Below, piece after piece: positions 1-64,000 of a stretch of DNA of 64,000 bases; the first letter of the stretch is position 1, and each line of letters opens with the position of its first letter. This DNA is from Scyliorhinus canicula (lineage: Eukaryota). The notes under the pieces are model-generated. The model had not been told where the DNA came from, ran no database searches, and saw only the letters and a list, made by a program, of their open reading frames with translations. Position numbers and translations under genes: made by a program. The DNA is taken from contig NC_052149.1 in the NCBI RefSeq assembly GCF_902713615.1, positions 3,276,623 through 3,340,622 of the forward strand, written 5' to 3'.

Positions 1-101
1 GAACGTGCAGACTCCACACAGACAGTGACCCAAGCCGGGAATCGAACACGGTTCTGGCACTGTGAAGCAACAGTGCTAACCACTGTGCTACCGTGCTGCC
101 C
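1..101 (-). mobile_element. tRNA-derived V-SINE (HE1-like), 5' head
   Basis: Reverse complement reads GGGCAGCACGGTAGCACAGTGGTTAGCACTG...GTTCGATTCCCGG (Pol III A/B boxes), shared with many copies in the window. Confidence 0.85.
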
Positions 102-134
102 AGCCCTTCCGATTTCTCCCACTTCCCAAATGGG

Positions 135-1853
135 AACATAGAATATTGAATATAGAACAGTACAGCACAGTACAGTACAAGCCCTTCAGCCCACGATGTT
201 GTGCCGATCATTTATCCTAATCTAAGATCAACCTAACCTACACCCCTTCAATTTACTGCTGTCCATGTGCCTGGCTAAGAGTCGCTTAAATGTCCCTAAT
301 GACTCTGACTCCACCACCTCAGCTGGCAGTGCATTCCACACACCCACCACTCTCTGTGTAAGGAACCTACCTCTGACATCTCCCCTATACCTTCCTCCAA
401 TCACCTTAAAATTATGTCCCCTCGTGACAGCCATTTCCACCCTGGGGAAAAGTCTCTGGCTATCCACTCTATCCATGCCTCACATCACCTTGTACACCTC
501 TATCAAGTCACCTCTCTGCCTTCTTCGCTCCAGTGAGAAAAGCCCCAACTCCCTCAACCTTTCTTCATAAGACATGCCCTCCAGTCCAGGCAGCATCCTG
601 GTAAATCTCCTCTGTGCCCTCTCCAAAGCATCCACATCCTTCCTATAATGAGGCGACCAGAACTGGACACAATATTCCAAGTGTGGTCTAACTAGGGTTT
701 AATAAAGCTGCAGCAAAACCTCACGGCTTTTAAACTCAATCCCCCTGTTAATGAAAGCCAACACAACATACGCCTTCTTAACTACCCTATCAACCTGGGT
801 GGCAACTTTGAGGGATCTTTGTACGTGGACCCCAAGATCCCTCTGTTCCTCCACACTTCCAAGAATCCTGCCTTTAACCCTGTATTCAGCATTCAAATTC
901 AACCTTCCAAAATGAATCACTTCACATTTATCAAGGTTGAACTCCACCTGCCACTTCTCAGCCCAGCTCTGCATCCTGTCAATGTCCTGTTGTAACCTGC
1001 AACAACCCTCAACACTATCTACAACTCCACCAACTTTCGTGTCATTGGCAAACTTACTAACCCACCCTTCCACTTCCTCATCCAAGTCATTTATAATCCT
1101 ATATCTCAGAATCCTTTCCAATAATTTGCTCACCAGACGTAAGACTGACTGGTCTGTAATTCCCAGGGATTTCCCTATTCCCTTTCTTGAACAGGGGAAC
1201 AACATTTGCCTCCCTCCAATCATCTGGTACTACTCCAGTGGAGAGTGAGAACGCAAATATCATCGCCAATGGCGCAGCAATCTCCTCCCTCCCTTCCCGT
1301 AGTTACCTTGGGTATATCCCGTCAGGCCCAGGGGACTTATCTATCCTGATGCTTTTCAAAATTTCAAGCACATCCTCCTTCTTAATATCAACCTGTTTGA
1401 GTCTATTAACCTGGTTCACACTGTTCTCATGGGCAACAAGGTCTCTCTCTCCAGTGAATACTGAAGCAAAGTATTCATTTAGGACATCCCCCATCTCCTC
1501 AGACTCTCGGCACAAGTTCCCTCCACTATCCCTGTTCGGCCCTATTCTCACTCTGATCATCCTCTTATTTCTCACATAAGTGTAGAACGCCTTGGGTTTT
1601 CCCTAATCTTTCCCGCCAGGGCTTTTTCATGCCCCCTTCTAGTTCTCCTCAGTCCATTTTTGAGTTCCTTCCTGGCTACCTTGTAACCCTGGAGAGCCGA
1701 GTCAGATCCTTTCTTCCTCAACCTTACGTAAGCTTCCATCTACCTCTTGACTAGAAGCTCCACTTCTCTTGACATACAAGGCTCCTTCACCTTACCATTC
1801 CTTCCTGTCTCAGTGGGACAAAACTATCCAACACTCGCAGCAAGTGCTCCTTA
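135..1853 (-). mobile_element. CR1-type LINE, 5'-truncated and decayed, with an internal deletion near 1095
   Basis: ORF fragments [40 protein letters not shown]; 3' tail (TGTTCTA-like repeats) at ~135-175. Confidence 0.9.
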
Positions 1854-1855
1854 GT

Positions 1856-2477
1856 GGGCAGCACGGTAGCATTGTGGATAGCATAATTGCTTCACAGCTC
1901 CAGGGTCCCAGGTTCGATTCCGGCTTGGGTCACTGTCTGTACGGAGTCTGCACATCCTCCCTGTGTGCGCGTGGGTTTCCTCCGGGTGCTCCGGTTTCCT
2001 CCCACAGTCCAAAGATGTGCAGGTTAGGTGGATTGGCCATGCTAAATTGCCCTTAGTGTCCACAATTGCCCTTAATGTTGGGTTACTGGGTTATGGGGAT
2101 AGGGTGGAGGCGTTGACCTTAGATAGGGTACTCTTTCCAAGAGCCGGTGCAGACTTGATGGGCCGAATGGCCTTCTTCTGCACTGTAAATTCTATGAAAA
2201 TTCTATGATTAAACACGTCCTGCACGTCCTCCCTGTGTGTGCGTGGGTTTTCTCCGGGTGCTCCGGTTTCCTCCCACAGTCCAAAGATGTGCGGGTTAGG
2301 TGGATTGGCCATGCTAAATTGCCCGTAGTGTCCTAATAGTAAGGTTAAGGGGGGGAGTTGTTGGGTTACGGGTATAGGGTGGATACTTGGGTTTGAGTAG
2401 GGTGATCATTGCTCGGCACAACATCGAGGGCCGAAGGGCCTGTTCTGTGCTGTACTGTTCTATGTTCTATGTTCTAT
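1856..2477 (+). mobile_element. Two adjacent V-SINEs (1856-2208 full length; ~2214-2477 5'-truncated) with different 3' tails
   Basis: tRNA-like head plus core GGGTTTCCTCCGGGTGCTCCGGTTTCCTCCCACAGTCCAAAGATGTG; tails ...GTAAATTCTATG and ...GTACTGTTCTATGTTCTATG. Confidence 0.85.
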
Positions 2478-2479
2478 AA

Positions 2480-2903
2480 TCCCCACATTACTGTTGTGCA
2501 TTTCCCCAAGACCAATTGTTCTCACTTTATGCTCCTCAACTCCTGTCGAGTGGCAGTATAATTTCCCCTCCCCCAATTAAATACCTTCCCATACTATCAT
2601 GCCTGCTGTTTGACCTTTCACATCTTTTGTTCTCTCTGGGGACTTCCATTAACACTCTTTCCCCTTGGTTTCTGTGGCCATTAGCAACCGGTTTCCCTGG
2701 GTTTCTGTGGCTATGACTCATCTTTCATTCTCACTCCACAGTATAAATATTTCTCACTTTCTCTGTCTGTTAGCTTTGACAAAGAGTCATCGGACTCGAA
2801 ACGTTCGCTCTTTTCTCTCCCTACAGTTGCTGCCAGACATGCTGAGGTTTTCCAGCATTTTCTCTTTCGTTTCAGATTCCAGCATCTGCAGTAATTTGCT
2901 TTT
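2480..2903 (+). mobile_element. Probable Penelope-like element terminal fragment with a degenerate hammerhead-like motif
   Basis: TTGACAAA-GAGTC-atcg-GACTC-GAAACGTT...GCTGCCAGACATGCTGAG resembles vertebrate PLE ends; assignment by recall only. Confidence 0.5.
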
Positions 2904-3040
2904 ACCTTCCCATACTGTGTGTTCCTGTCCCTCTCCATGACTGTGGTAAAGGTCAAGGAGTTGTGGTCACTGTCACCGAAATGCTCTCCCACCGAGACAT
3001 CTGAAATCTGGCCTGGTTCGTTGCCGAGCACCAAGTCCAA
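2904..3040 (-). mobile_element. CR1 LINE endonuclease C-terminal fragment
   Basis: LDLVLGNEPGQ...HFGDSDHNSLTF (AP-endonuclease SDH motif). Confidence 0.8.
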
Positions 3041-3327
3041 TGGTCGTTTTCCAGCATTCTGTTCAAGTGTCCAGATATTTGACCATGACAATCATCCAGA
3101 AGCAACCTTATCTCATCCTTAACCCAAATTCCCAGCCTCCTGGCCATTATGCCAGGCTCAAACAGAGTGTGCACAACCTTGCTGTTCTATTTCCCCCTGT
3201 GACAGAGGGAACGTGGAGATGAACGGTTAGTTCATGGTCAAATAGGGAACAAAAGTAACTGTGGATGTTGTCTGATTCTCACAACTTCCAAAATAATTCA
3301 AAACAATATCGCTCTTTTCCTCCTCAC

Positions 3328-3436
3328 CTGAAGACGTGCTTGAGTTCGAGGAGTTCATTGTCTTTAATACACAGATCATCCTCGAGTCTTTCTATCACCG
3401 CAGCATAAGATTCACTCACTTTCTTCTTCCACTCAT
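3328..3436 (-). CDS. TNNI3K: TNNI3K coding exon 2 (109 nt); gene continues beyond the window's left edge
   Basis: cag|ATGAGTGGAAG...GTCTTCAG|gtgagg; translates (D)[35 protein letters not shown], matching the vertebrate TNNI3K N-terminus; phase joins exon 1. Confidence 0.92.
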
Positions 3437-3877
3437 CTGGGGGAAATAATACATTTTACTCAAAATACACTTTTGTTGCCAGTTTTTTTGCTTCCTTCCC
3501 CTTCTGAAGCTGGTGGCTTCTGGCTGGGGTATAATATTTCCCTCTCATATCCCATAGAGAAGGCCAGTCTACACCCACCAACATGCATACTGAAGCCACA
3601 GCATCTTACCCAAGTGACCCAAGCCGGGAATTGAACATGGGGCCCTGGAGCAATGAAGCAACAGTGCTACCGTGCTTCCCTATTTGGCAGGCCAGGTCTA
3701 TGTGCCTGTGCCCACTCACTCAGCCTGTCCAAATCCCGCTGAAGTATCTCTGCATCCTCCTCACAGCTCACCCTCCCACCCAACGTTGTATCATCTGCAA
3801 ATTTGGAGATAATTTAGTTCCCTTGTCCAAATCATTAATATATAATGTGAACAGATGGGGTCCCAGCACAGAACCCA

Positions 3878-4398
3878 ACCTTGGGTCACTGTCTGTGCGG
3901 AGTCTGCACGTTCTCCCCGTGTCTGCGTGGGTTTCCTCCGGGTGCTCCGGTTTCCTCCCACAGTCCAAAGATGTGCAGGTTAGGTGGATTGGCCGTGATA
4001 AATTGCCCTTAGTGTCCACAAAGGTTAGGAGGGGTTACTGGGTTATGGGATTGGGACAGGGAAGTGGATGCTCCATCGGAGAGTCGGTGAGAGTCGATGG
4101 GCCAAATAATGGCCGGGATTCTCCCCCAGCCGGCGGGCGGGCTGTACTGGTGCCAAAGAGCGGCGTGAACCACTCCGGCGTTGGGCTGCCAGGAAGTTGC
4201 GGAATCCTCCACCCTTCCGTAGGGCTAGGCTGTCGGCAAAAAACCGGCACCGGAGAATTCGGCACCCGGCGTCGGAGTGGCAGAGCGTGATTCACCCCCC
4301 CCCCCCCCCCCCCCGCCCCCCCCCCCCGGCGTTTCGTCGACCCAGCGCGGCGGGGGGGGGAATCCCGGCCAGTCTCTTTTTGCACTGTAAAAATTCTA
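3878..4398 (+). mobile_element. V-SINE whose tail is interrupted by a TIR element
   Basis: SINE core at 3880-4010; tail GATGGGCCAAAT...TGCACTGTAAAAATTCTATG split by the insertion at 4111-4370. Confidence 0.75.
4111..4370. mobile_element. Non-autonomous TIR element (MITE-like)
   Basis: Perfect 11-bp TIR GGCCGGGATTC...GAATCCCGGCC; flanks AAT/AGT. Confidence 0.7.
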
Positions 4399-4399
4399 T

Positions 4400-5470
4400 G
4401 CGCGGGTTTCTACGACCCCCCTACCGGGTCGGAGAATCACCGGGGGGGGGGGGGGGCGGCATGAATCCTGCCCCGGCCCCGGGGGGGGGGGGGGGGGGTA
4501 GCCGGTCCGCGGGCAGGGGGGATTTGGCAGAGGCTGCGTGCCCTGGTGGGGGATGATCCGGGTGTGGCGTGCCTGGCCAAAGGGGGGCACTATTTGGCAG
4601 GCCGGGTCCACGTGCAGTCAGCACCATGTTGCACTGCGCAGCCTCTGCAGGCCGCCGTGTTGCAATGCGCAGCCTCTGCAGGCCGCCGTGTTGCCCTGCG
4701 CAGCCTCTGCAGGCCGCCGTGTTGCACTGCGCAGCCTCTGCAGGCCGCCGTGTGCATGCGCAGCCTCTGCAGGCCGCCGTGTTTCAATGCGCAGCCTCTG
4801 CAGGCCGCCGTGTTTCAATGCGCAGCCTCTGCAGGCCGCCGTGTTTCAATGCGCAGCCTCTGCAGGCCGCCGTGTGCATGCGCAGCCTCTGCAGGCCGCC
4901 GTGTTTCAATGCGCAGCCTCTGCAGGCCGCCGTGTTTCAATGCGCAGCCTCTGCAGGCCGCCGTGCGCAGCCTCTGCAGGCCGCCGTGTTTCAATGCGCA
5001 GCCTCTGCAGGCCGCCGTGTTTCAATGCGCAGCCTCTGCAGGCCGCGGTGTTGCACTGCGCAGCCTCTGCAGGCCGCGGTGTTGCACTGCGCAGCCTCTG
5101 CAGGCCGCCGTGTTTCAATGCGCAGCCTCTGCAGGCCGCCGTGTTGCACTGCGCAGCCTCTGCAGGCCGCCGTGCGCAGCCTCTGCAGGCCGCCGTGCGC
5201 AGCCTCTGCAGGCCGCCGTGTTGCACTGCGCAGCCTCTGCAGGCCGCCGTGTTTCAATGCGCAGCCTCTGCAGGCCGCCGTGTGGCACTGCGCAGCCTCT
5301 GCAGGCCGCCGTGTGCATGCGGAGGCCATGGACCCGGCAATTCTCTGGCCGTATCTGCAGGTAAAGCCGGGGGGCTCTGCACTGTGCCTGCCAGCCCCCC
5401 CACCACACGGGGGAATCAGTGGCCAACTTGCGCCGTTTTTTCACTGCCTCCCAAACGGAGAATCCAGCCC
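4400..5470. mobile_element. GC-rich TIR element hosting a minisatellite
   Basis: Ends GCGCGGGTTTCTACGACCCC / GGAGAATCCAGCCC; internal homology to the 43908-44525 copy. Confidence 0.65.
4626..5320. repeat. Minisatellite, ~31-bp unit GCGCAGCCTCTGCAGGCCGCCGTG(TTTCAAT/TTGCACT), ~23 copies
   Basis: Direct tandem periodicity. Confidence 0.95.
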
Positions 5471-6988
5471 CAGGTTTTGAGGGGGTTTGACAGAGTCGAC
5501 GCTGGGAGGACTTTTCCCCTCGTGGGGAAATCTAATTTCAAAATAAGGGGTTGCCTGTTTAAGAGGAAGGTGAGGAGGGCTTGCTGTTTTAGAGTCATAG
5601 AGTTAGTAATAGGGTCGTTATAGCAGAGAAGCAGGCCATTCAGCCCATCAAGTGTATGCCAGTCCTTTGCAGAGTAATTCAGTCAGGCCCAGACACCCAC
5701 TCTATCTCTGTAACCCTGAAAGTTTAGTTGCCCTCAGGAGCACATCCAATTCCCTTTTGAAATCATTGTCTTCGCCAGTCTCGGAGATAACCAGTTCCAC
5801 GTTATTACCACTCATTGTGTAAAAAGGTGCATCCTCATATCTTGCCTAAACCTTTAAGTTGTGATCATTTGTTCCGAATGGGAACAGCTTTTCTCTGTCC
5901 CGACCTTATCTAATCTTCCATAATCTTGTACACATCTATCAACGCTCTCCTCAACCTCCTTCATTCCAAGGAGAAGAACCGCAGGTCCTCCAACTTAATC
6001 TTGTAGCTAAAATCTCTGGAACCATTCCGGTAAACCTCCTTTGTACTCCCTGAAGAGCTTTCAGATCTCCGGTTAGATACGGGACCTCGGTGGGGAAGGT
6101 GCACACGAGGCCGCACGAGGCCCCATTTTCTGCACGGAGATATCCGCTCGCCGGAACCCCTCAGCGCAGCGGGAGATCAGGGCACCGTTTTAAAATGCCG
6201 TCTCAATCTCTCGAGCTCCCAAAGCGACCCCCCCAACCCCCCTCAAGCCCCAACTCTCCATAGGGGGATCCCTTGCCCCCCCCCACAGGCCCTGGCCCAA
6301 TCACTGCTGGCACAATACTGCCAGCTTCTCACCTTGCCCCTACCAGCCTGTCACCCTGGCAGTGCCCCTGCCAACCGGCAGTGCCAACTCATTATCATCT
6401 CAAAGAATTCGAACAAATTTAGCAGGCATGATTTCCCCTTCCTTAAACCATGCTGGCTCTGATTGATAATATTATGTATTTCTAAATGTCCTGCTGTTGC
6501 ATCCGTTATAATGGACCTGTTCCTTTTGAATAGATGTCTTCAGCAATACGCCTGAACCAAGCCTCAAGCCATTCATTAACCCTGTCCCTGTTCAATTTCT
6601 TCTCCGGTTACCACGTGGCTCTGGGTGTCACCCTCTGAGGCCCTTCTTTTTAACCTGCTTTTCAGCTCTTGAAAGTCTGACTGTCGGACATTACCTGTCC
6701 TCTCTTGTGTTTCCCACAACGTCTGAGTCATTCCTTTCCCCCTGCAGAATATTCTCCAACCTCTCCGTGATGTCCTCTATTCACCCTTGCACCCAGGGAG
6801 GCACAGGCCACGCAGGACTCACATAAGGGGTTGTGAATCTTTGGAATTCTCTACCCGAGAGACTTGTGGAGGATGAGTCACTGAATACATTCAAGGCAAA
6901 GATGACCGGAGCTTTGAACAATACGGGAAGCAGGGAAGTGAAGTTGAGGCCAAGATCAGACCAGCCATGATTGGATTGAATAGTGGAG

Positions 6989-7314
6989 CATAGAATCGTA
7001 GAATCCAGACAGTGCACAAGGAGGCCATTTGGCCCATCGAGTCTGCACCGATCCTCTGAAAGAGCATCCTACCCAGACCCACTCCCCCACCCAACCCCTG
7101 TAACTCCCCCTAACCGTTAGACACTAAGGGCAATTGATCACGGTCAATCCACCTAACCTGCGTATCTTTGAACTGTGGGAGGAAACCGGAGCACCTGGAG
7201 GAAACCCACCAGACACGGGGAGAAAGTGCAAACTCCACACAGACAGTTACCCGAGGCCGGATTCGAACCAGGCTCCCTGGCGCTGAGAGGCAGCAGTGCT
7301 AATCACAGTGCCAC
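6989..7314 (-). mobile_element. V-SINE inserted into a CR1 3' tail (~6825-7350)
   Basis: CR1 3'UTR ...GAATAGTGGAGCA resumes as CTCAAGGGGCCGAATGGCCTACTCCTGCT after the SINE. Confidence 0.75.
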
Positions 7315-7696
7315 TCAAGGGGCCGAATGGCCTACTCCTGCTGTTGTACGTGATGTTCTTGGGAAATGGTTATTGGTTTAGCACAGAATGGCCATCACAC
7401 TTGGGCGCCGAAAGCTCAGCAATTTAACCAAATTGCAGAAAAAAGGTATTGATAATCTGGGCGGGAAGTGTGAAAGGGCGGCTGTTGAACGGTAAATATC
7501 AAGGCAGCATTTGACCGAGTATGGCATCAAGGATAAATAATAATACACTACATTCGTTTACTCTCCAACATGCTGGTCACAAAGCTTGAATCCTGCTTCA
7601 CCCACAATATGAGCAAAGGCTGTCCAGGAACAAGGTACTTACAGCTTGAATCGTCACATCAACATTCTTTTCAGTCTCGGGAAGGTTTTGTTTTAC

Positions 7697-7736
7697 CTGT
7701 GCAGGTCTGGTTTGGCCGGGATTTGTAGTTGCCCAT
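7697..7736 (-). CDS. TNNI3K: TNNI3K coding exon 1 (40 nt, MGNYKSRPNQTCT)
   Basis: ATG at 7736; donor ACAG|gtaaaa; peptide matches the known TNNI3K start MGNYKSRPTQTCT; phase-1 join to 3436. Confidence 0.92.
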
Positions 7737-7819
7737 TCTCTTTCTTCTCCTGTTGCTTTTGAGAAAACAGAATCTCACTGCCACTCTCCCTGACAATAAA
7801 AGCGTTTTCCTCAGTGTGA

Positions 7820-7940
7820 GAATGCTGATAGACCAGGCTAAAAATAAACCCAGGCTCTGACTGGAATGTTGGAATACAATCGCAGAGCAAAACAAAGCTC
7901 CCTGTGTCGTACAGGCCTAAAAATCAAAGCAGCAGCTGGG
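7820..7940 (-). promoter_or_regulatory. Candidate cardiac proximal promoter of TNNI3K (GATA, MEF2, M-CAT, E-box)
   Basis: TGATAG 7826-7831; CTAAAAATAA 7838-7847; CTGGAATG (=CATTCCAG) 7861-7868; CAGCTG ~7932; all 90-200 bp upstream of the ATG. Confidence 0.65.
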
Positions 7941-8465
7941 GTCTGTCAATGTCCGAAAATTACCCAGCAACACGTCACAGAATTACCCACTATTTCCACG
8001 TTAGGGAGAGGTCATTCGGTCAAACTTTTTTGTCATTCGATTTTTGGGATGCGATTGTCATCAGCAAGGCCAGCATCTGTTGCCTATTTCTAATTGCTGT
8101 TCGGAAGGTGGTGGTGAACTGCTTTCTTGAACCGCTGCAGTCCCTGAGGTGTAGGTACACCCACTGTGCTGTTAGGGAGTCCCAGGATTTTGACCCAGCG
8201 ACAGTGAAGGAACAGCGATATATTGCCCAGTCAGGATAGTGAGTGGTCGGAGGGGAGCTTGCAGGTGTCCCCATGTGTTTGCTGCACTTTTGCTTCTAGG
8301 TTGTCGAGGTTCTTGGCTTTGAAGGTGTATCAACACCTCTGCCTCTGTCTCCCAATCGTGGGGGGAGTGGAGATGGTAGATGGGGTGCAGGTAAGGCTGT
8401 TTTGTCACGGACGGTATTGAGCTTCTTGTGTTGTTGGATCTGTATTGCCCTTTATTTGTTTATAG

Positions 8466-8768
8466 GCGTTGTGTGGCTGGGCCAGCATTTATTGCCCATC
8501 TCTAATTGCCCTTGAGGGGGCAGTAAAGAATCAACCACATTGCTGTGGGTCTGAAGTCACATGTAGGCCAGACCGGGTAAGGACAGCAGATTTCCTTCTT
8601 CATGAACCAGATTGGTTTTTACAACAATGGTTTCATGGTCATCGTTAGACCTTTAATTCCAAATTTCACCATCTGCAGTGGCGGGATTTGAACCTGGGTC
8701 CCCAGAATATTACCCTGGGTATCTGGTTTACTACCCCAGTGACTATACCACTATGCCACCACCTCCCC
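8466..8768 (-). mobile_element. Deu-SINE-like element (SacSINE1-like)
   Basis: Minus strand GGTGGCATAGTGGTATAGTCACTGG...ACCCAGGTTCAAATCCC...ATGGGCAATAAATGCTGGCCCAGCC; second copy at ~54480-55097. Confidence 0.6.
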
Positions 8769-9159
8769 TAATGCATATCCAGCATCTTTAACATGATGAA
8801 ACTTCCCAAGGTGCTGCACAGGAAATATTAGGTCAAAGTTCAGTCAAAGAGGTAGGTTTTAAAGAGTTTCTTCGAGGAGGAAAGCATCGAAAAGGAGTGG
8901 AGACTTGTTAGCAAGGAGTTCCAGATTTTCGATGCCAAGGCCTCAGAAAGCATGGCTACCATTAGGGAGTGATTAAAATCGGGTATACTCATGAGGCCGG
9001 TATTATCTCATAGAATTTATAGTGCAGAAGGAGGCCATTCGGCACGTCGAATCTGCACTGGCCCTTGGAAAGAGCACCCCACTTAAGCCCACACCTCCAC
9101 CCTAGCCCAGTATACCAGTAACCCCACCTAACCTTTTGGACACAAAGGGCAATATTGAT

Positions 9160-9695
9160 TCTACCAGGTTCACTCAGCTCCTGACCTCATTACAGCCGTG
9201 GCTCAAACATGGACAAAAGAGCTGAACTCAAGAGGTGAGAGTGACTGTCCTTAAAATCAAGGCAGCATTTGACCGAGTGTGGCATCAAGGAGCCCGAGCT
9301 AAACTGGAGTCAATGGGAATCAGGTGGAAATCTCTCCGCTGGTTGGAGTCATACCCGGCACAAAGGAAGATGGTTGTGGTGGTTGGAGGTCAATCATCTC
9401 AGCTCCAGGACATCACTGCAGGAGTTCCTCAGGGTCGTGTCCTCGGCCCAACCATCTTCAGCTGCTTCATCAATGACCTCCCTTCCATCATAAGGTCAGA
9501 AGTGGGGATGTTTATGGATGACTGCTCAATATTCAGCACCATTCGCAATACCTCAGATAATGAAGCAGTCCATGTCCAAATGCAGCAAGATCTAGACGTA
9601 TCCACACAAGTGCCAGGCAACGACCATCTCCAACAAGAGAGGATCTAACCATCGCCCTTGACATTAAATGTTACCATCGCTGACTCTCCAACTAT
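9160..9695 (+). mobile_element. LINE reverse transcriptase fragment (CR1/L2 group)
   Basis: KAAFDRVWHQG...GVPQGRVLGPTIFSCFINDL...MFMDD. Confidence 0.85.
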
Positions 9696-9696
9696 T

Positions 9697-9997
9697 AATA
9701 ATAATAACCTTCATTATTGTCACAAGTAGGCTTACATTAACAATGCAATGAAGTTACTGTGAAAATCCCCTAGTCACCACATTCCGGCGCCTGTTCGGGT
9801 ACACAGAGGGAGAATTCAGAATGTCCAATTCACCCAACAGCACGTCTTTCGGGACTTGTGGGAGGAAACCGGAGCACCCGGAGGAAACCCACGCAGACAC
9901 GGGGCGAACGTGCAGACTCCACACAGTGACCCAAGCCGGGAATCAAACTCTGGCGCTGTTAAGCAACAGTGCTAACCACTGTGCTACCGTGCCGCCC
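9697..9997 (-). mobile_element. V-SINE with ...GCCTACTTGTGACAATAA-type tail
   Basis: Same head and core as other SINEs; same tail at ~32160 and ~44678. Confidence 0.8.
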
Positions 9998-11957
9998 GTA
10001 GTTTCCTGAGGAAGTATAGACGCTGCTGTGCTTTCTTGGTTGCAGCATTGACATGGGTGGACCAGGACAGATTGTTGGTGATGTACACACCTAGGAATTT
10101 GAAGCCTGTAAATTATCTCCACCTCGGCACCATTGATGCTGACTGGAGTATGTATGATACAGAGAGATTGATGAAGGTGTGACTGAGTGCAGGGAGTGAT
10201 ACAGACACCAACAGAGGGAGATAAAAGGGTGTCTTCGTAATTGTGCATTCGCCGAATGGGAACAGTTTAAAAATCCTCCACTCGATGGAATTCTGAAATA
10301 AAATCACTCAACATCTTTGGAGAGGGTAAGAGGATTAACGTTTCAGGGTCAGGGAGACTGAGGGGTGGGAGAGGAGAGAGTAAAGAACAAGAAGGGGTCT
10401 CTGAGAAAGGATGGAAAGGAGGAGTTATTAAGTTGCAAAAGGAATGATTGGACAAATAAACAAAGGAAAAAAGTGTGTGAGGAAGCAGTGGCAACAATAT
10501 CATTACCAACAGCTGCTGCCCAAACACAGTGGAATAAGTAGCTATGATCTGAAATTGTGAAAATCGATGTTGAGTCCAGTAGGTCGGAAAGTATAAGGTT
10601 GAAACAGTTTAATAAAGTTTATATTAACCGTTCCAGCTCTTTGCTGATAGGTGATACAATGCAATGAGGTGAAGGGATCTTCAATGCTTTGTGGGATATA
10701 AATAGAAAGTGAAGAGTTTGACTAAAACAAGGTGGATTTAGTGATTTACACAGAAGTACAGGAAAATACATTTTATTTTAGGAATGTTATCAACTTCAAA
10801 ATAGAATTATAGAATGATACAGCGCAGGAAACGACTCATCCCATCAGCCACTTTCAAAGAACGACCTTAGCCCCTCTCCCCAGCTCTTTCCCCACAGGCC
10901 TGCAGCAAACTTTCCTTTTCAAGTATTGTCGCAATTCTCTTTTGAAAGTTGCAGTTGAATCTATTTCCACGACTCTTCAGACTGTGCGTTCCAGGTCATA
11001 ACGGCTTACTGTTGTTATCATCTGTTTCCTGATCACTGCGCCTCATGCCAGTGGGAATGATGTTCCGACACTCTACGATTGTGAACACCTCAATCAAATC
11101 TCTTCAAGGAGAACAATCCTAGCTTCTCCACGCTTGCCAGGGTTCAAAATATACAGGCACAGCAGGTGAATTTGTCCTTGAAACGTTCCCCCCCCCCCCC
11201 CAAGAAGCCTTGGAACATTAAATCATGGGGGCCACCCTGGTATGTGGGAGGGACAGAATCTAGGAGGAGCTGTTCCTCCAATAAGATTCTGTCTTTCCCA
11301 GGCTGACTGTTACAATCTTTGGTCCCTTCCTCCCACTTGCTGTTCCTCCAGAATCTGATTGGAGCAGCATGGACGGGAGGGAGGGAACCTATGATTGGAG
11401 GAGCTGCAGCAGTAATTCTGACTGGTACCACTGCTGCCATCAGTGATCACTTTGAGAGGAGGCAAACTTTAATTGGGTAAGTGACCTTTGGGTGTAGCCT
11501 AGTCTGCTTTCTCCAGTGCCTGTAAAGCTCACCTCCACATGCATTCTGTTCTGTTGTTAAGGAACAACAGAATCGCTTAATAACTTATTTACTTCTAGTC
11601 TAGTTTTTCTTTTAAATGTGTGTGGGTAAATGAGGCCATTCAGTCTATTTTGCCATTTTACATCCTCCCCATTCTCCTGAGCAAGCCTTGGGTTTTTAAA
11701 AATATATTTCGCAAGGTGGGTGGAAAGAAGCCGCGGGTGTTCAACACAGGAATTTGATCAACCAGGTATTGTGAACTAATTTACTAATCACATATGCCAA
11801 ATTAGAAATCCAGGTTTACATTCTTAACTACTGTTAGTTGCTGGTAAACACTTACAGACAACATCAGGACCCCTGGCCTGAGATGATTTCAGCTGGTGTG
11901 ATGGGCTTTGAATGTAAATCCACATACAATGAGGATCAGAATCCCTGCTCTGCCATT

Positions 11958-12110
11958 AACAGTCTGCACCTATTAACCAAATATACAAAAGCGCTTTATG
12001 AAATTAGCAGCTTCCAATATAACAAGTAAAATGAACAGTCTGCACCTATTAACCAAATATACAGAAGCGCTTTATGAAATTAGCAGTTTCCAATAGAACG
12101 AGTAAAATGA
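11958..12110. repeat. Direct tandem duplication, 76 bp x 2
   Basis: AACAGTCTGCACCTATTAACCAAATATAC...GTAAAATG at 11958 and again at 12034 with a few substitutions. Confidence 0.9.
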
Positions 12111-12709
12111 AACCAGTGTCTAATTAACTGAATTTCATCAAAATTGAATGTGTTAAATCTACTTTAATGATTGTGGCAGATCCTCTTTTTATCCCCAAAG
12201 TGTTTGATCGATTACAGAATACTAGAAAATGTCTTTATTTTATGGTAAGCTAAGATGACAATCAGGGGATTTGGTATAAACCCTGTCAAATCATTTTCAA
12301 AACTGTTTTCCTAAGAGGCGAGGAATTGCTGCCTCACAGTGCCAGAGACCCAGCTTGGTCTGTCTGCGTGGAGTCTGCACATTCTCCCCATGTCTGCGTG
12401 GGTTTCCTCTGGGTGCTCCAGTTTCCCCTCTCAGTCTAGGTCAGGTGGATTAGCCATGTTAAATTGCCTTAGCGTCCAAGGATTATGCAGGTTGCGTTAG
12501 AAGATGGGGGAGTGGGCCTGGGCAGGATGCTCTTTCGGAGGGTCGGTGCAGACTCAATGGACCGAATGGCCTCCTTCTGCACTGTAGGAGTTCAATGGTC
12601 CTTTAGACAGGTAGTCAATAAAAAAAAACTTATTTATAGATAGGAGAAATGGCATGTCAATCAGTCAGTTGTGAAGTAACTGTGCATGAGGCAAATCCTT
12701 CCTACAATA

Positions 12710-13758
12710 TTTATTTTTAGAAAATAGAACTTAGAAACTTCCCATGGAACCGTCCGAGGCAAGAGCAGGACATGCAATACCTGCACACTCACCTCTTCCT
12801 ATCCCACCATCCAGGGAACCAATCAGTCCACAGAAGGTGTTTGGGACAATGGGTTGTGTTGAAATGTGTGCGTCAGTTATTTTTAAAAAAGCTTGTTGCT
12901 AGCTTATGCCTTTTGTTTTGTATCAATATAAATACTGTCGTTTCTAGGAAGGTAACACTTTTGTGTGTTGTGGTTTTAGGTTTAATGAAGGCGTGATGGT
13001 TATTGAGGATGTTATTGAATTAGGGCCGCCGCAGTGGTTGGCACTGCTGCTTCACGGCACCAAGGACCTGGGTTCGACCCCGGCCCCGGGTCACTGTCCC
13101 TGTGGAGTTTGCACATTCTCCCCATGTCTGCATGGGTCTTGTCATGATCTCTGTGCATGTTCATAAGGGTTAATGTGTAATCAGTAGCACCACATGACCA
13201 CTAGAGGGCCGGACCAACAGGGGTATAAAGGCAACCACACTGGGTCTCTCTCTCTCTCATTTGGATGGACTGTGACCAGGGCAGGAGTATCAGATTAGCT
13301 CAGATGGTTAGTGTAGTTACTGTAGTTAGATCTTGTTAACCTTATCATTAGTATTAATGTTAAAGTAAAGAACTCATGCAATTATTGTTATAGTTGCTCA
13401 ATAAACCTTTTGTTACCACTGGACGAGTTTGAGGCTTCTTCATCAAGATTCAGAAGACCTCATCAGTAACCAAGGTTTGAGCAACACACATTACACTCCG
13501 TAGAATATCAAGACACACAGAAAAGTGGAATAAAAGATAATACAGGAGCGTATAAAAGAGGTCTCACCCCCACAACCCAAAAAGATGTGCAGGGTAGTTG
13601 AATTGGCCACACTAAATTGCCCCTTAATTGGGGGAAAAAATTGGGTACTCTTAAATTTATTTTTTTTTAAAAAAGAATGTTATTGAATTATTCTAATTCT
13701 GCTTAAGTGAAAGTTGAAATGCTCCACATGTCACCGTCAGTATCTATAACAACACAGC
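12710..13758 (+). repeat. Left arm of a 1.05-kb inverted duplication
   Basis: Reverse complement of 15149-16196; near-identical ORFs 12772..12996(+) and 15910..16134(-). Confidence 0.95.
13022..13676 (+). mobile_element. V-SINE (14-bp TSD ATGTTATTGAATTA) containing a solo-LTR-like insertion at 13140-13559
   Basis: TSD at ~13009 and ~13677; insert starts TGTCATG, has GGGTATAAAG and AATAAA, and is flanked by GGTCT on both sides. Confidence 0.75.
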
Positions 13759-14027
13759 GGGAGCCTCAGACACTTTTTAAATACACCTTCTGTTTGCACA
13801 AGCTGGGAAACATTTCTTACTCATAACTATGCCTTTGATTTCAAGATAAAATTAATTGTTGGATTCACAGTACTTCTGTTGTTAGACCCAAGTATAGTAA
13901 CTGGATTATAACCCCATCTGGTCTCTCAAACTGGGGAATATATCAAAGATATTTCAAACAGCCAGTCTGTTCCTCTATTTGTGGACAAACTTTCAGTGTA
14001 AAGATGATGGCACTGGGAGTAAGGTTG

Positions 14028-14207
14028 AAATGAAATGAAAATTGTTTCTTGTCACAAGTAGGCTTCAAATGAAGTTACTGTGAAAAGCCCCTAGTCGCCA
14101 TATTCTGCCGCCTGTTCGGGGAGGCTGGTATGGGAATTGAACCCGTCCTGCAGGCCTTGTTCTGCTTTACAAGTTAGCTGTTTAGCCCACTGTGCTAAAT
14201 CAGCCCC
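14028..14207 (-). mobile_element. Short tRNA-derived SINE (GGGGCTG..TTTAGCAC head) with ...TTGTGACAA tail
   Basis: Related copies at ~24778, ~25304, ~26480-26673, ~46890-47055, ~50560, ~53295. Confidence 0.75.
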
Positions 14208-14649
14208 TATTAGAGAGTTATAAAGTGGTATGTACCTTTAATGTAATTAAAGTACTTTTGCACAAAGGGGTCCTGACCAATGTCTCATTAGAGCGCAGAT
14301 AATCAAGCACATCGGTGCATTAGTATGGAAAAAAAAAAAAATCACTGATTTGTAGCACATGTGAATTAAACCATTCATTACAGGTTGGGCAGCCCTTATT
14401 CGAAATGCAAAAAGCTCTGAAATACACACTTTTTTGAACCCCAAAATCATGTTTCCAGTAGACAATAACATGGTGTTCACCCGATACCTGCCAGCTACGC
14501 AAGGTATCACAACTATAGGAGGGATGATTATTGAGAATGTTATTGAATTAGGGTGGCAGAGTGGTTAGCACTACTGCGTCACGCCGCTGCTAGTCAAGAG
14601 GAAGGAAGGTTTCGTAAGGTTGAGGAAGCAAGGATCTGGCTCGGCTCTA

Positions 14650-16565
14650 GAGAACAAAGAACAAAGAAAAGTACAGCACAGGAACAGGCCCTTCGGCCCT
14701 CCAAGTCTGCGCTGACCATGCTGCCCGTCTCAACTAAAATCTTCTACACTTCCGGGGTCCGTATCCCTCTATTCCCATCCTATTCATGTATTTGTCAAGA
14801 TGCCCCTTAAACGTCACTATCGTCCCTGCTTCCACCACCTCCTCCAGCAGCGAGTTCCAGGCACCCACTACCCTCTGTGTAAAAAAACTTGCCTCGTACA
14901 TCTCCTCTAAGCCTTGCCCCTCACACCTTTAACCTAGTAATTGACCCCTCTACCCTGGGGGAAAAGTCTCTGACTATCCACTCTATCTATGCCCCTTATA
15001 ATTTTGGAGATCTCTATCAGAACGCCTCTAAACCTCCTTCGTTCCAGTGAGAACAAACCGAGTTTATTCAACCTCTCCTCATAGCTAATGCCCTCCATAC
15101 CAGGCAACATCCTGGTAAATCTCTTCTGCACCCTCTCTAAAGCCTCTGGCTGTGTTATTATAGATACTGACGGTGACACGTGGAGTATTTCAACTTTCAC
15201 TTAAGCAGAATTAGAATAATTCAATAACATTCTTTTTTTAAAAAAAAAAATTTAAGAGTACCCAATTATTTTTCCCCAATTAAGGAGCAATTTAGTGTGG
15301 CCAATTCAACTACCCTGCACACCTTTTTGGGTTGTGGGGTGAGACCTCTTTTATACGCTCTTGAATTATCTTTTATTCCACTTTACTGTGTCTTGATATT
15401 CTACGGAGTGTAATGTGTGTTGCTCAAACCTTGGTTACTGATGACGTCTTCTGAATCTCGATGAAGTAGCCTCAAACTCGTCCAGTGGTAACAAAAGGTT
15501 TATTGAGCAACTATAATAATAATTGCATAAGTTCTTTACTTTAACATTGATACTAGTGATAAGGTTAACAAGATCTAACTACAGTAACTACACTAACCAT
15601 CTGAGCTAATCTGATACTCCTGCCCTGGTCACAGTCCATCCAAATGAGAGGGAGAGAGAGACCCAGTGTGGTTGCCTTTATACCCCTGTTGGTCCGGCCC
15701 TCTAGTGGTCATGTGGTGCTACTGATTACACATTAACCCTTATGAACATGCACAGAGATCATGACAAGACCCATGCAGACATGGGGAGAATGTGCAAACT
15801 CCACAGGGACAGTGACCCGGGGCCGGGGTCGAACCCAGGTCCTTGGTGCCGTGAAGCAGCAGTGCTAACCACTGCGGCTGCCCTAATTCAATAACATCCT
15901 CAATAACCATCACGCCTTCATTAAACCTAAAATCACAACACACAAAAGTGTTACCTTCCTAGAAACGACAGTATTTATATTGATACAAAACAAAAGGCAT
16001 AAGCTAGCAACAAGCTTTTTTAAAAATAACTGACGCACACATTTCAACACAACCCATTGTCCCAAACACCTTCTGTGGACTGATTGGTTCCCTGGATAGT
16101 GGGATAGGAAGAGGTGAGTGTGCAGGTATTGCATGTCCTGCTCTTGCCTCGGACGGTTCCATGGGAAGTTTCTAAGTTCTATTTTCCAAAAATAAAGTCC
16201 TTCTGGTAGTGTAGCGACCAGAATTGAACACTATACTCCAAGTGTGGCCTAACTACAGCTGCAACGTGACTTGCCAATTTTTATACTCAATGCCCCAGCC
16301 AATGAAGGCAAGCATGCCGTATGCCTTCTTGACTACCTTCATCTGTGTTGCTCCCTTCATTGACCTGTGGGCCTGTATACCTAGATCTGTCAATAGTCTT
16401 GAGGGTTCTACCATTCATTGTATATTCCCTACCTGTATTAGACCTTCCAAAAAGCATTACCTCACATTTGTCCATCTTGAACGCCGTGTATCACCTCTCC
16501 GCCAAAGTCTCCAAACGATCTAAATCCTGCTGTATCCTCTGACAGTCCTCATCGCTATGCGCAAT
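14650..16565 (-). mobile_element. CR1 LINE 3' portion interrupted by the inverted-duplication arm
   Basis: [15 protein letters not shown] on one side and DKCEVMLFGRSN on the other; sequence is contiguous across 15148/16197. Confidence 0.85.
15149..16196 (-). repeat. Right arm of the 1.05-kb inverted duplication
   Basis: Reverse complement of 12710-13758, roughly 25 differences counted by eye. Confidence 0.95.
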
Positions 16566-16569
16566 ATCG

Positions 16570-18432
16570 AAAGCGTTACAAGGGAGCCAGGAAGGAACTC
16601 AAAATGGACTGAGGAGAGCTAGAAGGGGGCATGAAAAAGCCCTGGCGGGAAGGATTAGGGAAAACCCCACTTATACGAGAAATAAGAGGATGATCAGAGA
16701 GAGGGTAGAGCTGATCAGGGATAGTGGAGGGAACTTGTGCCTCGAGTCTGAGATAGGGGAGGCCCTAAATTAATATTTTGCTTCAGTATTCACTAGATTT
16801 GCTTCAGTTTTCGCTAGAGAGGGACCTTGATGCTCGTGATAACAGCGTGAACCAGGTTAACAGGCTCGAACAGGTTGATATTAAGGAGGATGTGCTGGAA
16901 ATTTTGAAAAGCATCGGGATAGAGAAGTCCCCTGGGCCAGACAGGATATACCCAAGGTTACCACGGGAAGCAAGGGAGGAGGTTGCTGCACTGCTAGCGA
17001 TGATCTTTGCATCCTCATTCGCCACTGGAACAGTACTGGATGATTGGAGGGAGGCGAATGTTGTTCCCCCGTTCAAAAAATGGAATAGGGAAATCCCTGG
17101 GAATTACAGACCAGTCAGTCTTACGTCTGTGATGAGCAAAATACTGGAAAGGATTCTGAGGGATAGGATTTATGATTATTTGGAAAAACATAGTTCGATT
17201 AAAGATAGTCAGCATGGCTTTGTGAGGGGCAGGTTGTGCCTCACAAGCCTCATTGAATTCTTTGAGAATGTGACGAGGCACATTGATGAAGGTTGGGCAG
17301 TGGATGTGGTGTATATGGATTTCAGTAAGGCATTTGATAAGGTTCCCCATGGTAGGTTTTCAGAAAGTCAGTGGGCATGGGATACAGGGAAATTTGGCTG
17401 TCTGGATACAGAATTGGCTGTCCAAAAGAAGACAGCGAGTTGTAACGGATGGAAAGTATTCTGCCAGGAGGTTGGTGACCAATCGTGTCCCGCAGGGATC
17501 TATTCTGGGACCTGTTCTTTGTGGTTTTTATAAATGACTTGAATGAGGGAGTGGAAGGGTGGGTTAGTAAGTTTGCCGATGACACAAAGGTTGATGGAGT
17601 TGCAGTGTCGAAGGCTGTTGCAGTTTAAAACACGACATTGACTGGATGCAGAGCTGGGCTGAGAGGTGACAGATGGAGTTCAACCTGGATAAATGTGAAG
17701 TGATTCATTTTGGAAGGTCGAATTTGAATGCTGAATACAGGGTTAAAGGCAGGATTTTTGGAAGTGTGGAGGAACAGAGGGATCTTGAGGTCCACATACA
17801 TAGATCCCTTAAAGTTGCCACCCAGGTTGATAGGGTTGTTAAGAAGGCATATGGTGTGCTGGCTTTCATTAACAGGGGGATTGAGTTTAAGAGCCGCAGG
17901 GTTTTGCTGCAGCTTTATAAAACCCTAGTTAGATGACAATAGTGTGTCCAGTTCTGGTCACCTCATTATAGGAAGGATGTGGATGCTTTGGAGAGGGTGC
18001 AGGAGATTTATCAGGATGCTTCCTGGACTGGAGGGCATGTCTTATGAAGAAAGGTTGAGGGAGCTAGGTGAAAAAGGAAGAGAGGTGACTTGATAGAGGT
18101 GCACAAGGTGATGAAAGGCATGGATAAAGTGGATAGCCAGAGACATTTCCCCAGGGCGGAAATGGCTGTCACGAGGGGACATAATTTTAAGGTGATTGGA
18201 AGAAGGTATAGGGGAGATGTCAGAGGTAGGTTCTTTACCCAGAGTGGTGGGTGCATGGAATGCACGGCCAGCAGAGGTGGTGGAGTCAGAGTCATTCGGG
18301 GCAATTAAGCGACTTTTGGACAGGCACATGGACAGCAGTAAATTGAAGAGGTATAGGTTAGGTTGATATTAAGATTAGTATAAGTGGTCGGCATAACATT
18401 GTGGGCCGAAGGACCTGTACTGCGCTGTTCTA
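16570..18432 (+). mobile_element. CR1 LINE, 5'-truncated, frameshifted RT
   Basis: KSPGPDRIYPR, NYRPVSLTSV, YMDFSKAFDKVPHG; tail CTGTACTGCGCTGTTCTAT. Confidence 0.92.
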
Positions 18433-18814
18433 TATACTTGTACAGGTATTCTACAATTTGAAAAACTCTGGAATCCGAGAGCATTCTCAGCCCCAAGCAT
18501 TTCAAATAAGGGATGCTCAACCGGTATCTGATGGCGCAGAATCTGATGTACAGCTGGACCTCTGGAAATCAGTGTCTTGATGCGTTTGTCGGCATTCACT
18601 CTGTATGACGTTCCGAGGGGATTGAAAATTGAAATTCGCAGAACAAAGCCAATGAATGCTGGAGGGTGCTAATAATTTGCAATTAATTTTTAAAAGTGGC
18701 TGCCGTTGTGGGACTCGTTCCCAATTAGTTACCTTGTGCCAAATAGATACAGAATTTTCAATTTGGAAATGGAGTATGGGATATTTATTTATGACAAATG
18801 AATAAAAACACCCT

Positions 18815-21155
18815 GGGCGGGATTCTCCGACCCCACGCAGGGTCGGAGAATCGGCGAGCAGCGGCGTTATTTCCGCTCCCGCAGGGTTTTAAATCTCCCA
18901 CCGGCCAAAAACCGGCGTTGTGCAAACCCCACCAACAGCCTCTGAAAACAGCTGGCGCAGGCGGGATTTCATTTTTTTTTTAGTGTCCACAAATCTCCGG
19001 CCCGGATGGGCCGAAGTCCCGCCGACGTGGCCACGGGTCACGTCGGCGAAAATCACAGTTGCTTTAAAACGTCGTCAACCACTGATGATGGTTGACGCCG
19101 TTCAGTGTCGGGGGGGTGGGGGTGGGTTGCGGCATCGGGGGGGGGGGTTTGGGGGCAGCGGCGTGCAGAGAGGGGGGGCGACGGATGCCCGGGGCCAACG
19201 CACCGTCGCCCCCCCCCTCTGTACGCCGCTGCCCCCTACCCCAACCACCCCCCCACCTCCCTCCAATGCCCCTACCCCCCTCCCCACCACCCCTACCTCC
19301 CTCCAATGCCCCTACCCCCCTCCCCACCACCCCTCCTCCCCTCCAACGCCGCCCCCCCATCCCCCCTCCAACGCCGCCCCCCCATCTCTCGCAACGGCGC
19401 AACCCCCCCACCCTCAACGCCGCAACCCCCCCCCTCAACGTCGGTACCCACACACCCCCCCTCTCTCCTCCTCCCCCCCTTCCTTCCTCCGTTAGTGGGG
19501 GGGGGGGTGCGGCGTTGGAGTGGGGTAGGGGTGGCGAAGGGGGTAGGGGTGGTGAGGGGAGGGGGTTGGGGTAGGGGCAGCGGCGTGCAGAGGGGGGGCG
19601 ACGGTGCGTTGGCTCCGGGCATCCGGCGCCCCCCCCTCTCTGCCCCTGCTGCTGCCCCTACCCCAACCCCCCCTTCACCACCCCTACCCCCCTCCAACGC
19701 CGCACCCCCCCACCCCCCACTAACGCCGCACCCCCCCACCCCCCACTAACGCCGCACACCCCCCCCCCCCACTAATGAGGAAGGAAGGGGGGGGAGGAGG
19801 AAGGAAGGGATGAGGAGGAAGGAGGGGGGGGGTGTGGGTACCGGCCTTCAGAGGGAGGAGGGGTGTGGGTATCGGCCTTCAGAGGGAGGGGGACGGGGTG
19901 TGGGTACCGGCGTTGAGGGGGGGGGGACCCGGCGTTGAGAGGGGGGGATTGCGGCGTTGCGAGATGGGGGGGGCGGCGTTGGAGGGGGCGGCGTTGGAGG
20001 GTGGTGGGGGGGCGGCGTTGGAGGGGGGTAGGGGTGGTTGGGGTAGGGGGTAGCGGCGTACAGAGGGGGGGGGGCGACGGTGCGTTGGCCCCGGGAATCC
20101 ATCGCCCCCCCTCTCTGCACGCCGCTGCCCCCAACCCCCCCATGCCGGGTCGCTCTTCTCCCCCCCCCCCCCCCCCAATGCCGGGTCGCTCTTCTCTTCC
20201 CCCCCCCCCCCCATGCCGGGTCGCTCTTCTCCCCCCCCCCCCCATGCCGGGTCGCTCTTCACCCCCCCCCCCCCCCATGCCGGGTCGCTCTTCTCTCCCC
20301 CCCCCCCATGCCGGGTCGCTCTTCTCTCCCCCCCCCCATGCCGGGTCGCTCTTCTCCCCCCCCCCCCCCATGCCGGGTCGCTCTTCTCCCCCCCCCCCCC
20401 CCCCCCCATGTGCCGGGTCGCTCTTCTCCCCCCCACCCCACCCCCCTCCATGCCGGGTCGCTCTTCTCCCCCCCCCCCCCATGCCGGGTCGCTCTTCTCC
20501 CCCCCCCCCCCCAATGCCAGGTCGCTCTTCTCCCCCCCCCCCCCAATGCCAGGTCGCTCTTCTCCCTCCCCCCCATGCCGGGTCGCTCATCTCCCCCCCC
20601 CCCCCCCCCCCCCATGCCGGGTCGCTCTTCTCCCACCCCCCCCCCCCCCATGCCGGGTCGCTCTTCTCACCCCCCCCCCCCATGCCGGGTCGCTCTTCTC
20701 CCCCCCCCCCCCCCATGCCGGGTCGCTCTTCTCACCCCCCCCCCCCATGCCGGGTCGCTCTTCTCCCACCCCCCCCCCCCCATGCCGGGTCGCTCTTCTC
20801 ACCCCCCCCCCCCCCCCATGCCGGGTCGCTCTTCCCCACCCCCCCCCCCCCCCCATGCCGGGTCGCTCTTCTCACCCCCCCCCCCCCATGCCGGGTCGCT
20901 CTTCTCCCCTCCCCCCCCATGCCGGGTCGCTCTTCTCCCCCCACCCCACTGGGTCTCTCTCTCTCCCCACCACACAAACGCCGGGACTCGCCACTTCCGC
21001 AGCTGGAGAAACTGACGCCTATCGCATCAGTCCGCTGCTGGCCCTTCCGGGAACGGAGATTGCCAGCTTAAAAGAAGGCCCGGACGTCGGAGTCATGCAC
21101 ACCGCTTTTTCCCGCCGGAAATGGGCGTCACGTCGGTCCGCGGAGATTTTCGCCT
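18815..21155. mobile_element. GC-rich TIR element expanded by palindromes and a minisatellite
   Basis: Ends GGGCGGGATTCTCC / GGAGATTTTCGCCT; flanks CCT/CTT. Confidence 0.65.
20141..20945. repeat. Minisatellite CATGCCGGGTCGCTCTTCT(C)n, ~25 copies of ~30 bp
   Basis: Direct periodicity with variable poly-C spacers. Confidence 0.95.
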
Positions 21156-21175
21156 CTTATTTGTAGATTCCAAGT

Positions 21176-21177
<2 letters not shown>

Positions 21178-21205
<28 letters not shown>
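21178..21205. repeat. (TA)n microsatellite
   Basis: Seen directly. Confidence 0.95.
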
Positions 21206-21214
<9 letters not shown>

Positions 21215-21761
21215 AATAAAAATACAGACTTTTGTATTTGAGCTTTCTAACCAAAGTAAACCGGAAAAATATTCATCACAATTACAGAAGGTAATGTTAC
21301 TTTAGTGCATCACCTCGAGGAGTGAGAACAAAAAAGTCACCTCCAAAAATAATAAAGTAGCCCTCGAGAAAATAGAGTACTCAGGAAAAAAAATATATTT
21401 TCAGCCCTGTTCCCTCGTAACTGAAGTCCCGCTTCACTGGTTCCATTCCAGTAAATCTCCTCTGCGCTCTTTCTAGCGCATCAACATTTTTGTCAGTGTG
21501 GTTGGTGTCCAGAATTGGACGTAATACTCTCATCGAGGCTCAACCAGCGAATTGTCAAGTTTTAGCATAGCCTCTTTACTTTTGTACATTATGCCTCAAA
21601 TAATAAACCCAAGGATCCCATATGCTTTTGTTTTAAAAAAGAACCTTACTGACTTATCCCAACACCTTTAAAGATCTCTACACGTGCATCCCAAGGCTTC
21701 TCTATTCCTTCACCCCCGTTAAAACTGTACTATTCACGTTTGTGTCATCGGAAAACAGGTT

Positions 21762-22111
21762 AGAACATAGAACATAGAACAGTACAGCACAGAACAGGCC
21801 CTTCGGCCCTCAATGTTGTGCCGAGCCATGATCACCCTACTCAAACCCACGTATCCACCCTATACCCGTAACCCAACAACCGCCCCCTTAACCTTACTTT
21901 TATTAGGACACTATGGGCAATTTAGCATGGCCAATCCACCTAACCCGCACATCTTTGGACTGTGGGAGGAAACCGGAGCACCCGGAGGAAACCCACGCAC
22001 ACACGGGGAGGACGTGCAGACTCCACACAGACAGTGACCCAGCCGGGAATCGAACCTGGAACCCTGGAGCTGTGAAGCATTTATGCTAACCACCATGCTA
22101 CCCTGCTGCCC
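21762..22111 (-). mobile_element. Full-length V-SINE with CR1-type tail
   Basis: Near-identical to the 47326-47668 copy. Confidence 0.88.
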
Positions 22112-22359
22112 AATAGCCCAATCGGTCCCAACAGTCTGAGCTAGTCCTTGTAATTCACACCCTTCTATTTGGTCCTTGCACGGGGTTATCGGACTTCTCC
22201 CTCAAATGCCTCTGTGTTATTCACCCCACTCACTCCCTGTGGTAGCAAGTTCCAGATTCCGATCAGTGTCTGGCTAAAGATGTTTTGTCTGAATTCTCTA
22301 TTCAATTTATATCTTATATTTATGGCCTGTCGTTTTCAGAGTCCCTCGAAAGTAGAAAC

Positions 22360-22697
22360 AGCACAGTAGCACATTGGTTAGCACTGCTGCCTCACAGCAC
22401 CAGAGTCCGGGTTCAATTCCGGCCTCGGGTGACTGTCTGTGTGGAGTCTGCACGTTCTCCCCGTGTCTGCGTGGGTTTCCTCCGGGTGCTCCGGTTTCCT
22501 CCCACAGTCCCAATATGTGGTTAGGTGGATTGCCCATGATAAATTGCCCTTCGTGTCCAAAAGAGTTGAGGTGGGGTTACTGGGTTGTCGGTATTGGATG
22601 GAGGTGTGGGCTTAATTAGGGAGTTCTTTCCAAGGGCTGGTGCGAACTCGATGGGCCGAATGGCCTCCTTCTGCTCTGTAAATTCTATGATTCTATG
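22360..22697 (+). mobile_element. V-SINE about 100 bp downstream of the FPGT stop codon
   Basis: Head, core and ...GTAAATTCTATG tail. Confidence 0.85.
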
Positions 22698-22795
22698 ATC
22701 TACCCTATATATACTAGCTCTACAACTCTGGTATGATAGTGAATTATTTGCAACTTGCTGCCTACTTTGGGTACAATAAATTAATTATAAGGCCT

Positions 22796-24225
22796 TCAAT
22801 TTATTTTTTCCCTGGTCTGTCTTCTCTGATTAATTTCTTCAGTGAGCTGTTTTCTGAAATTTAGCATGCGCATCACATCTTTCTGTTGGAGTATTTCTTC
22901 GATGGAAAGCAATTTAACATCATCCGGCAACCGATGTACTGATTTTCCATTCAGTGCTTCAAACATCTCCAGGACAGACGCCACCGAGTCTTCGGCCGTC
23001 GCGCGCGGGGTGGGGAAGATCCTGACGTTCCACAGGCTGAGACGGATTCTCCCGCTGTCTGAGAAAAGATGCTCTGAAATCTTCAGGCCCAGGCGCACGG
23101 CAGCCTCTCGGAAATCGAGGCCTAGCAGCCGCAGCTTATGAGTCTCGAGGGGCGAGGGGACTGTGTACTTGAGGTTGTCTCCTGTTCCGAACATCACAGT
23201 GACGAAGCCCCCTGGGATGCACAGCGAGTGCAGGAAGGTGTTGGGGGGTATGGTGGAATTCTCTCTTACGCAGCACCCACTGACAATGCTGTTGGTGCCG
23301 ACACAGCTGCCCGCGCCCAGCCGGGAGTACTCTATTACGCTGCCAGGAGACACATCGCACCCCGGCCCCACTAGGCTCTCAATGATGCATGGAACCTGGC
23401 CGCTACTCTCTGGGCAGAGCTGCCCGAGTCCACCAGGGTCAGACAGCAGCCCAAGATGTGCTCTCAGGGTCACGTCTGTTGTTAAATGGTGCAGATATTC
23501 CTGGGCAGTTCCCAGGTGGTAGAATTTGGAATTGTTCAGCATGGCCACATTAAGTGCAGTCCCTCGGAGACAATTGAAGATCTTCTGTCGATGTGCCACC
23601 AGCTGGTTCTCCTCCTGGCTAACATTGGCTGTGTTTTTGGTGTAATCTGATGTGGCACCAGGCCCCAGAGCCTGAAGGAAGTCACCGTAGGCATCAATCT
23701 CACAACCGAGGGTGCCAATCTCTCCAAGGATTGCCAGCAACCGCTTAGCTGTTGGGCGATCGAAGTAGTAGACGCTGTCCGTGTAGACAAAATCCATCTC
23801 AGTGTCCCCACCACTTTCGACACCGTGCCCTGCCCTGCAGACTGCCCCTGACTTTTGCATGGTCTCCACACTGGGTTTGTGCAGGAAGCGGTGACAGGCT
23901 TTATATTCCAGCTCCTTCTGAACACCCTGCACACGGCCTGGCTCCAATACAAAGACACCGTGCGTGGTGCCAATGGACAAGGAGGATGGATGAGCGAGGG
24001 CAGTGAAACCAGGCTTGTCGAAGCATATGGCCTCAGTCTCACTAACGCTGTAGAGCTCAATATCATCAGCACAGGTCACCAAGACCCCAGGCTTCATGTG
24101 GGTGGGGAAGTCGATGTACATCGCCAGTTTGAGCTCCAGCATTTGGTAAACAGGAATGCCCAGAGGCAGAGCAGTAAAAATCTTTCCCAGTGCACTGGCA
24201 CTCGGCAAACGTTGGCTATAGCCTC
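22796..24225 (-). CDS. FPGT: FPGT exon 4 (fucose-1-phosphate guanylyltransferase), 1430 nt to the stop codon
   Basis: ttttgcag|GAGGCTATAGC gives (G)GYSQRLPSASALGKIFTALPLG...CADDIELY...GTTHGVFVL...CEIDAYGDFLQALG; TGA at 22796-22798. Confidence 0.96.
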
Positions 24226-24309
24226 CTGCAAAACAGAAATCACATTATAGCATCGGAATGCACACATGTCCAGAATATGGACTGACGCACCAGTCATTTT
24301 CTCAAATCC

Positions 24310-26315
24310 CTCCACCTCCTGCAGCCCCAACACCCCTCCTATCCCTGTAACTTCCTGCAGCCCCTACACCCCTCCCTATCTCTGTAACCTCCTCCAGCCC
24401 CTACACACCTCCCTATCTCTGTAACCTCCTCCAGACCCTACACCCCTCCCTATTGCTGCAACCTCCTCCAGACCCTACACCCCTAACTCTGTAACATCCT
24501 CCACTCTACACCCCTCCCTATCTCTGTAACCTCCTCCAGCCCCTACACACCTCCCTATCTCTGTAACCTCCTCCAGACCCTACACCCCTCCCTATTGCTG
24601 CAACCTCCTCCAGACCCTACACCCCTAACTCTGTAACATCCTCCACTCTACACCCCTCCCTATCTCTGTAACCTCCTCCAGACCCAGCACCCTCCCTCTC
24701 TCTGTAACCTCCTCCAGCCTCTACACCCCTCCCTATCTCTGCAACCTCCTCCAACCCCTACACCCCTCCTTATCTCTGATAAGCACAGTGAGCTAAACAG
24801 CTGGCTTGTAACGCAGAACAATACCAGCAGCGCGGGCTCAATTCCTGTACCAGCCTCCCCGAACAGGTGCCGGAATGTGGTGACTAGGGGCTTTTCACAG
24901 TAACCTCATTAAAACCTACTTGTGACAATAAGAAATTATGATTAACCACCTTCAGACACAACACCCTCCCTCTCTGTAACCTCCTCCTGCCCCTACACCC
25001 CCTCCCTATCTCTGTAACCTCCTCCTGCCCCTACACCCCCTCCCTATCTCTGTAACCTCCTCCAGCCCCTACACACCTCCCTATCTCTGTAACCTCCTCC
25101 AGACCCTACACCCCTCCCTATTGCTGCAACCTCCTCCAGACCCTACACCCCTAACTCTGTAACATCCTCCACTCTACACCCCTCCCTATCTCTGTAACCT
25201 CCTCCAGACCCAGCACCCTCCCTCTCTCTGTAACCTCCTCCAGCCTCTACACCCCTCCCTATCTCTGCAACCTCCTCCAACCCCTACACCCCTCCTTATC
25301 TCTGATAAGCACAGTGAGCTAAACAGCTGGCTTGTAACGCAGAACAATACCAGCAGCGCGGGCTCAATTCCTGTACCAGCCTCCCCCGAACAGGTGCCGG
25401 AATGTGGTGACTAGGGGCTTTTCACAGTAACCTCATTAAAACCTACTTGTGACAATAAGAAATTATGATTAACCACCTTCAGACACAACACCCTCCCTCT
25501 CTGTAACCTCCTCCTGCCCCTACACCCCCTCCCTATCTCTGTAACCTCCTCCTGCCCCTACACCCCCTCCCTATCTCTGTAACCTCCTCCAGACCCAACA
25601 CCCCTCCCTATCTCTGTAACCTCCTCCAGCCCCTACACCCCCTCCCTATCTCTGTAACCTCCTCCGGCCCCTATACCCCTCCCTATCTCTGTAACCTCCT
25701 CCAGACCCAACACCCCTCCCTATCTCTGTAACCTCCTCCAGCCCCTACACCCCTCCCTATCTCTGTAACCTCCTCCAGACCCTACACCCCCTCCCTATCT
25801 CTGTAACCTCCTCCAGCCCCTACACCCCCTCCCTATCTCTGTAACCTCCTCCAGACCCTACACCCCCTCCCTATCTCTGTAACCTCCTCCAGCCCCTACA
25901 CCCCCTCCCTATCTCTGTAACCTCCTCCAGCCCCTACACCCCCTCCCTATCTCTGTAACCTCCTCCAGCCTCTACACCCCTCCCTATCTCTGTAACCTCC
26001 TCCAGCCCCTACACCCCCTCCCTATCTCTGTAACCTCCTCCAGCCTCTACACCCCTCCCTATCTCTGTAACCTCCTCCATCCCCTACACCCCTCCCTATC
26101 TCTGTAACCTCCTCCAGACCCTACACCCCCTCCCTATCTCTGTAACCTCCTCCATCCCCTACACCCCTCCCTATCTCTGTAACCTCCTCCAGCCCCTACA
26201 CCCCCTCCCTATCTCTGTAACCTCCTCCAGACCCAACACCCCTCCCTATCTCTGTAACCTCCTCCAGCCCCTACACCCCCTCCCTATCTCTGTAACCTCC
26301 TCCAGCCCCTACACG
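24310..26315. repeat. Minisatellite, ~37-bp unit CCCTACACCCCTCCCTATCTCTGTAACCTCCTCCAGC, in FPGT intron 3, with two embedded SINE copies
   Basis: Direct periodicity; near-identical SINEs at ~24778-24943 and ~25304-25470. Confidence 0.95.
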
Positions 26316-26760
26316 CGCTACCTACTGAGCCAAGGCTGGCTTTCGATATCCAGTACAGCCTGTTCAAATAATGAGAGAAACTTCTTTAACTTTAGAATTG
26401 TATAATCAATACCAAAGACATTAAGCCCACCTGTTTGGAGCCCAGAGTCAGGGAGTTTGAAACTTAGCTCACGACTTGAAATGAAAAATGAAATGAAATG
26501 AAAATCGCTTATTGTCACAAGTAGGCTTCAAATGAAGTTACTGTGAATAGCCCCTAGTCGCCATAGTCCGGCGCCTGTTCGGGGAGGCTGGTACGGGAAT
26601 TGAACCGTGCTGCTGGCCTGCCTTGGTCTGCTTTCAAAGCCAGCGATTTAGCCCAGTGTGCTAAACCAGCCCCTGATACTTCAGAGATACTTCAGAGTAT
26701 CCCATGCTTAACTCAAACAATTTTCTTCTTAACCCGGAGAGAAAGACTTTCAATATTTAC

Positions 26761-26853
26761 CTGCGTGAATTAAAAGAATGTTGAAGCTATCCAACTTGTC
26801 TTCATAGAGTTCCTCTAATCGATGAAGTGCGTGGAGTGTAGACCCTCCGTTTC
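26761..26853 (-). CDS. FPGT: FPGT exon 3 (93 nt)
   Basis: cacag|GAAACGGAGGG...CACGCAG|gtaaat; (G)NGGSTLHALHRLEELYEDKLDSFNILLIHA; phase 1 at both ends. Confidence 0.95.
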
Positions 26854-27229
26854 CTGTGCAAAAACACATACGAATGAACAACATTCCTGCAATCCTCTGA
26901 TATAGTCCAACCTCTGAGCCATTAATACTCAAACATGACTTACTGTCCTTGCTCATTCTGTAATGTTCCATATGTTGCAGAGGGGAATGATTGGGCTGAA
27001 CAACCCACTCTCTGACTGGACAATCTCATTTGTAAATCAAATTATTTAAAAGAGCTTTTCCATTCAGAGAGTCAGGCAGGTAGGGGAGTAATTCCTATTT
27101 ACCTTATCCAAAATAGGAAATTTCAATTGGGGTACGTGAACATGAATTTTGATAAGTGACAGGATAGATGCACAAAATGAACTAGTTAGTGACAGGCAGC
27201 GTAGTGTTGTACGGGAAAGTTCATGTGTC

Positions 27230-28455
27230 TTTTGAAGAGGCGGCAAAGAAAATTGATGAGGGAAGGGCTGTGGATGTAGTTTATATGGACTTTAGTCAGT
27301 CGTTTGATTAGATTGGACAACGTCACACGTGACAGACTGGTACAAAAACTAAAATCGCATGATTTGGAATTTGGGTGGGCTGGCTAGATGGATACAGAAC
27401 TGGCTTGGTTATAGAAGATAGAGAGTAGCGATGGAACGGTGTTTTTCAGAATGGAGATCTGTAGTTAGTGGTGTTCCACAGGGATCCGTGCTGGGACCTC
27501 TGTTGTTTGTAGTATGTATAAATGATCTGGCGGAAAATGTGGGTGGTCTGATTAGTAGGTTTGCGGATGACACAAAGTTTCGCAGAGTTGCTGATAGTGC
27601 CGAGGATTATCAGAGGATACAACAGGATATAGATGGATTACAGACTTGGGCACAGAAATGGCAGATGGAGTTTAATCCGGACAAATAAAAGGTGATGCAT
27701 TTTGGAGGATCAAATCTAGGTATGAATTATACTGTAAATGGCAGGACTCTTAAGAATAGAGGGATCTGGGCGTGCAGGTCCACAGTTCCCTAAAAGTGGC
27801 AACAGGTGATTAAGAAGGCAAATGGCACGCTTGCCTTCATCAGCCGAGGCACTGAGTACAGGAGTTGGGAAATCATGTTGCAGCTGTATAAAACCTTGGT
27901 TAGGCCGCATTTGGAGCACTGCGTTCAATTCTGGTCACCACATTATCAGAAGGACATGGAAGCTTTGCAGAGAGGGCAAAGAAGATACACCAGGATGTTG
28001 CCTGGTCTCGAGGGTGTTGGCTATGAGGAGAGGTTGAATAAACTAGGATTGTTTTCATTGGAAAGACAGAAGCTGAGGGGAGACCTGATAGAGGTCTAAA
28101 AAATTATAAGAGGCACAGACAGGGTGGATAGTCAGAGGCTTTTTCCAAGGGTGGTGGTGTCAATTACAAGGGGGCAGAGGTTCAAGGTGAGATGGGGAAG
28201 GTTTAAGGGAGTTGTGCGGGGTAAGTTTTTCACGCAGAGAGCGGCGGGTGCATGGAACGCGCTGCCAGAGGATGTGGTGGAAGCCGGCACATTAGCAACA
28301 TTTAAGAGGCACCTGGCTGGATACATGAATAGGGAGGAAATAGGGATATGGACGTAGTTAAGGGCAGAATTAAACAAAAAAAGTTAGGACATCATGATGG
28401 GCTCAGACTTGGAGGGCCGAAGGGCCTGTTCCCAGGCTGTACTTTTATTTATTCT
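27230..28455 (+). mobile_element. CR1 LINE 3' fragment (decayed)
   Basis: SGVPQGSVLGPLLF...RFADDTK; [10 protein letters not shown]. Confidence 0.9.
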
Positions 28456-28777
28456 TTTGAAAGAGAAAATGGGATGAGTACAGCTCCTCTCTAATCTGGG
28501 GAATTAATGATAAATAAGGAAATAGTGAAATTGTTGAACAGATAGTATGTTCATCACTGTAGATGACAAAAATAACAGTCCAGAAATATTTGAAATTGAA
28601 GAGAGGAAAAGGAGAGAGGAACTTAAAACAATTACAATCACCAGGGAAAGGGTGCTGAGAAAATTATTAGAATTAAACATTGACAAGTCCCCAGGGACTT
28701 GATAAACTGCATCCTAGAGTGTTACATGAAGTTGTTGCGGAGATAGTTGTCGCGGAGATAGTCGTCGCGGAGATAGT

Positions 28778-29345
28778 TGTTATGTAAGAGTCCCTTTATG
28801 AAATGCGTGCTTCTCAAATGGCAGCAGTGATGTCAGAGTGTGGGTGGAGCTGGGCTGTCTTTCACTTTCATTTTGAGCTGAAAAGCTGCTTTGTGGCTCT
28901 GTTTAGTTTTGTTTTAGATCTGGAGAAGCTGCAGTCACAGCAAGATGTGTATGAATCTCTGCAAGCTAAAGAATGTTCATTTGGTGATTTCAAAGGTGGT
29001 CACTGCTCTCAGTAGTGAATTTAAACCTGCTGTCCTTCTGTAAAAAGGGTTTTTGTCTTATGGATGTTGCTATGAAAGATTTACGGATTACTTATAGAGT
29101 ACTGTATTCTTGGGGGGGGGTGTATTTGAATTGACGGTTGCTAAGATGTTCACTGTATGTTTACAAAATGTTAACTGGGTTCATAGAATAAACATTGTTT
29201 TTATTTTAAAATACCCTTAGTTCTCTGTTATATCACACCTGTAAAGTGGACCCTTGTGTTCCCCAGAACCAAAATCTATTTAAAGTTGTGGGTCAGGTGA
29301 ATTCCATGATACACTTTGGGGTTCTCTAAACCCTGGACCATAACA
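28778..29345 (+). mobile_element. Solo LTR inserted in an old CR1
   Basis: TGTTATG...CATAACA termini, TAGT target-site duplication, internal AATAAA. Confidence 0.8.
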
Positions 29346-29559
29346 TAGTATAATACTGAATGAAACTTCTCAAAATTCCTTTGATTCTGGAAACGGTCCA
29401 TCAAATTGGAAATTAGTGAGTGCAGCTCCTCTATTCAAGAGGAGAAGATGACAGAAAGCAGAAACTGCAGGCCAATTACTCTAACATCTGTCATAGGGAA
29501 AATGCTATAATCTATTATTAAGGAGGCATCTCAATGTCTCGTCTCCTCATTAAGGATAA

Positions 29560-30250
29560 CGCAGACATTCTAGTTAAAGAGGAGTGTGAAATATTAAATG
29601 CAATAAGCATAGTGAGGGAGGAAACATCGGAGGGACTGGCAGCCTTGAAGGTGGACTAATCATCAGGGCTGGATGGTTTGTATCCCAGGCTGCTGAAGGA
29701 AGCCAGCAAGGAAGAAACAGATGCCCGGAGGATCATTTTGCAATCCCCAGAGGATCAGAGGTTTGGGAATGTTGCATCATTCTTCTAAAAGGGCGAGAGA
29801 GATTGACAGAAATCTTTAGGCCAGTCAGTCTGATTTTGGTGCTGGGCAAATTATTAGAGACAGGACAAGTTGTCACTTAGAAAGACACGGATTCATAGTC
29901 AGCATGATTCTGTTAGGGGAAGATCTGTCGTAACAACATTTTTTGAGGGAGAAACGCTAAGTATTGAGATTTCAGTATGACACTTGACAAGGTCGCATAT
30001 GGCAAACTGGCCAGAAAAGGTGAGAGCTCACAGGATAAAAGGAAGGTGGCAGGTTGGATCCAAAATTGGCTCAGTGACAAGAAACAAAGTGGATGTTTTT
30101 TGCGAATGGGAAACAGCTCCAAGTGGTGTTCCCCACGATTCAGCGTTGGGCCCTTTGTTGTCTATATTAATGATTTAGACTTGAATGTGGGAGGCATGAT
30201 TGGAAAATTTGCAGATGACACAAAAATTGGCAACGTAGTTGATGGTGAAG
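29560..30250 (+). mobile_element. Old CR1 RT fragment
   Basis: YINDLDLNVGGMIGKFADDTKIG. Confidence 0.8.
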
Positions 30251-30259
30251 CGGAAATAT

Positions 30260-31925
30260 AATTTCTCCTTCCTTGAGAGGATTGCTATCACTAAGGAGGT
30301 AGTGATGGGAAAGCTAATGGGGCTAAAGGTAGACAAGTCTCCTGGCCCTGATGGAATGCATCCCAGAGTGCTAAAAGAGATGGCTAGGGAAATTGCAGAT
30401 GCACTAGTGATAATTTACCGAAATTCACTAGACTCTGGGGTGGTCCCGGTGGATAGGAAATTAGCAAACGTGACGCCACTGTTTAAAAAAGCAGGTAGGC
30501 AGAAAGCAGGAAATTATAGGCCAGTGAGTTTAACTTCGGTAATAGGGAAGATGCTGGAATCTATCATCAAGGAAGAAATTGCGAGGCATCTGGATAGAAA
30601 TTGTCCCATTGGGCAGACGCAGCATGGGTTCGTAAAAGGCAGGTCATGCCTAACTAATTTAGTGGAATTTTTTGAGGACATTACCAGTGCAGTAGATAAT
30701 GGGGAGCCGATGGATGTGGTATATCTGGAGTTCCAGAAAGCCTTTGACAAGGTGCCACACAAAAGGTTGCTGCATAAAATAAAGATGCATGGCATTAAGG
30801 GTAAAGTAGTAGCATGGATAGAGGATTGGTTAATTAATAGAAAGCAAAGAATTGGGATAAATGGGTGTTTCTCTGGTTGGCAATCAGTAGCTAGTGGTGT
30901 CCCTCAGGGATCCGCGTTGGGCCCACAATTGTTCACAATTTACATTGATGATTTGGAGTTGGGGACCAAGGGCAATGTGTCCAAGTTTGCAGATGACACT
31001 AAGATGAGTGGTAAAGCGAAAAGTGCAGAGGATACTGGAAGTCTGCAGAGGGATTTGGATAGGTTAAGTGAATGGGCTCGGGTCTGGCAGATGGAATACA
31101 ATGTTGACAAATGTGAGGTTATCCATTTTGGTAGGAATAACAGCAAATGGGATTATTATTTAAACGATAAAATATTAAAGCATGCCGCTGTTCAGAGAGA
31201 CTTGGGTGTGCTAGTGCATGAGTCACAGAAGGTTGGTTTACAAGTGCAACAGGTGATTAAGAAGGTAAATGGAATTTTGTCCTTCATTGCTAGAGGGATG
31301 GAGTTTAAGACTAGGGAGGTTATGTTGCAATTGTATAAGGTGTTAGTGCGGCCACACCTGGAGTATTGTGTTCAGTTTTGGTCTCCTTACTTGAGAAAGG
31401 ACGTACTGGCGCTGGAGGGTGTGCAGAGGAGATTCACTAGGTTAATCCCAGAGCTGAAGGGGTTGGATTATGAGGAGAGGTTGAGTAGACTGGGACTGTA
31501 CTCATTGGAATTTAGAAGGATGAGGGGGGATCTTATAGAAACATTTAAAATTATGAAGGGAATAGATAGGATAGATGCGGGCAGGTTGTTTCCACTGGCG
31601 GGTGACAGCAGAACTAGGGGGCATAGCCTCAAAATAAGGGGAAGTAGATTTAGGACTGAGTTTAGGAGGAACTTCTTCACCCAAAGGGTTGTGAATCTAT
31701 GGAATTCCTTGCCCAGTGAAGCAGTTGAGGCCCCTTCATTACATGTTTTTAAGGTAAAGATAGATAGTTTTTTGAAGAATAAAGGGATTAAGGGTTATGG
31801 TGTTCGGGCCGGAAAGTGGAGCTGAGTCCACAAAAGATCAGCCATGATCTAATTGAATGGCGGAGCAGGCTCGAGGGGCCAGATGGCCTACTCCTGCTCC
31901 TAGTTCTTATGTTCTTATGTTCTTA
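30260..31925 (+). mobile_element. Young 5'-truncated CR1 LINE with an uninterrupted RT reading frame (ORF 30239..31825) and 3' tail
   Basis: DKSPGPDG, NYRPVSLTS, KAFDKVPH, GVPQGS, KFADD with no stops; tail (TTCTTATG)n. Confidence 0.95.
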
Positions 31926-32744
31926 ATCGCTCCACCACTGGGGACTGTGCTTCCAGCTGCCCGAGCCCAAAGTTCTGGAATTACTTCCCTACACTGCTCT
32001 GCCTCGCTGACCTGTCTTTCCTCTTTTAAGATGCTCATTACAACTGACCTCTGTGATCAAGCGTTTGTTCAGCTGTCCTGATATCACAAGTGGCTCGGTG
32101 CAAACTTAATTTTATAATGCTCCTGTGAAGCACCTTTGTGATATTATAAGTGTTCTAATATAATAATCTTTATTGTCACAAGTAAGCTTCCATTAACACT
32201 GCAGTGTTAATGTAGGCGACTAGGGGCTTTATACCGTTACGGTGTAAAGTCCTTAGTTGCCACGTTGCGGTGACTGTTCGGGTACACAGAGGGAGAATTC
32301 AGAATGTCCAATTCACCTAACAGCACGTCTTTCGGGACTTGTGGAAGCAAACGGGAGAATCCGGAGGAAACCCCCGCAGACACGGGGAGAACGTGCAGAC
32401 TCCACACAGACAGTGACCCAGCGGGGAATCGAACCTGGGATCCTGGCACTGTGTAGCAACAGTGTAATATCATGTTGCTCCTTCTCCTTTAGATTAGACA
32501 CAAACTAGGGGCCACAAATATGATATTGACTAAAAAAATCCAAGGGAATTCAGGAGAAACTTCTTTATCCAGAGTGGTGAGAATGTGGAACTTGCTCCCA
32601 CAAGGAGTGGTTTAGGTGAATAAAATCAATATATTTAAGAGGAAGCTGGATAAATACACGAGGGGACAAAGGAATAGAAGGATATGGTGACAGAATGAGC
32701 TGGAGAAGGGTGGAATGAGACTCCTGTGGAGCATACACTCTGGT

Positions 32745-33940
32745 ATAGAAACATAGAAAATACAAACAGGAAGAGGCCATTCAGCCCTTCGAGCCTGCTC
32801 CGCCACTCATTATCATAGCTGATCATCCAACTCAATAGCCTAATCCCACTTTCCCCCATATCCTTTGATCCCTTTAGCCCCAAATGTTCTATCTAACTCC
32901 TTCTTGAAACCATTCAATGTTGTGGCCTCAACTGCTTCCTGTAGCAGCGAATTCCACTGGCCGATCATTCTCTGGGAGATGAAATTTCTCATCTCAGTCC
33001 TAAAAGATTCACCCGTAACCTTAGACTGACGCCTGGTTCTGGACGCCCCCACCACTGGGAACATCTCAAGACATCCCAGCTCCTGTACTCGAATCCTCTC
33101 GGAATGAAGGCCAACATACCATTTGCCTCTTTACCGCCTGCTGTATCTGCATGCTTACCTTCAGTGACTGGTGTACGAGGACACCCAAGTTTCGTGGCAC
33201 ATTCCCCTCTCCTAATTTATGGCCATTCAGATAATAGTCTGCCTTCTCGTATTTGCTACCAAAGTGGATAACCTCGCATTTCTCCAAATTATACTGCATC
33301 TGCCATTTATTTGCCCACTCACTCAACTTGTCCAAATCACACTGAAGGATCTCTGCATCCTCCTCACAGCCCACCCTCCCACCCAACTTTGTCTCATCGG
33401 TAAATTTGGGGATATTTCCTTTAATTCCCACATCCAAATCATTAATATATATTGTGAATTGCTTGCTAGCACCTAGCCTTATGGTACCCCCACTAGTCAC
33501 TGCCTGCAAATTTGGAAAAAACTGTTAATTCCTACTCTTTCCTCCCCATCTGCCAACCAGATTTCTATCCATCTCAATACACTACCCTCAATCCTATGCA
33601 CTTTAATTTTACACGCTAAACTCTTCTGTGGGACCTTGTTGAAAGCTTTCTAAAAGTCAAAATAAACCACATCCACTGACTCCACCTCGTCAATTCTACT
33701 AGTTACATCTTCAAAGAATTCCAGTAGATTTGTCAAATAGATTTGTCCCTTTCGTAAATCCATGCTGAATCTGTCTGATTCGATCATTGTTTTCCAAGTT
33801 CTCTGCTGTGAAAGCTTTGAGAATAGATTCCTGCATTTTGTCCACTCCCAACGTCAGGCTATAATTCCGTTTCCTCTCTACCTCCGTTTTTAAGTGGGGT
33901 TACAGTAGCTACCCTCCAATTAGGAGGACTAAACGGCCTG
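32745..33940 (-). mobile_element. CR1 LINE fragment (decayed)
   Basis: FTIYINDLDVGI...KCEVIHFGS; WRVATVTPL. Confidence 0.85.
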
Positions 33941-34190
33941 TTTCTGTCTTGTAACTGGGTAATTCTATGCTCTACACAGGAAAACAAGCCCAGCCTCTCC
34001 AAATTTACAAGTCCTTCATCCACGATTCGGTTCTGGTAAATCTCTCTGCACTCTCTCCAATACCTTGACATCTGTCAACGGTAGGTGTATCCAGAATCGG
34101 ATACAATAGTCCTACTGAGGCTGTAGAAACAATTAATGAGGGTTTAGCAACTGTGTAGCTGATCACTTTGTACAAGGAAGGAGCACTCAC

Positions 34191-34358
34191 CAATTTTTGG
34201 CCCCAAAGGATCAGCAAACACGTGATACCGTACACCGAGGGGAAGCTCATTGCTCTGCAGCTTGTTGCTGATCTGCTGCTCGAACACCAGCTCTTGTCTT
34301 CCATCAGCAGCTGTAATGACCACAATGTCCCAGAACTCACCAGGAGTTACCTCCTTTC
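34191..34358 (-). CDS. FPGT: FPGT exon 2 (168 nt)
   Basis: gcccag|GAAAGGAG...AAAATTG|gtgagt; (G)[28 protein letters not shown]...[18 protein letters not shown]. Confidence 0.95.
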
Positions 34359-34852
34359 CTGGGCAAAAAAACAAAAATGATCTTAAGAGGAAGCTCATGA
34401 TTCGTTAACGGCCGTGTTCCAAAGGCCAGGAGTCAGGACACACATCAGCAACCAGGAAAACAAACCAAATCACCTTGCTCATATGAGAGCACAGGAATGA
34501 GGGGCAGGAGTCACCCATCCAGCCCCTTGCGTCTACTCTGCCATCGGATAGGTTCATGGCCAATTGGGTTGAGGATCCATCTCCACTTTCCTGCCCGCTC
34601 CCCTTTGCTTCGAATCCCTGTTTGTCCAACATTGCCTTCACTGCGCTCTGGGGAAGGGAATTCCAAAGACTAATGACCCTTTGAGAGAATAAAAAATTGC
34701 TTCTCATCTCCGTCTTAAATAGCCCAAATTTTCAAACTGTGCCCTTTTGTTCCAGATTACCCACAAGAAAAACCATCCACCCCGCAATCCACCCCGTCAC
34801 ATTCCCACAGCTACTGTTTCACTAAAATCACCCTTTGTTCCGCTAAAGAACT

Positions 34853-37800
34853 GGGGGAGGGGGGGGGGGGGGGGGGGTACCAGTCTCTGGGGGGAGGGGG
34901 GGTTTACCTCTGAGTCTCTGGGGGGGGGGGGTGGTTACCTCAGTCTCTGGGGGGAGGGGGGGTTTACCTCTGAGTCTCTGGGGGGGAGGGTACCTCAGTG
35001 TCTGGGGGGGGGGGAGGGTACCTCAGTGTCTGGGGGGGGGAGGTACCTCAGTGTCTGGGGGGGGGGGAGGTACCTCAGTGTCTGGGGGGGGGGGAGGTAC
35101 CTCAGTGTCTGGGGGGGAGGGTACCTTAGTCTCTGGGGGGGGAGGGTACCTCAGTCTCTGGGGGGGAGGGTACATCAGTCTCTGGGGGGGGAGGGTACTT
35201 CAGTCTCTGGGGGGGGAGGGTACCTCAGTCTCTGGGGGGGGGGGAGGGTACCTCAGTCTCTGGGGGGAGGGGGATTACCCCTCAGTCTCTGGGGGGGAGG
35301 GTACATCAGTCTCTGGGGGGGGGAGGGTACATCAGTCTCTGGGGGGGGGGAGGGTACATCAGCCTCTGGGGGGGGAGGGTACCTCAGCCTCTGGGGGGGG
35401 GGGGGACCTCAGCCTCGGGGGGGGGAGGGTACCTCAGCCTCTGGGGGGGGAGGGTACCTCAGCCTCTGGGGGGGGGAGGGTACCTCAGCCTCTGGGGGGG
35501 GAGGGTACCTCAGCCTCTGGGGGGGGAGGGTACCTCAGCCTCTGGGGGGGAGGGTACCTCAGCCTCTGGAGGGGGAGGGTACCTCAGCCTCTGGGGGGGA
35601 GGGTACCCTCAGCCTCTGGGGGGGGAGGGTACCTCAGCGTCTGGGGGGGGGAGGGTACTCAGCCTCTTGGGGGGGGTACCTCAGCCTCTGGGGGGGGGGG
35701 TACCTCAGCCTCTGGGGGGGGAGGGTACCTCAGCCTCTGGGGGGGGAGGGTACCTCAGCCTCTGGGGGGGGAGGGTACCTCAGCCTCTGGGGGGGGAGGG
35801 TACCTCAGCCTCTGGGGGGGAGGGTACCTCAGCCTCTGGGGGGGGAGGGTACCTCAGCCTCTGGGGGGGGAGGGTACCTCAGCCTCTGGGGGGGGAGGGT
35901 ACCTCAGCCTCTGGGGGGGGAGGGTACCTCAGCCTCTGGGGGGGGAGGGTACCTCAGCCTCTGGGGGGGGAGGGTACCTCAGCCTCTGGGGGGGGAGGGT
36001 ACCTCAGCCTCTGGGGGGGGAGGGTACCTCAGCCTCTGGGGGGGGAGGGTACCTCAGCCTCTGGGGGGGGAGGGTACCTCAGCCTCTGGGGGGGAGGGTA
36101 CCTCAGCCTCTGGGGGGGGAGGGTACCTCAGCCTCTGGGGGGGGAGGGTACCTCAGCCTCTGGGGGGGGAGGGTACCTCAGCCTCTGGGGGGGGAGGGTA
36201 CCTCAGCCTCTGGGGGGGGAGGGTACCTCAGCCTCTGGGGGGGGAGGGTACCTCAGCCTCTGGGGGGGGAGGGTACCTCAGCCTCTGGGGGGGGAGGGTA
36301 CCTCAGCCTCTGGGGGGGGAGGGTACCTCAGCCTCTGGGGGGGGAGGGTACCTCAGCCTCTGGGGGGGGAGGGTACCTCAGCCTCTGGGGGGGGAGGGTA
36401 CCTCAGCCTCTGGGGGGGGAGGGTACCTCAGCCTCTGGGGGGGGAGGGTACCTCAGCCTCTGGGGGGGGAGGGTACCTCAGCCTCTGGGGGGGGAGGGTA
36501 CCTCAGCCTCTGGGGGGGGAGGGTACCTCAGCCTCTGGGGGGGGAGGGTACCTCAGCCTCTGGGGGGGGAGGGTACCTCAGCCTCTGGGGGGGGAGGGTA
36601 CCTCAGCCTCTGGGGGGGGAGGGTACCTCAGCCTCTGGGGGGGGAGGGTACCTCAGCCTCTGGGGGGGGAGGGTACCTCAGCCTCTGGGGGGGGAGGGTA
36701 CCTCAGCCTCTGGGGGGGGAGGGTACCTCAGCCTCTGGGGGGGGAGGGTACCTCAGCCTCTGGGGGGGGGAGGGTACCTCAGCCTCTGGGGGGGGAGGGT
36801 ACCTCAGCCTCTGGGGGGGGAGGGTACCTCAGCCTCTGGGGGGGGAGGGTACCTCAGCCTCTGGGGGGGGAGGGTACCTCAGCCTCTGGGGGGGGAGGGT
36901 ACCTCAGCCTCTGGGGGGGGGAGGGTACCTCAGCCTCTGGGGGGGGGAGGGTACCTCAGCCTCTGGGGGGGGGAGGGTACCTCAGCCTCTGGGGGGGGAG
37001 GGTACCTCAGCCTCTGGGGGGGGGAGGGTACCTCAGCCTCTGGGGGGGGGGGGTACCTCAGCCTCTGGGGGGGGGAGGGTACCTCAGCCTCGGGGGGGGG
37101 GAGGGTACCTCAGCCTCTGGGGGGGGAGGGTACCTCAGCCTCTGGGGGGGGGGGGTACCTCAGCCTCGGGGGGGGGAGGGTACCTCAGCCTCTGGGGGGG
37201 GGAGGGTACCTCAGCCTCTGGGGGGGGAGGGTACCTCAGCCTCTGGGGGGGGGGAGGGTACCTCAGCCTCTGGGGGGGGAGGGTACCTCAGCCTCTGGGG
37301 GGGGGGGGTACCTCAGCCTCTGGGGGGGGAGGGTACCTCAGCCTCTGGGGGGGGAGGGTACCTCAGCCTCTGGGGGGGGAGGGTACCTCAGCCTCTGGGG
37401 GGGGAGGGTACCTCAGCCTCTGGGGGGGGGAGGGTACCTCAGCCTCTGGGGGGGGAGGGTACCTCAGCCTCTGGGGGGGGAGGGTACCTCAGCCTCTGGG
37501 GGGGGAGGGTACCTCAGCCTCTGGGGGGGGAGGGTACCTCAGCCTCTGGGGGGGGAGGGTACCTCAGTCTCTGGGGGGGGAGGGTACCTCAGTCTCTGGG
37601 GGGGGAGGGTACCTCAGTCTCTGGGGGGGGAGGGTACCTCAGTCTCTGGGGGGGGAGGGTACCTCAGTCTCTGGGGGGGGAGGGTACCTCAGTCTCTGGG
37701 GGGGGAGGGTACCTCAGTCTCTGGGGGGGGAGGGTACCTCAGTCTCTGGGGGGGGAGGGTACCTCAGTCTCTGGGGGGGGAGGGTACCTCAGTCTCTGGG

Positions 37801-40800
37801 GGGGGAGGGTACCTCAGTCTCTGGGGGGGGAGGGTACCTCAGTCTCTGGGGGGGGAGGGTACCTCAGTCTCTGGGGGGGGAGGGTACCTCAGTCTCTGGG
37901 GGGGGGAGGGTACCTCAGTCTCTGGGGGGGGAGGGTACCTCAGTCTCTGGGGGGGAGGGTACCTCAGTCTCTGGGGGGGGGAGGGTACCTCAGTCTCTGG
38001 GGGGGGAGGGTACCTCAGTCTCTGGGGGGGGAGGGTACCTCAGTCTCTGGGGGGGGAGGGTACCTCAGTCTCTGGGGGGGGAGGGTACCTCAGTCTCTGG
38101 GGGGGGAGGGTACCTCAGTCTCTGGGGGGGGAGGGTACCTCAGTCTCTGGGGGGGGAGGGTACCTCAGTCTCTGGGGGGGGAGGGTACCTCAGTCTCTGG
38201 GGGGGAGGGTACCTCAGTCTCTGGGGGGGGAGGGTACCTCAGTCTCTGGGGGGGGAGGGTACCTCAGTCTCTGGGGGGGGAGGGTACCTCAGTCTCTGGG
38301 GGGGGAGGGTACCTCAGTCTCTGGGGGGGGAGGGTACCTCAGTCTCTGGGGGGGGAGGGTACCTCAGTCTCTGGGGGGGGAGGGTACCTCAGTCTCTGGG
38401 GGGGAGGGTACCTCAGTCTCTGGGGGGGGAGGGTACCTCAGTCTCTGGGGGGCGAGGGTACCTCAGTCTCTGGGGGGGGGAGGGTACCTCAGTCTCTGGG
38501 GGGGAGGGTACCTCAGTCTCTGGGGGGGGAGGGTACCTCAGTGTCTGGGGGGGGAGGGTACCTCAGTCTCTGGGGGGGAGGGTACCTCAGGCTCTGGGGG
38601 GGGAGGGTACCTCAGTCTCTGGGGGGGAGGGTACCTCAGTCTCTGGGGGGGGAGGGTACCTCAGTCTCTGGGGGGGGAGGGTACCTCAGTCTCTGGGGGG
38701 GGAGGGTACCTCAGTCTCTGGGGGGGGGGGGGTACCTCAGTCTCTGGGGGGGAGGGTACCTCAGTCTCTGGGGGGGGAGGGTACCTCAGTCTCTGGGGGG
38801 GAGGGTACCTCAGTCTCTGGGGGGGGAGGGTACCTCAGTCTCTGGGGGGGGAGGGTACCTCAGTCTCTGGGGGGGGAGGGTACCTCAGTCTCTGGGGGGG
38901 GAGGGTACCTCAGTCTCTGGGGGGGGAGGGTACCTCAGTCTCTGGGGGGGGAGGGTACCTCAGTCTCTGGGGGGGGAGGGTACCAGTATCTGGGGGGGAG
39001 GGTACCTCAGTCTCTGGGGGGGGGGAGGGTACCTCAGTCTCTGGGGGGGGGGGAGGGTACCTCAGTCTCTGGGGGGGAGGGTACCTCAGTCTCTGGGGGG
39101 GAGGGTACCTCAGTCTCTGGGGGGGAGGGTACCTCAGTCTCTGGGGGGGGGGGAGGGTACCTCAGTCTCTGGGGGGGGGGGGAGGGTACCTCAGTCTCTG
39201 GGGGGGAGGGTACCTCAGTCTCTGGGGGGGGGAGGGTACCTCAGTCTCTGGGGGGGGGGGGTACCTCAGTCTCTGGGGGGGGGGAGGGTACCTCAGTCTC
39301 TGGGGGGGGGAGGGTACCTCAGTCTCTGGGGGGGGGGGGAGGGTACCTCAGTCTCTGGGGGGGGGGAGGGTACCTCAGTCTCTGGGGGGGGGGGGGTACC
39401 TCAGTCTCTGGGGGGGGGAGGGTACCTCAGTCTCTGGGGGGGGGGGGGGGGAGGGTACCTCAGTCTCTGGGGGGAGGGTACCTCAGTCTCTGGGGGGGGG
39501 TACCTCAGTGTCTGGGGGGGGTACCTCAGTGTCTGGGGGGGGTACCTCAGTGTCTGGGGGGGGGGTACCTCAGTGTCTGGGGGGGGTACCTCAGTGTCTG
39601 GGGGGGGTACCTCAGTGTCTGGGGGGGGTACCTCAGTGTCTGGGGGGGGTACCTCAGTGTCTGGGGGGGGGGGTACCTCAGTGTCTGGGGGGGGGGGTAC
39701 CTCAGTGTCTGGGGGGGGGGGGTACCTCAGTGTCTGGGGGGGGGGTACCTCAGTGTCTGGGGGGGGGAGGGTACCTCCGTCTCTGGGGGGGGGGAGGGTA
39801 CCTCCGTCTCTGGGGGGGGGGGGGAGGGTACCTCCGTCTCTGGGGGGGGGAGGGTACCTCAGTCTCTGGGGGGGGGGGGGAGGGTACCTCCGTCTCTGGG
39901 GGGGGGGGGAGGGTACCTCCGTCTCGGGGGGGGGGGGAGGGTACCTCCGTCTCTGGGGGGGGGTACCTCCGTCTCTGGGGGGGGGGGTACCTCCGTCTCT
40001 GGGGGGGGGGGTACCTCCGTCTCTGGGGGGGGGGGTACCTCCGTCTCTGGGGGGGGGGGTACCTTCGTCTCTGGTGGGGGGGGTACCTCCGTCTCTGGGG
40101 GGGGGGGGTACCTCCGTCTCTGGGGGGGGGGGTACCTCCGTCTCTGGGGGGGGGGAGGGTACCTCCGTCTCTGGGGGGGGGGGGGAGGGTACCTCCGTCT
40201 CTGGGGGGGGGGGGGAGGGTACCTCCGTCTCTGGGGGGGGGGGAGGGTACCTCCGTCTCTGGGGGGGGGGGGGAGGGTACCTCCGTCTCTGGGGGGGGGG
40301 GGGGGGTACCTCCGTCTCTGGGGGGGGGGGGGGGGTACCTCCGTCTCTGGGGGGGGAGGGTACCTCCGTCTCTGGGGGGGGGGAGGGTACCTCCGTCTCT
40401 GGGGGGGGGGGGGAGAGTACCTCCGTCTCTGGGGTGGGGGGGAGGGTACCTCCGTCTCTGGGGGGGGGGGAGGGTACCTCCGTCTCTGGGGGGGGGGGAG
40501 GGTACCTCCGTCTCTGGGGGGGGGAGAGTACCTCCGTCTCTGGGGGGGGGGAGGGTACCTCCGTCTCTGGGGGGGGGGAGGGTACCTCCGTCTCTGGGGG
40601 GGGGGTACCTCAGTGTCTGGGGGGGGGGTACCTCTGTCTCTGGGGGGGGGGGAGGGTACCTCCGTCTCTGGGGGGGGGAGGGTACCTCCGTCTCTGGGGG
40701 GGGGAGGGTACCTCCGTCTCTGGGGGGGGGAGGGTACCTCCGTCTCTGGGGGGGGGAGGGTACCTCCGTCTCTGGGGGGGGGGGGAGGGTACCTCGTCTC

Positions 40801-41827
40801 TGGGGGGGGGGGGGGGAGGGTACCTCCGTCTCTGGGGGGGGGGAGGGTACCTCCGTCTCTGGGGGGGGGGGGAGGGTACCTCCGTCTCTGGGGGGGGGAG
40901 AGGGTACCTCCGTCTCTGGGGGGGGGGAGAGGGTACCTCCGTCTCTGGGGGGGGGGGGAGGGTACCTCCGTCTCTGGGGGGGGGGGAGGGTACCTCCGTC
41001 TCTGGGGGGGGGGAGGGTACCTCCGTCTCTTGGGGGGGGGGAGGGTACCTCCGTCTCTGGGGGGGGGAGGGTACCTCCGTCTCTGGGGGGGGGAGGGTAC
41101 CTCCGTCTCTGGGGGGGGGAGGGTACCTCAGTCTCTGGGGGGGGGAGGGTACCTCAGTCTCTGGGGGGGGAGAGGGTACCTCAGTCTCTGGGGGGGGGAG
41201 GGTACCTCAGTCTCTGGGGGGGGGAGGGTACCTCAGTCTCTGGGGGGGGGAGGGTACCTCAGTCTCTGGGGGGGGAGGGTACCTCAGTCTCTGGGGGGGG
41301 AGGGTACCTCAGTCTGTGGGGGGGGAGAGGGTACCTCAGTCTCTGGGGGGGGGGGAGGGTACCTCAGTCTCGGGGGGGGGAGGGTACCTCAGTCTCGGGG
41401 GGGGGAGGGTACCTCAGTCTCGGGGAGGGTACCTCAGTCTCGGGGGGGGGAGGGTACCTCAGTCTCGGGGGGGGGAGGGTACCTCAGTCTCGGGGGGGGG
41501 GGAGGGTACCTCAGTCTCGGGGGGGGGGGTACCTCAGTCTCGGGGGGGGGGGTACCTCAGTCTCGGGGGGGGGGGGGGTACCTCAGTCTCGGGGGGGGGG
41601 GGTACCTCAGTCTCGGGGGGGGGGGGGTACCTCAGTCTCGGGGGGGGGGGGAGGGTACCTCAGTCTCTGGGGGGGGAGGGTACCTTAGTCTCTGGGGGGG
41701 GGGAGGGTACCTCAGTCTCGGGGGGGGGGGGGGGAGGGTACCTCAGTGTCTGGGGGGAGGGGGTTACCTCTCAGTCTCTGGGGGGGAGGGGACCTCAGTC
41801 TCTGGGGGGAGGGGGGGGGGGGGGTAC
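34853..41827. repeat. ~7-kb minisatellite, ~23-bp unit G(7-10)AGGGTACCTCAG[T/C]CTCT, ~300 copies, filling FPGT intron 1
   Basis: Direct periodicity; GGTACC in almost every unit; array abuts the exon-1 donor. Confidence 0.97.
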
Positions 41828-41894
41828 CTCTCAGTTTCTGGAAGTTTCTGAGGCGCCTCCGGCTCGCGCTCCGAATCCTTTCCGCGTCCGTCAT
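41828..41894 (-). CDS. FPGT: FPGT exon 1 (67 coding nt, MTDAERIRSASRRRLRNFQKLR)
   Basis: ATG at 41894; donor GAG|gtaccc; resembles human ...TQRKLRRFSELRG; exon sum 67+168+93+1430=1758 nt is in frame. Confidence 0.88.
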
Positions 41895-42408
41895 CGTCCA
41901 GGGTCAGCGACAGCTTCTCAGTGCGCCTGCGCTGGCGGGGGCGTGGCCATGGGGAAGGGGGCGGGGACGCAGGGAAGGGGCGGGGCCCCTGGGAATGGGG
42001 CTGGCCCATTGTGTGGGGGCCGAGCGTTGGGGGCGGGGCTGTTAAAGGGGGAGGGTCCTTTGGGTGGGGCTGGGCGTGTCGGTACAGTGCGCCTGCGCGG
42101 GCGGGGCGGGGCCGTGGGGAAAGGGGCGGGGCCGTGGGGAAGGGGGCGGGCAGCGCTGGGGGGGCGCAAGCATTTGGGAAAGGGGCAAGGGGGCGGGACT
42201 GTGTGGAAGGAGGCGGGACTGTGTGGAAGGGGGCGGGGCTGTGTGGAAAGAGGCGGGACTCTGTGGAAGGGGGCGGGGCTGTGTGGATGGAGGTGGGGCT
42301 GTGTGGATGGGGGCGGGGCCCTAGGGGAGTGGCCTGTCGTGTCGGTACCGCCCAGCTCAGTGCGCCTGCGCGGGCGCTGCTCCGTTTCCACAGCGACCGA
42401 CGCCGGAC
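41895..42408. promoter_or_regulatory. Bidirectional GC-rich promoter shared by FPGT and LRRIQ3
   Basis: Three NRF1-type TGCGCCTGCGC motifs (41922, 42088, 42361), many GGGGCGGGG boxes, YY1-like CATGGCGGC at 42408; divergent ATGs ~515 bp apart. Confidence 0.8.
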
Positions 42409-42450
42409 ATGGCGGCTCCTCGGAACAGCCCCAAGGTGGAGCGCAGCAAG
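42409..42450 (+). CDS. LRRIQ3: Candidate LRRIQ3 coding exon 1 (MAAPRNSPKVERSK), GC donor; alternative GT donor after 42435
   Basis: gacATGG context at the promoter edge; AAG|gcgagt or AAG|gtggag, both phase 0 and compatible with the open exon at 55655; no protein homology support. Confidence 0.5.
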
Positions 42451-42458
42451 GCGAGTGT

Positions 42459-42700
42459 GGCAGCGGGAACCCCGCCCGATAGACCCCCGGCAGCGGGAAC
42501 CCCGCCCGATAGACCCCCGGGGCAGCGGGAACCCCGCCCGATAGACCCCCCGGGGCAGCGGGAACCCCTCCCCCGGGGCAGCGGGAACCCCGCCCGATAG
42601 ACCCCCGGGGCAGCGGGAACCCCTCCCCCCGGGCAGCGGGAACCCCGCCCGATAGACCCACGGGGCAGCGGGAACCCCGCCCGATAGACCCCCCGGCAGT
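42459..42700. repeat. Minisatellite GGCAGCGGGAACCCCGCCCGATAGACCCCC, ~8 units
   Basis: Direct periodicity. Confidence 0.9.
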
Positions 42701-42769
42701 GGGAATGCCCCGCCCCTCACCCTCACCCCACCCCCAATTTTTCCAGCCCAGCAGCATGGCTAACACACA

Positions 42770-43655
42770 GTGGTGGGAGAATCGTGGGAGTGCCGGGCGA
42801 TTCACGCCACGCCGCCCTGGCACCCCCAGCTATTCTCCCACCCACCCCAAAATGGCGTGTCGTGCTTTGCGACCTGCCACGCGGACAATTGCCGCTCCCG
42901 TCGAACGCTGATTCTCTGGCCCAGATGGGCTGAGCGGCCTACCTAACCCGACCGGTTCACACCGGCGCCAACCACACCTGGTCTCTGCCGGCATGAACAG
43001 CACGCAAATGCTGCGTGTGGGGCCTGTGGGGGGCGGAGAGAGAATCGAGCACCAGGGAGGTGCTGAGGAGGGATCTGGCCCGCGATTGGTGTGTACCGAT
43101 CGTCAGGCCGGCGTCTCTGAAAGACGCACTCTTTTCCCTCTGCTGCCCCGCAAGATCAATCCTCCATGTCTTGCAGGACAGCGGGGGGGAAGACGGCAAC
43201 TGCGCATTCGCGGGTGATGTCATTCAGGCGCCGCCAAGGGCAGCACAGTGGCACAGTGGTTAGCATTGCTGTCTACGGCGCTGAGGACCTGGGTTCGAAT
43301 CCCGGCCCTGGGTCACTGTCTGTGTGGAGTTCGCACATTCTCCCCGTGTTTGCATGGGTTTCACCCCCACAACCCAAAGATGTGGAGGGTAGGTGGATTG
43401 GCCATGCTAAATTGCCCCTTAATTGGAAAAAATGAATTGGGCACTCTAAATTAAAAATAGAAAAAAAATATTCAGGCGCCGCCGGCCGCGTCATTTAGGC
43501 GGCGCGCTTTGACGCAATCGTCAAGGCCCGGCGCCCGAGATTGACGCGCCGCTGCTCCCCTGGGGGGAGAATAGGGGGCGAGGAGCGGCCTCCGACGCCG
43601 GAGTGAAACACTCCGGTTTTCACTCCAGCGTCGGCACTTTGTCTCCATTTCGCCC
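42770..43655. mobile_element. GC-rich TIR-family element containing a V-SINE (43239-43470)
   Basis: GGAGAATC motifs and terminal TTTCGCCC; SINE flanked by duplicated ATTCAGGCGCCGCC. Confidence 0.55.
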
Positions 43656-43907
43656 AGTATCTCCTCATTACTGTTTGTGGGATCTTCCTATGCACAATTA
43701 AGCTGTTGTGGTTTCTGCATTTTAACAGTGACTGCACCTCAAAAATATTTCATTGACTGAATGATTTGAGACTTTCTCAGGTGCTGAAAAACACTGCCAT
43801 GGAATTCTATCGTTATTTAAATTCAAACCTTCCTGTGTGCGTCAGGACTAACAAGTCATTAAAAACCGACCTGGATTTATGACAAGAAGATGCTGGGAAA
43901 ACTCAGC

Positions 43908-44525
43908 GGGCTCGATTCTCCCATTTTCAGACTACATCCCCATGCCGGCGTGCAAAAGGTGGCGTTTTACAGCAGAAAAAATGGCATAAAAAGGCCACCG
44001 ATCTTCCGTTTGGCTGGGGGTTAGCAGGACGGCAGCGTAGCTCTAGACCGGCTCTAGCTGTTGATGCGGGCCAGAGAATTGCCGGGTCCATGGCTGCGCA
44101 TGCACATGGCGGCAGCGCCATGCAACATTGCGTCGGTCACTCGCGGACCCGGCCCGCAAAATAGTGCCCCCCATTTGGCTGGCTCGCGCGCCCGGGACCA
44201 CACCCCCCCCCCCACCCCCCACAGTGCCCCCAGCCTCTGGCAAAGTCCCCCCTGCCCGTGGATTGGCCTTCCCCCCGAGTCCACAGCCACCACGCCGATT
44301 TGCCGGCAGATGAGACCATGAGAGGCACACGACATTGGGAACTCGGCCGGTCGGGGGCGGGCGCCAGGCAACGTCCTGAGGCCGTCAATACATCGCAAGG
44401 CATACTCACCTTGGAGGGAGTGGAGCATCGCAAAAGCGGCACCGCCCCCGATTTGATCGTAAACTTTGATTCTCTGGCCGATCACCGAACGCTAATTTGC
44501 CGTCAACGACCGGAGAATCCCGCTC
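43908..44525. mobile_element. TIR element inserted in a Penelope-like terminal fragment
   Basis: GGGCTCGATTCTCC...GGAGAATCCCGCTC; host CTCAGC|...|ACCACGTCTGGCAGC implies a ~3-bp TSD. Confidence 0.7.
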
Positions 44526-44677
44526 ACCACGTCTGGCAGCGCCTATAAGGAGAGAAACAATTTATCCTTTCGAGTCCTTTGGCTCTTCATCAGAACGGGA
44601 GGGAGAATGTATTAGATTTTAAAGTGTAGCCGTGAGAGATTGCAAAAAAAGGTAGCAACTTTACAAATAAATAAAAA

Positions 44678-44965
44678 TCATTATTGTCACAAGTAGTCTC
44701 ACATTAACACTGCAATGAAGTTACTGTGAAAAGCCCCTAGTCGCCACACTCCGGCGCCTGTTCGGGTACACTGAGGGAGAATTCAGAATGTCCAATTCAC
44801 CGAACAGCACGTCTTTCGGGACTGTGGGAGGAAACCGGAGCACCCGGAGGAAACCCACGCAGACACGGGGAGAACGTGCAGACTCCGTACAGACAGTGAC
44901 CCAAGCCGGGAATCGAACCTGGGACCCTGGCACTGTGAAGCAACAGTGCTAACCACTGTGCTAAT
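44678..44965 (-). mobile_element. V-SINE
   Basis: Head and core plus CTTGTGACAATAA tail. Confidence 0.8.
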
Positions 44966-45600
44966 ATGGCGCCCTCAGATGGCCCGGTCTGTGAGGGGGC
45001 TTTGCATTGAAGCAAATATATGGGATATTTTGAAAGGGGGCTTTAAGGTGGAGGAGAACGATCGCAATCTAAAGCTGACGAACCCAAGGGGAAATGAGAT
45101 GCTGCTCCCCAACATGTGGCAGGTTTCATTGGAGCTTTGCAACGGGATTTAGAAGCTGGGTTTTATTTATTTGTGTTGTAGAATCCATCTTTGAGCATCC
45201 CTCCCTGCCTGTGGGGAACCCTTTGGAACTGACTGAACCAGGCTCTGATGGGGAGACCAGCCCCACTTAAATTCACACATACTGCAGCACTTTGACAAGA
45301 TTCTCAAATTAGAGGCAGGATCAATTAGGCTTCCGAAAGGGAATTAAATAACTTCCTGAAAAGAGCTACAGGGAAATGTCAGGGGAGTGACACAAAGAAA
45401 ATTGTTCTTCCAGAGGTCTATCATGGAGATGATGTGCCAAATGGCCTCTTCCTGTACTGTAAACATTGTATTCAGCAAGATCATCACTCGGATAAAAAGA
45501 GATGTAATTAGGCCCAAGTCTACTGCCTCCTGATTGCAATACTTTTTTAAAAAAGAGTTAAATTTCCTTTTGTAGGGTTGGATTTTATTTCAAATGGCTG

Positions 45601-45922
45601 GGGCAGCACAGTGGTTAGCACTGTTGCTTCACAGCTCCAGGGTCCCAGGTTCGATTCCCGGCTTGGGTCACTTGTCTGTGCGGAGTCTGCACGTTCTCCC
45701 CCGTCTGTGTGGGTTTCCTCCGGGTGCTCCGGTTTCCTCCCACAGTCCAAAGCTGTGTGGGTTAGGTGGATTGGCCATGATAAATTGTCCTTAGTGTCCA
45801 AAAAATGACAGGTTGTGTTATGGGGATAGGGTGGAGGCTTGGGCTTATTAGGGTGCTCTTTCCAAGAGCTGGTGCAGACTCGATGGGCCAAATAGCCTCC
45901 TTCTGCACTGTTGATTGTATGA
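45601..45922 (+). mobile_element. V-SINE
   Basis: Head, core and tail. Confidence 0.82.
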
Positions 45923-46071
45923 TAACATTGCCTTTCTGTCAGATCCAAAATGTCTCTCGCCTTTGTAGCCCCACAGGAGTGTCTTCAGATTACAAATGTC
46001 CACACAGGCCACATAGGGGGTGTTAGGACAGGCAACCAAAAGCTCAGTCAAAGGTTTCGTCATCAGCTCAT

Positions 46072-48322
46072 GGTGACATCAAAAATTAAGGAAATTCGGA
46101 CTGCACGGTGGCGCAGTGGTTCGTACTGCTGCCTCACAGCGCCAAGGTCCCTGTTTGATCTCGGTTCTGGGTCACTATCCGTGTGGAGTTTGCACATTCT
46201 CCCCGTGTTTGCTTGGGTTTCACCCACACAACCCAAAGATGTGCAGGGTAGCTGGATTGGCCATGCTAAATTGCCCCTTAATTGAAAAAAAAATGAATTG
46301 TGTACTCTAAATTTATAAAAGGAAAGAAAAAACTCAAGGAAATACCGTCATTGGGAATGTGTTCTGTTATATATATTTTAGAAAGTTACTAAAATTGGAA
46401 GCTGTGTTGTGGCAGAGACAGTTTGGCTAGGTTAATGGAAATGAGTGCTTTAGAGAAATTGATGAACCCGGAAACACTAAAAGAAATTTACCGAAGGCAA
46501 ATTGGTAACAATGCAGAATAGAACATCAAGGGTTAAGTCAGATGTTAGAGGTTCAAAGGAGGAAGTGTGACCTTCACAATTGCATTCTAAAAGGTGGGCT
46601 CATGAAATTAAGGTAATTAAGAGTGACCATAAGGGAAGATCAAAAATGGGATAGCAGGACCAATGTCAACCTGTGCAAGTTAGGATGCCCCCAGATGCAG
46701 TGTGCTTTGTGGCAGGGTCCCGTGATGTCATTTTTATGAACTTGGCTAACAGCCAATCAGCTCTTCTGGAATTCTGGGATTTATCCAATTCTTGGTCATG
46801 ATTGGTAGAGCCCTTCAGAATGTTCTAGAAACACAAGCTCAATTTTGCAGAGCTGAGTTTCAGTTCTATGTAAACCTTGGAGAAAGAATAATAATTGCTT
46901 ATTGTCACAAGCAGGCTTCAATGAAGTTACTCTGAAAAGCCCCTAGTCGCCACATTCCGACGCCTGTTCGGGGAGGCTGGTACGGGAATTGAACCCGCGC
47001 TGCTGGCCTTGTTCTGCATTACAAGCCAACTGTTTAGCCCACTGTGCTATACCAGCCAAAGCAGGTTCTGCTAAGATCTCATGAGCAGCAAGATGCAGGT
47101 TTAAAACACCTCTCAGCTCCCTGCTTGCCGATTTAAATGCTTCCAGCCAGCCTATGAAAGTTCCACTCTTCATCAAGAGGCTGGGAAGCTAAATCAGATC
47201 TCTTTTATTTGATGAGTTGGGATAAAATATCTTCCTCTTTCTGCACAACCTGGGAGCTGTTGGCAAGTAGTTGTTTCTATGCTGATCAGGCAACTGTGAA
47301 GCTAAAGCTCTGAATTCTCTCTCAGGGCAGCAGGGTAGCATGGTGGTTAGCATAAATGCTTCACAGCTCCAGGGTCCCAGGTTCGATTCCCGGCTGGGTC
47401 ACTGTCTGTGTGGAGTCTGCACGTCCTCCCCCTGTGTGCGTGGGTTTCCTCCGGGTGCTCCGGTTTCCTCCCACAGTCCAAAGATGTGCGGGTTAGGTGG
47501 ATTGGCCATGCTAAATTGCCCGTAGTGTCCTAATAAAAGTAAGGTTAAGGGGGGGTTGTTGGGTTACGGGTATAGGGTGGATACGTGGGTTTGAGTAGGG
47601 TGATCATGGCTCGGCACAACATTGAGGGCCGAAGGGCCTGTTCTGTGCTGTACTGTTCTATGTTCTACCTGATGGTTCAGGATAACCTGCATGAGGATCT
47701 ATTCCAAAGCCACCTGCAGGCAGAGGGGATGTTTGACACTCATGTTGAGAACATTAGAGTTAACTCAGTGAGGCTGGTAGTCCATGTGGTGAATAAAAGT
47801 TAGAATTGCGCAGATCTGAGGGGAATCTTCTGTGTGAAAGCCCAGGTCGGGGGAAGTGAGGGTGACTCCCAGCCTGAGAGTTCTAATTGAAGGTTCCAGC
47901 CAGAAGTTCCAACCAGCTGATGGTTTCAACACTTTATGTCCCGAGACGATCACCGCCAACAAAGATCTCAACTTCTGCAGCGAAGATACTTAAATCTCTC
48001 ATTCACAGTGTATCTTGATCTTTCCCTACCCCATTGTGTGTCTGTCTTGTGTATGTCTGGGTGGAGGGTGGGACGGGGTTTGGGGAATCGTTAGATCAAC
48101 AGACAGTTGTTCTATTATTACCGTTACATATTTATCTCTTCTGTTATTGATAAACAGTTTTTTTTAATGTTTTACTTACAAATCTGGTGCCTGTAAGTCA
48201 ATGGAGCAGTCAAAGGTTAAAGATCCCAGGAAAACATACAAATTATTGGTTAATTCACTTGTGTTGGGACTCTGGGGTCTGTGGGGCAGGAATTGACCGT
48301 GCACTAACCCAAGGTGTGTAAC
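46072..48322 (+). mobile_element. Probable long solo LTR carrying three SINE insertions (~46098, ~46890, ~47326)
   Basis: Ends ...GGTGTGTAACA; start homologous to 63465-64000 (CATTGGGAATGTGTT...TTTAGAAA...AGTTTGGCTAG). Confidence 0.5.
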
Positions 48323-50964
48323 ACCAGCAATCCTAGGAATCAGGCTGTGGGGCTCACCACGTGCAGCACAGTAAGAAATGGAGCTAGAGCGGGGCAGAAA
48401 ACAAAGGATTATCATAACTTGGATGAAAGTAGAACTGTTACAAATTAGTAATCCATCTTGAATGAACTAGACCACTGAATTGAGCGAATGGGGAGAGCAT
48501 TCTGATCCTGTGAAAAATGGTGGGAAATTTGACGCGATCAACTTTTTTTGCTGAAAACTCAGAGAACTGGAGATTCCATTATTATTTCGCCAACCAAGTA
48601 TTGGAAGAGATTAAGGTTTGCATTCTTCAGTACATTTGGAGGTAAAAGTATTAATTTGCTGAAAAAGACAAGCTTGGTTCAGCCTGAGAAATCTGGGGAT
48701 AAGACATATCAAGAACTGGTGAAAATATTAGAAGACCATTCTACACCAAAGCCCTTGATTATTGCGGAGAGGTTTTGATTTCATCGAAGAAATCGGTTAG
48801 AAGGGGGAAATTATTGCGCAGTTCATTACAATCCTGAAGCCACCTGCAGAGTGAGGAGAATTTGGAGACTCTTTAGACGACACAATTAGAGATGTTTAGT
48901 GTGTGGTTTGAAAAAGGAGGCCATTCAAAGGAAGCTAATAATGGAATGTAAACTAAGTCTGAATACTGCATTAAATATTGCTGTTTCAATACAGCTTGCA
49001 GCTAAGGAGGCTTTTCAGCTTAGAGCAATTAGAGTTCCCGCCCAGAGGAAGTCTACCCAGCCTGAGGCATGTCACCTCTGGGCAAAAACGGGTTATTCAA
49101 AGGCTGATTGCTGGAGCAAATACAGCCGATGTAAAATTGTGACAGAACTGGCCACACAGCAAGAGCTCGCTGGAGTAAAATAACTTCTCCAGAGAAGAAT
49201 ACTCAAAGGAAAATACATCATATTCAAAGGAAGAAACAAACAAGTTCAACTAAGAATTCATCAATGTGGAAGAAAAGAATAACAACCACAATGAAACTAA
49301 AACAATTTCTTCTGATGAAGGATTAAAGTTGAACGTGCTCCCAGTCCAGTGTGAGTCGCATCGTTTTTGGGCAATGCTAAAGTGGAGGTTGATACAGGGG
49401 CTGCGGTCTCCCTAATTCTTGAGACTATGTACGAACAGAAACTTAATCATCTGCCTTTAAAACCAGCAGATGTGATTTTGAGGACCTATATTGAAGAGAT
49501 AGTACCACGGAAAGGTAAATAAATAATCTTTATAGTCACAAGTAGGCTTACATTAACACTGCAATGAAGTTACTGTGAAAAGTCCCTAATTGCCACACTC
49601 CGGCGACTGTTAGGGTACACAGAGGGAGAATTCAGAATTCTCAGCTGGTACGGGAATTGATCCCGCGCTACTGGCCTTGTTCTGCATCACAAACCAGCTG
49701 TCTAGCCCACTGAGCTGAACCAGGTTATATCTCAGTTAAGGTTGAGCTCAGTGGACAAACTGCAGAGTTACCTCTCCATGTGGTGCGAGGACGTTTTCAA
49801 CTTGCTCTGATTCAAATCCAGACTTATAGACCATAATGGAAAAGTAGAGTAGTGTTTTTGAAGACACACTGGGGTGCCTGAAAGGTGTGCAAGTGTCCCT
49901 GAAGGACAAGGAAAATAGCCAGCCGAAATGTCTCAAGGCTAGAGATGTACCCCATGCAATACATCCAAGAGTCGAAGCACAACTACTGAGACTTGTGCAG
50001 ACAGGAGTCTTAGAACCCGTCACTATTAGAGACTGGGCAACCCCCATTGTATCTGTCATGAAGCAGGATAGTACAATTTGTATCTGCAGAGTTTTTAAGA
50101 CAACAATCAATCAGGTCCTGCATGCGGATCTGTATCCACTATCACTGATTGAAGATTTGTTCGCAGGCCCAGCAGGAGGACAGAGGTTCAGCAAGTTTGA
50201 CCTATCGCAGGTCTACCTGCAAATGAATGTGCCAGCTGAATCTCAACACCTGCTCACCATCATCACTCACACAGGCCTATTTCGCTACAAGAGATTGCCT
50301 TTTGGTATAATGTCAACATATGCTTTACTTTTAAGCTCAAGTGACCAGATCCATATGCTTTACATTTAAGCTCAAGTGGCCAGATTCTTAGTGGCTTATA
50401 TGGGGTACAATGTGAGCTGGATGATATATTGACCATGGGCACAAATGAGCAAGAGCATTTACAACACTTAGAAGCTACGCTGAAATGACTTCAATTGCAT
50501 TCCAAGCACTAAGAGCATTCCAATCACTCAGGTGTGTAATTTCACTGCACTTTTCACTGTGCGGTTTCAATTCCCGTTCCAGCCTCCCCGAACAGGCTCC
50601 GGAATGTGGTGACTAGGGGCTTTTCACAGTAATTTCATTTGAAGCCTACTTGTGACAGTAAGCGATTTTCACCTACCTCTCTTTGATGTGGTCAATGTTT
50701 ACACACATTTGGGTTTTTTGCCACTCAGGCCACTGAGCTATGAAGGGAGGTCAATGAATCAAAGCTGTAGGTGGTTTGCAGAAGCTTCAATCACACACCG
50801 CTACTGGAAAGCTATGAATGGCTTGCAGCTAATGGATCTGTGGGACCCAGACCAGGTCACAGCTGCTATCCTTTCAGGAATGGGCACGTGGTGCTGCAAA
50901 ATAATTGTCACAGCTGTAATTCTTCACACTGCCCCTGTTTAGACTGCTCTCTAGATTCCAGATA

Positions 50965-51735
50965 GGGGTCTCATTTCTGTGCGGGGAGGGGGGTCTGTGT
51001 TGGGGCGTGTGGTTTGTGGGGAGTTCCTTTGAGCAGGGGTCCATGTGAGAGCTCCCCTATTACAGGGGTCTCCCTATTATAGGGGTTCCTGTCGGCGTGA
51101 CCTCCTTTTGCAGGGGTCCCTGTGAGGGCTCCCCTATTACAGGGGACTCCCTGTTCTCGGGGTCCCAGTGGAGGTGTCCTCCTATTACAGGGGTCCCTGG
51201 GGGGGGGGGGGGGTTCCCTATTACAGAGGTCCCTATGGGGAGTCTATCATACATATTTCTGGGTGAGTGGGGGCACCCCCCCCCCCCATAATTGGGGGTC
51301 AGGAGGCACCCAGGCAATCCGTGGGTGGGGGCATTCAGGGCTGATTTGCGGTGCAGGGGGAGGCCGGCTGTGGGACTTCGCTATTGGCCACCCACCCAAG
51401 ATGGCGGCCCGATAGCGGTATTCCCTGGGAACCCCTAATATTCCGACCAATGCAAAAATTTGCATGACATGGAACACTGAATTGCTTACCGGTTTGCGTT
51501 TCCAGGGGATCATAAACCAGTTGCAATTCAGCTCCGGTGGAAGCACATAGGACGCGATTCTCCTTCCCACCGCACCAATTTTCGGGTGCTGTGCGCCCCC
51601 AGCCGGCAGTGGGATTCTCCGTCCCGCCAGCCAATGGGGTTTCCCCATTTTGGGAAGCCTCACGCAGTCGGAAAATCCCCAGGGGTCGGTGTGTGCCGGC
51701 CTAACGGAGAATCCCGACAGCGGAGAATACAGCCC
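50965..51735. mobile_element. GC-rich TIR-family element fragment with short internal tandem (CCCTATTACAGGGG)
   Basis: Terminal GGAGAATACAGCCC; interrupts Gypsy pol. Confidence 0.5.
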
Positions 51736-51866
51736 ATTATCTCTGCAGGCTGCAAAAATACATTAACACTCTCCAGGAGCTCCCAGTCAAACCTAGTCCA
51801 TTAGCCTAAACTGAAAAGCACATTCCTTGTCAATGTCACCTTCTATTTACCAGAAGCAAAATAAAA

Positions 51867-52206
51867 GGGCAGCACGGTAGCATTGTGGTTAGCACAATTG
51901 CTTCACAGCTTCAGGGTCCCGGTTTCGAATCCTGGCTTGGGTCACCGTCTGTGCGGAGTCTGCAAGTTCTCCCCGTGTGTGCGTGGGTTTCCTCCGGGTG
52001 CTCCGGTTTCCTCCCACAGTCCAAAGATGTGCAGGTAAGGTGGATTGGCCATGATAAATTGCCCTTAGTGCCCAAAAATGTTAGGTGGAGTTACTGGGTT
52101 ATGGGGATAGGGTGGTGGCGTGGGCTTAAATGGGGTGCTCTTTCCACGGGCCGGTGCAGACTCAATGGGCTGAATGGCCTCCTTCTGCACCATAAATTCT
52201 ATGAAA
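51867..52206 (+). mobile_element. V-SINE
   Basis: Head, core and tail. Confidence 0.85.
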
Positions 52207-54479
52207 ATCCTCTTTAAAACCTTGATCACTGCTGCCACACACACTAAATCCCTGATTTTTAACTCTGACTTGTCCCAATATTTAGAAGCCAATATTCGTA
52301 AAATCCTCCAGTTGTCACACATGTTAATGGTCATTGCAGACACACATTCAAAGTGGCCTGAGGTGGTCATAATGAAGTTGAACACTGCCGAACAAACCAT
52401 TCTAAATCAGCGAGATCTTTGTGAGATTCATATTACATGGAGTAGACCGTGAGCGACTGGGCCACCGTTTGCAACCCAATAGTTCGATGACGACTTAAAG
52501 ATGTGTGGAGTTCAACATGTTAAGTCAGTGCCTTGCAACCCATCCACGATTGTTTTAGCAAAAAGGTTTGTCCAGTCCTTGAAGCGAGCACTGAAGGCTT
52601 CAAATGACCACGGTTCACTTCATTGCTGTGTCAACATGTCTCTAGCAACATACCGAAATGTGACACGCACAACTACACAAAGTTCACCAGCTTTGTTATT
52701 GATGAAAAAGAAGCTGAGGACTACCTTTGATTTACTCCTGCCAGAGGAGACATCTGACAGTAGAGCAAAACCAACAGTCACAGATCTTGAGAAAGTAACT
52801 CAAGGAAGTACCCATTTCAACAAGGAGAATAAGTTTTAGCGTGCAGCTACACCCTCGGTAGGTCCCTGTGATGGTATTGTCTCAGACTGGTCCAAACGAC
52901 AGACAGATTTGTGTGGAGGTGCCATGGGGATCAATTATTGTCATCACGCATTTGTGTGCCAGCACCAGAACTACCTCAAGAGGTAACGGCCTCCGTTCCA
53001 TCTGACTGTGTAACTTTTCGTTCATTGACAGAAGAAGAGATTGAATCAGAAGTACCTGCTACTACTCGTAGTCAAAATCCCGCAAGTGAACAGGCAACCA
53101 ATGGGAAATAGACGCCCACTTGATTGTTAACCTTATTGACTGTGTCATTACAATGTAATAATGTGATGCCTGCACTTATATATAGATGTAAATGACTTTG
53201 TTAATATACTCATCATTAGTTGTGTTGGGCCTTCGAAGTAAAGGGGGAGGGATGTTTTATATATATATATGGGTTATTGTGGTTGTGTGCAATCCCCGTA
53301 CCAGCCTCCCCGAACAGGCGCCGGAATGTGGCGACTAGGGGCTTTTCACAGTAACTTCATTGAAGCCTACTCGTGACAATAAGCGATTTTCATTTTTCAT
53401 ATCTCTTTAAGAATGGAGTCACGTGACTTATGTGACTTCATCAGCTACTTTGCGGGCTTTTGGGGAGTCTAGTACCAAACCTTGAACAGTGAAGACCTCG
53501 TCATTAAACCTCTGTTAATCTGCGTCAAACCCACGTGCTATGGCAATCCATTTATTTTGCATTGTTGGTCTAAAGATGCAACAGTTTGGAACTGGGTAAA
53601 TTCAGGGATACCATGTATAGCCATTGAGTTCAAGTGTATTTCTAGTTGACTTTCTTGTGTGTTTAATTATTTAATAAACTTTTACTTTGTTTACAATCAT
53701 CACAAAGACGTCTGGGACATCCTTCTCTGGATTTCAAGCCTTTCTCCACATTATACCCAATTGCAAAAATACAGTTGAGAGTCGGTGTTTCTGGGATTTG
53801 GAATATCCTAGCGTTTAACATCAGATGTGCTCTTAACAATTTTAAAGGGTGTCTTAAAGGAGCAAAAGGTTTCGGGAGGCAGCTGAACCACCAGTCAGAG
53901 AATAATGAAGATGGCAGATGCGCATAAAGCGGAAATTGGAAGTGTGATCAGACCTTGGAGGTTTGCACGGCTGGAGAAGTTTGAGATTAGAAGAATGACG
54001 TCATGGGAGAGCTTGAACACAAAGATGAAAACTGTAAATTTGCTGGACTGGGAACCAATGTGCGCCAGCAAGCACAGAATGGACAGGACTCAGTGCAAGT
54101 CATTGCCGTCTTTTGTGAGCAGAAGGCCCTGCTGACTTGATTATATCTGTGCCATTTGTCATTTTACAAACAAGTGTAAAGATTTGCATTTCCAGAGAGA
54201 GCGTACTTTCTAACATTCTCAGGATTATTTAAGCAGTTCATATCCAACATCTTCCAAAGTGCAATCAGTCTGTAACAGGCCAGGTCCTATAAACTGTAAA
54301 TATAACAAAGAAGCACATGATGTGTATATAGGTGGCGCGAGTTTAAAACTATGCGTCAATCTGGACACCTCATTATGCCTCGGCATTCTTTTCCTCTAAA
54401 TTGTGAGATTGGAGCCACAGGGACAGGAATATTGGGGCAGGAGGAGGCCATTCAGCTCCTTGAACCTGAAGACAAATAT

Positions 54480-55097
54480 CTGGTATTTTCACAGGACTAG
54501 TAATCCAGAGACCCAGGGTAATGCTCTGGGGAAATTGGTGGGATTTGAATTCAATAAAAAAATCTGGAATTAAAAGTCTGACAATCATGGAGTAAAACCC
54601 GAACTGGTTCCTCGGGAGGGAAATCTGCCGTCCTTATCTGGTCTGGCCTACGGGCAGCACGGTAGCATGGTGGTTAGCAAAATTGCTTCACAGCTCCAGG
54701 GTCCCAAGGTCGATTTCCGACTTGGTTCACTGTCTGTGCAGAGTCTGCACGTTCTCCCCGTTTCCGCGTGGGTTTCCTCCGGGTGCTCCGGTTTCCTCCC
54801 ACAGTCCAAAGATGTGCAGGTTAGGTGGATTGGCCATGATAAATTGCCCGTAGTGTCCAAAATTGTCCTTAGTGTTGGGTTGGGTTACTGGGTGATGGGG
54901 ATAGGGTGGAGGTGTGGGCTTGTGGAGGGTGCTCTTTCCAAGAGCCAGTGCAGACTCGATGGGCCGAATGGCCTCCTTCTGCACTGTAAATTCTATGACA
55001 TGTGACTCCAGACCCACAGCAATGTGGTTGACTCTTAAATGCCCTCAGGGAATGGGCAATAACTGCTGGCCCAGCCAGAGACGCCCTCATCCCATGG
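54480..55097 (+). mobile_element. Deu-SINE-like element with a V-SINE (54652-54998) inserted
   Basis: TCTGGCCTAC | SINE | ACATGTGACTCCAGACCCACAGCAATG continuity. Confidence 0.7.
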
Positions 55098-55654
55098 ATG
55101 AATCTTTTGAAAATTCTGTTTTTGTTTCAGATTCCAGCTTCCACAGTCATTTGCTTTTATGCCAGTTTGTAACTTGCTCCTCTGATGCTTCCCGTAACTT
55201 TTCCAACCTATTAACAAGCTTGAGAAAGAACGTGCATTTATATAATACTTTTCAGACCCCCAGAATTCCCAAAAGCATCTCACAACCAATGATGTACTGC
55301 TTGTAATGTCACTGATGTCATGTAAGATAAGGACAATCAGTTCGCATGCAGCAAGATCCCACACACAGTAATGAGATAATGATCAGAAAATCTATTTTAA
55401 ATGATGTTGGTTGATGAATAAATATTTGCCAGTACTCTGGAGATTCTCCTGCTGTACTTTGAATGGTGTCACGGGATTTATTATATTCACATGAGGGGAC
55501 AGACGGCGCCTCAGCTTAAATTATTCCTGACAATGTAATGCCCATTCAGCGGTGTGTTGAAGTGTTAGTCTGGATGATATGCCTTTTTAAAAGTGAGAGG
55601 GAGATTATTTTCTGCTTTCTCTCTGACTGTTCAGTGGTTTTGTATATTCCATAG

Positions 55655-55927
55655 ATCTCCACAAATTTTAGAGTAGACAGAAGTCACCTCGTCTCTCCTT
55701 CAAAATCACTAATCCTATCGTGTGGCGGGATGGACTGTCTGTCCAAAGTGAAGAAACTGGAGCAGATTGCGGTGGTAAACCTGTCTAGACATTATCTGAA
55801 AAATCTGGGCAGCTTACTGAATTGTTCTGCTCTGAAGATTTGCCTCCTGGCTAGGAACTACATCACTAAATTTCAAGCTCTCATAAACTGCCCCAATTTA
55901 ATCAAGTTGGATCTCCATGGAAACCAT
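55655..55927 (+). CDS. LRRIQ3: LRRIQ3 exon (273 nt), N-terminal leucine-rich repeats
   Basis: ccatag|ATC...GGAAACCAT|gtaagt; LKICLLARNYIT...LINCPNLIKLDLHGNH resembles human LIKLDLHGNQ; synteny with FPGT. Confidence 0.85.
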
Positions 55928-56000
55928 GTAAGTCATAAATGATCTGTGTTCAATAAAACAAATTTCACGCAACTGGAAATTTCGAACTCTGACAGACCAT

Positions 56001-56860
56001 TGTTGCTCGTTATGCTTTCCTTAATTTGCTCTGTTTTAATTACCTTTGCTCAAGAGTCTCCAGGTATCTTTCTGATACCACCACAAGGTTCAAAGCCGAA
56101 TACTGATCAATGACTCGATACACCAGTTAGTAAGTTTGAAATCAATGCACATTTATTTACACACACAGTCAATTATTACTCATGCACAAACTCTACTCAC
56201 TAAACTACAACTACTACTAAAAGCTTATACTTAGCTTCGAGTGGCCCACTCAGTCAGAGGAACAATGGCCGTTGTCCGGTTCTGATACTGCTGGCTTCAA
56301 ACTGGTATAGAATAGTAGAGGAGCGCCTATCACGGAGCGTGCGTTGACCTTAGACTTACTTGGCTGGTGCTTGGCGGCCTCTCATCGCTGAGAGCCAAAG
56401 GCCAAGGTGAAGATGAAGAGTTCACGAGTTCTTAAGAGAGCGAACTGACCTTGGGGACTCTGTTTTATACCCCACGGGGTTTCGCACCCTTCTGGGCGGA
56501 CCCCGGACTTGGTCCCAATTAATTGGACCATGTTCCACTCGTTCGTATCGATTCTCTCCAATAACGGGGTCGTTCCCCAATCGCTGGGCGGGCTCTAGGT
56601 AACCGTTGGCCTGCCTTTGTTTTAGCTTCCACTGGCGCCGGGGAGTCTGCCCTGGTACCGATTGTTTCAATGTTTCTTGTCCCCGGAGATAGCTCATTAC
56701 TACGCTAATGGTTGTAGTATCAGTTCTGTCTGGGATCTGCAAGTTCCAATCCACAGGCAAACCTTGCACCTGCTTGTTTTCCTAGCACTGTCCATTTTTC
56801 CCTGCACTCTTTGCGAGTGTCCATTCTGAAATCGGGACGTGGCCGCCCCAGGTGGCTACA
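56001..56860 (-). mobile_element. Solo LTR, antisense to LRRIQ3
   Basis: Minus strand TGTAGC...GCAACA, GGGTATAAAA, AATAAA; flanks CCAT/CCAG. Confidence 0.75.
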
Positions 56861-57433
56861 CCAGTCCATAAACAATGCAGCTATTAAAAGCTGTGCACAG
56901 TGAGAGATACTGAGTGAGAGTCATTGTATTCCTTTTGAACAAGAGCTGTTGACAGGGCGCACTCCTCATCATCAGCTCTGTAAATCCCAAAGAACCTGAC
57001 TGGCAATGCGGTACATGGAGAGGCCGTCTCAATGAAGAGTCACTTGGAGGACCAAGTTCCCCCGAAGGTCCAGGTCACCACTGGGAAGGAGGGTCTGGTG
57101 TGGAACCATGGCTTTCAGCTTGGTGAGCTTTGATCCTAGTGGGGATATTTTGAGTGGAGACCATTTTCTTCATGTGAGTGCTAATTGGGATCAATTATTG
57201 TGTGTTTGTGTAAAGGGCTTCAGTGAAATTCATACAGTGGGCATCAGTGGCCAATAAATATTCCATAGAATTTACAGAACAGAAACAAGTCATTTAGCCC
57301 AACCGGTCTACCCTCCACATAAACCATTTGATTTACTTCAGCTAGGCATGAAAACATGAGAAAAAGTGCCTGGGGTAAATCAGACCACTTGAGCCTGTTC
57401 CATCATTCAGTATAATTATGGCCACTGAATATC

Positions 57434-60400
57434 TCGTGATGTCTGGAGAGATCGCCATGAGGCCCACGGGGACATCCTGATTGATATCCCTGTGGGACTC
57501 ACGGAATATGAGCTTCCCTGCTGGTTGTGGAGGCCCGCCCAGCTGGGGCGCAATAGAATGTTGTATAAAGGCCGGCCCAGGCAGGGACTGGCAAGGCCCC
57601 CCCCCCCGGACAGGGACCGACAAGGCCGGGCCGGACAGGGACCGACAAGGCCGCCCCGGACAGGGACCGACAAGGCTGACCCGGACAGGGACCGACAAGA
57701 CCCCCCCCCCGGACAGAGACCGACAAGGCCGCCCCGGACAGGGACCGACAAGGCCGACCCGGACAGGGACCGACAAGGCTGACCCGGACAGGGACCGACA
57801 AACCGGGCCGGACAGGGACCGACAAGGCCGGCCCAGACAGGGACCGACAAGGCCGGCCCAGACAGGGACCGACAAGGCCGGCCCGGACAGGGACCGACAA
57901 GGCCGGGCCGGACAGGGACCAACAAGGCCGCCCCGGACAGGGACCGACAAGGCTGACCCGGACAGGGACCGACAAGGCCCCCCCCCGGACAGGGACCGAC
58001 AAGGCCGCCCCGGACAGGGACCGACAAGGCTGACCCAGACAGGGACCGACAAGGCCGGGCCGGACAGGGACTGACAAGGCCGACCCGGACAGGGACCGAC
58101 AAGGCTGACCCGGACAGGGACCGACAAGGCCCCCCCCAGGACAGGGACCGACAAGGCCGCCCCGGACAGGGACCGACAAGGCTGACCCAGACAGGGACCG
58201 ACAAGGCCGGCCCAGACAGGGACCGACAAGGCCGGCCCAGACAGGGACCGACAAGGCCGGCCCAGACAGGGACAGACAAGGCCGGGCCGGACAGGGACCG
58301 ACAAGGCCGCCCCGGACAGGGACCGACAAGGCTGACCCGGACAGGGACCGACAAGGCCGCCCCGGACAGGGACCGACAAGGCTGACCCGGACAGGGACCG
58401 ACAAGGCCCCCCCCCCGGACAGGGACCGACAAGGCCGGGACGGACAGGGACCGACAAGGCTGACCCGGACAGGGACCGACAAGGCCCCCCCCCGGACAGG
58501 GACCGACAAGGCCGGGACGGACAGGGACCGACAAGGCTGACCCGGACAGGGACCGACAAGGCCCCCCCCCGGACAGGGACCGACAAGGCCGGGCCGGACA
58601 GGGACCGACAAGGCCGGGCCGGACAGGGACCGACAAGGCCGGCCCGGACAGGGACCGACAAGGCCGGGCCGGACAGGGACCGACAAGGCCGGGCCGGACA
58701 GGGACCGACAAGGCCGGGCCGGACAGGGACCGACAAGGCCGGGCCGGACAGGGACCGACAAGGCCGACCCGGACAGGGACCGACAAGGCCGGCCCGGACA
58801 GGGACCGACAAGGCCCCCCCCCCCCCGGACAGGGACTGACAAGGCCGGCCCGGACAGGGACTGACAAGGCCGGGCCGGACAGGGCCGACAAAGCTGGCCC
58901 GGACAGGGACTGACAGGGCTGGGCCGGACAGGGACTGACAAGGCCCCCCCCCCGGACAGGGACCGACAAGGCCGGGCCGGACAGGGACCGACAAGGCTGG
59001 AGGGCTGGGCCGGACAGGGACCGACAAGGACGGGCCGGACAGGGACCGACAAGGCTGGAGGGCTGGGCCGGACAGGGACCGACAAGGCCGGGCCGGACAG
59101 GGACCGACAAGGCCGGGCCGGACAGGGACCGACAAGGCCGACCCGGACAGGGACCGACAAGGCCCCTCCCCCGGACAGGGACCGACAAGGCCGGCCCGGA
59201 CAGGGACCGACAAGGCCCCCCCCCCCCGGACAGGGACTGACAAGGCCGGCCCGGACAGGGACTGACAAGGCCGGGCCGGACAGGGCCGACAAAGCTGGCC
59301 CGGACAGGGACTGACAAGGCCGGGCCGGACAGGGACTGACAAGGCCCCCCCCGGACAGGGACCGACAAGGCCGGGCCGGACAGGGACCGACAAGGCTGGA
59401 GGGCTGGGCCGGACAGGGACCGACAAGGACGGGCCGGACAGGGACCGACAAGGCTGGAGGGCTGGGCCAGACAGGGACCGACAAGGACGGCCCAGACAGG
59501 GACTGACAAGGCCGGGCCGGATAGGGACCGACAAGGCCGGGCAGGACAGGGACCGACAAGGCTGGAGGGCTGGGCCGGACAGGGACCGATAAGGATGGCC
59601 CAGACAGGGACTGACAAGGCCGGGCCGGACAGGGACCGACAAGGCTGGGCAGGACAGGGACCGACAAGGCCGCCCCGGATTGGGACTGACAGGGCTGGCC
59701 CGGACAGGGACTGACAAGGCCGGGCCGGACAAAGACCGACAAGGCCGGGCCGGACAGGGACCGACAAGGCCGGGCCGGACAAAGACCGACAAGGCCGGGC
59801 CGGACAGGGACCGACAAGGCCGGGCCGGACAGGGACCGACAAGGCCGCCCTGGACAGGGACCGACAAGGCCGGGCCGGACAGGGACCGACAAGGCCGGGC
59901 CGGACAGGGACCGACAAGGCCCTCCCGGGCAGGGACCGACAAGGCCGCCCCGGACAGGGACCGACAAGGCCGGCCCGGACAGTTACCGACAAGGCTGACC
60001 CGGACAGGGACCGACAAGGCCGCCCCGGACAGGGACCGACAAGGCCGGGCCGGACAAAGACCGACAAGGCCGGGCCGGACAGGGACCGACAAGGCCGGGC
60101 CGGACAGGGACCGACAAGGCCGCCCCGGACAGGGACCGACAAGGCCGGCCCGGACAGGGACTGACAAGGCCGGGCCGGACAGGGACCGACAAGGCCGGGC
60201 CGGACAGGGACCGACAAGGCCGGCCCGGACAGGGACTGACAGGGCTGGCCCGGACAGGGACTGACAGGGCTGGGCCGGACAGGGACCGACAAGGCCGGGC
60301 CGGACAGGGACCGACAAGGCCGGGCCGGACAGGGACCGACAAGGCCAGGCCGGCCAGGGACCGACAAGGCCGACCCAGACAGGGAATGACAAGGCCGGCC

Positions 60401-61390
60401 CGGACAGGGACCGACAAGGCCGGCCCGGACAGGGACCGACAAGGCCAGGCTGGACAGGGACCGACAAGGCCGGGCCGGACAGGGACCGACAAGGCCGGGC
60501 CGGACAGGGACTGACAAGGCCGGGCCGGACAGGGACCGACAAGGCTGACCCGGACAGGGACCGACAAGGCCGGGCCGGACAGGGACTGACAAGGCCGGGC
60601 CGGACAGGGACCGACAAGGCTGACCCGGACAGGGACTGACAGGGCCGGGCCGGACAGGGACTGACTAGGCCGGGCCGGACAGAGACCGACAAGGCCGGCC
60701 CAGACAGGGACTGGCATGGTGGTTGTACCACCGCTTATGTATTTCCTGCTGTATGCAGATTTTTTGTCACCATGATTAAACCGGCATTCACCCTCGCGTT
60801 CAGCTTCCTGAGACTCAATACCGGCAACGAGGTAAAAGGAACTTCAAGTCCGAATTTTTACGTCCCAGCCACTCCGGAATATTGCCGTGCAGCAACATGT
60901 TGGACAGACTTTCTGAAAATGCCGCTCCTTGGGAAATTAGCGGCCTTCAGTGTCAGGCCTGGAAGATTGGGTTCAGTACGCTGAGCACAATGAGGTACTT
61001 TTTCCAAGTTAGCAGCATCAGTAGAGAGGACCAACAGAAGATAATCCCCCTGACTGCCTGCGGGCCCCAACCTTCATGTACCCGGCTGCTCCGGATTCAA
61101 AATCCTTTGATGAATTGGTAGAGTTGGAATCTAACCATTATGACCCAAAACCATCTGTAATGATGTAGCGGAACCAATTCAATGCAGCTGGCGGACTCCG
61201 GGGGAGTCAGTTATCGATTTCTTCACTCGACTCTGAAGGCTGGCTGAGCATTGCAAGTTTGGTCCATCCTTGTCAGAGCTGTTAAGAGATCAGTTGGTGT
61301 GCGGAATTAATAACGTGGCCACACAGAGGAAGCTGTTGGCAGAACCTACGCTTGATTCGTAGATTGCCTTTGAATCAGTGCTGTCTCACG
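57434..61390 (+). mobile_element. Gypsy 5' LTR (with internal minisatellite), PBS-like site and decayed gag
   Basis: TATAAA 57564, ATTAAA ~60775, CGGCAACGAGG ~60822; MPLLGKLAAF from 60919; RLAEHCKFG...LRDQLVCGIN...QRKLLAEP. Confidence 0.75.
57568..60716. repeat. ~3.1-kb minisatellite, 25-bp unit GGACAGGGACCGACAAGGCCGGGCC, ~125 copies
   Basis: Direct periodicity. Confidence 0.97.
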
Positions 61391-61636
61391 GGTGGTCAGT
61401 GGGGTGCGCAGCAAGATGTGTCCGTGCTTGAGCACCACCCCAGTCCCGGTCTCACGGCCCATTCCCCCATCATCCCCCACCCCTCCCCACCCAGCCATCC
61501 CAGCCAGTGTCAGGATCGGCAGCCCACGGTCATGCCTCTCCCAGTTCTACCTGTTCTCTCTCCCTCATCAGCCACTGTTTCTTGATTGTCCCACCACAAA
61601 GTCTTTGCTCCCAGTCTCCCTTCACCAGCTTGTTCC

Positions 61637-62480
61637 TCATCCCATTGTAGTCTCTTTGTTTAAGTACAAGACAGTGACATTGAATTTTACCTTCTCACCT
61701 TCCATCTGTATTTTAAATTCCACCATACTGTGATCGCTCTTTCCGAGAGGATCCCTAACTTTGAGATCATTAATTATTCCTATCTCGTTACACAGGACCA
61801 GACCTAGGGTAGCTTGCTCCCTCGTAGGTTCCATTACATACTGTTCGAGGAAACTGGTGAATGCATTTGATGAACTCCTCAAGACTGCCTTGATCGACCT
61901 GGTTTGACCAATCGAAGTGGAGATTAAAATCCCCCATGATAATTGCCGTACCATTTTTACATGCATCAGTTATTTCCTTGTTTATTGCCTGTCCCACCAT
62001 GATGTTATTATTTGGCGACCTATAGACTACGCCTATCAGTGACCTTTTCTCCTTACTATTTATAATTTCCACCCAAATAGATTCAACCTTTTTCTGCATA
62101 GAACCTATATCATCTCTCACTACTGCCTTGATGTTATCCTTAAATATCAGAGCTGCACCACATCCTTTACCTCCCTGCCTGTTCTTCCGAATAGTCTGAT
62201 ACCCCTGGATATTTAACTCCCATGACCATCCTGCAACATGTCTAAAATGGCCACTAAATCAGACTCATTCGCGATGATTTGCGCCATCAACGCATTTACC
62301 TTGTTTCGAGCATTCAAGTACCCTTATGCTAGTTTTTTTACTTTCTTTTTGAATCCTAACACCTCCATTAATAACATCTCCTGAGTTATTCTTCACTTTA
62401 ACTTTTTCCATAATTTTCCCTGTAGTTGAACCCACCTCCCCATGTGCTAACCTGCTGCTTTGCCTCCATTCACCATCATA
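61637..62480 (-). mobile_element. CR1 LINE endonuclease fragment
   Basis: ESIWVEI...GVVYRSP...MGDFN; LGKSDHSMVEF. Confidence 0.85.
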
Positions 62481-62794
62481 TTTCCTGTCGTTTTACCCTT
62501 CCCTTCCCCCTCACACTTGTTAGTTGATCCCTCAAAGAGTCTAACTGACCACCCGTGGCAGTTGGTTGTGTGGCCTTTGCCACGTTGACCCCACCACTGG
62601 AAGCAGGAGAATCAAGCCTCAAAGTTGCTCCTGGTCTCACCTCGAGATCTACCTCCATAGAGCTGGCAAGATGCCTCTGTATAAGAGCTATCCAATAAAT
62701 GCCACTCCTTCATCACAGCCCTGTAACCGGATATGATGCACTAATTAATTATGATGTACTAATTTAATTTTGTCAATTTGTCCTTTGTTACCAG

Positions 62795-63115
62795 ATTACG
62801 AATCTCCCAAATGAATACTTCTGGTCTGAAATGAAGTATCTACAGATCCTCCATCTCCATGACAACATCATTGGAGACATGAGGAGTGTCAGATCCCTGT
62901 TTTCCTGCCCAGAACTCGTTGTTCTGACCCTGTTTGACACCCCAGTCAGCCTTGTCTCACAGTATCGACATCACATTGTCAACGGCATCTGGTCTCTCAA
63001 AGCCTTGGACAACTATGTCATTGCAGACGAGGAAATCATTGAGGATTGTCGGAATAGGAATAAATTCAAAGCATTAAGTTCAAGTTTCCATCTTCATGCC
63101 ACTGCACCTCCGCAG
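62795..63115 (+). CDS. LRRIQ3: LRRIQ3 exon (321 nt); gene continues beyond the window
   Basis: ttaccag|ATTACG...CCGCAG|gttggt; LQILHLHDN...LTLFDTPVSL...YRHHIVNGIWSLKALDNYVIADEEII matches human LRRIQ3; phase-0 join to 55927. Confidence 0.9.
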
Positions 63116-63267
63116 GTTGGTGCCAAAATCTATTGTAGTGAGAAAGAAACAGTTTGGTTTCCATTTGGGAACAGTTTAAAATTCAGAAAAAAAGGTACAT
63201 TATCTTGAAATTAGAGCTAGGCCGGTCAGGAGTGATGTCAGAAAGTACTTTTTGCACCTGAAGGGCC

Positions 63268-63436
63268 TAGCCTGCACATATTTGGACTGTGGGAGGAAAT
63301 CGGAGCACCCGGAGGAAACCCACGCAGACACGGGGAGAACGTGCAAACTCCACACAGTCACCCAATGCCATAATTCATTGCCGGGTCCCTGGCGCTTTGA
63401 GGCAGCAGTGCTAACCACCGTGCCACCATGCTGCCT
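63268..63436 (-). mobile_element. V-SINE 5' portion
   Basis: Head and core. Confidence 0.75.
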
Positions 63437-63464
63437 CTTAGCTTGGTAAAGTGATTGGCAATCG

Positions 63465-64000
63465 CGATATTAGGAAAATCAAGGAGATTCAATCATTGGG
63501 AATGTGTTGGTTGTGTGTTTTTAGAAACTATTTAAAAATGGAAGATGTGTAATAGTAGAGTACCCAATTCATTTTTCCAATTAAGGAGCAATTTAACGTG
63601 GCCAATCCACCTACCCTGCACATCTTTGAGTTGTGGGGGCGAAACCCACGCAAACATGGGGAGAATGTGCAAACTCCACACGGACAGTGACCCAGAGCCA
63701 GGATCGAACCTGGGAGTATAATAGTAGAGATAGTTTGGCTAGATTTGTGTAATTAGTGCATTTGATGTTGATAAACATAAAAACACTGTAAACAGATGCT
63801 TACCTAATACAGGTTGGTATCAATGGAGAACAGAACGTAAAGATGTCAGAGGTTCAAAGGAGGGGATAAAGTCTGAATTTTAAAATTGCATGGTGGTCTC
63901 GGAAACAAAGTTAATTAAAAATAACTTCTGAGGAGGTTAGTTCAGATAAAGAAAGATCAAAAGGAAAAACGGTATATGGGGGGAAATTCCTCCCAATGCA
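63465..64000 (+). mobile_element. LTR-like element (same family as 46072-48322) with a SINE fragment at ~63560-63715
   Basis: Sequence similarity to 46330-46640; SINE flanked by duplicated TAATAGTAGAG. Confidence 0.5.

What the first reader, a model, noticed from the sequence alone, without database searches (positions are those of the whole stretch)
34853..41840. FPGT intron 1 is a ~7-kb array of ~300 copies of its own 5' splice site
Seen: on the FPGT sense strand exon 1 ends ...CAGAAACTGAGAG|GTACCCCC, and the repeat unit starting immediately after reads CAGAGACTGAG|GTACCCTCCCCCCC. The unit therefore looks like the last ~13 exon bases plus the donor, amplified in tandem. The -3..+6 nine-mer GAG|GTACCC of the true donor recurs in most units across all variant blocks. 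A few units (e.g. GAGAG|GTAACC near 41765 and GAG|GTAACC near 34935) are closer to U1 consensus than the native site. The array fills ~7.0 of the 7.47-kb intron. Known: this 9-mer is the U1 snRNA pairing site. Inference: the pre-mRNA offers hundreds of sequence-identical competing donors. The frame running into the array stops at 41712, so most downstream choices would create NMD substrates. The array could act as a length-dependent splicing rheostat, a U1-loading (telescripting) platform, or a natural test of cap-proximal donor selection.
Basis: partly seen in the sequence, partly recalled or inferred. Interest (0 to 1): 0.85.

Follow-up and report, generated by a model that had tools for sequence, protein, structure and literature searches.

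The report
Splice-donor minisatellite filling catshark FPGT intron
In the small-spotted catshark, the end of FPGT exon 1 plus its splice donor has been copied about 270 times in tandem, filling 93% of the first intron. This is a very large example of a known kind of exon-boundary minisatellite, and it is probably tolerated rather than useful.

Summary
The window is Scyliorhinus canicula. FPGT lies on the minus strand: exon 1 is 41894-41828, the donor is GAG|GTACCC, intron 1 is 7,469 nt, and exon 2 starts at 34358. A 25-bp array of about 270 units (34853-41840) starts in phase with the last 13-15 exon bases. The exact donor 9-mer occurs 249 times on the sense strand, against 0.9 expected.

The origin claim is supported and now has a direction. 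The same exon tail and donor (GAG|GTACCG or GTGCCC) are present in sevengill shark, sturgeon and chimaera, none of which has a donor array.

New points:
- Each unit also carries a C-tract plus CAG, which resembles an acceptor.
- One stronger pseudo-donor (41767) is in frame at +60 nt.
- Sevengill shark and sawfish carry unrelated C-rich arrays at the same intron start.

This is a known kind: F7 IVS7, IFI6, CBS, and the amphioxus "mirages". In the mammalian cases only the first donor, or the first few, are used.

No evidence supports a rheostat or telescripting role. I could not obtain transcript data.

Earlier notes from this scan report similar donor arrays at other loci in this genome (LAMTOR1 and others). 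I did not check those notes.

The parts
41828..41894 (-). FPGT exon 1 coding part (ATG at 41894; 22 codons plus the first base of Gly23)
   Evidence: Translation matches the N-terminus of P0001, which is 100% identical to S. canicula FPGT
41822..41830 (-). Authentic donor 9-mer GAG|GTACCC (G+1 at 41827). It is weak: 5 of 9 consensus positions
   Evidence: The same donor, with at most one change, is present in Heptranchias, Huso and Callorhinchus
34853..41840 (-). 25-bp minisatellite of about 270 units. The founder unit is the last 13 nt of exon 1 plus the donor and a C tract. Each unit is CAG-AGACTGAG|GTACCC-T-C(n)
   Evidence: TRF; unit parsing; 9-mer count
41362..41630 (-). Variant block E (CCGAGACTGAG, 12 units), which destroys the CAG acceptor-like site
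39887..41100 (-). Variant block C (ACGGAG, about 38 units)
39503..39748 (-). Variant block D (AGACACTGAG, period about 21, uninterrupted C tract)
37562..39481 (-). Variant block A (AGAGACTGAG, about 74 units)
35382..37537 (-). Variant block B (AGAGGCTGAG, 84 units, the most homogeneous block)
41762..41770 (-). Pseudo-donor GAG|GTAACC (6 of 9 consensus positions), 60 nt downstream of the true donor and in frame. Its use would insert 20 residues and keep the reading frame
41712..41714 (-). First in-frame stop (TGA) when exon 1 is read into the array. Every pseudo-donor beyond it gives a premature stop
34902..34970 (-). Degenerate distal edge units with the best pseudo-donors (GTAAAC at 34967 and 34907, GTAACC at 34938), about 550-610 nt upstream of the exon 2 acceptor
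34359..34852 (-). Non-repetitive remainder of intron 1, ending in a U-rich tract plus CAG acceptor
34191..34358 (-). FPGT exon 2 (donor TTG|GTGAGT)

Best explanation
This is an exon-boundary ('mirage'-type) minisatellite.

Origin. In the catshark lineage a segment of about 25-35 bp was duplicated in tandem. It comprised the last 13-15 nt of FPGT exon 1, the ancient weak donor GAG|GTACCC, and the C-rich start of intron 1. The duplication probably arose by slippage between two short CCAG repeats that still flank the array. Slippage and unequal exchange then expanded it to about 270 units (7 kb), which left ordered variant blocks and degenerate edges.

Site. The array sits at a place that is prone to C-rich arrays in elasmobranchs generally.

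Splicing (inferred). The spliceosome uses the 5'-most, cap-proximal donor at 41827. The other roughly 265 GT sites are silent pseudo-sites, or they give transcripts with a premature stop that nonsense-mediated decay removes. At most, the site at 41767 may yield a minor in-frame +20-residue isoform.

Function. The array itself has no selected function.

Shown here: the anatomy, the exon-to-array direction of origin, the age of the donor, the reading-frame consequences, and the known precedent class. Inferred: which donors are actually used, and neutrality.
For: Array and 9-mer statistics.

Homology of the units to the exon tail. The exon tail and the edge units share 12 of 13 bases plus GT, in phase.

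The exon is the ancestral copy. The encoded residues F18, R22 and G23 are invariant across 11 vertebrate FPGT proteins. The intron position, phase 1 and the donor GAG|GT[A/G]CC[C/G] are shared with Heptranchias, Huso and Callorhinchus, which lack donor arrays.

Array dynamics. Blocks E, A, C, D, A, B with heterogeneous edges are the usual signature of minisatellite turnover. CCAG is present at both array boundaries.

The first donor makes the protein. The annotated 585-aa protein is reproduced only when the first donor is used.

Most other choices are non-productive. The stop lies at 41714-41712, and the sense strand of the array has 72-81 stops per frame.

No structural masking. The RNA is unstructured (z = +0.8), so position is the only visible difference between the true site and the pseudo-sites.

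Precedent (PMC1557585). In F7 IVS7, LMNB2 and PDGFA only the first donor is used. In IFI6 and CBS the first donor plus the next two are used. In F7 minigenes, pseudo-sites with consensus values up to 91 did not compete.

Precedent (PMC3087553). Amphioxus 'mirages' do not disturb normal splicing.
Against: No transcript data could be obtained, so use of the first donor rests on an annotated protein and on analogy.

The precedents have 5-26 copies and mostly involve internal exons. None tests 270 sites spread over 7 kb, where the last pseudo-donors are about 550 nt from the acceptor and the true donor is 7.5 kb away.

Classical cis-competition experiments (my own knowledge: Reed and Maniatis 1986; Eperon et al. 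1993) favour the donor nearest the acceptor when several are occupied by U1.

C-rich arrays persist at this exact site in three elasmobranch lineages. That is more than a purely neutral, short-lived repeat would predict.
Confidence: 0.7

Rival explanations
1. The C-rich repeat itself is the selected feature and the donors are passengers. A long C-rich sense-strand tract directly downstream of the weak FPGT exon 1 donor is maintained in elasmobranchs. It might act as an intronic platform for poly(C)-binding proteins that helps the weak donor. Alternatively it might act through DNA structure next to the promoter, since the template strand is G-rich.
For: Heptranchias has a 1.35-kb array of 19-31-bp C-rich units starting about 20 nt after the donor. 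Pristis has about 950 bp of (CCCTC)n starting about 50 nt after the donor. The catshark array starts at the donor. C content is 50-80% with strongly negative GC skew in all three, and the units are unrelated. In both fetched elasmobranch loci this is the only large array inside the gene. The + strand of the catshark array has 4.6 canonical G4 motifs per kb, against 0.4 per kb elsewhere in the window.
Against: Huso uses the same donor with a 437-nt intron that is not C-rich. Callorhinchus has no array in intron 1. C-rich and G-rich minisatellites are common in this window in both orientations, and 22% of the window is tandem arrays. A locus that once acquires an array may simply keep one. There is no binding or expression evidence.
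Confidence: 0.12
2. The array is a length-dependent splicing rheostat or a U1-loading (telescripting or transcription-enhancing) platform that tunes FPGT output.
For: 249 identical U1-pairing 9-mers lie on the sense strand within 7 kb of the promoter. The RNA is single-stranded and accessible. Nearly all alternative donors lead to a premature stop, so any leakage would lower output.
Against: Intron 1 contains no AATAAA or ATTAAA, so there is no cryptic poly(A) site nearby to suppress. Each site pairs with only 5 contiguous U1 positions. Mutations hit the donor 9-mer about as often as the rest of the unit: 13 events in 9 positions against 13 in 7. That none of the donor variants has spread is not significant (0 of 13 against 3 of 13). 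Relatives express the gene from the same donor without such an array. Published arrays of this type are silent (PMC1557585).
Confidence: 0.1
3. Piecemeal internal splicing. Every unit has a pyrimidine tract plus CAG followed 8 nt later by a donor. Donors and acceptors three or more units apart could therefore splice within the array. That would shorten the intron stepwise and always regenerate an array-like sequence.
For: There are 251-271 sites with eight or more pyrimidines followed by AG, 266 GGTA donors, and 213 CTGAG branch-like motifs in intron 1.
Against: The tracts are almost pure C, whereas the real FPGT acceptors are U-rich. The donor and the next tract overlap, with only about 17 nt from GT to the next AG, so U1 and U2AF would exclude each other (inference). 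Joining exon 1 to any array acceptor adds 8 nt and shifts the frame. The CAG is not followed by GT, so the defining feature of recursive splice sites is absent.
Confidence: 0.05
4. Assembly artefact. The array does not exist, or is much shorter or longer than shown.
For: Long homopolymer-rich tandem arrays are hard to assemble and polish. C-tract lengths vary from unit to unit, and part of that variation may be sequencing noise.
Against: There are no N runs. The variant blocks are ordered and the edges are degenerate, unlike a collapsed or inflated repeat. Independent assemblies of two other elasmobranchs show arrays at the same site. The annotated CDS span of 19,099 bp in the public record equals the span in the window.
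Confidence: 0.03

Closest known systems
Human F7 intron 7 37-bp VNTR (Borensztajn et al. 2006, PMC1557585)
   Same: The first monomer spans the exon-intron boundary, so the authentic donor is followed by identical pseudo-donors. The donor is sub-optimal. The pseudo-sites are functional when tested, but only the most upstream site is used.
   Different: F7 has 5-9 copies of 37 bp, against about 270 copies of 25 bp. F7 contributes 4 exon bases to the unit, against 13-15 here. F7 involves an internal exon, whereas this is the first exon. The F7 units carry no acceptor-like site. Donor usage was measured in F7 and not here.
Human IFI6 (6-16) intron 2 minisatellite and CBS intron 13 minisatellite (as summarised in PMC1557585)
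   Same: These are boundary-spanning arrays in which the first one or two pseudo-donors are used alongside the true one. The catshark site at 41767 (+60 nt, in frame, stronger) is the obvious analogue.
   Different: They have 25 pseudo-sites (IFI6) or 15-20 repeats (CBS). Here only one pseudo-donor is in frame and a stop follows 113 nt into the array.
Amphioxus 'mirage' minisatellites (Adh3 and globin genes; PMC3087553)
   Same: They are tandem duplications spanning exon-intron boundaries. They occur at several loci of one genome, show concerted evolution with divergent edge units, and do not disturb normal splicing.
   Different: They have few copies (3-6 in the globins) and often longer units (150-160 bp). 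They include acceptor-side boundaries. Nothing approaches 7 kb.
C-rich arrays at the start of FPGT intron 1 in Heptranchias perlo (L003:1607-2951) and Pristis pectinata (L002:1667-2616)
   Same: Same gene, same intron end, same strand bias (C-rich sense strand), and kilobase scale.
   Different: The units are unrelated and contain no copy of the exon tail or donor. These arrays start 20-50 nt after the donor rather than at it.
Vertebrate recursive splice sites / RS exons
   Same: Acceptor-like and donor-like signals lie close together deep in a long intron.
   Different: The CAG is followed by AGACTGAG, not by GT, so no donor is regenerated at the junction. The 8-nt spacer would shift the frame.

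Membership tests
Exon-boundary ('mirage', F7 IVS7-type) minisatellite | Head-to-tail array of units of about 10-100 bp | tested here: met
   Period 25, 272 copies, 93% matches
Exon-boundary ('mirage', F7 IVS7-type) minisatellite | The first monomer spans the exon-intron boundary, so the unit contains the exon tail plus the splice signal | tested here: met
   The exon tail CAGAAACTGAGAG|GTA aligns in phase with units CAGAGACTGAG(AG)|GTA. Outgroups show that the exon copy is ancestral.
Exon-boundary ('mirage', F7 IVS7-type) minisatellite | The donor sequence is reiterated identically in the intron | tested here: met
   248 further exact copies of the -3..+6 9-mer
Exon-boundary ('mirage', F7 IVS7-type) minisatellite | The authentic (most upstream) donor is the one used in mature mRNA | tested here: inconclusive
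   The annotated 585-aa protein and the conserved N-terminus require the first donor. No transcript reads were available.
Exon-boundary ('mirage', F7 IVS7-type) minisatellite | Copy number varies between alleles (VNTR) | not testable with these tools
   Only one haplotype is held. The DNA of the public record could not be fetched.
FPGT (fucose-1-phosphate guanylyltransferase) gene | Fucose pyrophosphorylase domain and orthology to vertebrate FPGT | tested here: met
   PF07959, E = 2e-136. 100% identity to S. canicula FPGT and 85% to Mustelus. A divergent LRR gene lies upstream, as in the other loci.
Recursive splice site / RS exon | An acceptor immediately followed by GT, so that a donor is regenerated after the first step | tested here: not met
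   Array acceptor-like sites read CAG|AGA, CAG|AGG or CAG|ACA.
U1 telescripting element | U1 sites protect against nearby cryptic polyadenylation signals | tested here: not met
   There is no AATAAA or ATTAAA anywhere in intron 1. U1 binding itself cannot be tested here.

The most novel reading that the evidence does not exclude
Donor-carrying minisatellites are a systematic feature of the catshark genome and not one-off accidents. Unchecked notes from this scan list LAMTOR1, PDCD11, TAF5L, an MHC alpha2 exon and others. The 5' end of FPGT intron 1 has held a C-rich array since the shark-ray ancestor. Together these would point to one of two things. Either a lineage-specific process seeds tandem duplication at transcribed 5' splice sites, or selection keeps C-rich or U1-binding arrays next to weak donors in very large genomes. 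FPGT would be the extreme case.
Probability: 0.15. Interest if true: 0.75.

Novelty: new member of a known kind. Interest (0 to 1): 0.5.

Why it matters
The array is a natural experiment at a scale no minigene has reached. About 265 pseudo-donors, most of them identical to the true site, are spread over 7 kb behind a first exon. The true site is the one farthest from the acceptor.

Two published rules for choosing among competing donors make opposite predictions here. One is 'most upstream wins' (F7 oriented scanning, cap-proximal preference). The other is 'nearest the acceptor wins'. Existing catshark RNA-seq could decide between them.

The comparison across cartilaginous fishes also shows how such an array is born: an old weak donor next to a repeat-prone C-rich tract gets captured into the repeating unit.

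If the other donor arrays noted in this genome are real, a genome-wide census would be worth more than this single locus.

Tried and rejected
- Transcript evidence. A search with the first 90 residues of the protein found no catshark partial proteins or alternative N-termini. Exact look-ups of the exon 2 ORF and of the exon 1 read-through ORF found nothing.
- Closer relatives. Mustelus, Heterodontus and the catshark's own record returned gene spans only and no DNA, because the files were too large. The Stegostoma isoform was not on record. The age of the donor capture within Carcharhiniformes could therefore not be set.
- Selection on the donor inside units. Independent mutation events are as frequent in the 9-mer as upstream of it. 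The lack of spread of donor variants is not significant. I make no claim from it.
- RNA structure masking the pseudo-sites. Rejected, because the fold is no better than shuffled sequence.
- Recursive splicing and telescripting. Defining features are not met.
- The catshark unit in other species' loci. No match.
- Literature on C-rich intronic enhancers. The hits concerned 'G/C-rich' isochores and were not relevant. The role of poly(C)-binding proteins rests on my own knowledge only.
- Literature on shark minisatellites. Nothing relevant.
- MaxEntScan could not be run. Donor strength comes from U1 match counts, duplex energies, and a rough weight matrix built from frequencies I recalled from memory.
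Full report
IDENTITY OF THE LOCUS. The large minus-strand ORF at 22796-24208 is 100% identical to fucose-1-phosphate guanylyltransferase of Scyliorhinus canicula (P0001, 585 aa) and 85% identical to that of Mustelus asterias. P0001 carries the fucose pyrophosphorylase domain PF07959. Walking P0001 along the window gives four coding exons on the minus strand: 41894-41828, 34358-34191, 26853-26761 and 24225-22796. All three introns are phase 1, and the exons reproduce the protein exactly. The span equals the 19,099-bp CDS span of the public record. Intron 1 is 7,469 nt.

THE ARRAY. Tandem Repeats Finder reports a single array at 34866-41809 with period 25, 272 copies and 93% matches. Parsing the sense strand gives 270 units of the form CAG-AGACTGAG|GTACCC-T-C(n), with modal spacing 25. 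The true donor 9-mer GAGGTACCC occurs 249 times, always on the sense strand and only inside 34988-41830. Shuffles give 0.9 expected and a maximum of 4. There are 258 KpnI sites. Including the founder unit, the array fills 93% of the intron. The window has no N.

The units fall into ordered blocks. Starting from the exon they are E (12 units), A (8), C (about 38), D (12), A (about 74) and B (84). Heterogeneous units sit at both edges. This is the normal signature of local expansion and homogenisation in a minisatellite, and it argues against an assembly artefact.

ORIGIN AND ITS DIRECTION. The array continues in phase into the exon. The exon tail CAGAAACTGAGAG|GTA differs by one base from the edge unit at 41767 (CAGAGACTGAGAG|GTA). 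The distal edge units at 34967 and 34907 keep the same ...CAGAG|GTAA form. The interior units have lost one AG.

The exon copy is the ancestral one, for two reasons:
- It encodes F-Q-K-L-R-G, in which F18, R22 and G23 are invariant across 11 vertebrate FPGT proteins.
- The same intron position, phase and donor are found in species without any donor array: GAG|GTACCG in the sevengill shark Heptranchias and in the sturgeon Huso, and GAG|GTGCCC in the chimaera Callorhinchus.

The catshark unit is absent from all four fetched loci. Both array boundaries carry CCAG: TTCCAG|AAACTG in the exon and CCCCCAG|TTCTTT at the distal end. This fits a first duplication by slippage between short direct repeats, though that step is inference.

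SPLICING SIGNALS.
- The true donor matches 5 of 9 consensus positions (-2 to +3). Its U1 duplex energy is -5.7 kcal/mol, against -11.6 for the consensus (the weight matrix there uses frequencies I recalled from memory). It is a weak site, and it is equally weak in the relatives.
- Four pseudo-sites are better: GTAACC at 41767 and 34938, and GTAAAC at 34967 and 34907 (6 of 9).
- Reading from exon 1 into the array, the first stop is TGA at 41714-41712. The sense strand has 72-81 stops per frame.
- Of the sites upstream of that stop, 41793 (GTCCCC, +34 nt by subtraction) and 41741 (+86 nt) shift the frame. The site at 41767 is +60 nt, in frame, and would insert 20 residues while recreating the ...LRG|KEV junction. 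Every other site would give a premature stop upstream of two or three exon junctions. By the usual rule (my own knowledge) that makes it an NMD substrate.
- The RNA of exon 1 plus the first 330 nt of the array folds no better than shuffled sequence (z = +0.8). Nothing but position distinguishes the true site.

Each unit is also acceptor-like. There are 251-271 sites with eight or more pyrimidines followed by AG, mostly CCCCAG|AGA or CCCCAG|AGG, and 213 CTGAG branch-like motifs. These tracts are almost pure C, whereas the three real FPGT acceptors are U-rich. The tract overlaps the donor of the same unit. The CAG is not followed by GT, so these are not recursive splice sites.

COMPARATIVE RESULT. 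In Heptranchias, intron 1 (4.9 kb) starts with a 1.35-kb array of 19-31-bp C-rich units, beginning about 20 nt after the donor. In the sawfish Pristis, about 950 bp of (CCCTC)n begins about 50 nt after the donor. C content is 62-80% there and 50-54% in the catshark, with strongly negative GC skew in all three. The units are unrelated and lack the donor.

Callorhinchus has no array in intron 1, though it has C-rich arrays just upstream of the ATG. Huso has a plain 437-nt intron.

Array density in these loci is about 0.1-0.2 per kb. Three independent arrays starting within 50 nt of the same donor are therefore very unlikely (rough estimate). Either the site has held a C-rich array since the shark-ray ancestor, or it regenerates one. 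The catshark novelty is that the repeating unit came to include the exon tail and the donor.

WHAT IS KNOWN. The class is described.
- Borensztajn et al. 2006 (PMC1557585) studied the human F7 intron 7 VNTR, whose first 37-bp monomer spans the exon-intron boundary. They list IFI6 (6-16; 25 pseudo-sites), CBS (15-20 repeats), LMNB2 and PDGFA as further cases.
- In F7, LMNB2 and PDGFA only the authentic site is used. In IFI6 and CBS the next two are used as well.
- In F7 minigenes the pseudo-sites are functional, but the most upstream site always wins. Pseudo-sites with a consensus value up to 91 do not compete.
- By hand calculation from a table I recalled from memory, the catshark true site scores about 67 and its best pseudo-sites about 78. 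That table reproduces two of the paper's four values, so these numbers are rough.
- In amphioxus such boundary-spanning arrays are called 'mirages'. They occur at several loci and do not disturb normal splicing (PMC3087553).
- This scan's own notes list further donor arrays in the same genome: LAMTOR1 (about 136 copies, followed up), PDCD11, TAF5L, an MHC alpha2 exon and others. I did not verify them.

MECHANISM AND ALTERNATIVES.
- Best reading (about 0.7): a tolerated mirage-type minisatellite in which the cap-proximal first donor is used. The rest are silent or cleared by NMD, with a possible minor +20-residue isoform from 41767.
- The weak point is scale. No precedent tests 270 sites over 7 kb with the true donor farthest from the acceptor, and the classical proximity rule (my own knowledge) predicts the opposite choice.
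- The C-rich tract may be the maintained feature, with the donors as passengers (about 0.12). The three-lineage comparison supports this. The sturgeon and chimaera weaken it, as does the general abundance of such arrays; 22% of this window is tandem arrays.
There is no poly(A) hexamer in intron 1, no detectable extra conservation of the donor within units, and the donor works without an array in relatives.
- Piecemeal internal splicing (about 0.05) and assembly artefact (about 0.03) are unlikely, for the reasons given in the Rival explanations section.

VERDICT. The origin claim is confirmed and now has a direction. The functional claims are unsupported. This is a new and very large member of a known kind. 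Its interest lies in being a natural test of donor choice and one instance of what may be a genome-wide pattern in the catshark.

Noticed in passing
L003:1607-2951 (Heptranchias perlo) and L002:1667-2616 (Pristis pectinata): Both relatives carry kilobase-scale C-rich sense-strand arrays at the very start of FPGT intron 1. The units are unrelated to the catshark unit and contain no donor. The site appears to have been repeat-prone, or constrained to be C-rich, since the shark-ray ancestor.
   Followed up: partly
window 34747-42482, + strand: All three + strand frames are open across the array, giving ORFs of 2,271-2,313 aa that are glycine-rich. This is a composition artefact: the antisense unit has no stop triplet. 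Gene finders could miscall them.
   Followed up: partly
window 41937-42319 and 42459-42715: The FPGT/LRR-gene bidirectional promoter region (71% G+C) is itself built of tandem repeats. There are several copies (6.7 in the largest TRF array) of a 20-bp unit containing a GC box (CCCCGCCCC), and a 32/55-bp repeat further upstream.
   Followed up: no
window 24314-26314: FPGT intron 3 (2,535 nt) is about 80% filled by 37/38-bp arrays that are G-rich on the sense strand. They start about 450 nt after the exon 3 donor and end about 90 nt before the exon 4 acceptor. They are neither boundary-derived nor polarised to the donor end.
   Followed up: partly
window 57605-60711: A 3.1-kb array of a 25-bp unit (CCCGGACAGGGACCGACAAGGCCGG) lies on the LRR-gene side. 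No exon was evident directly upstream of it.
   Followed up: partly
window 19245-20947 and 4627-5321: Further minisatellites: a 32-33-bp unit with a C14 run downstream of FPGT, and a 31-bp unit at 4.6 kb. Tandem arrays make up about 22% of the 64-kb window.
   Followed up: no
window 30239-31825 (+), also 27431-28357 and 33066-33509: Retrotransposon remnants lie in FPGT intron 2. One is a 528-aa ORF with a reverse transcriptase domain (RVT_1, E = 5e-32).
   Followed up: partly
window 41362-41630: In the 12-unit block nearest the exon, the CAG of the unit has become CGAG. This removes the acceptor-like AG context while keeping the donor. Whether that matters for keeping exon 1 from splicing into the array is unknown.
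   Followed up: no
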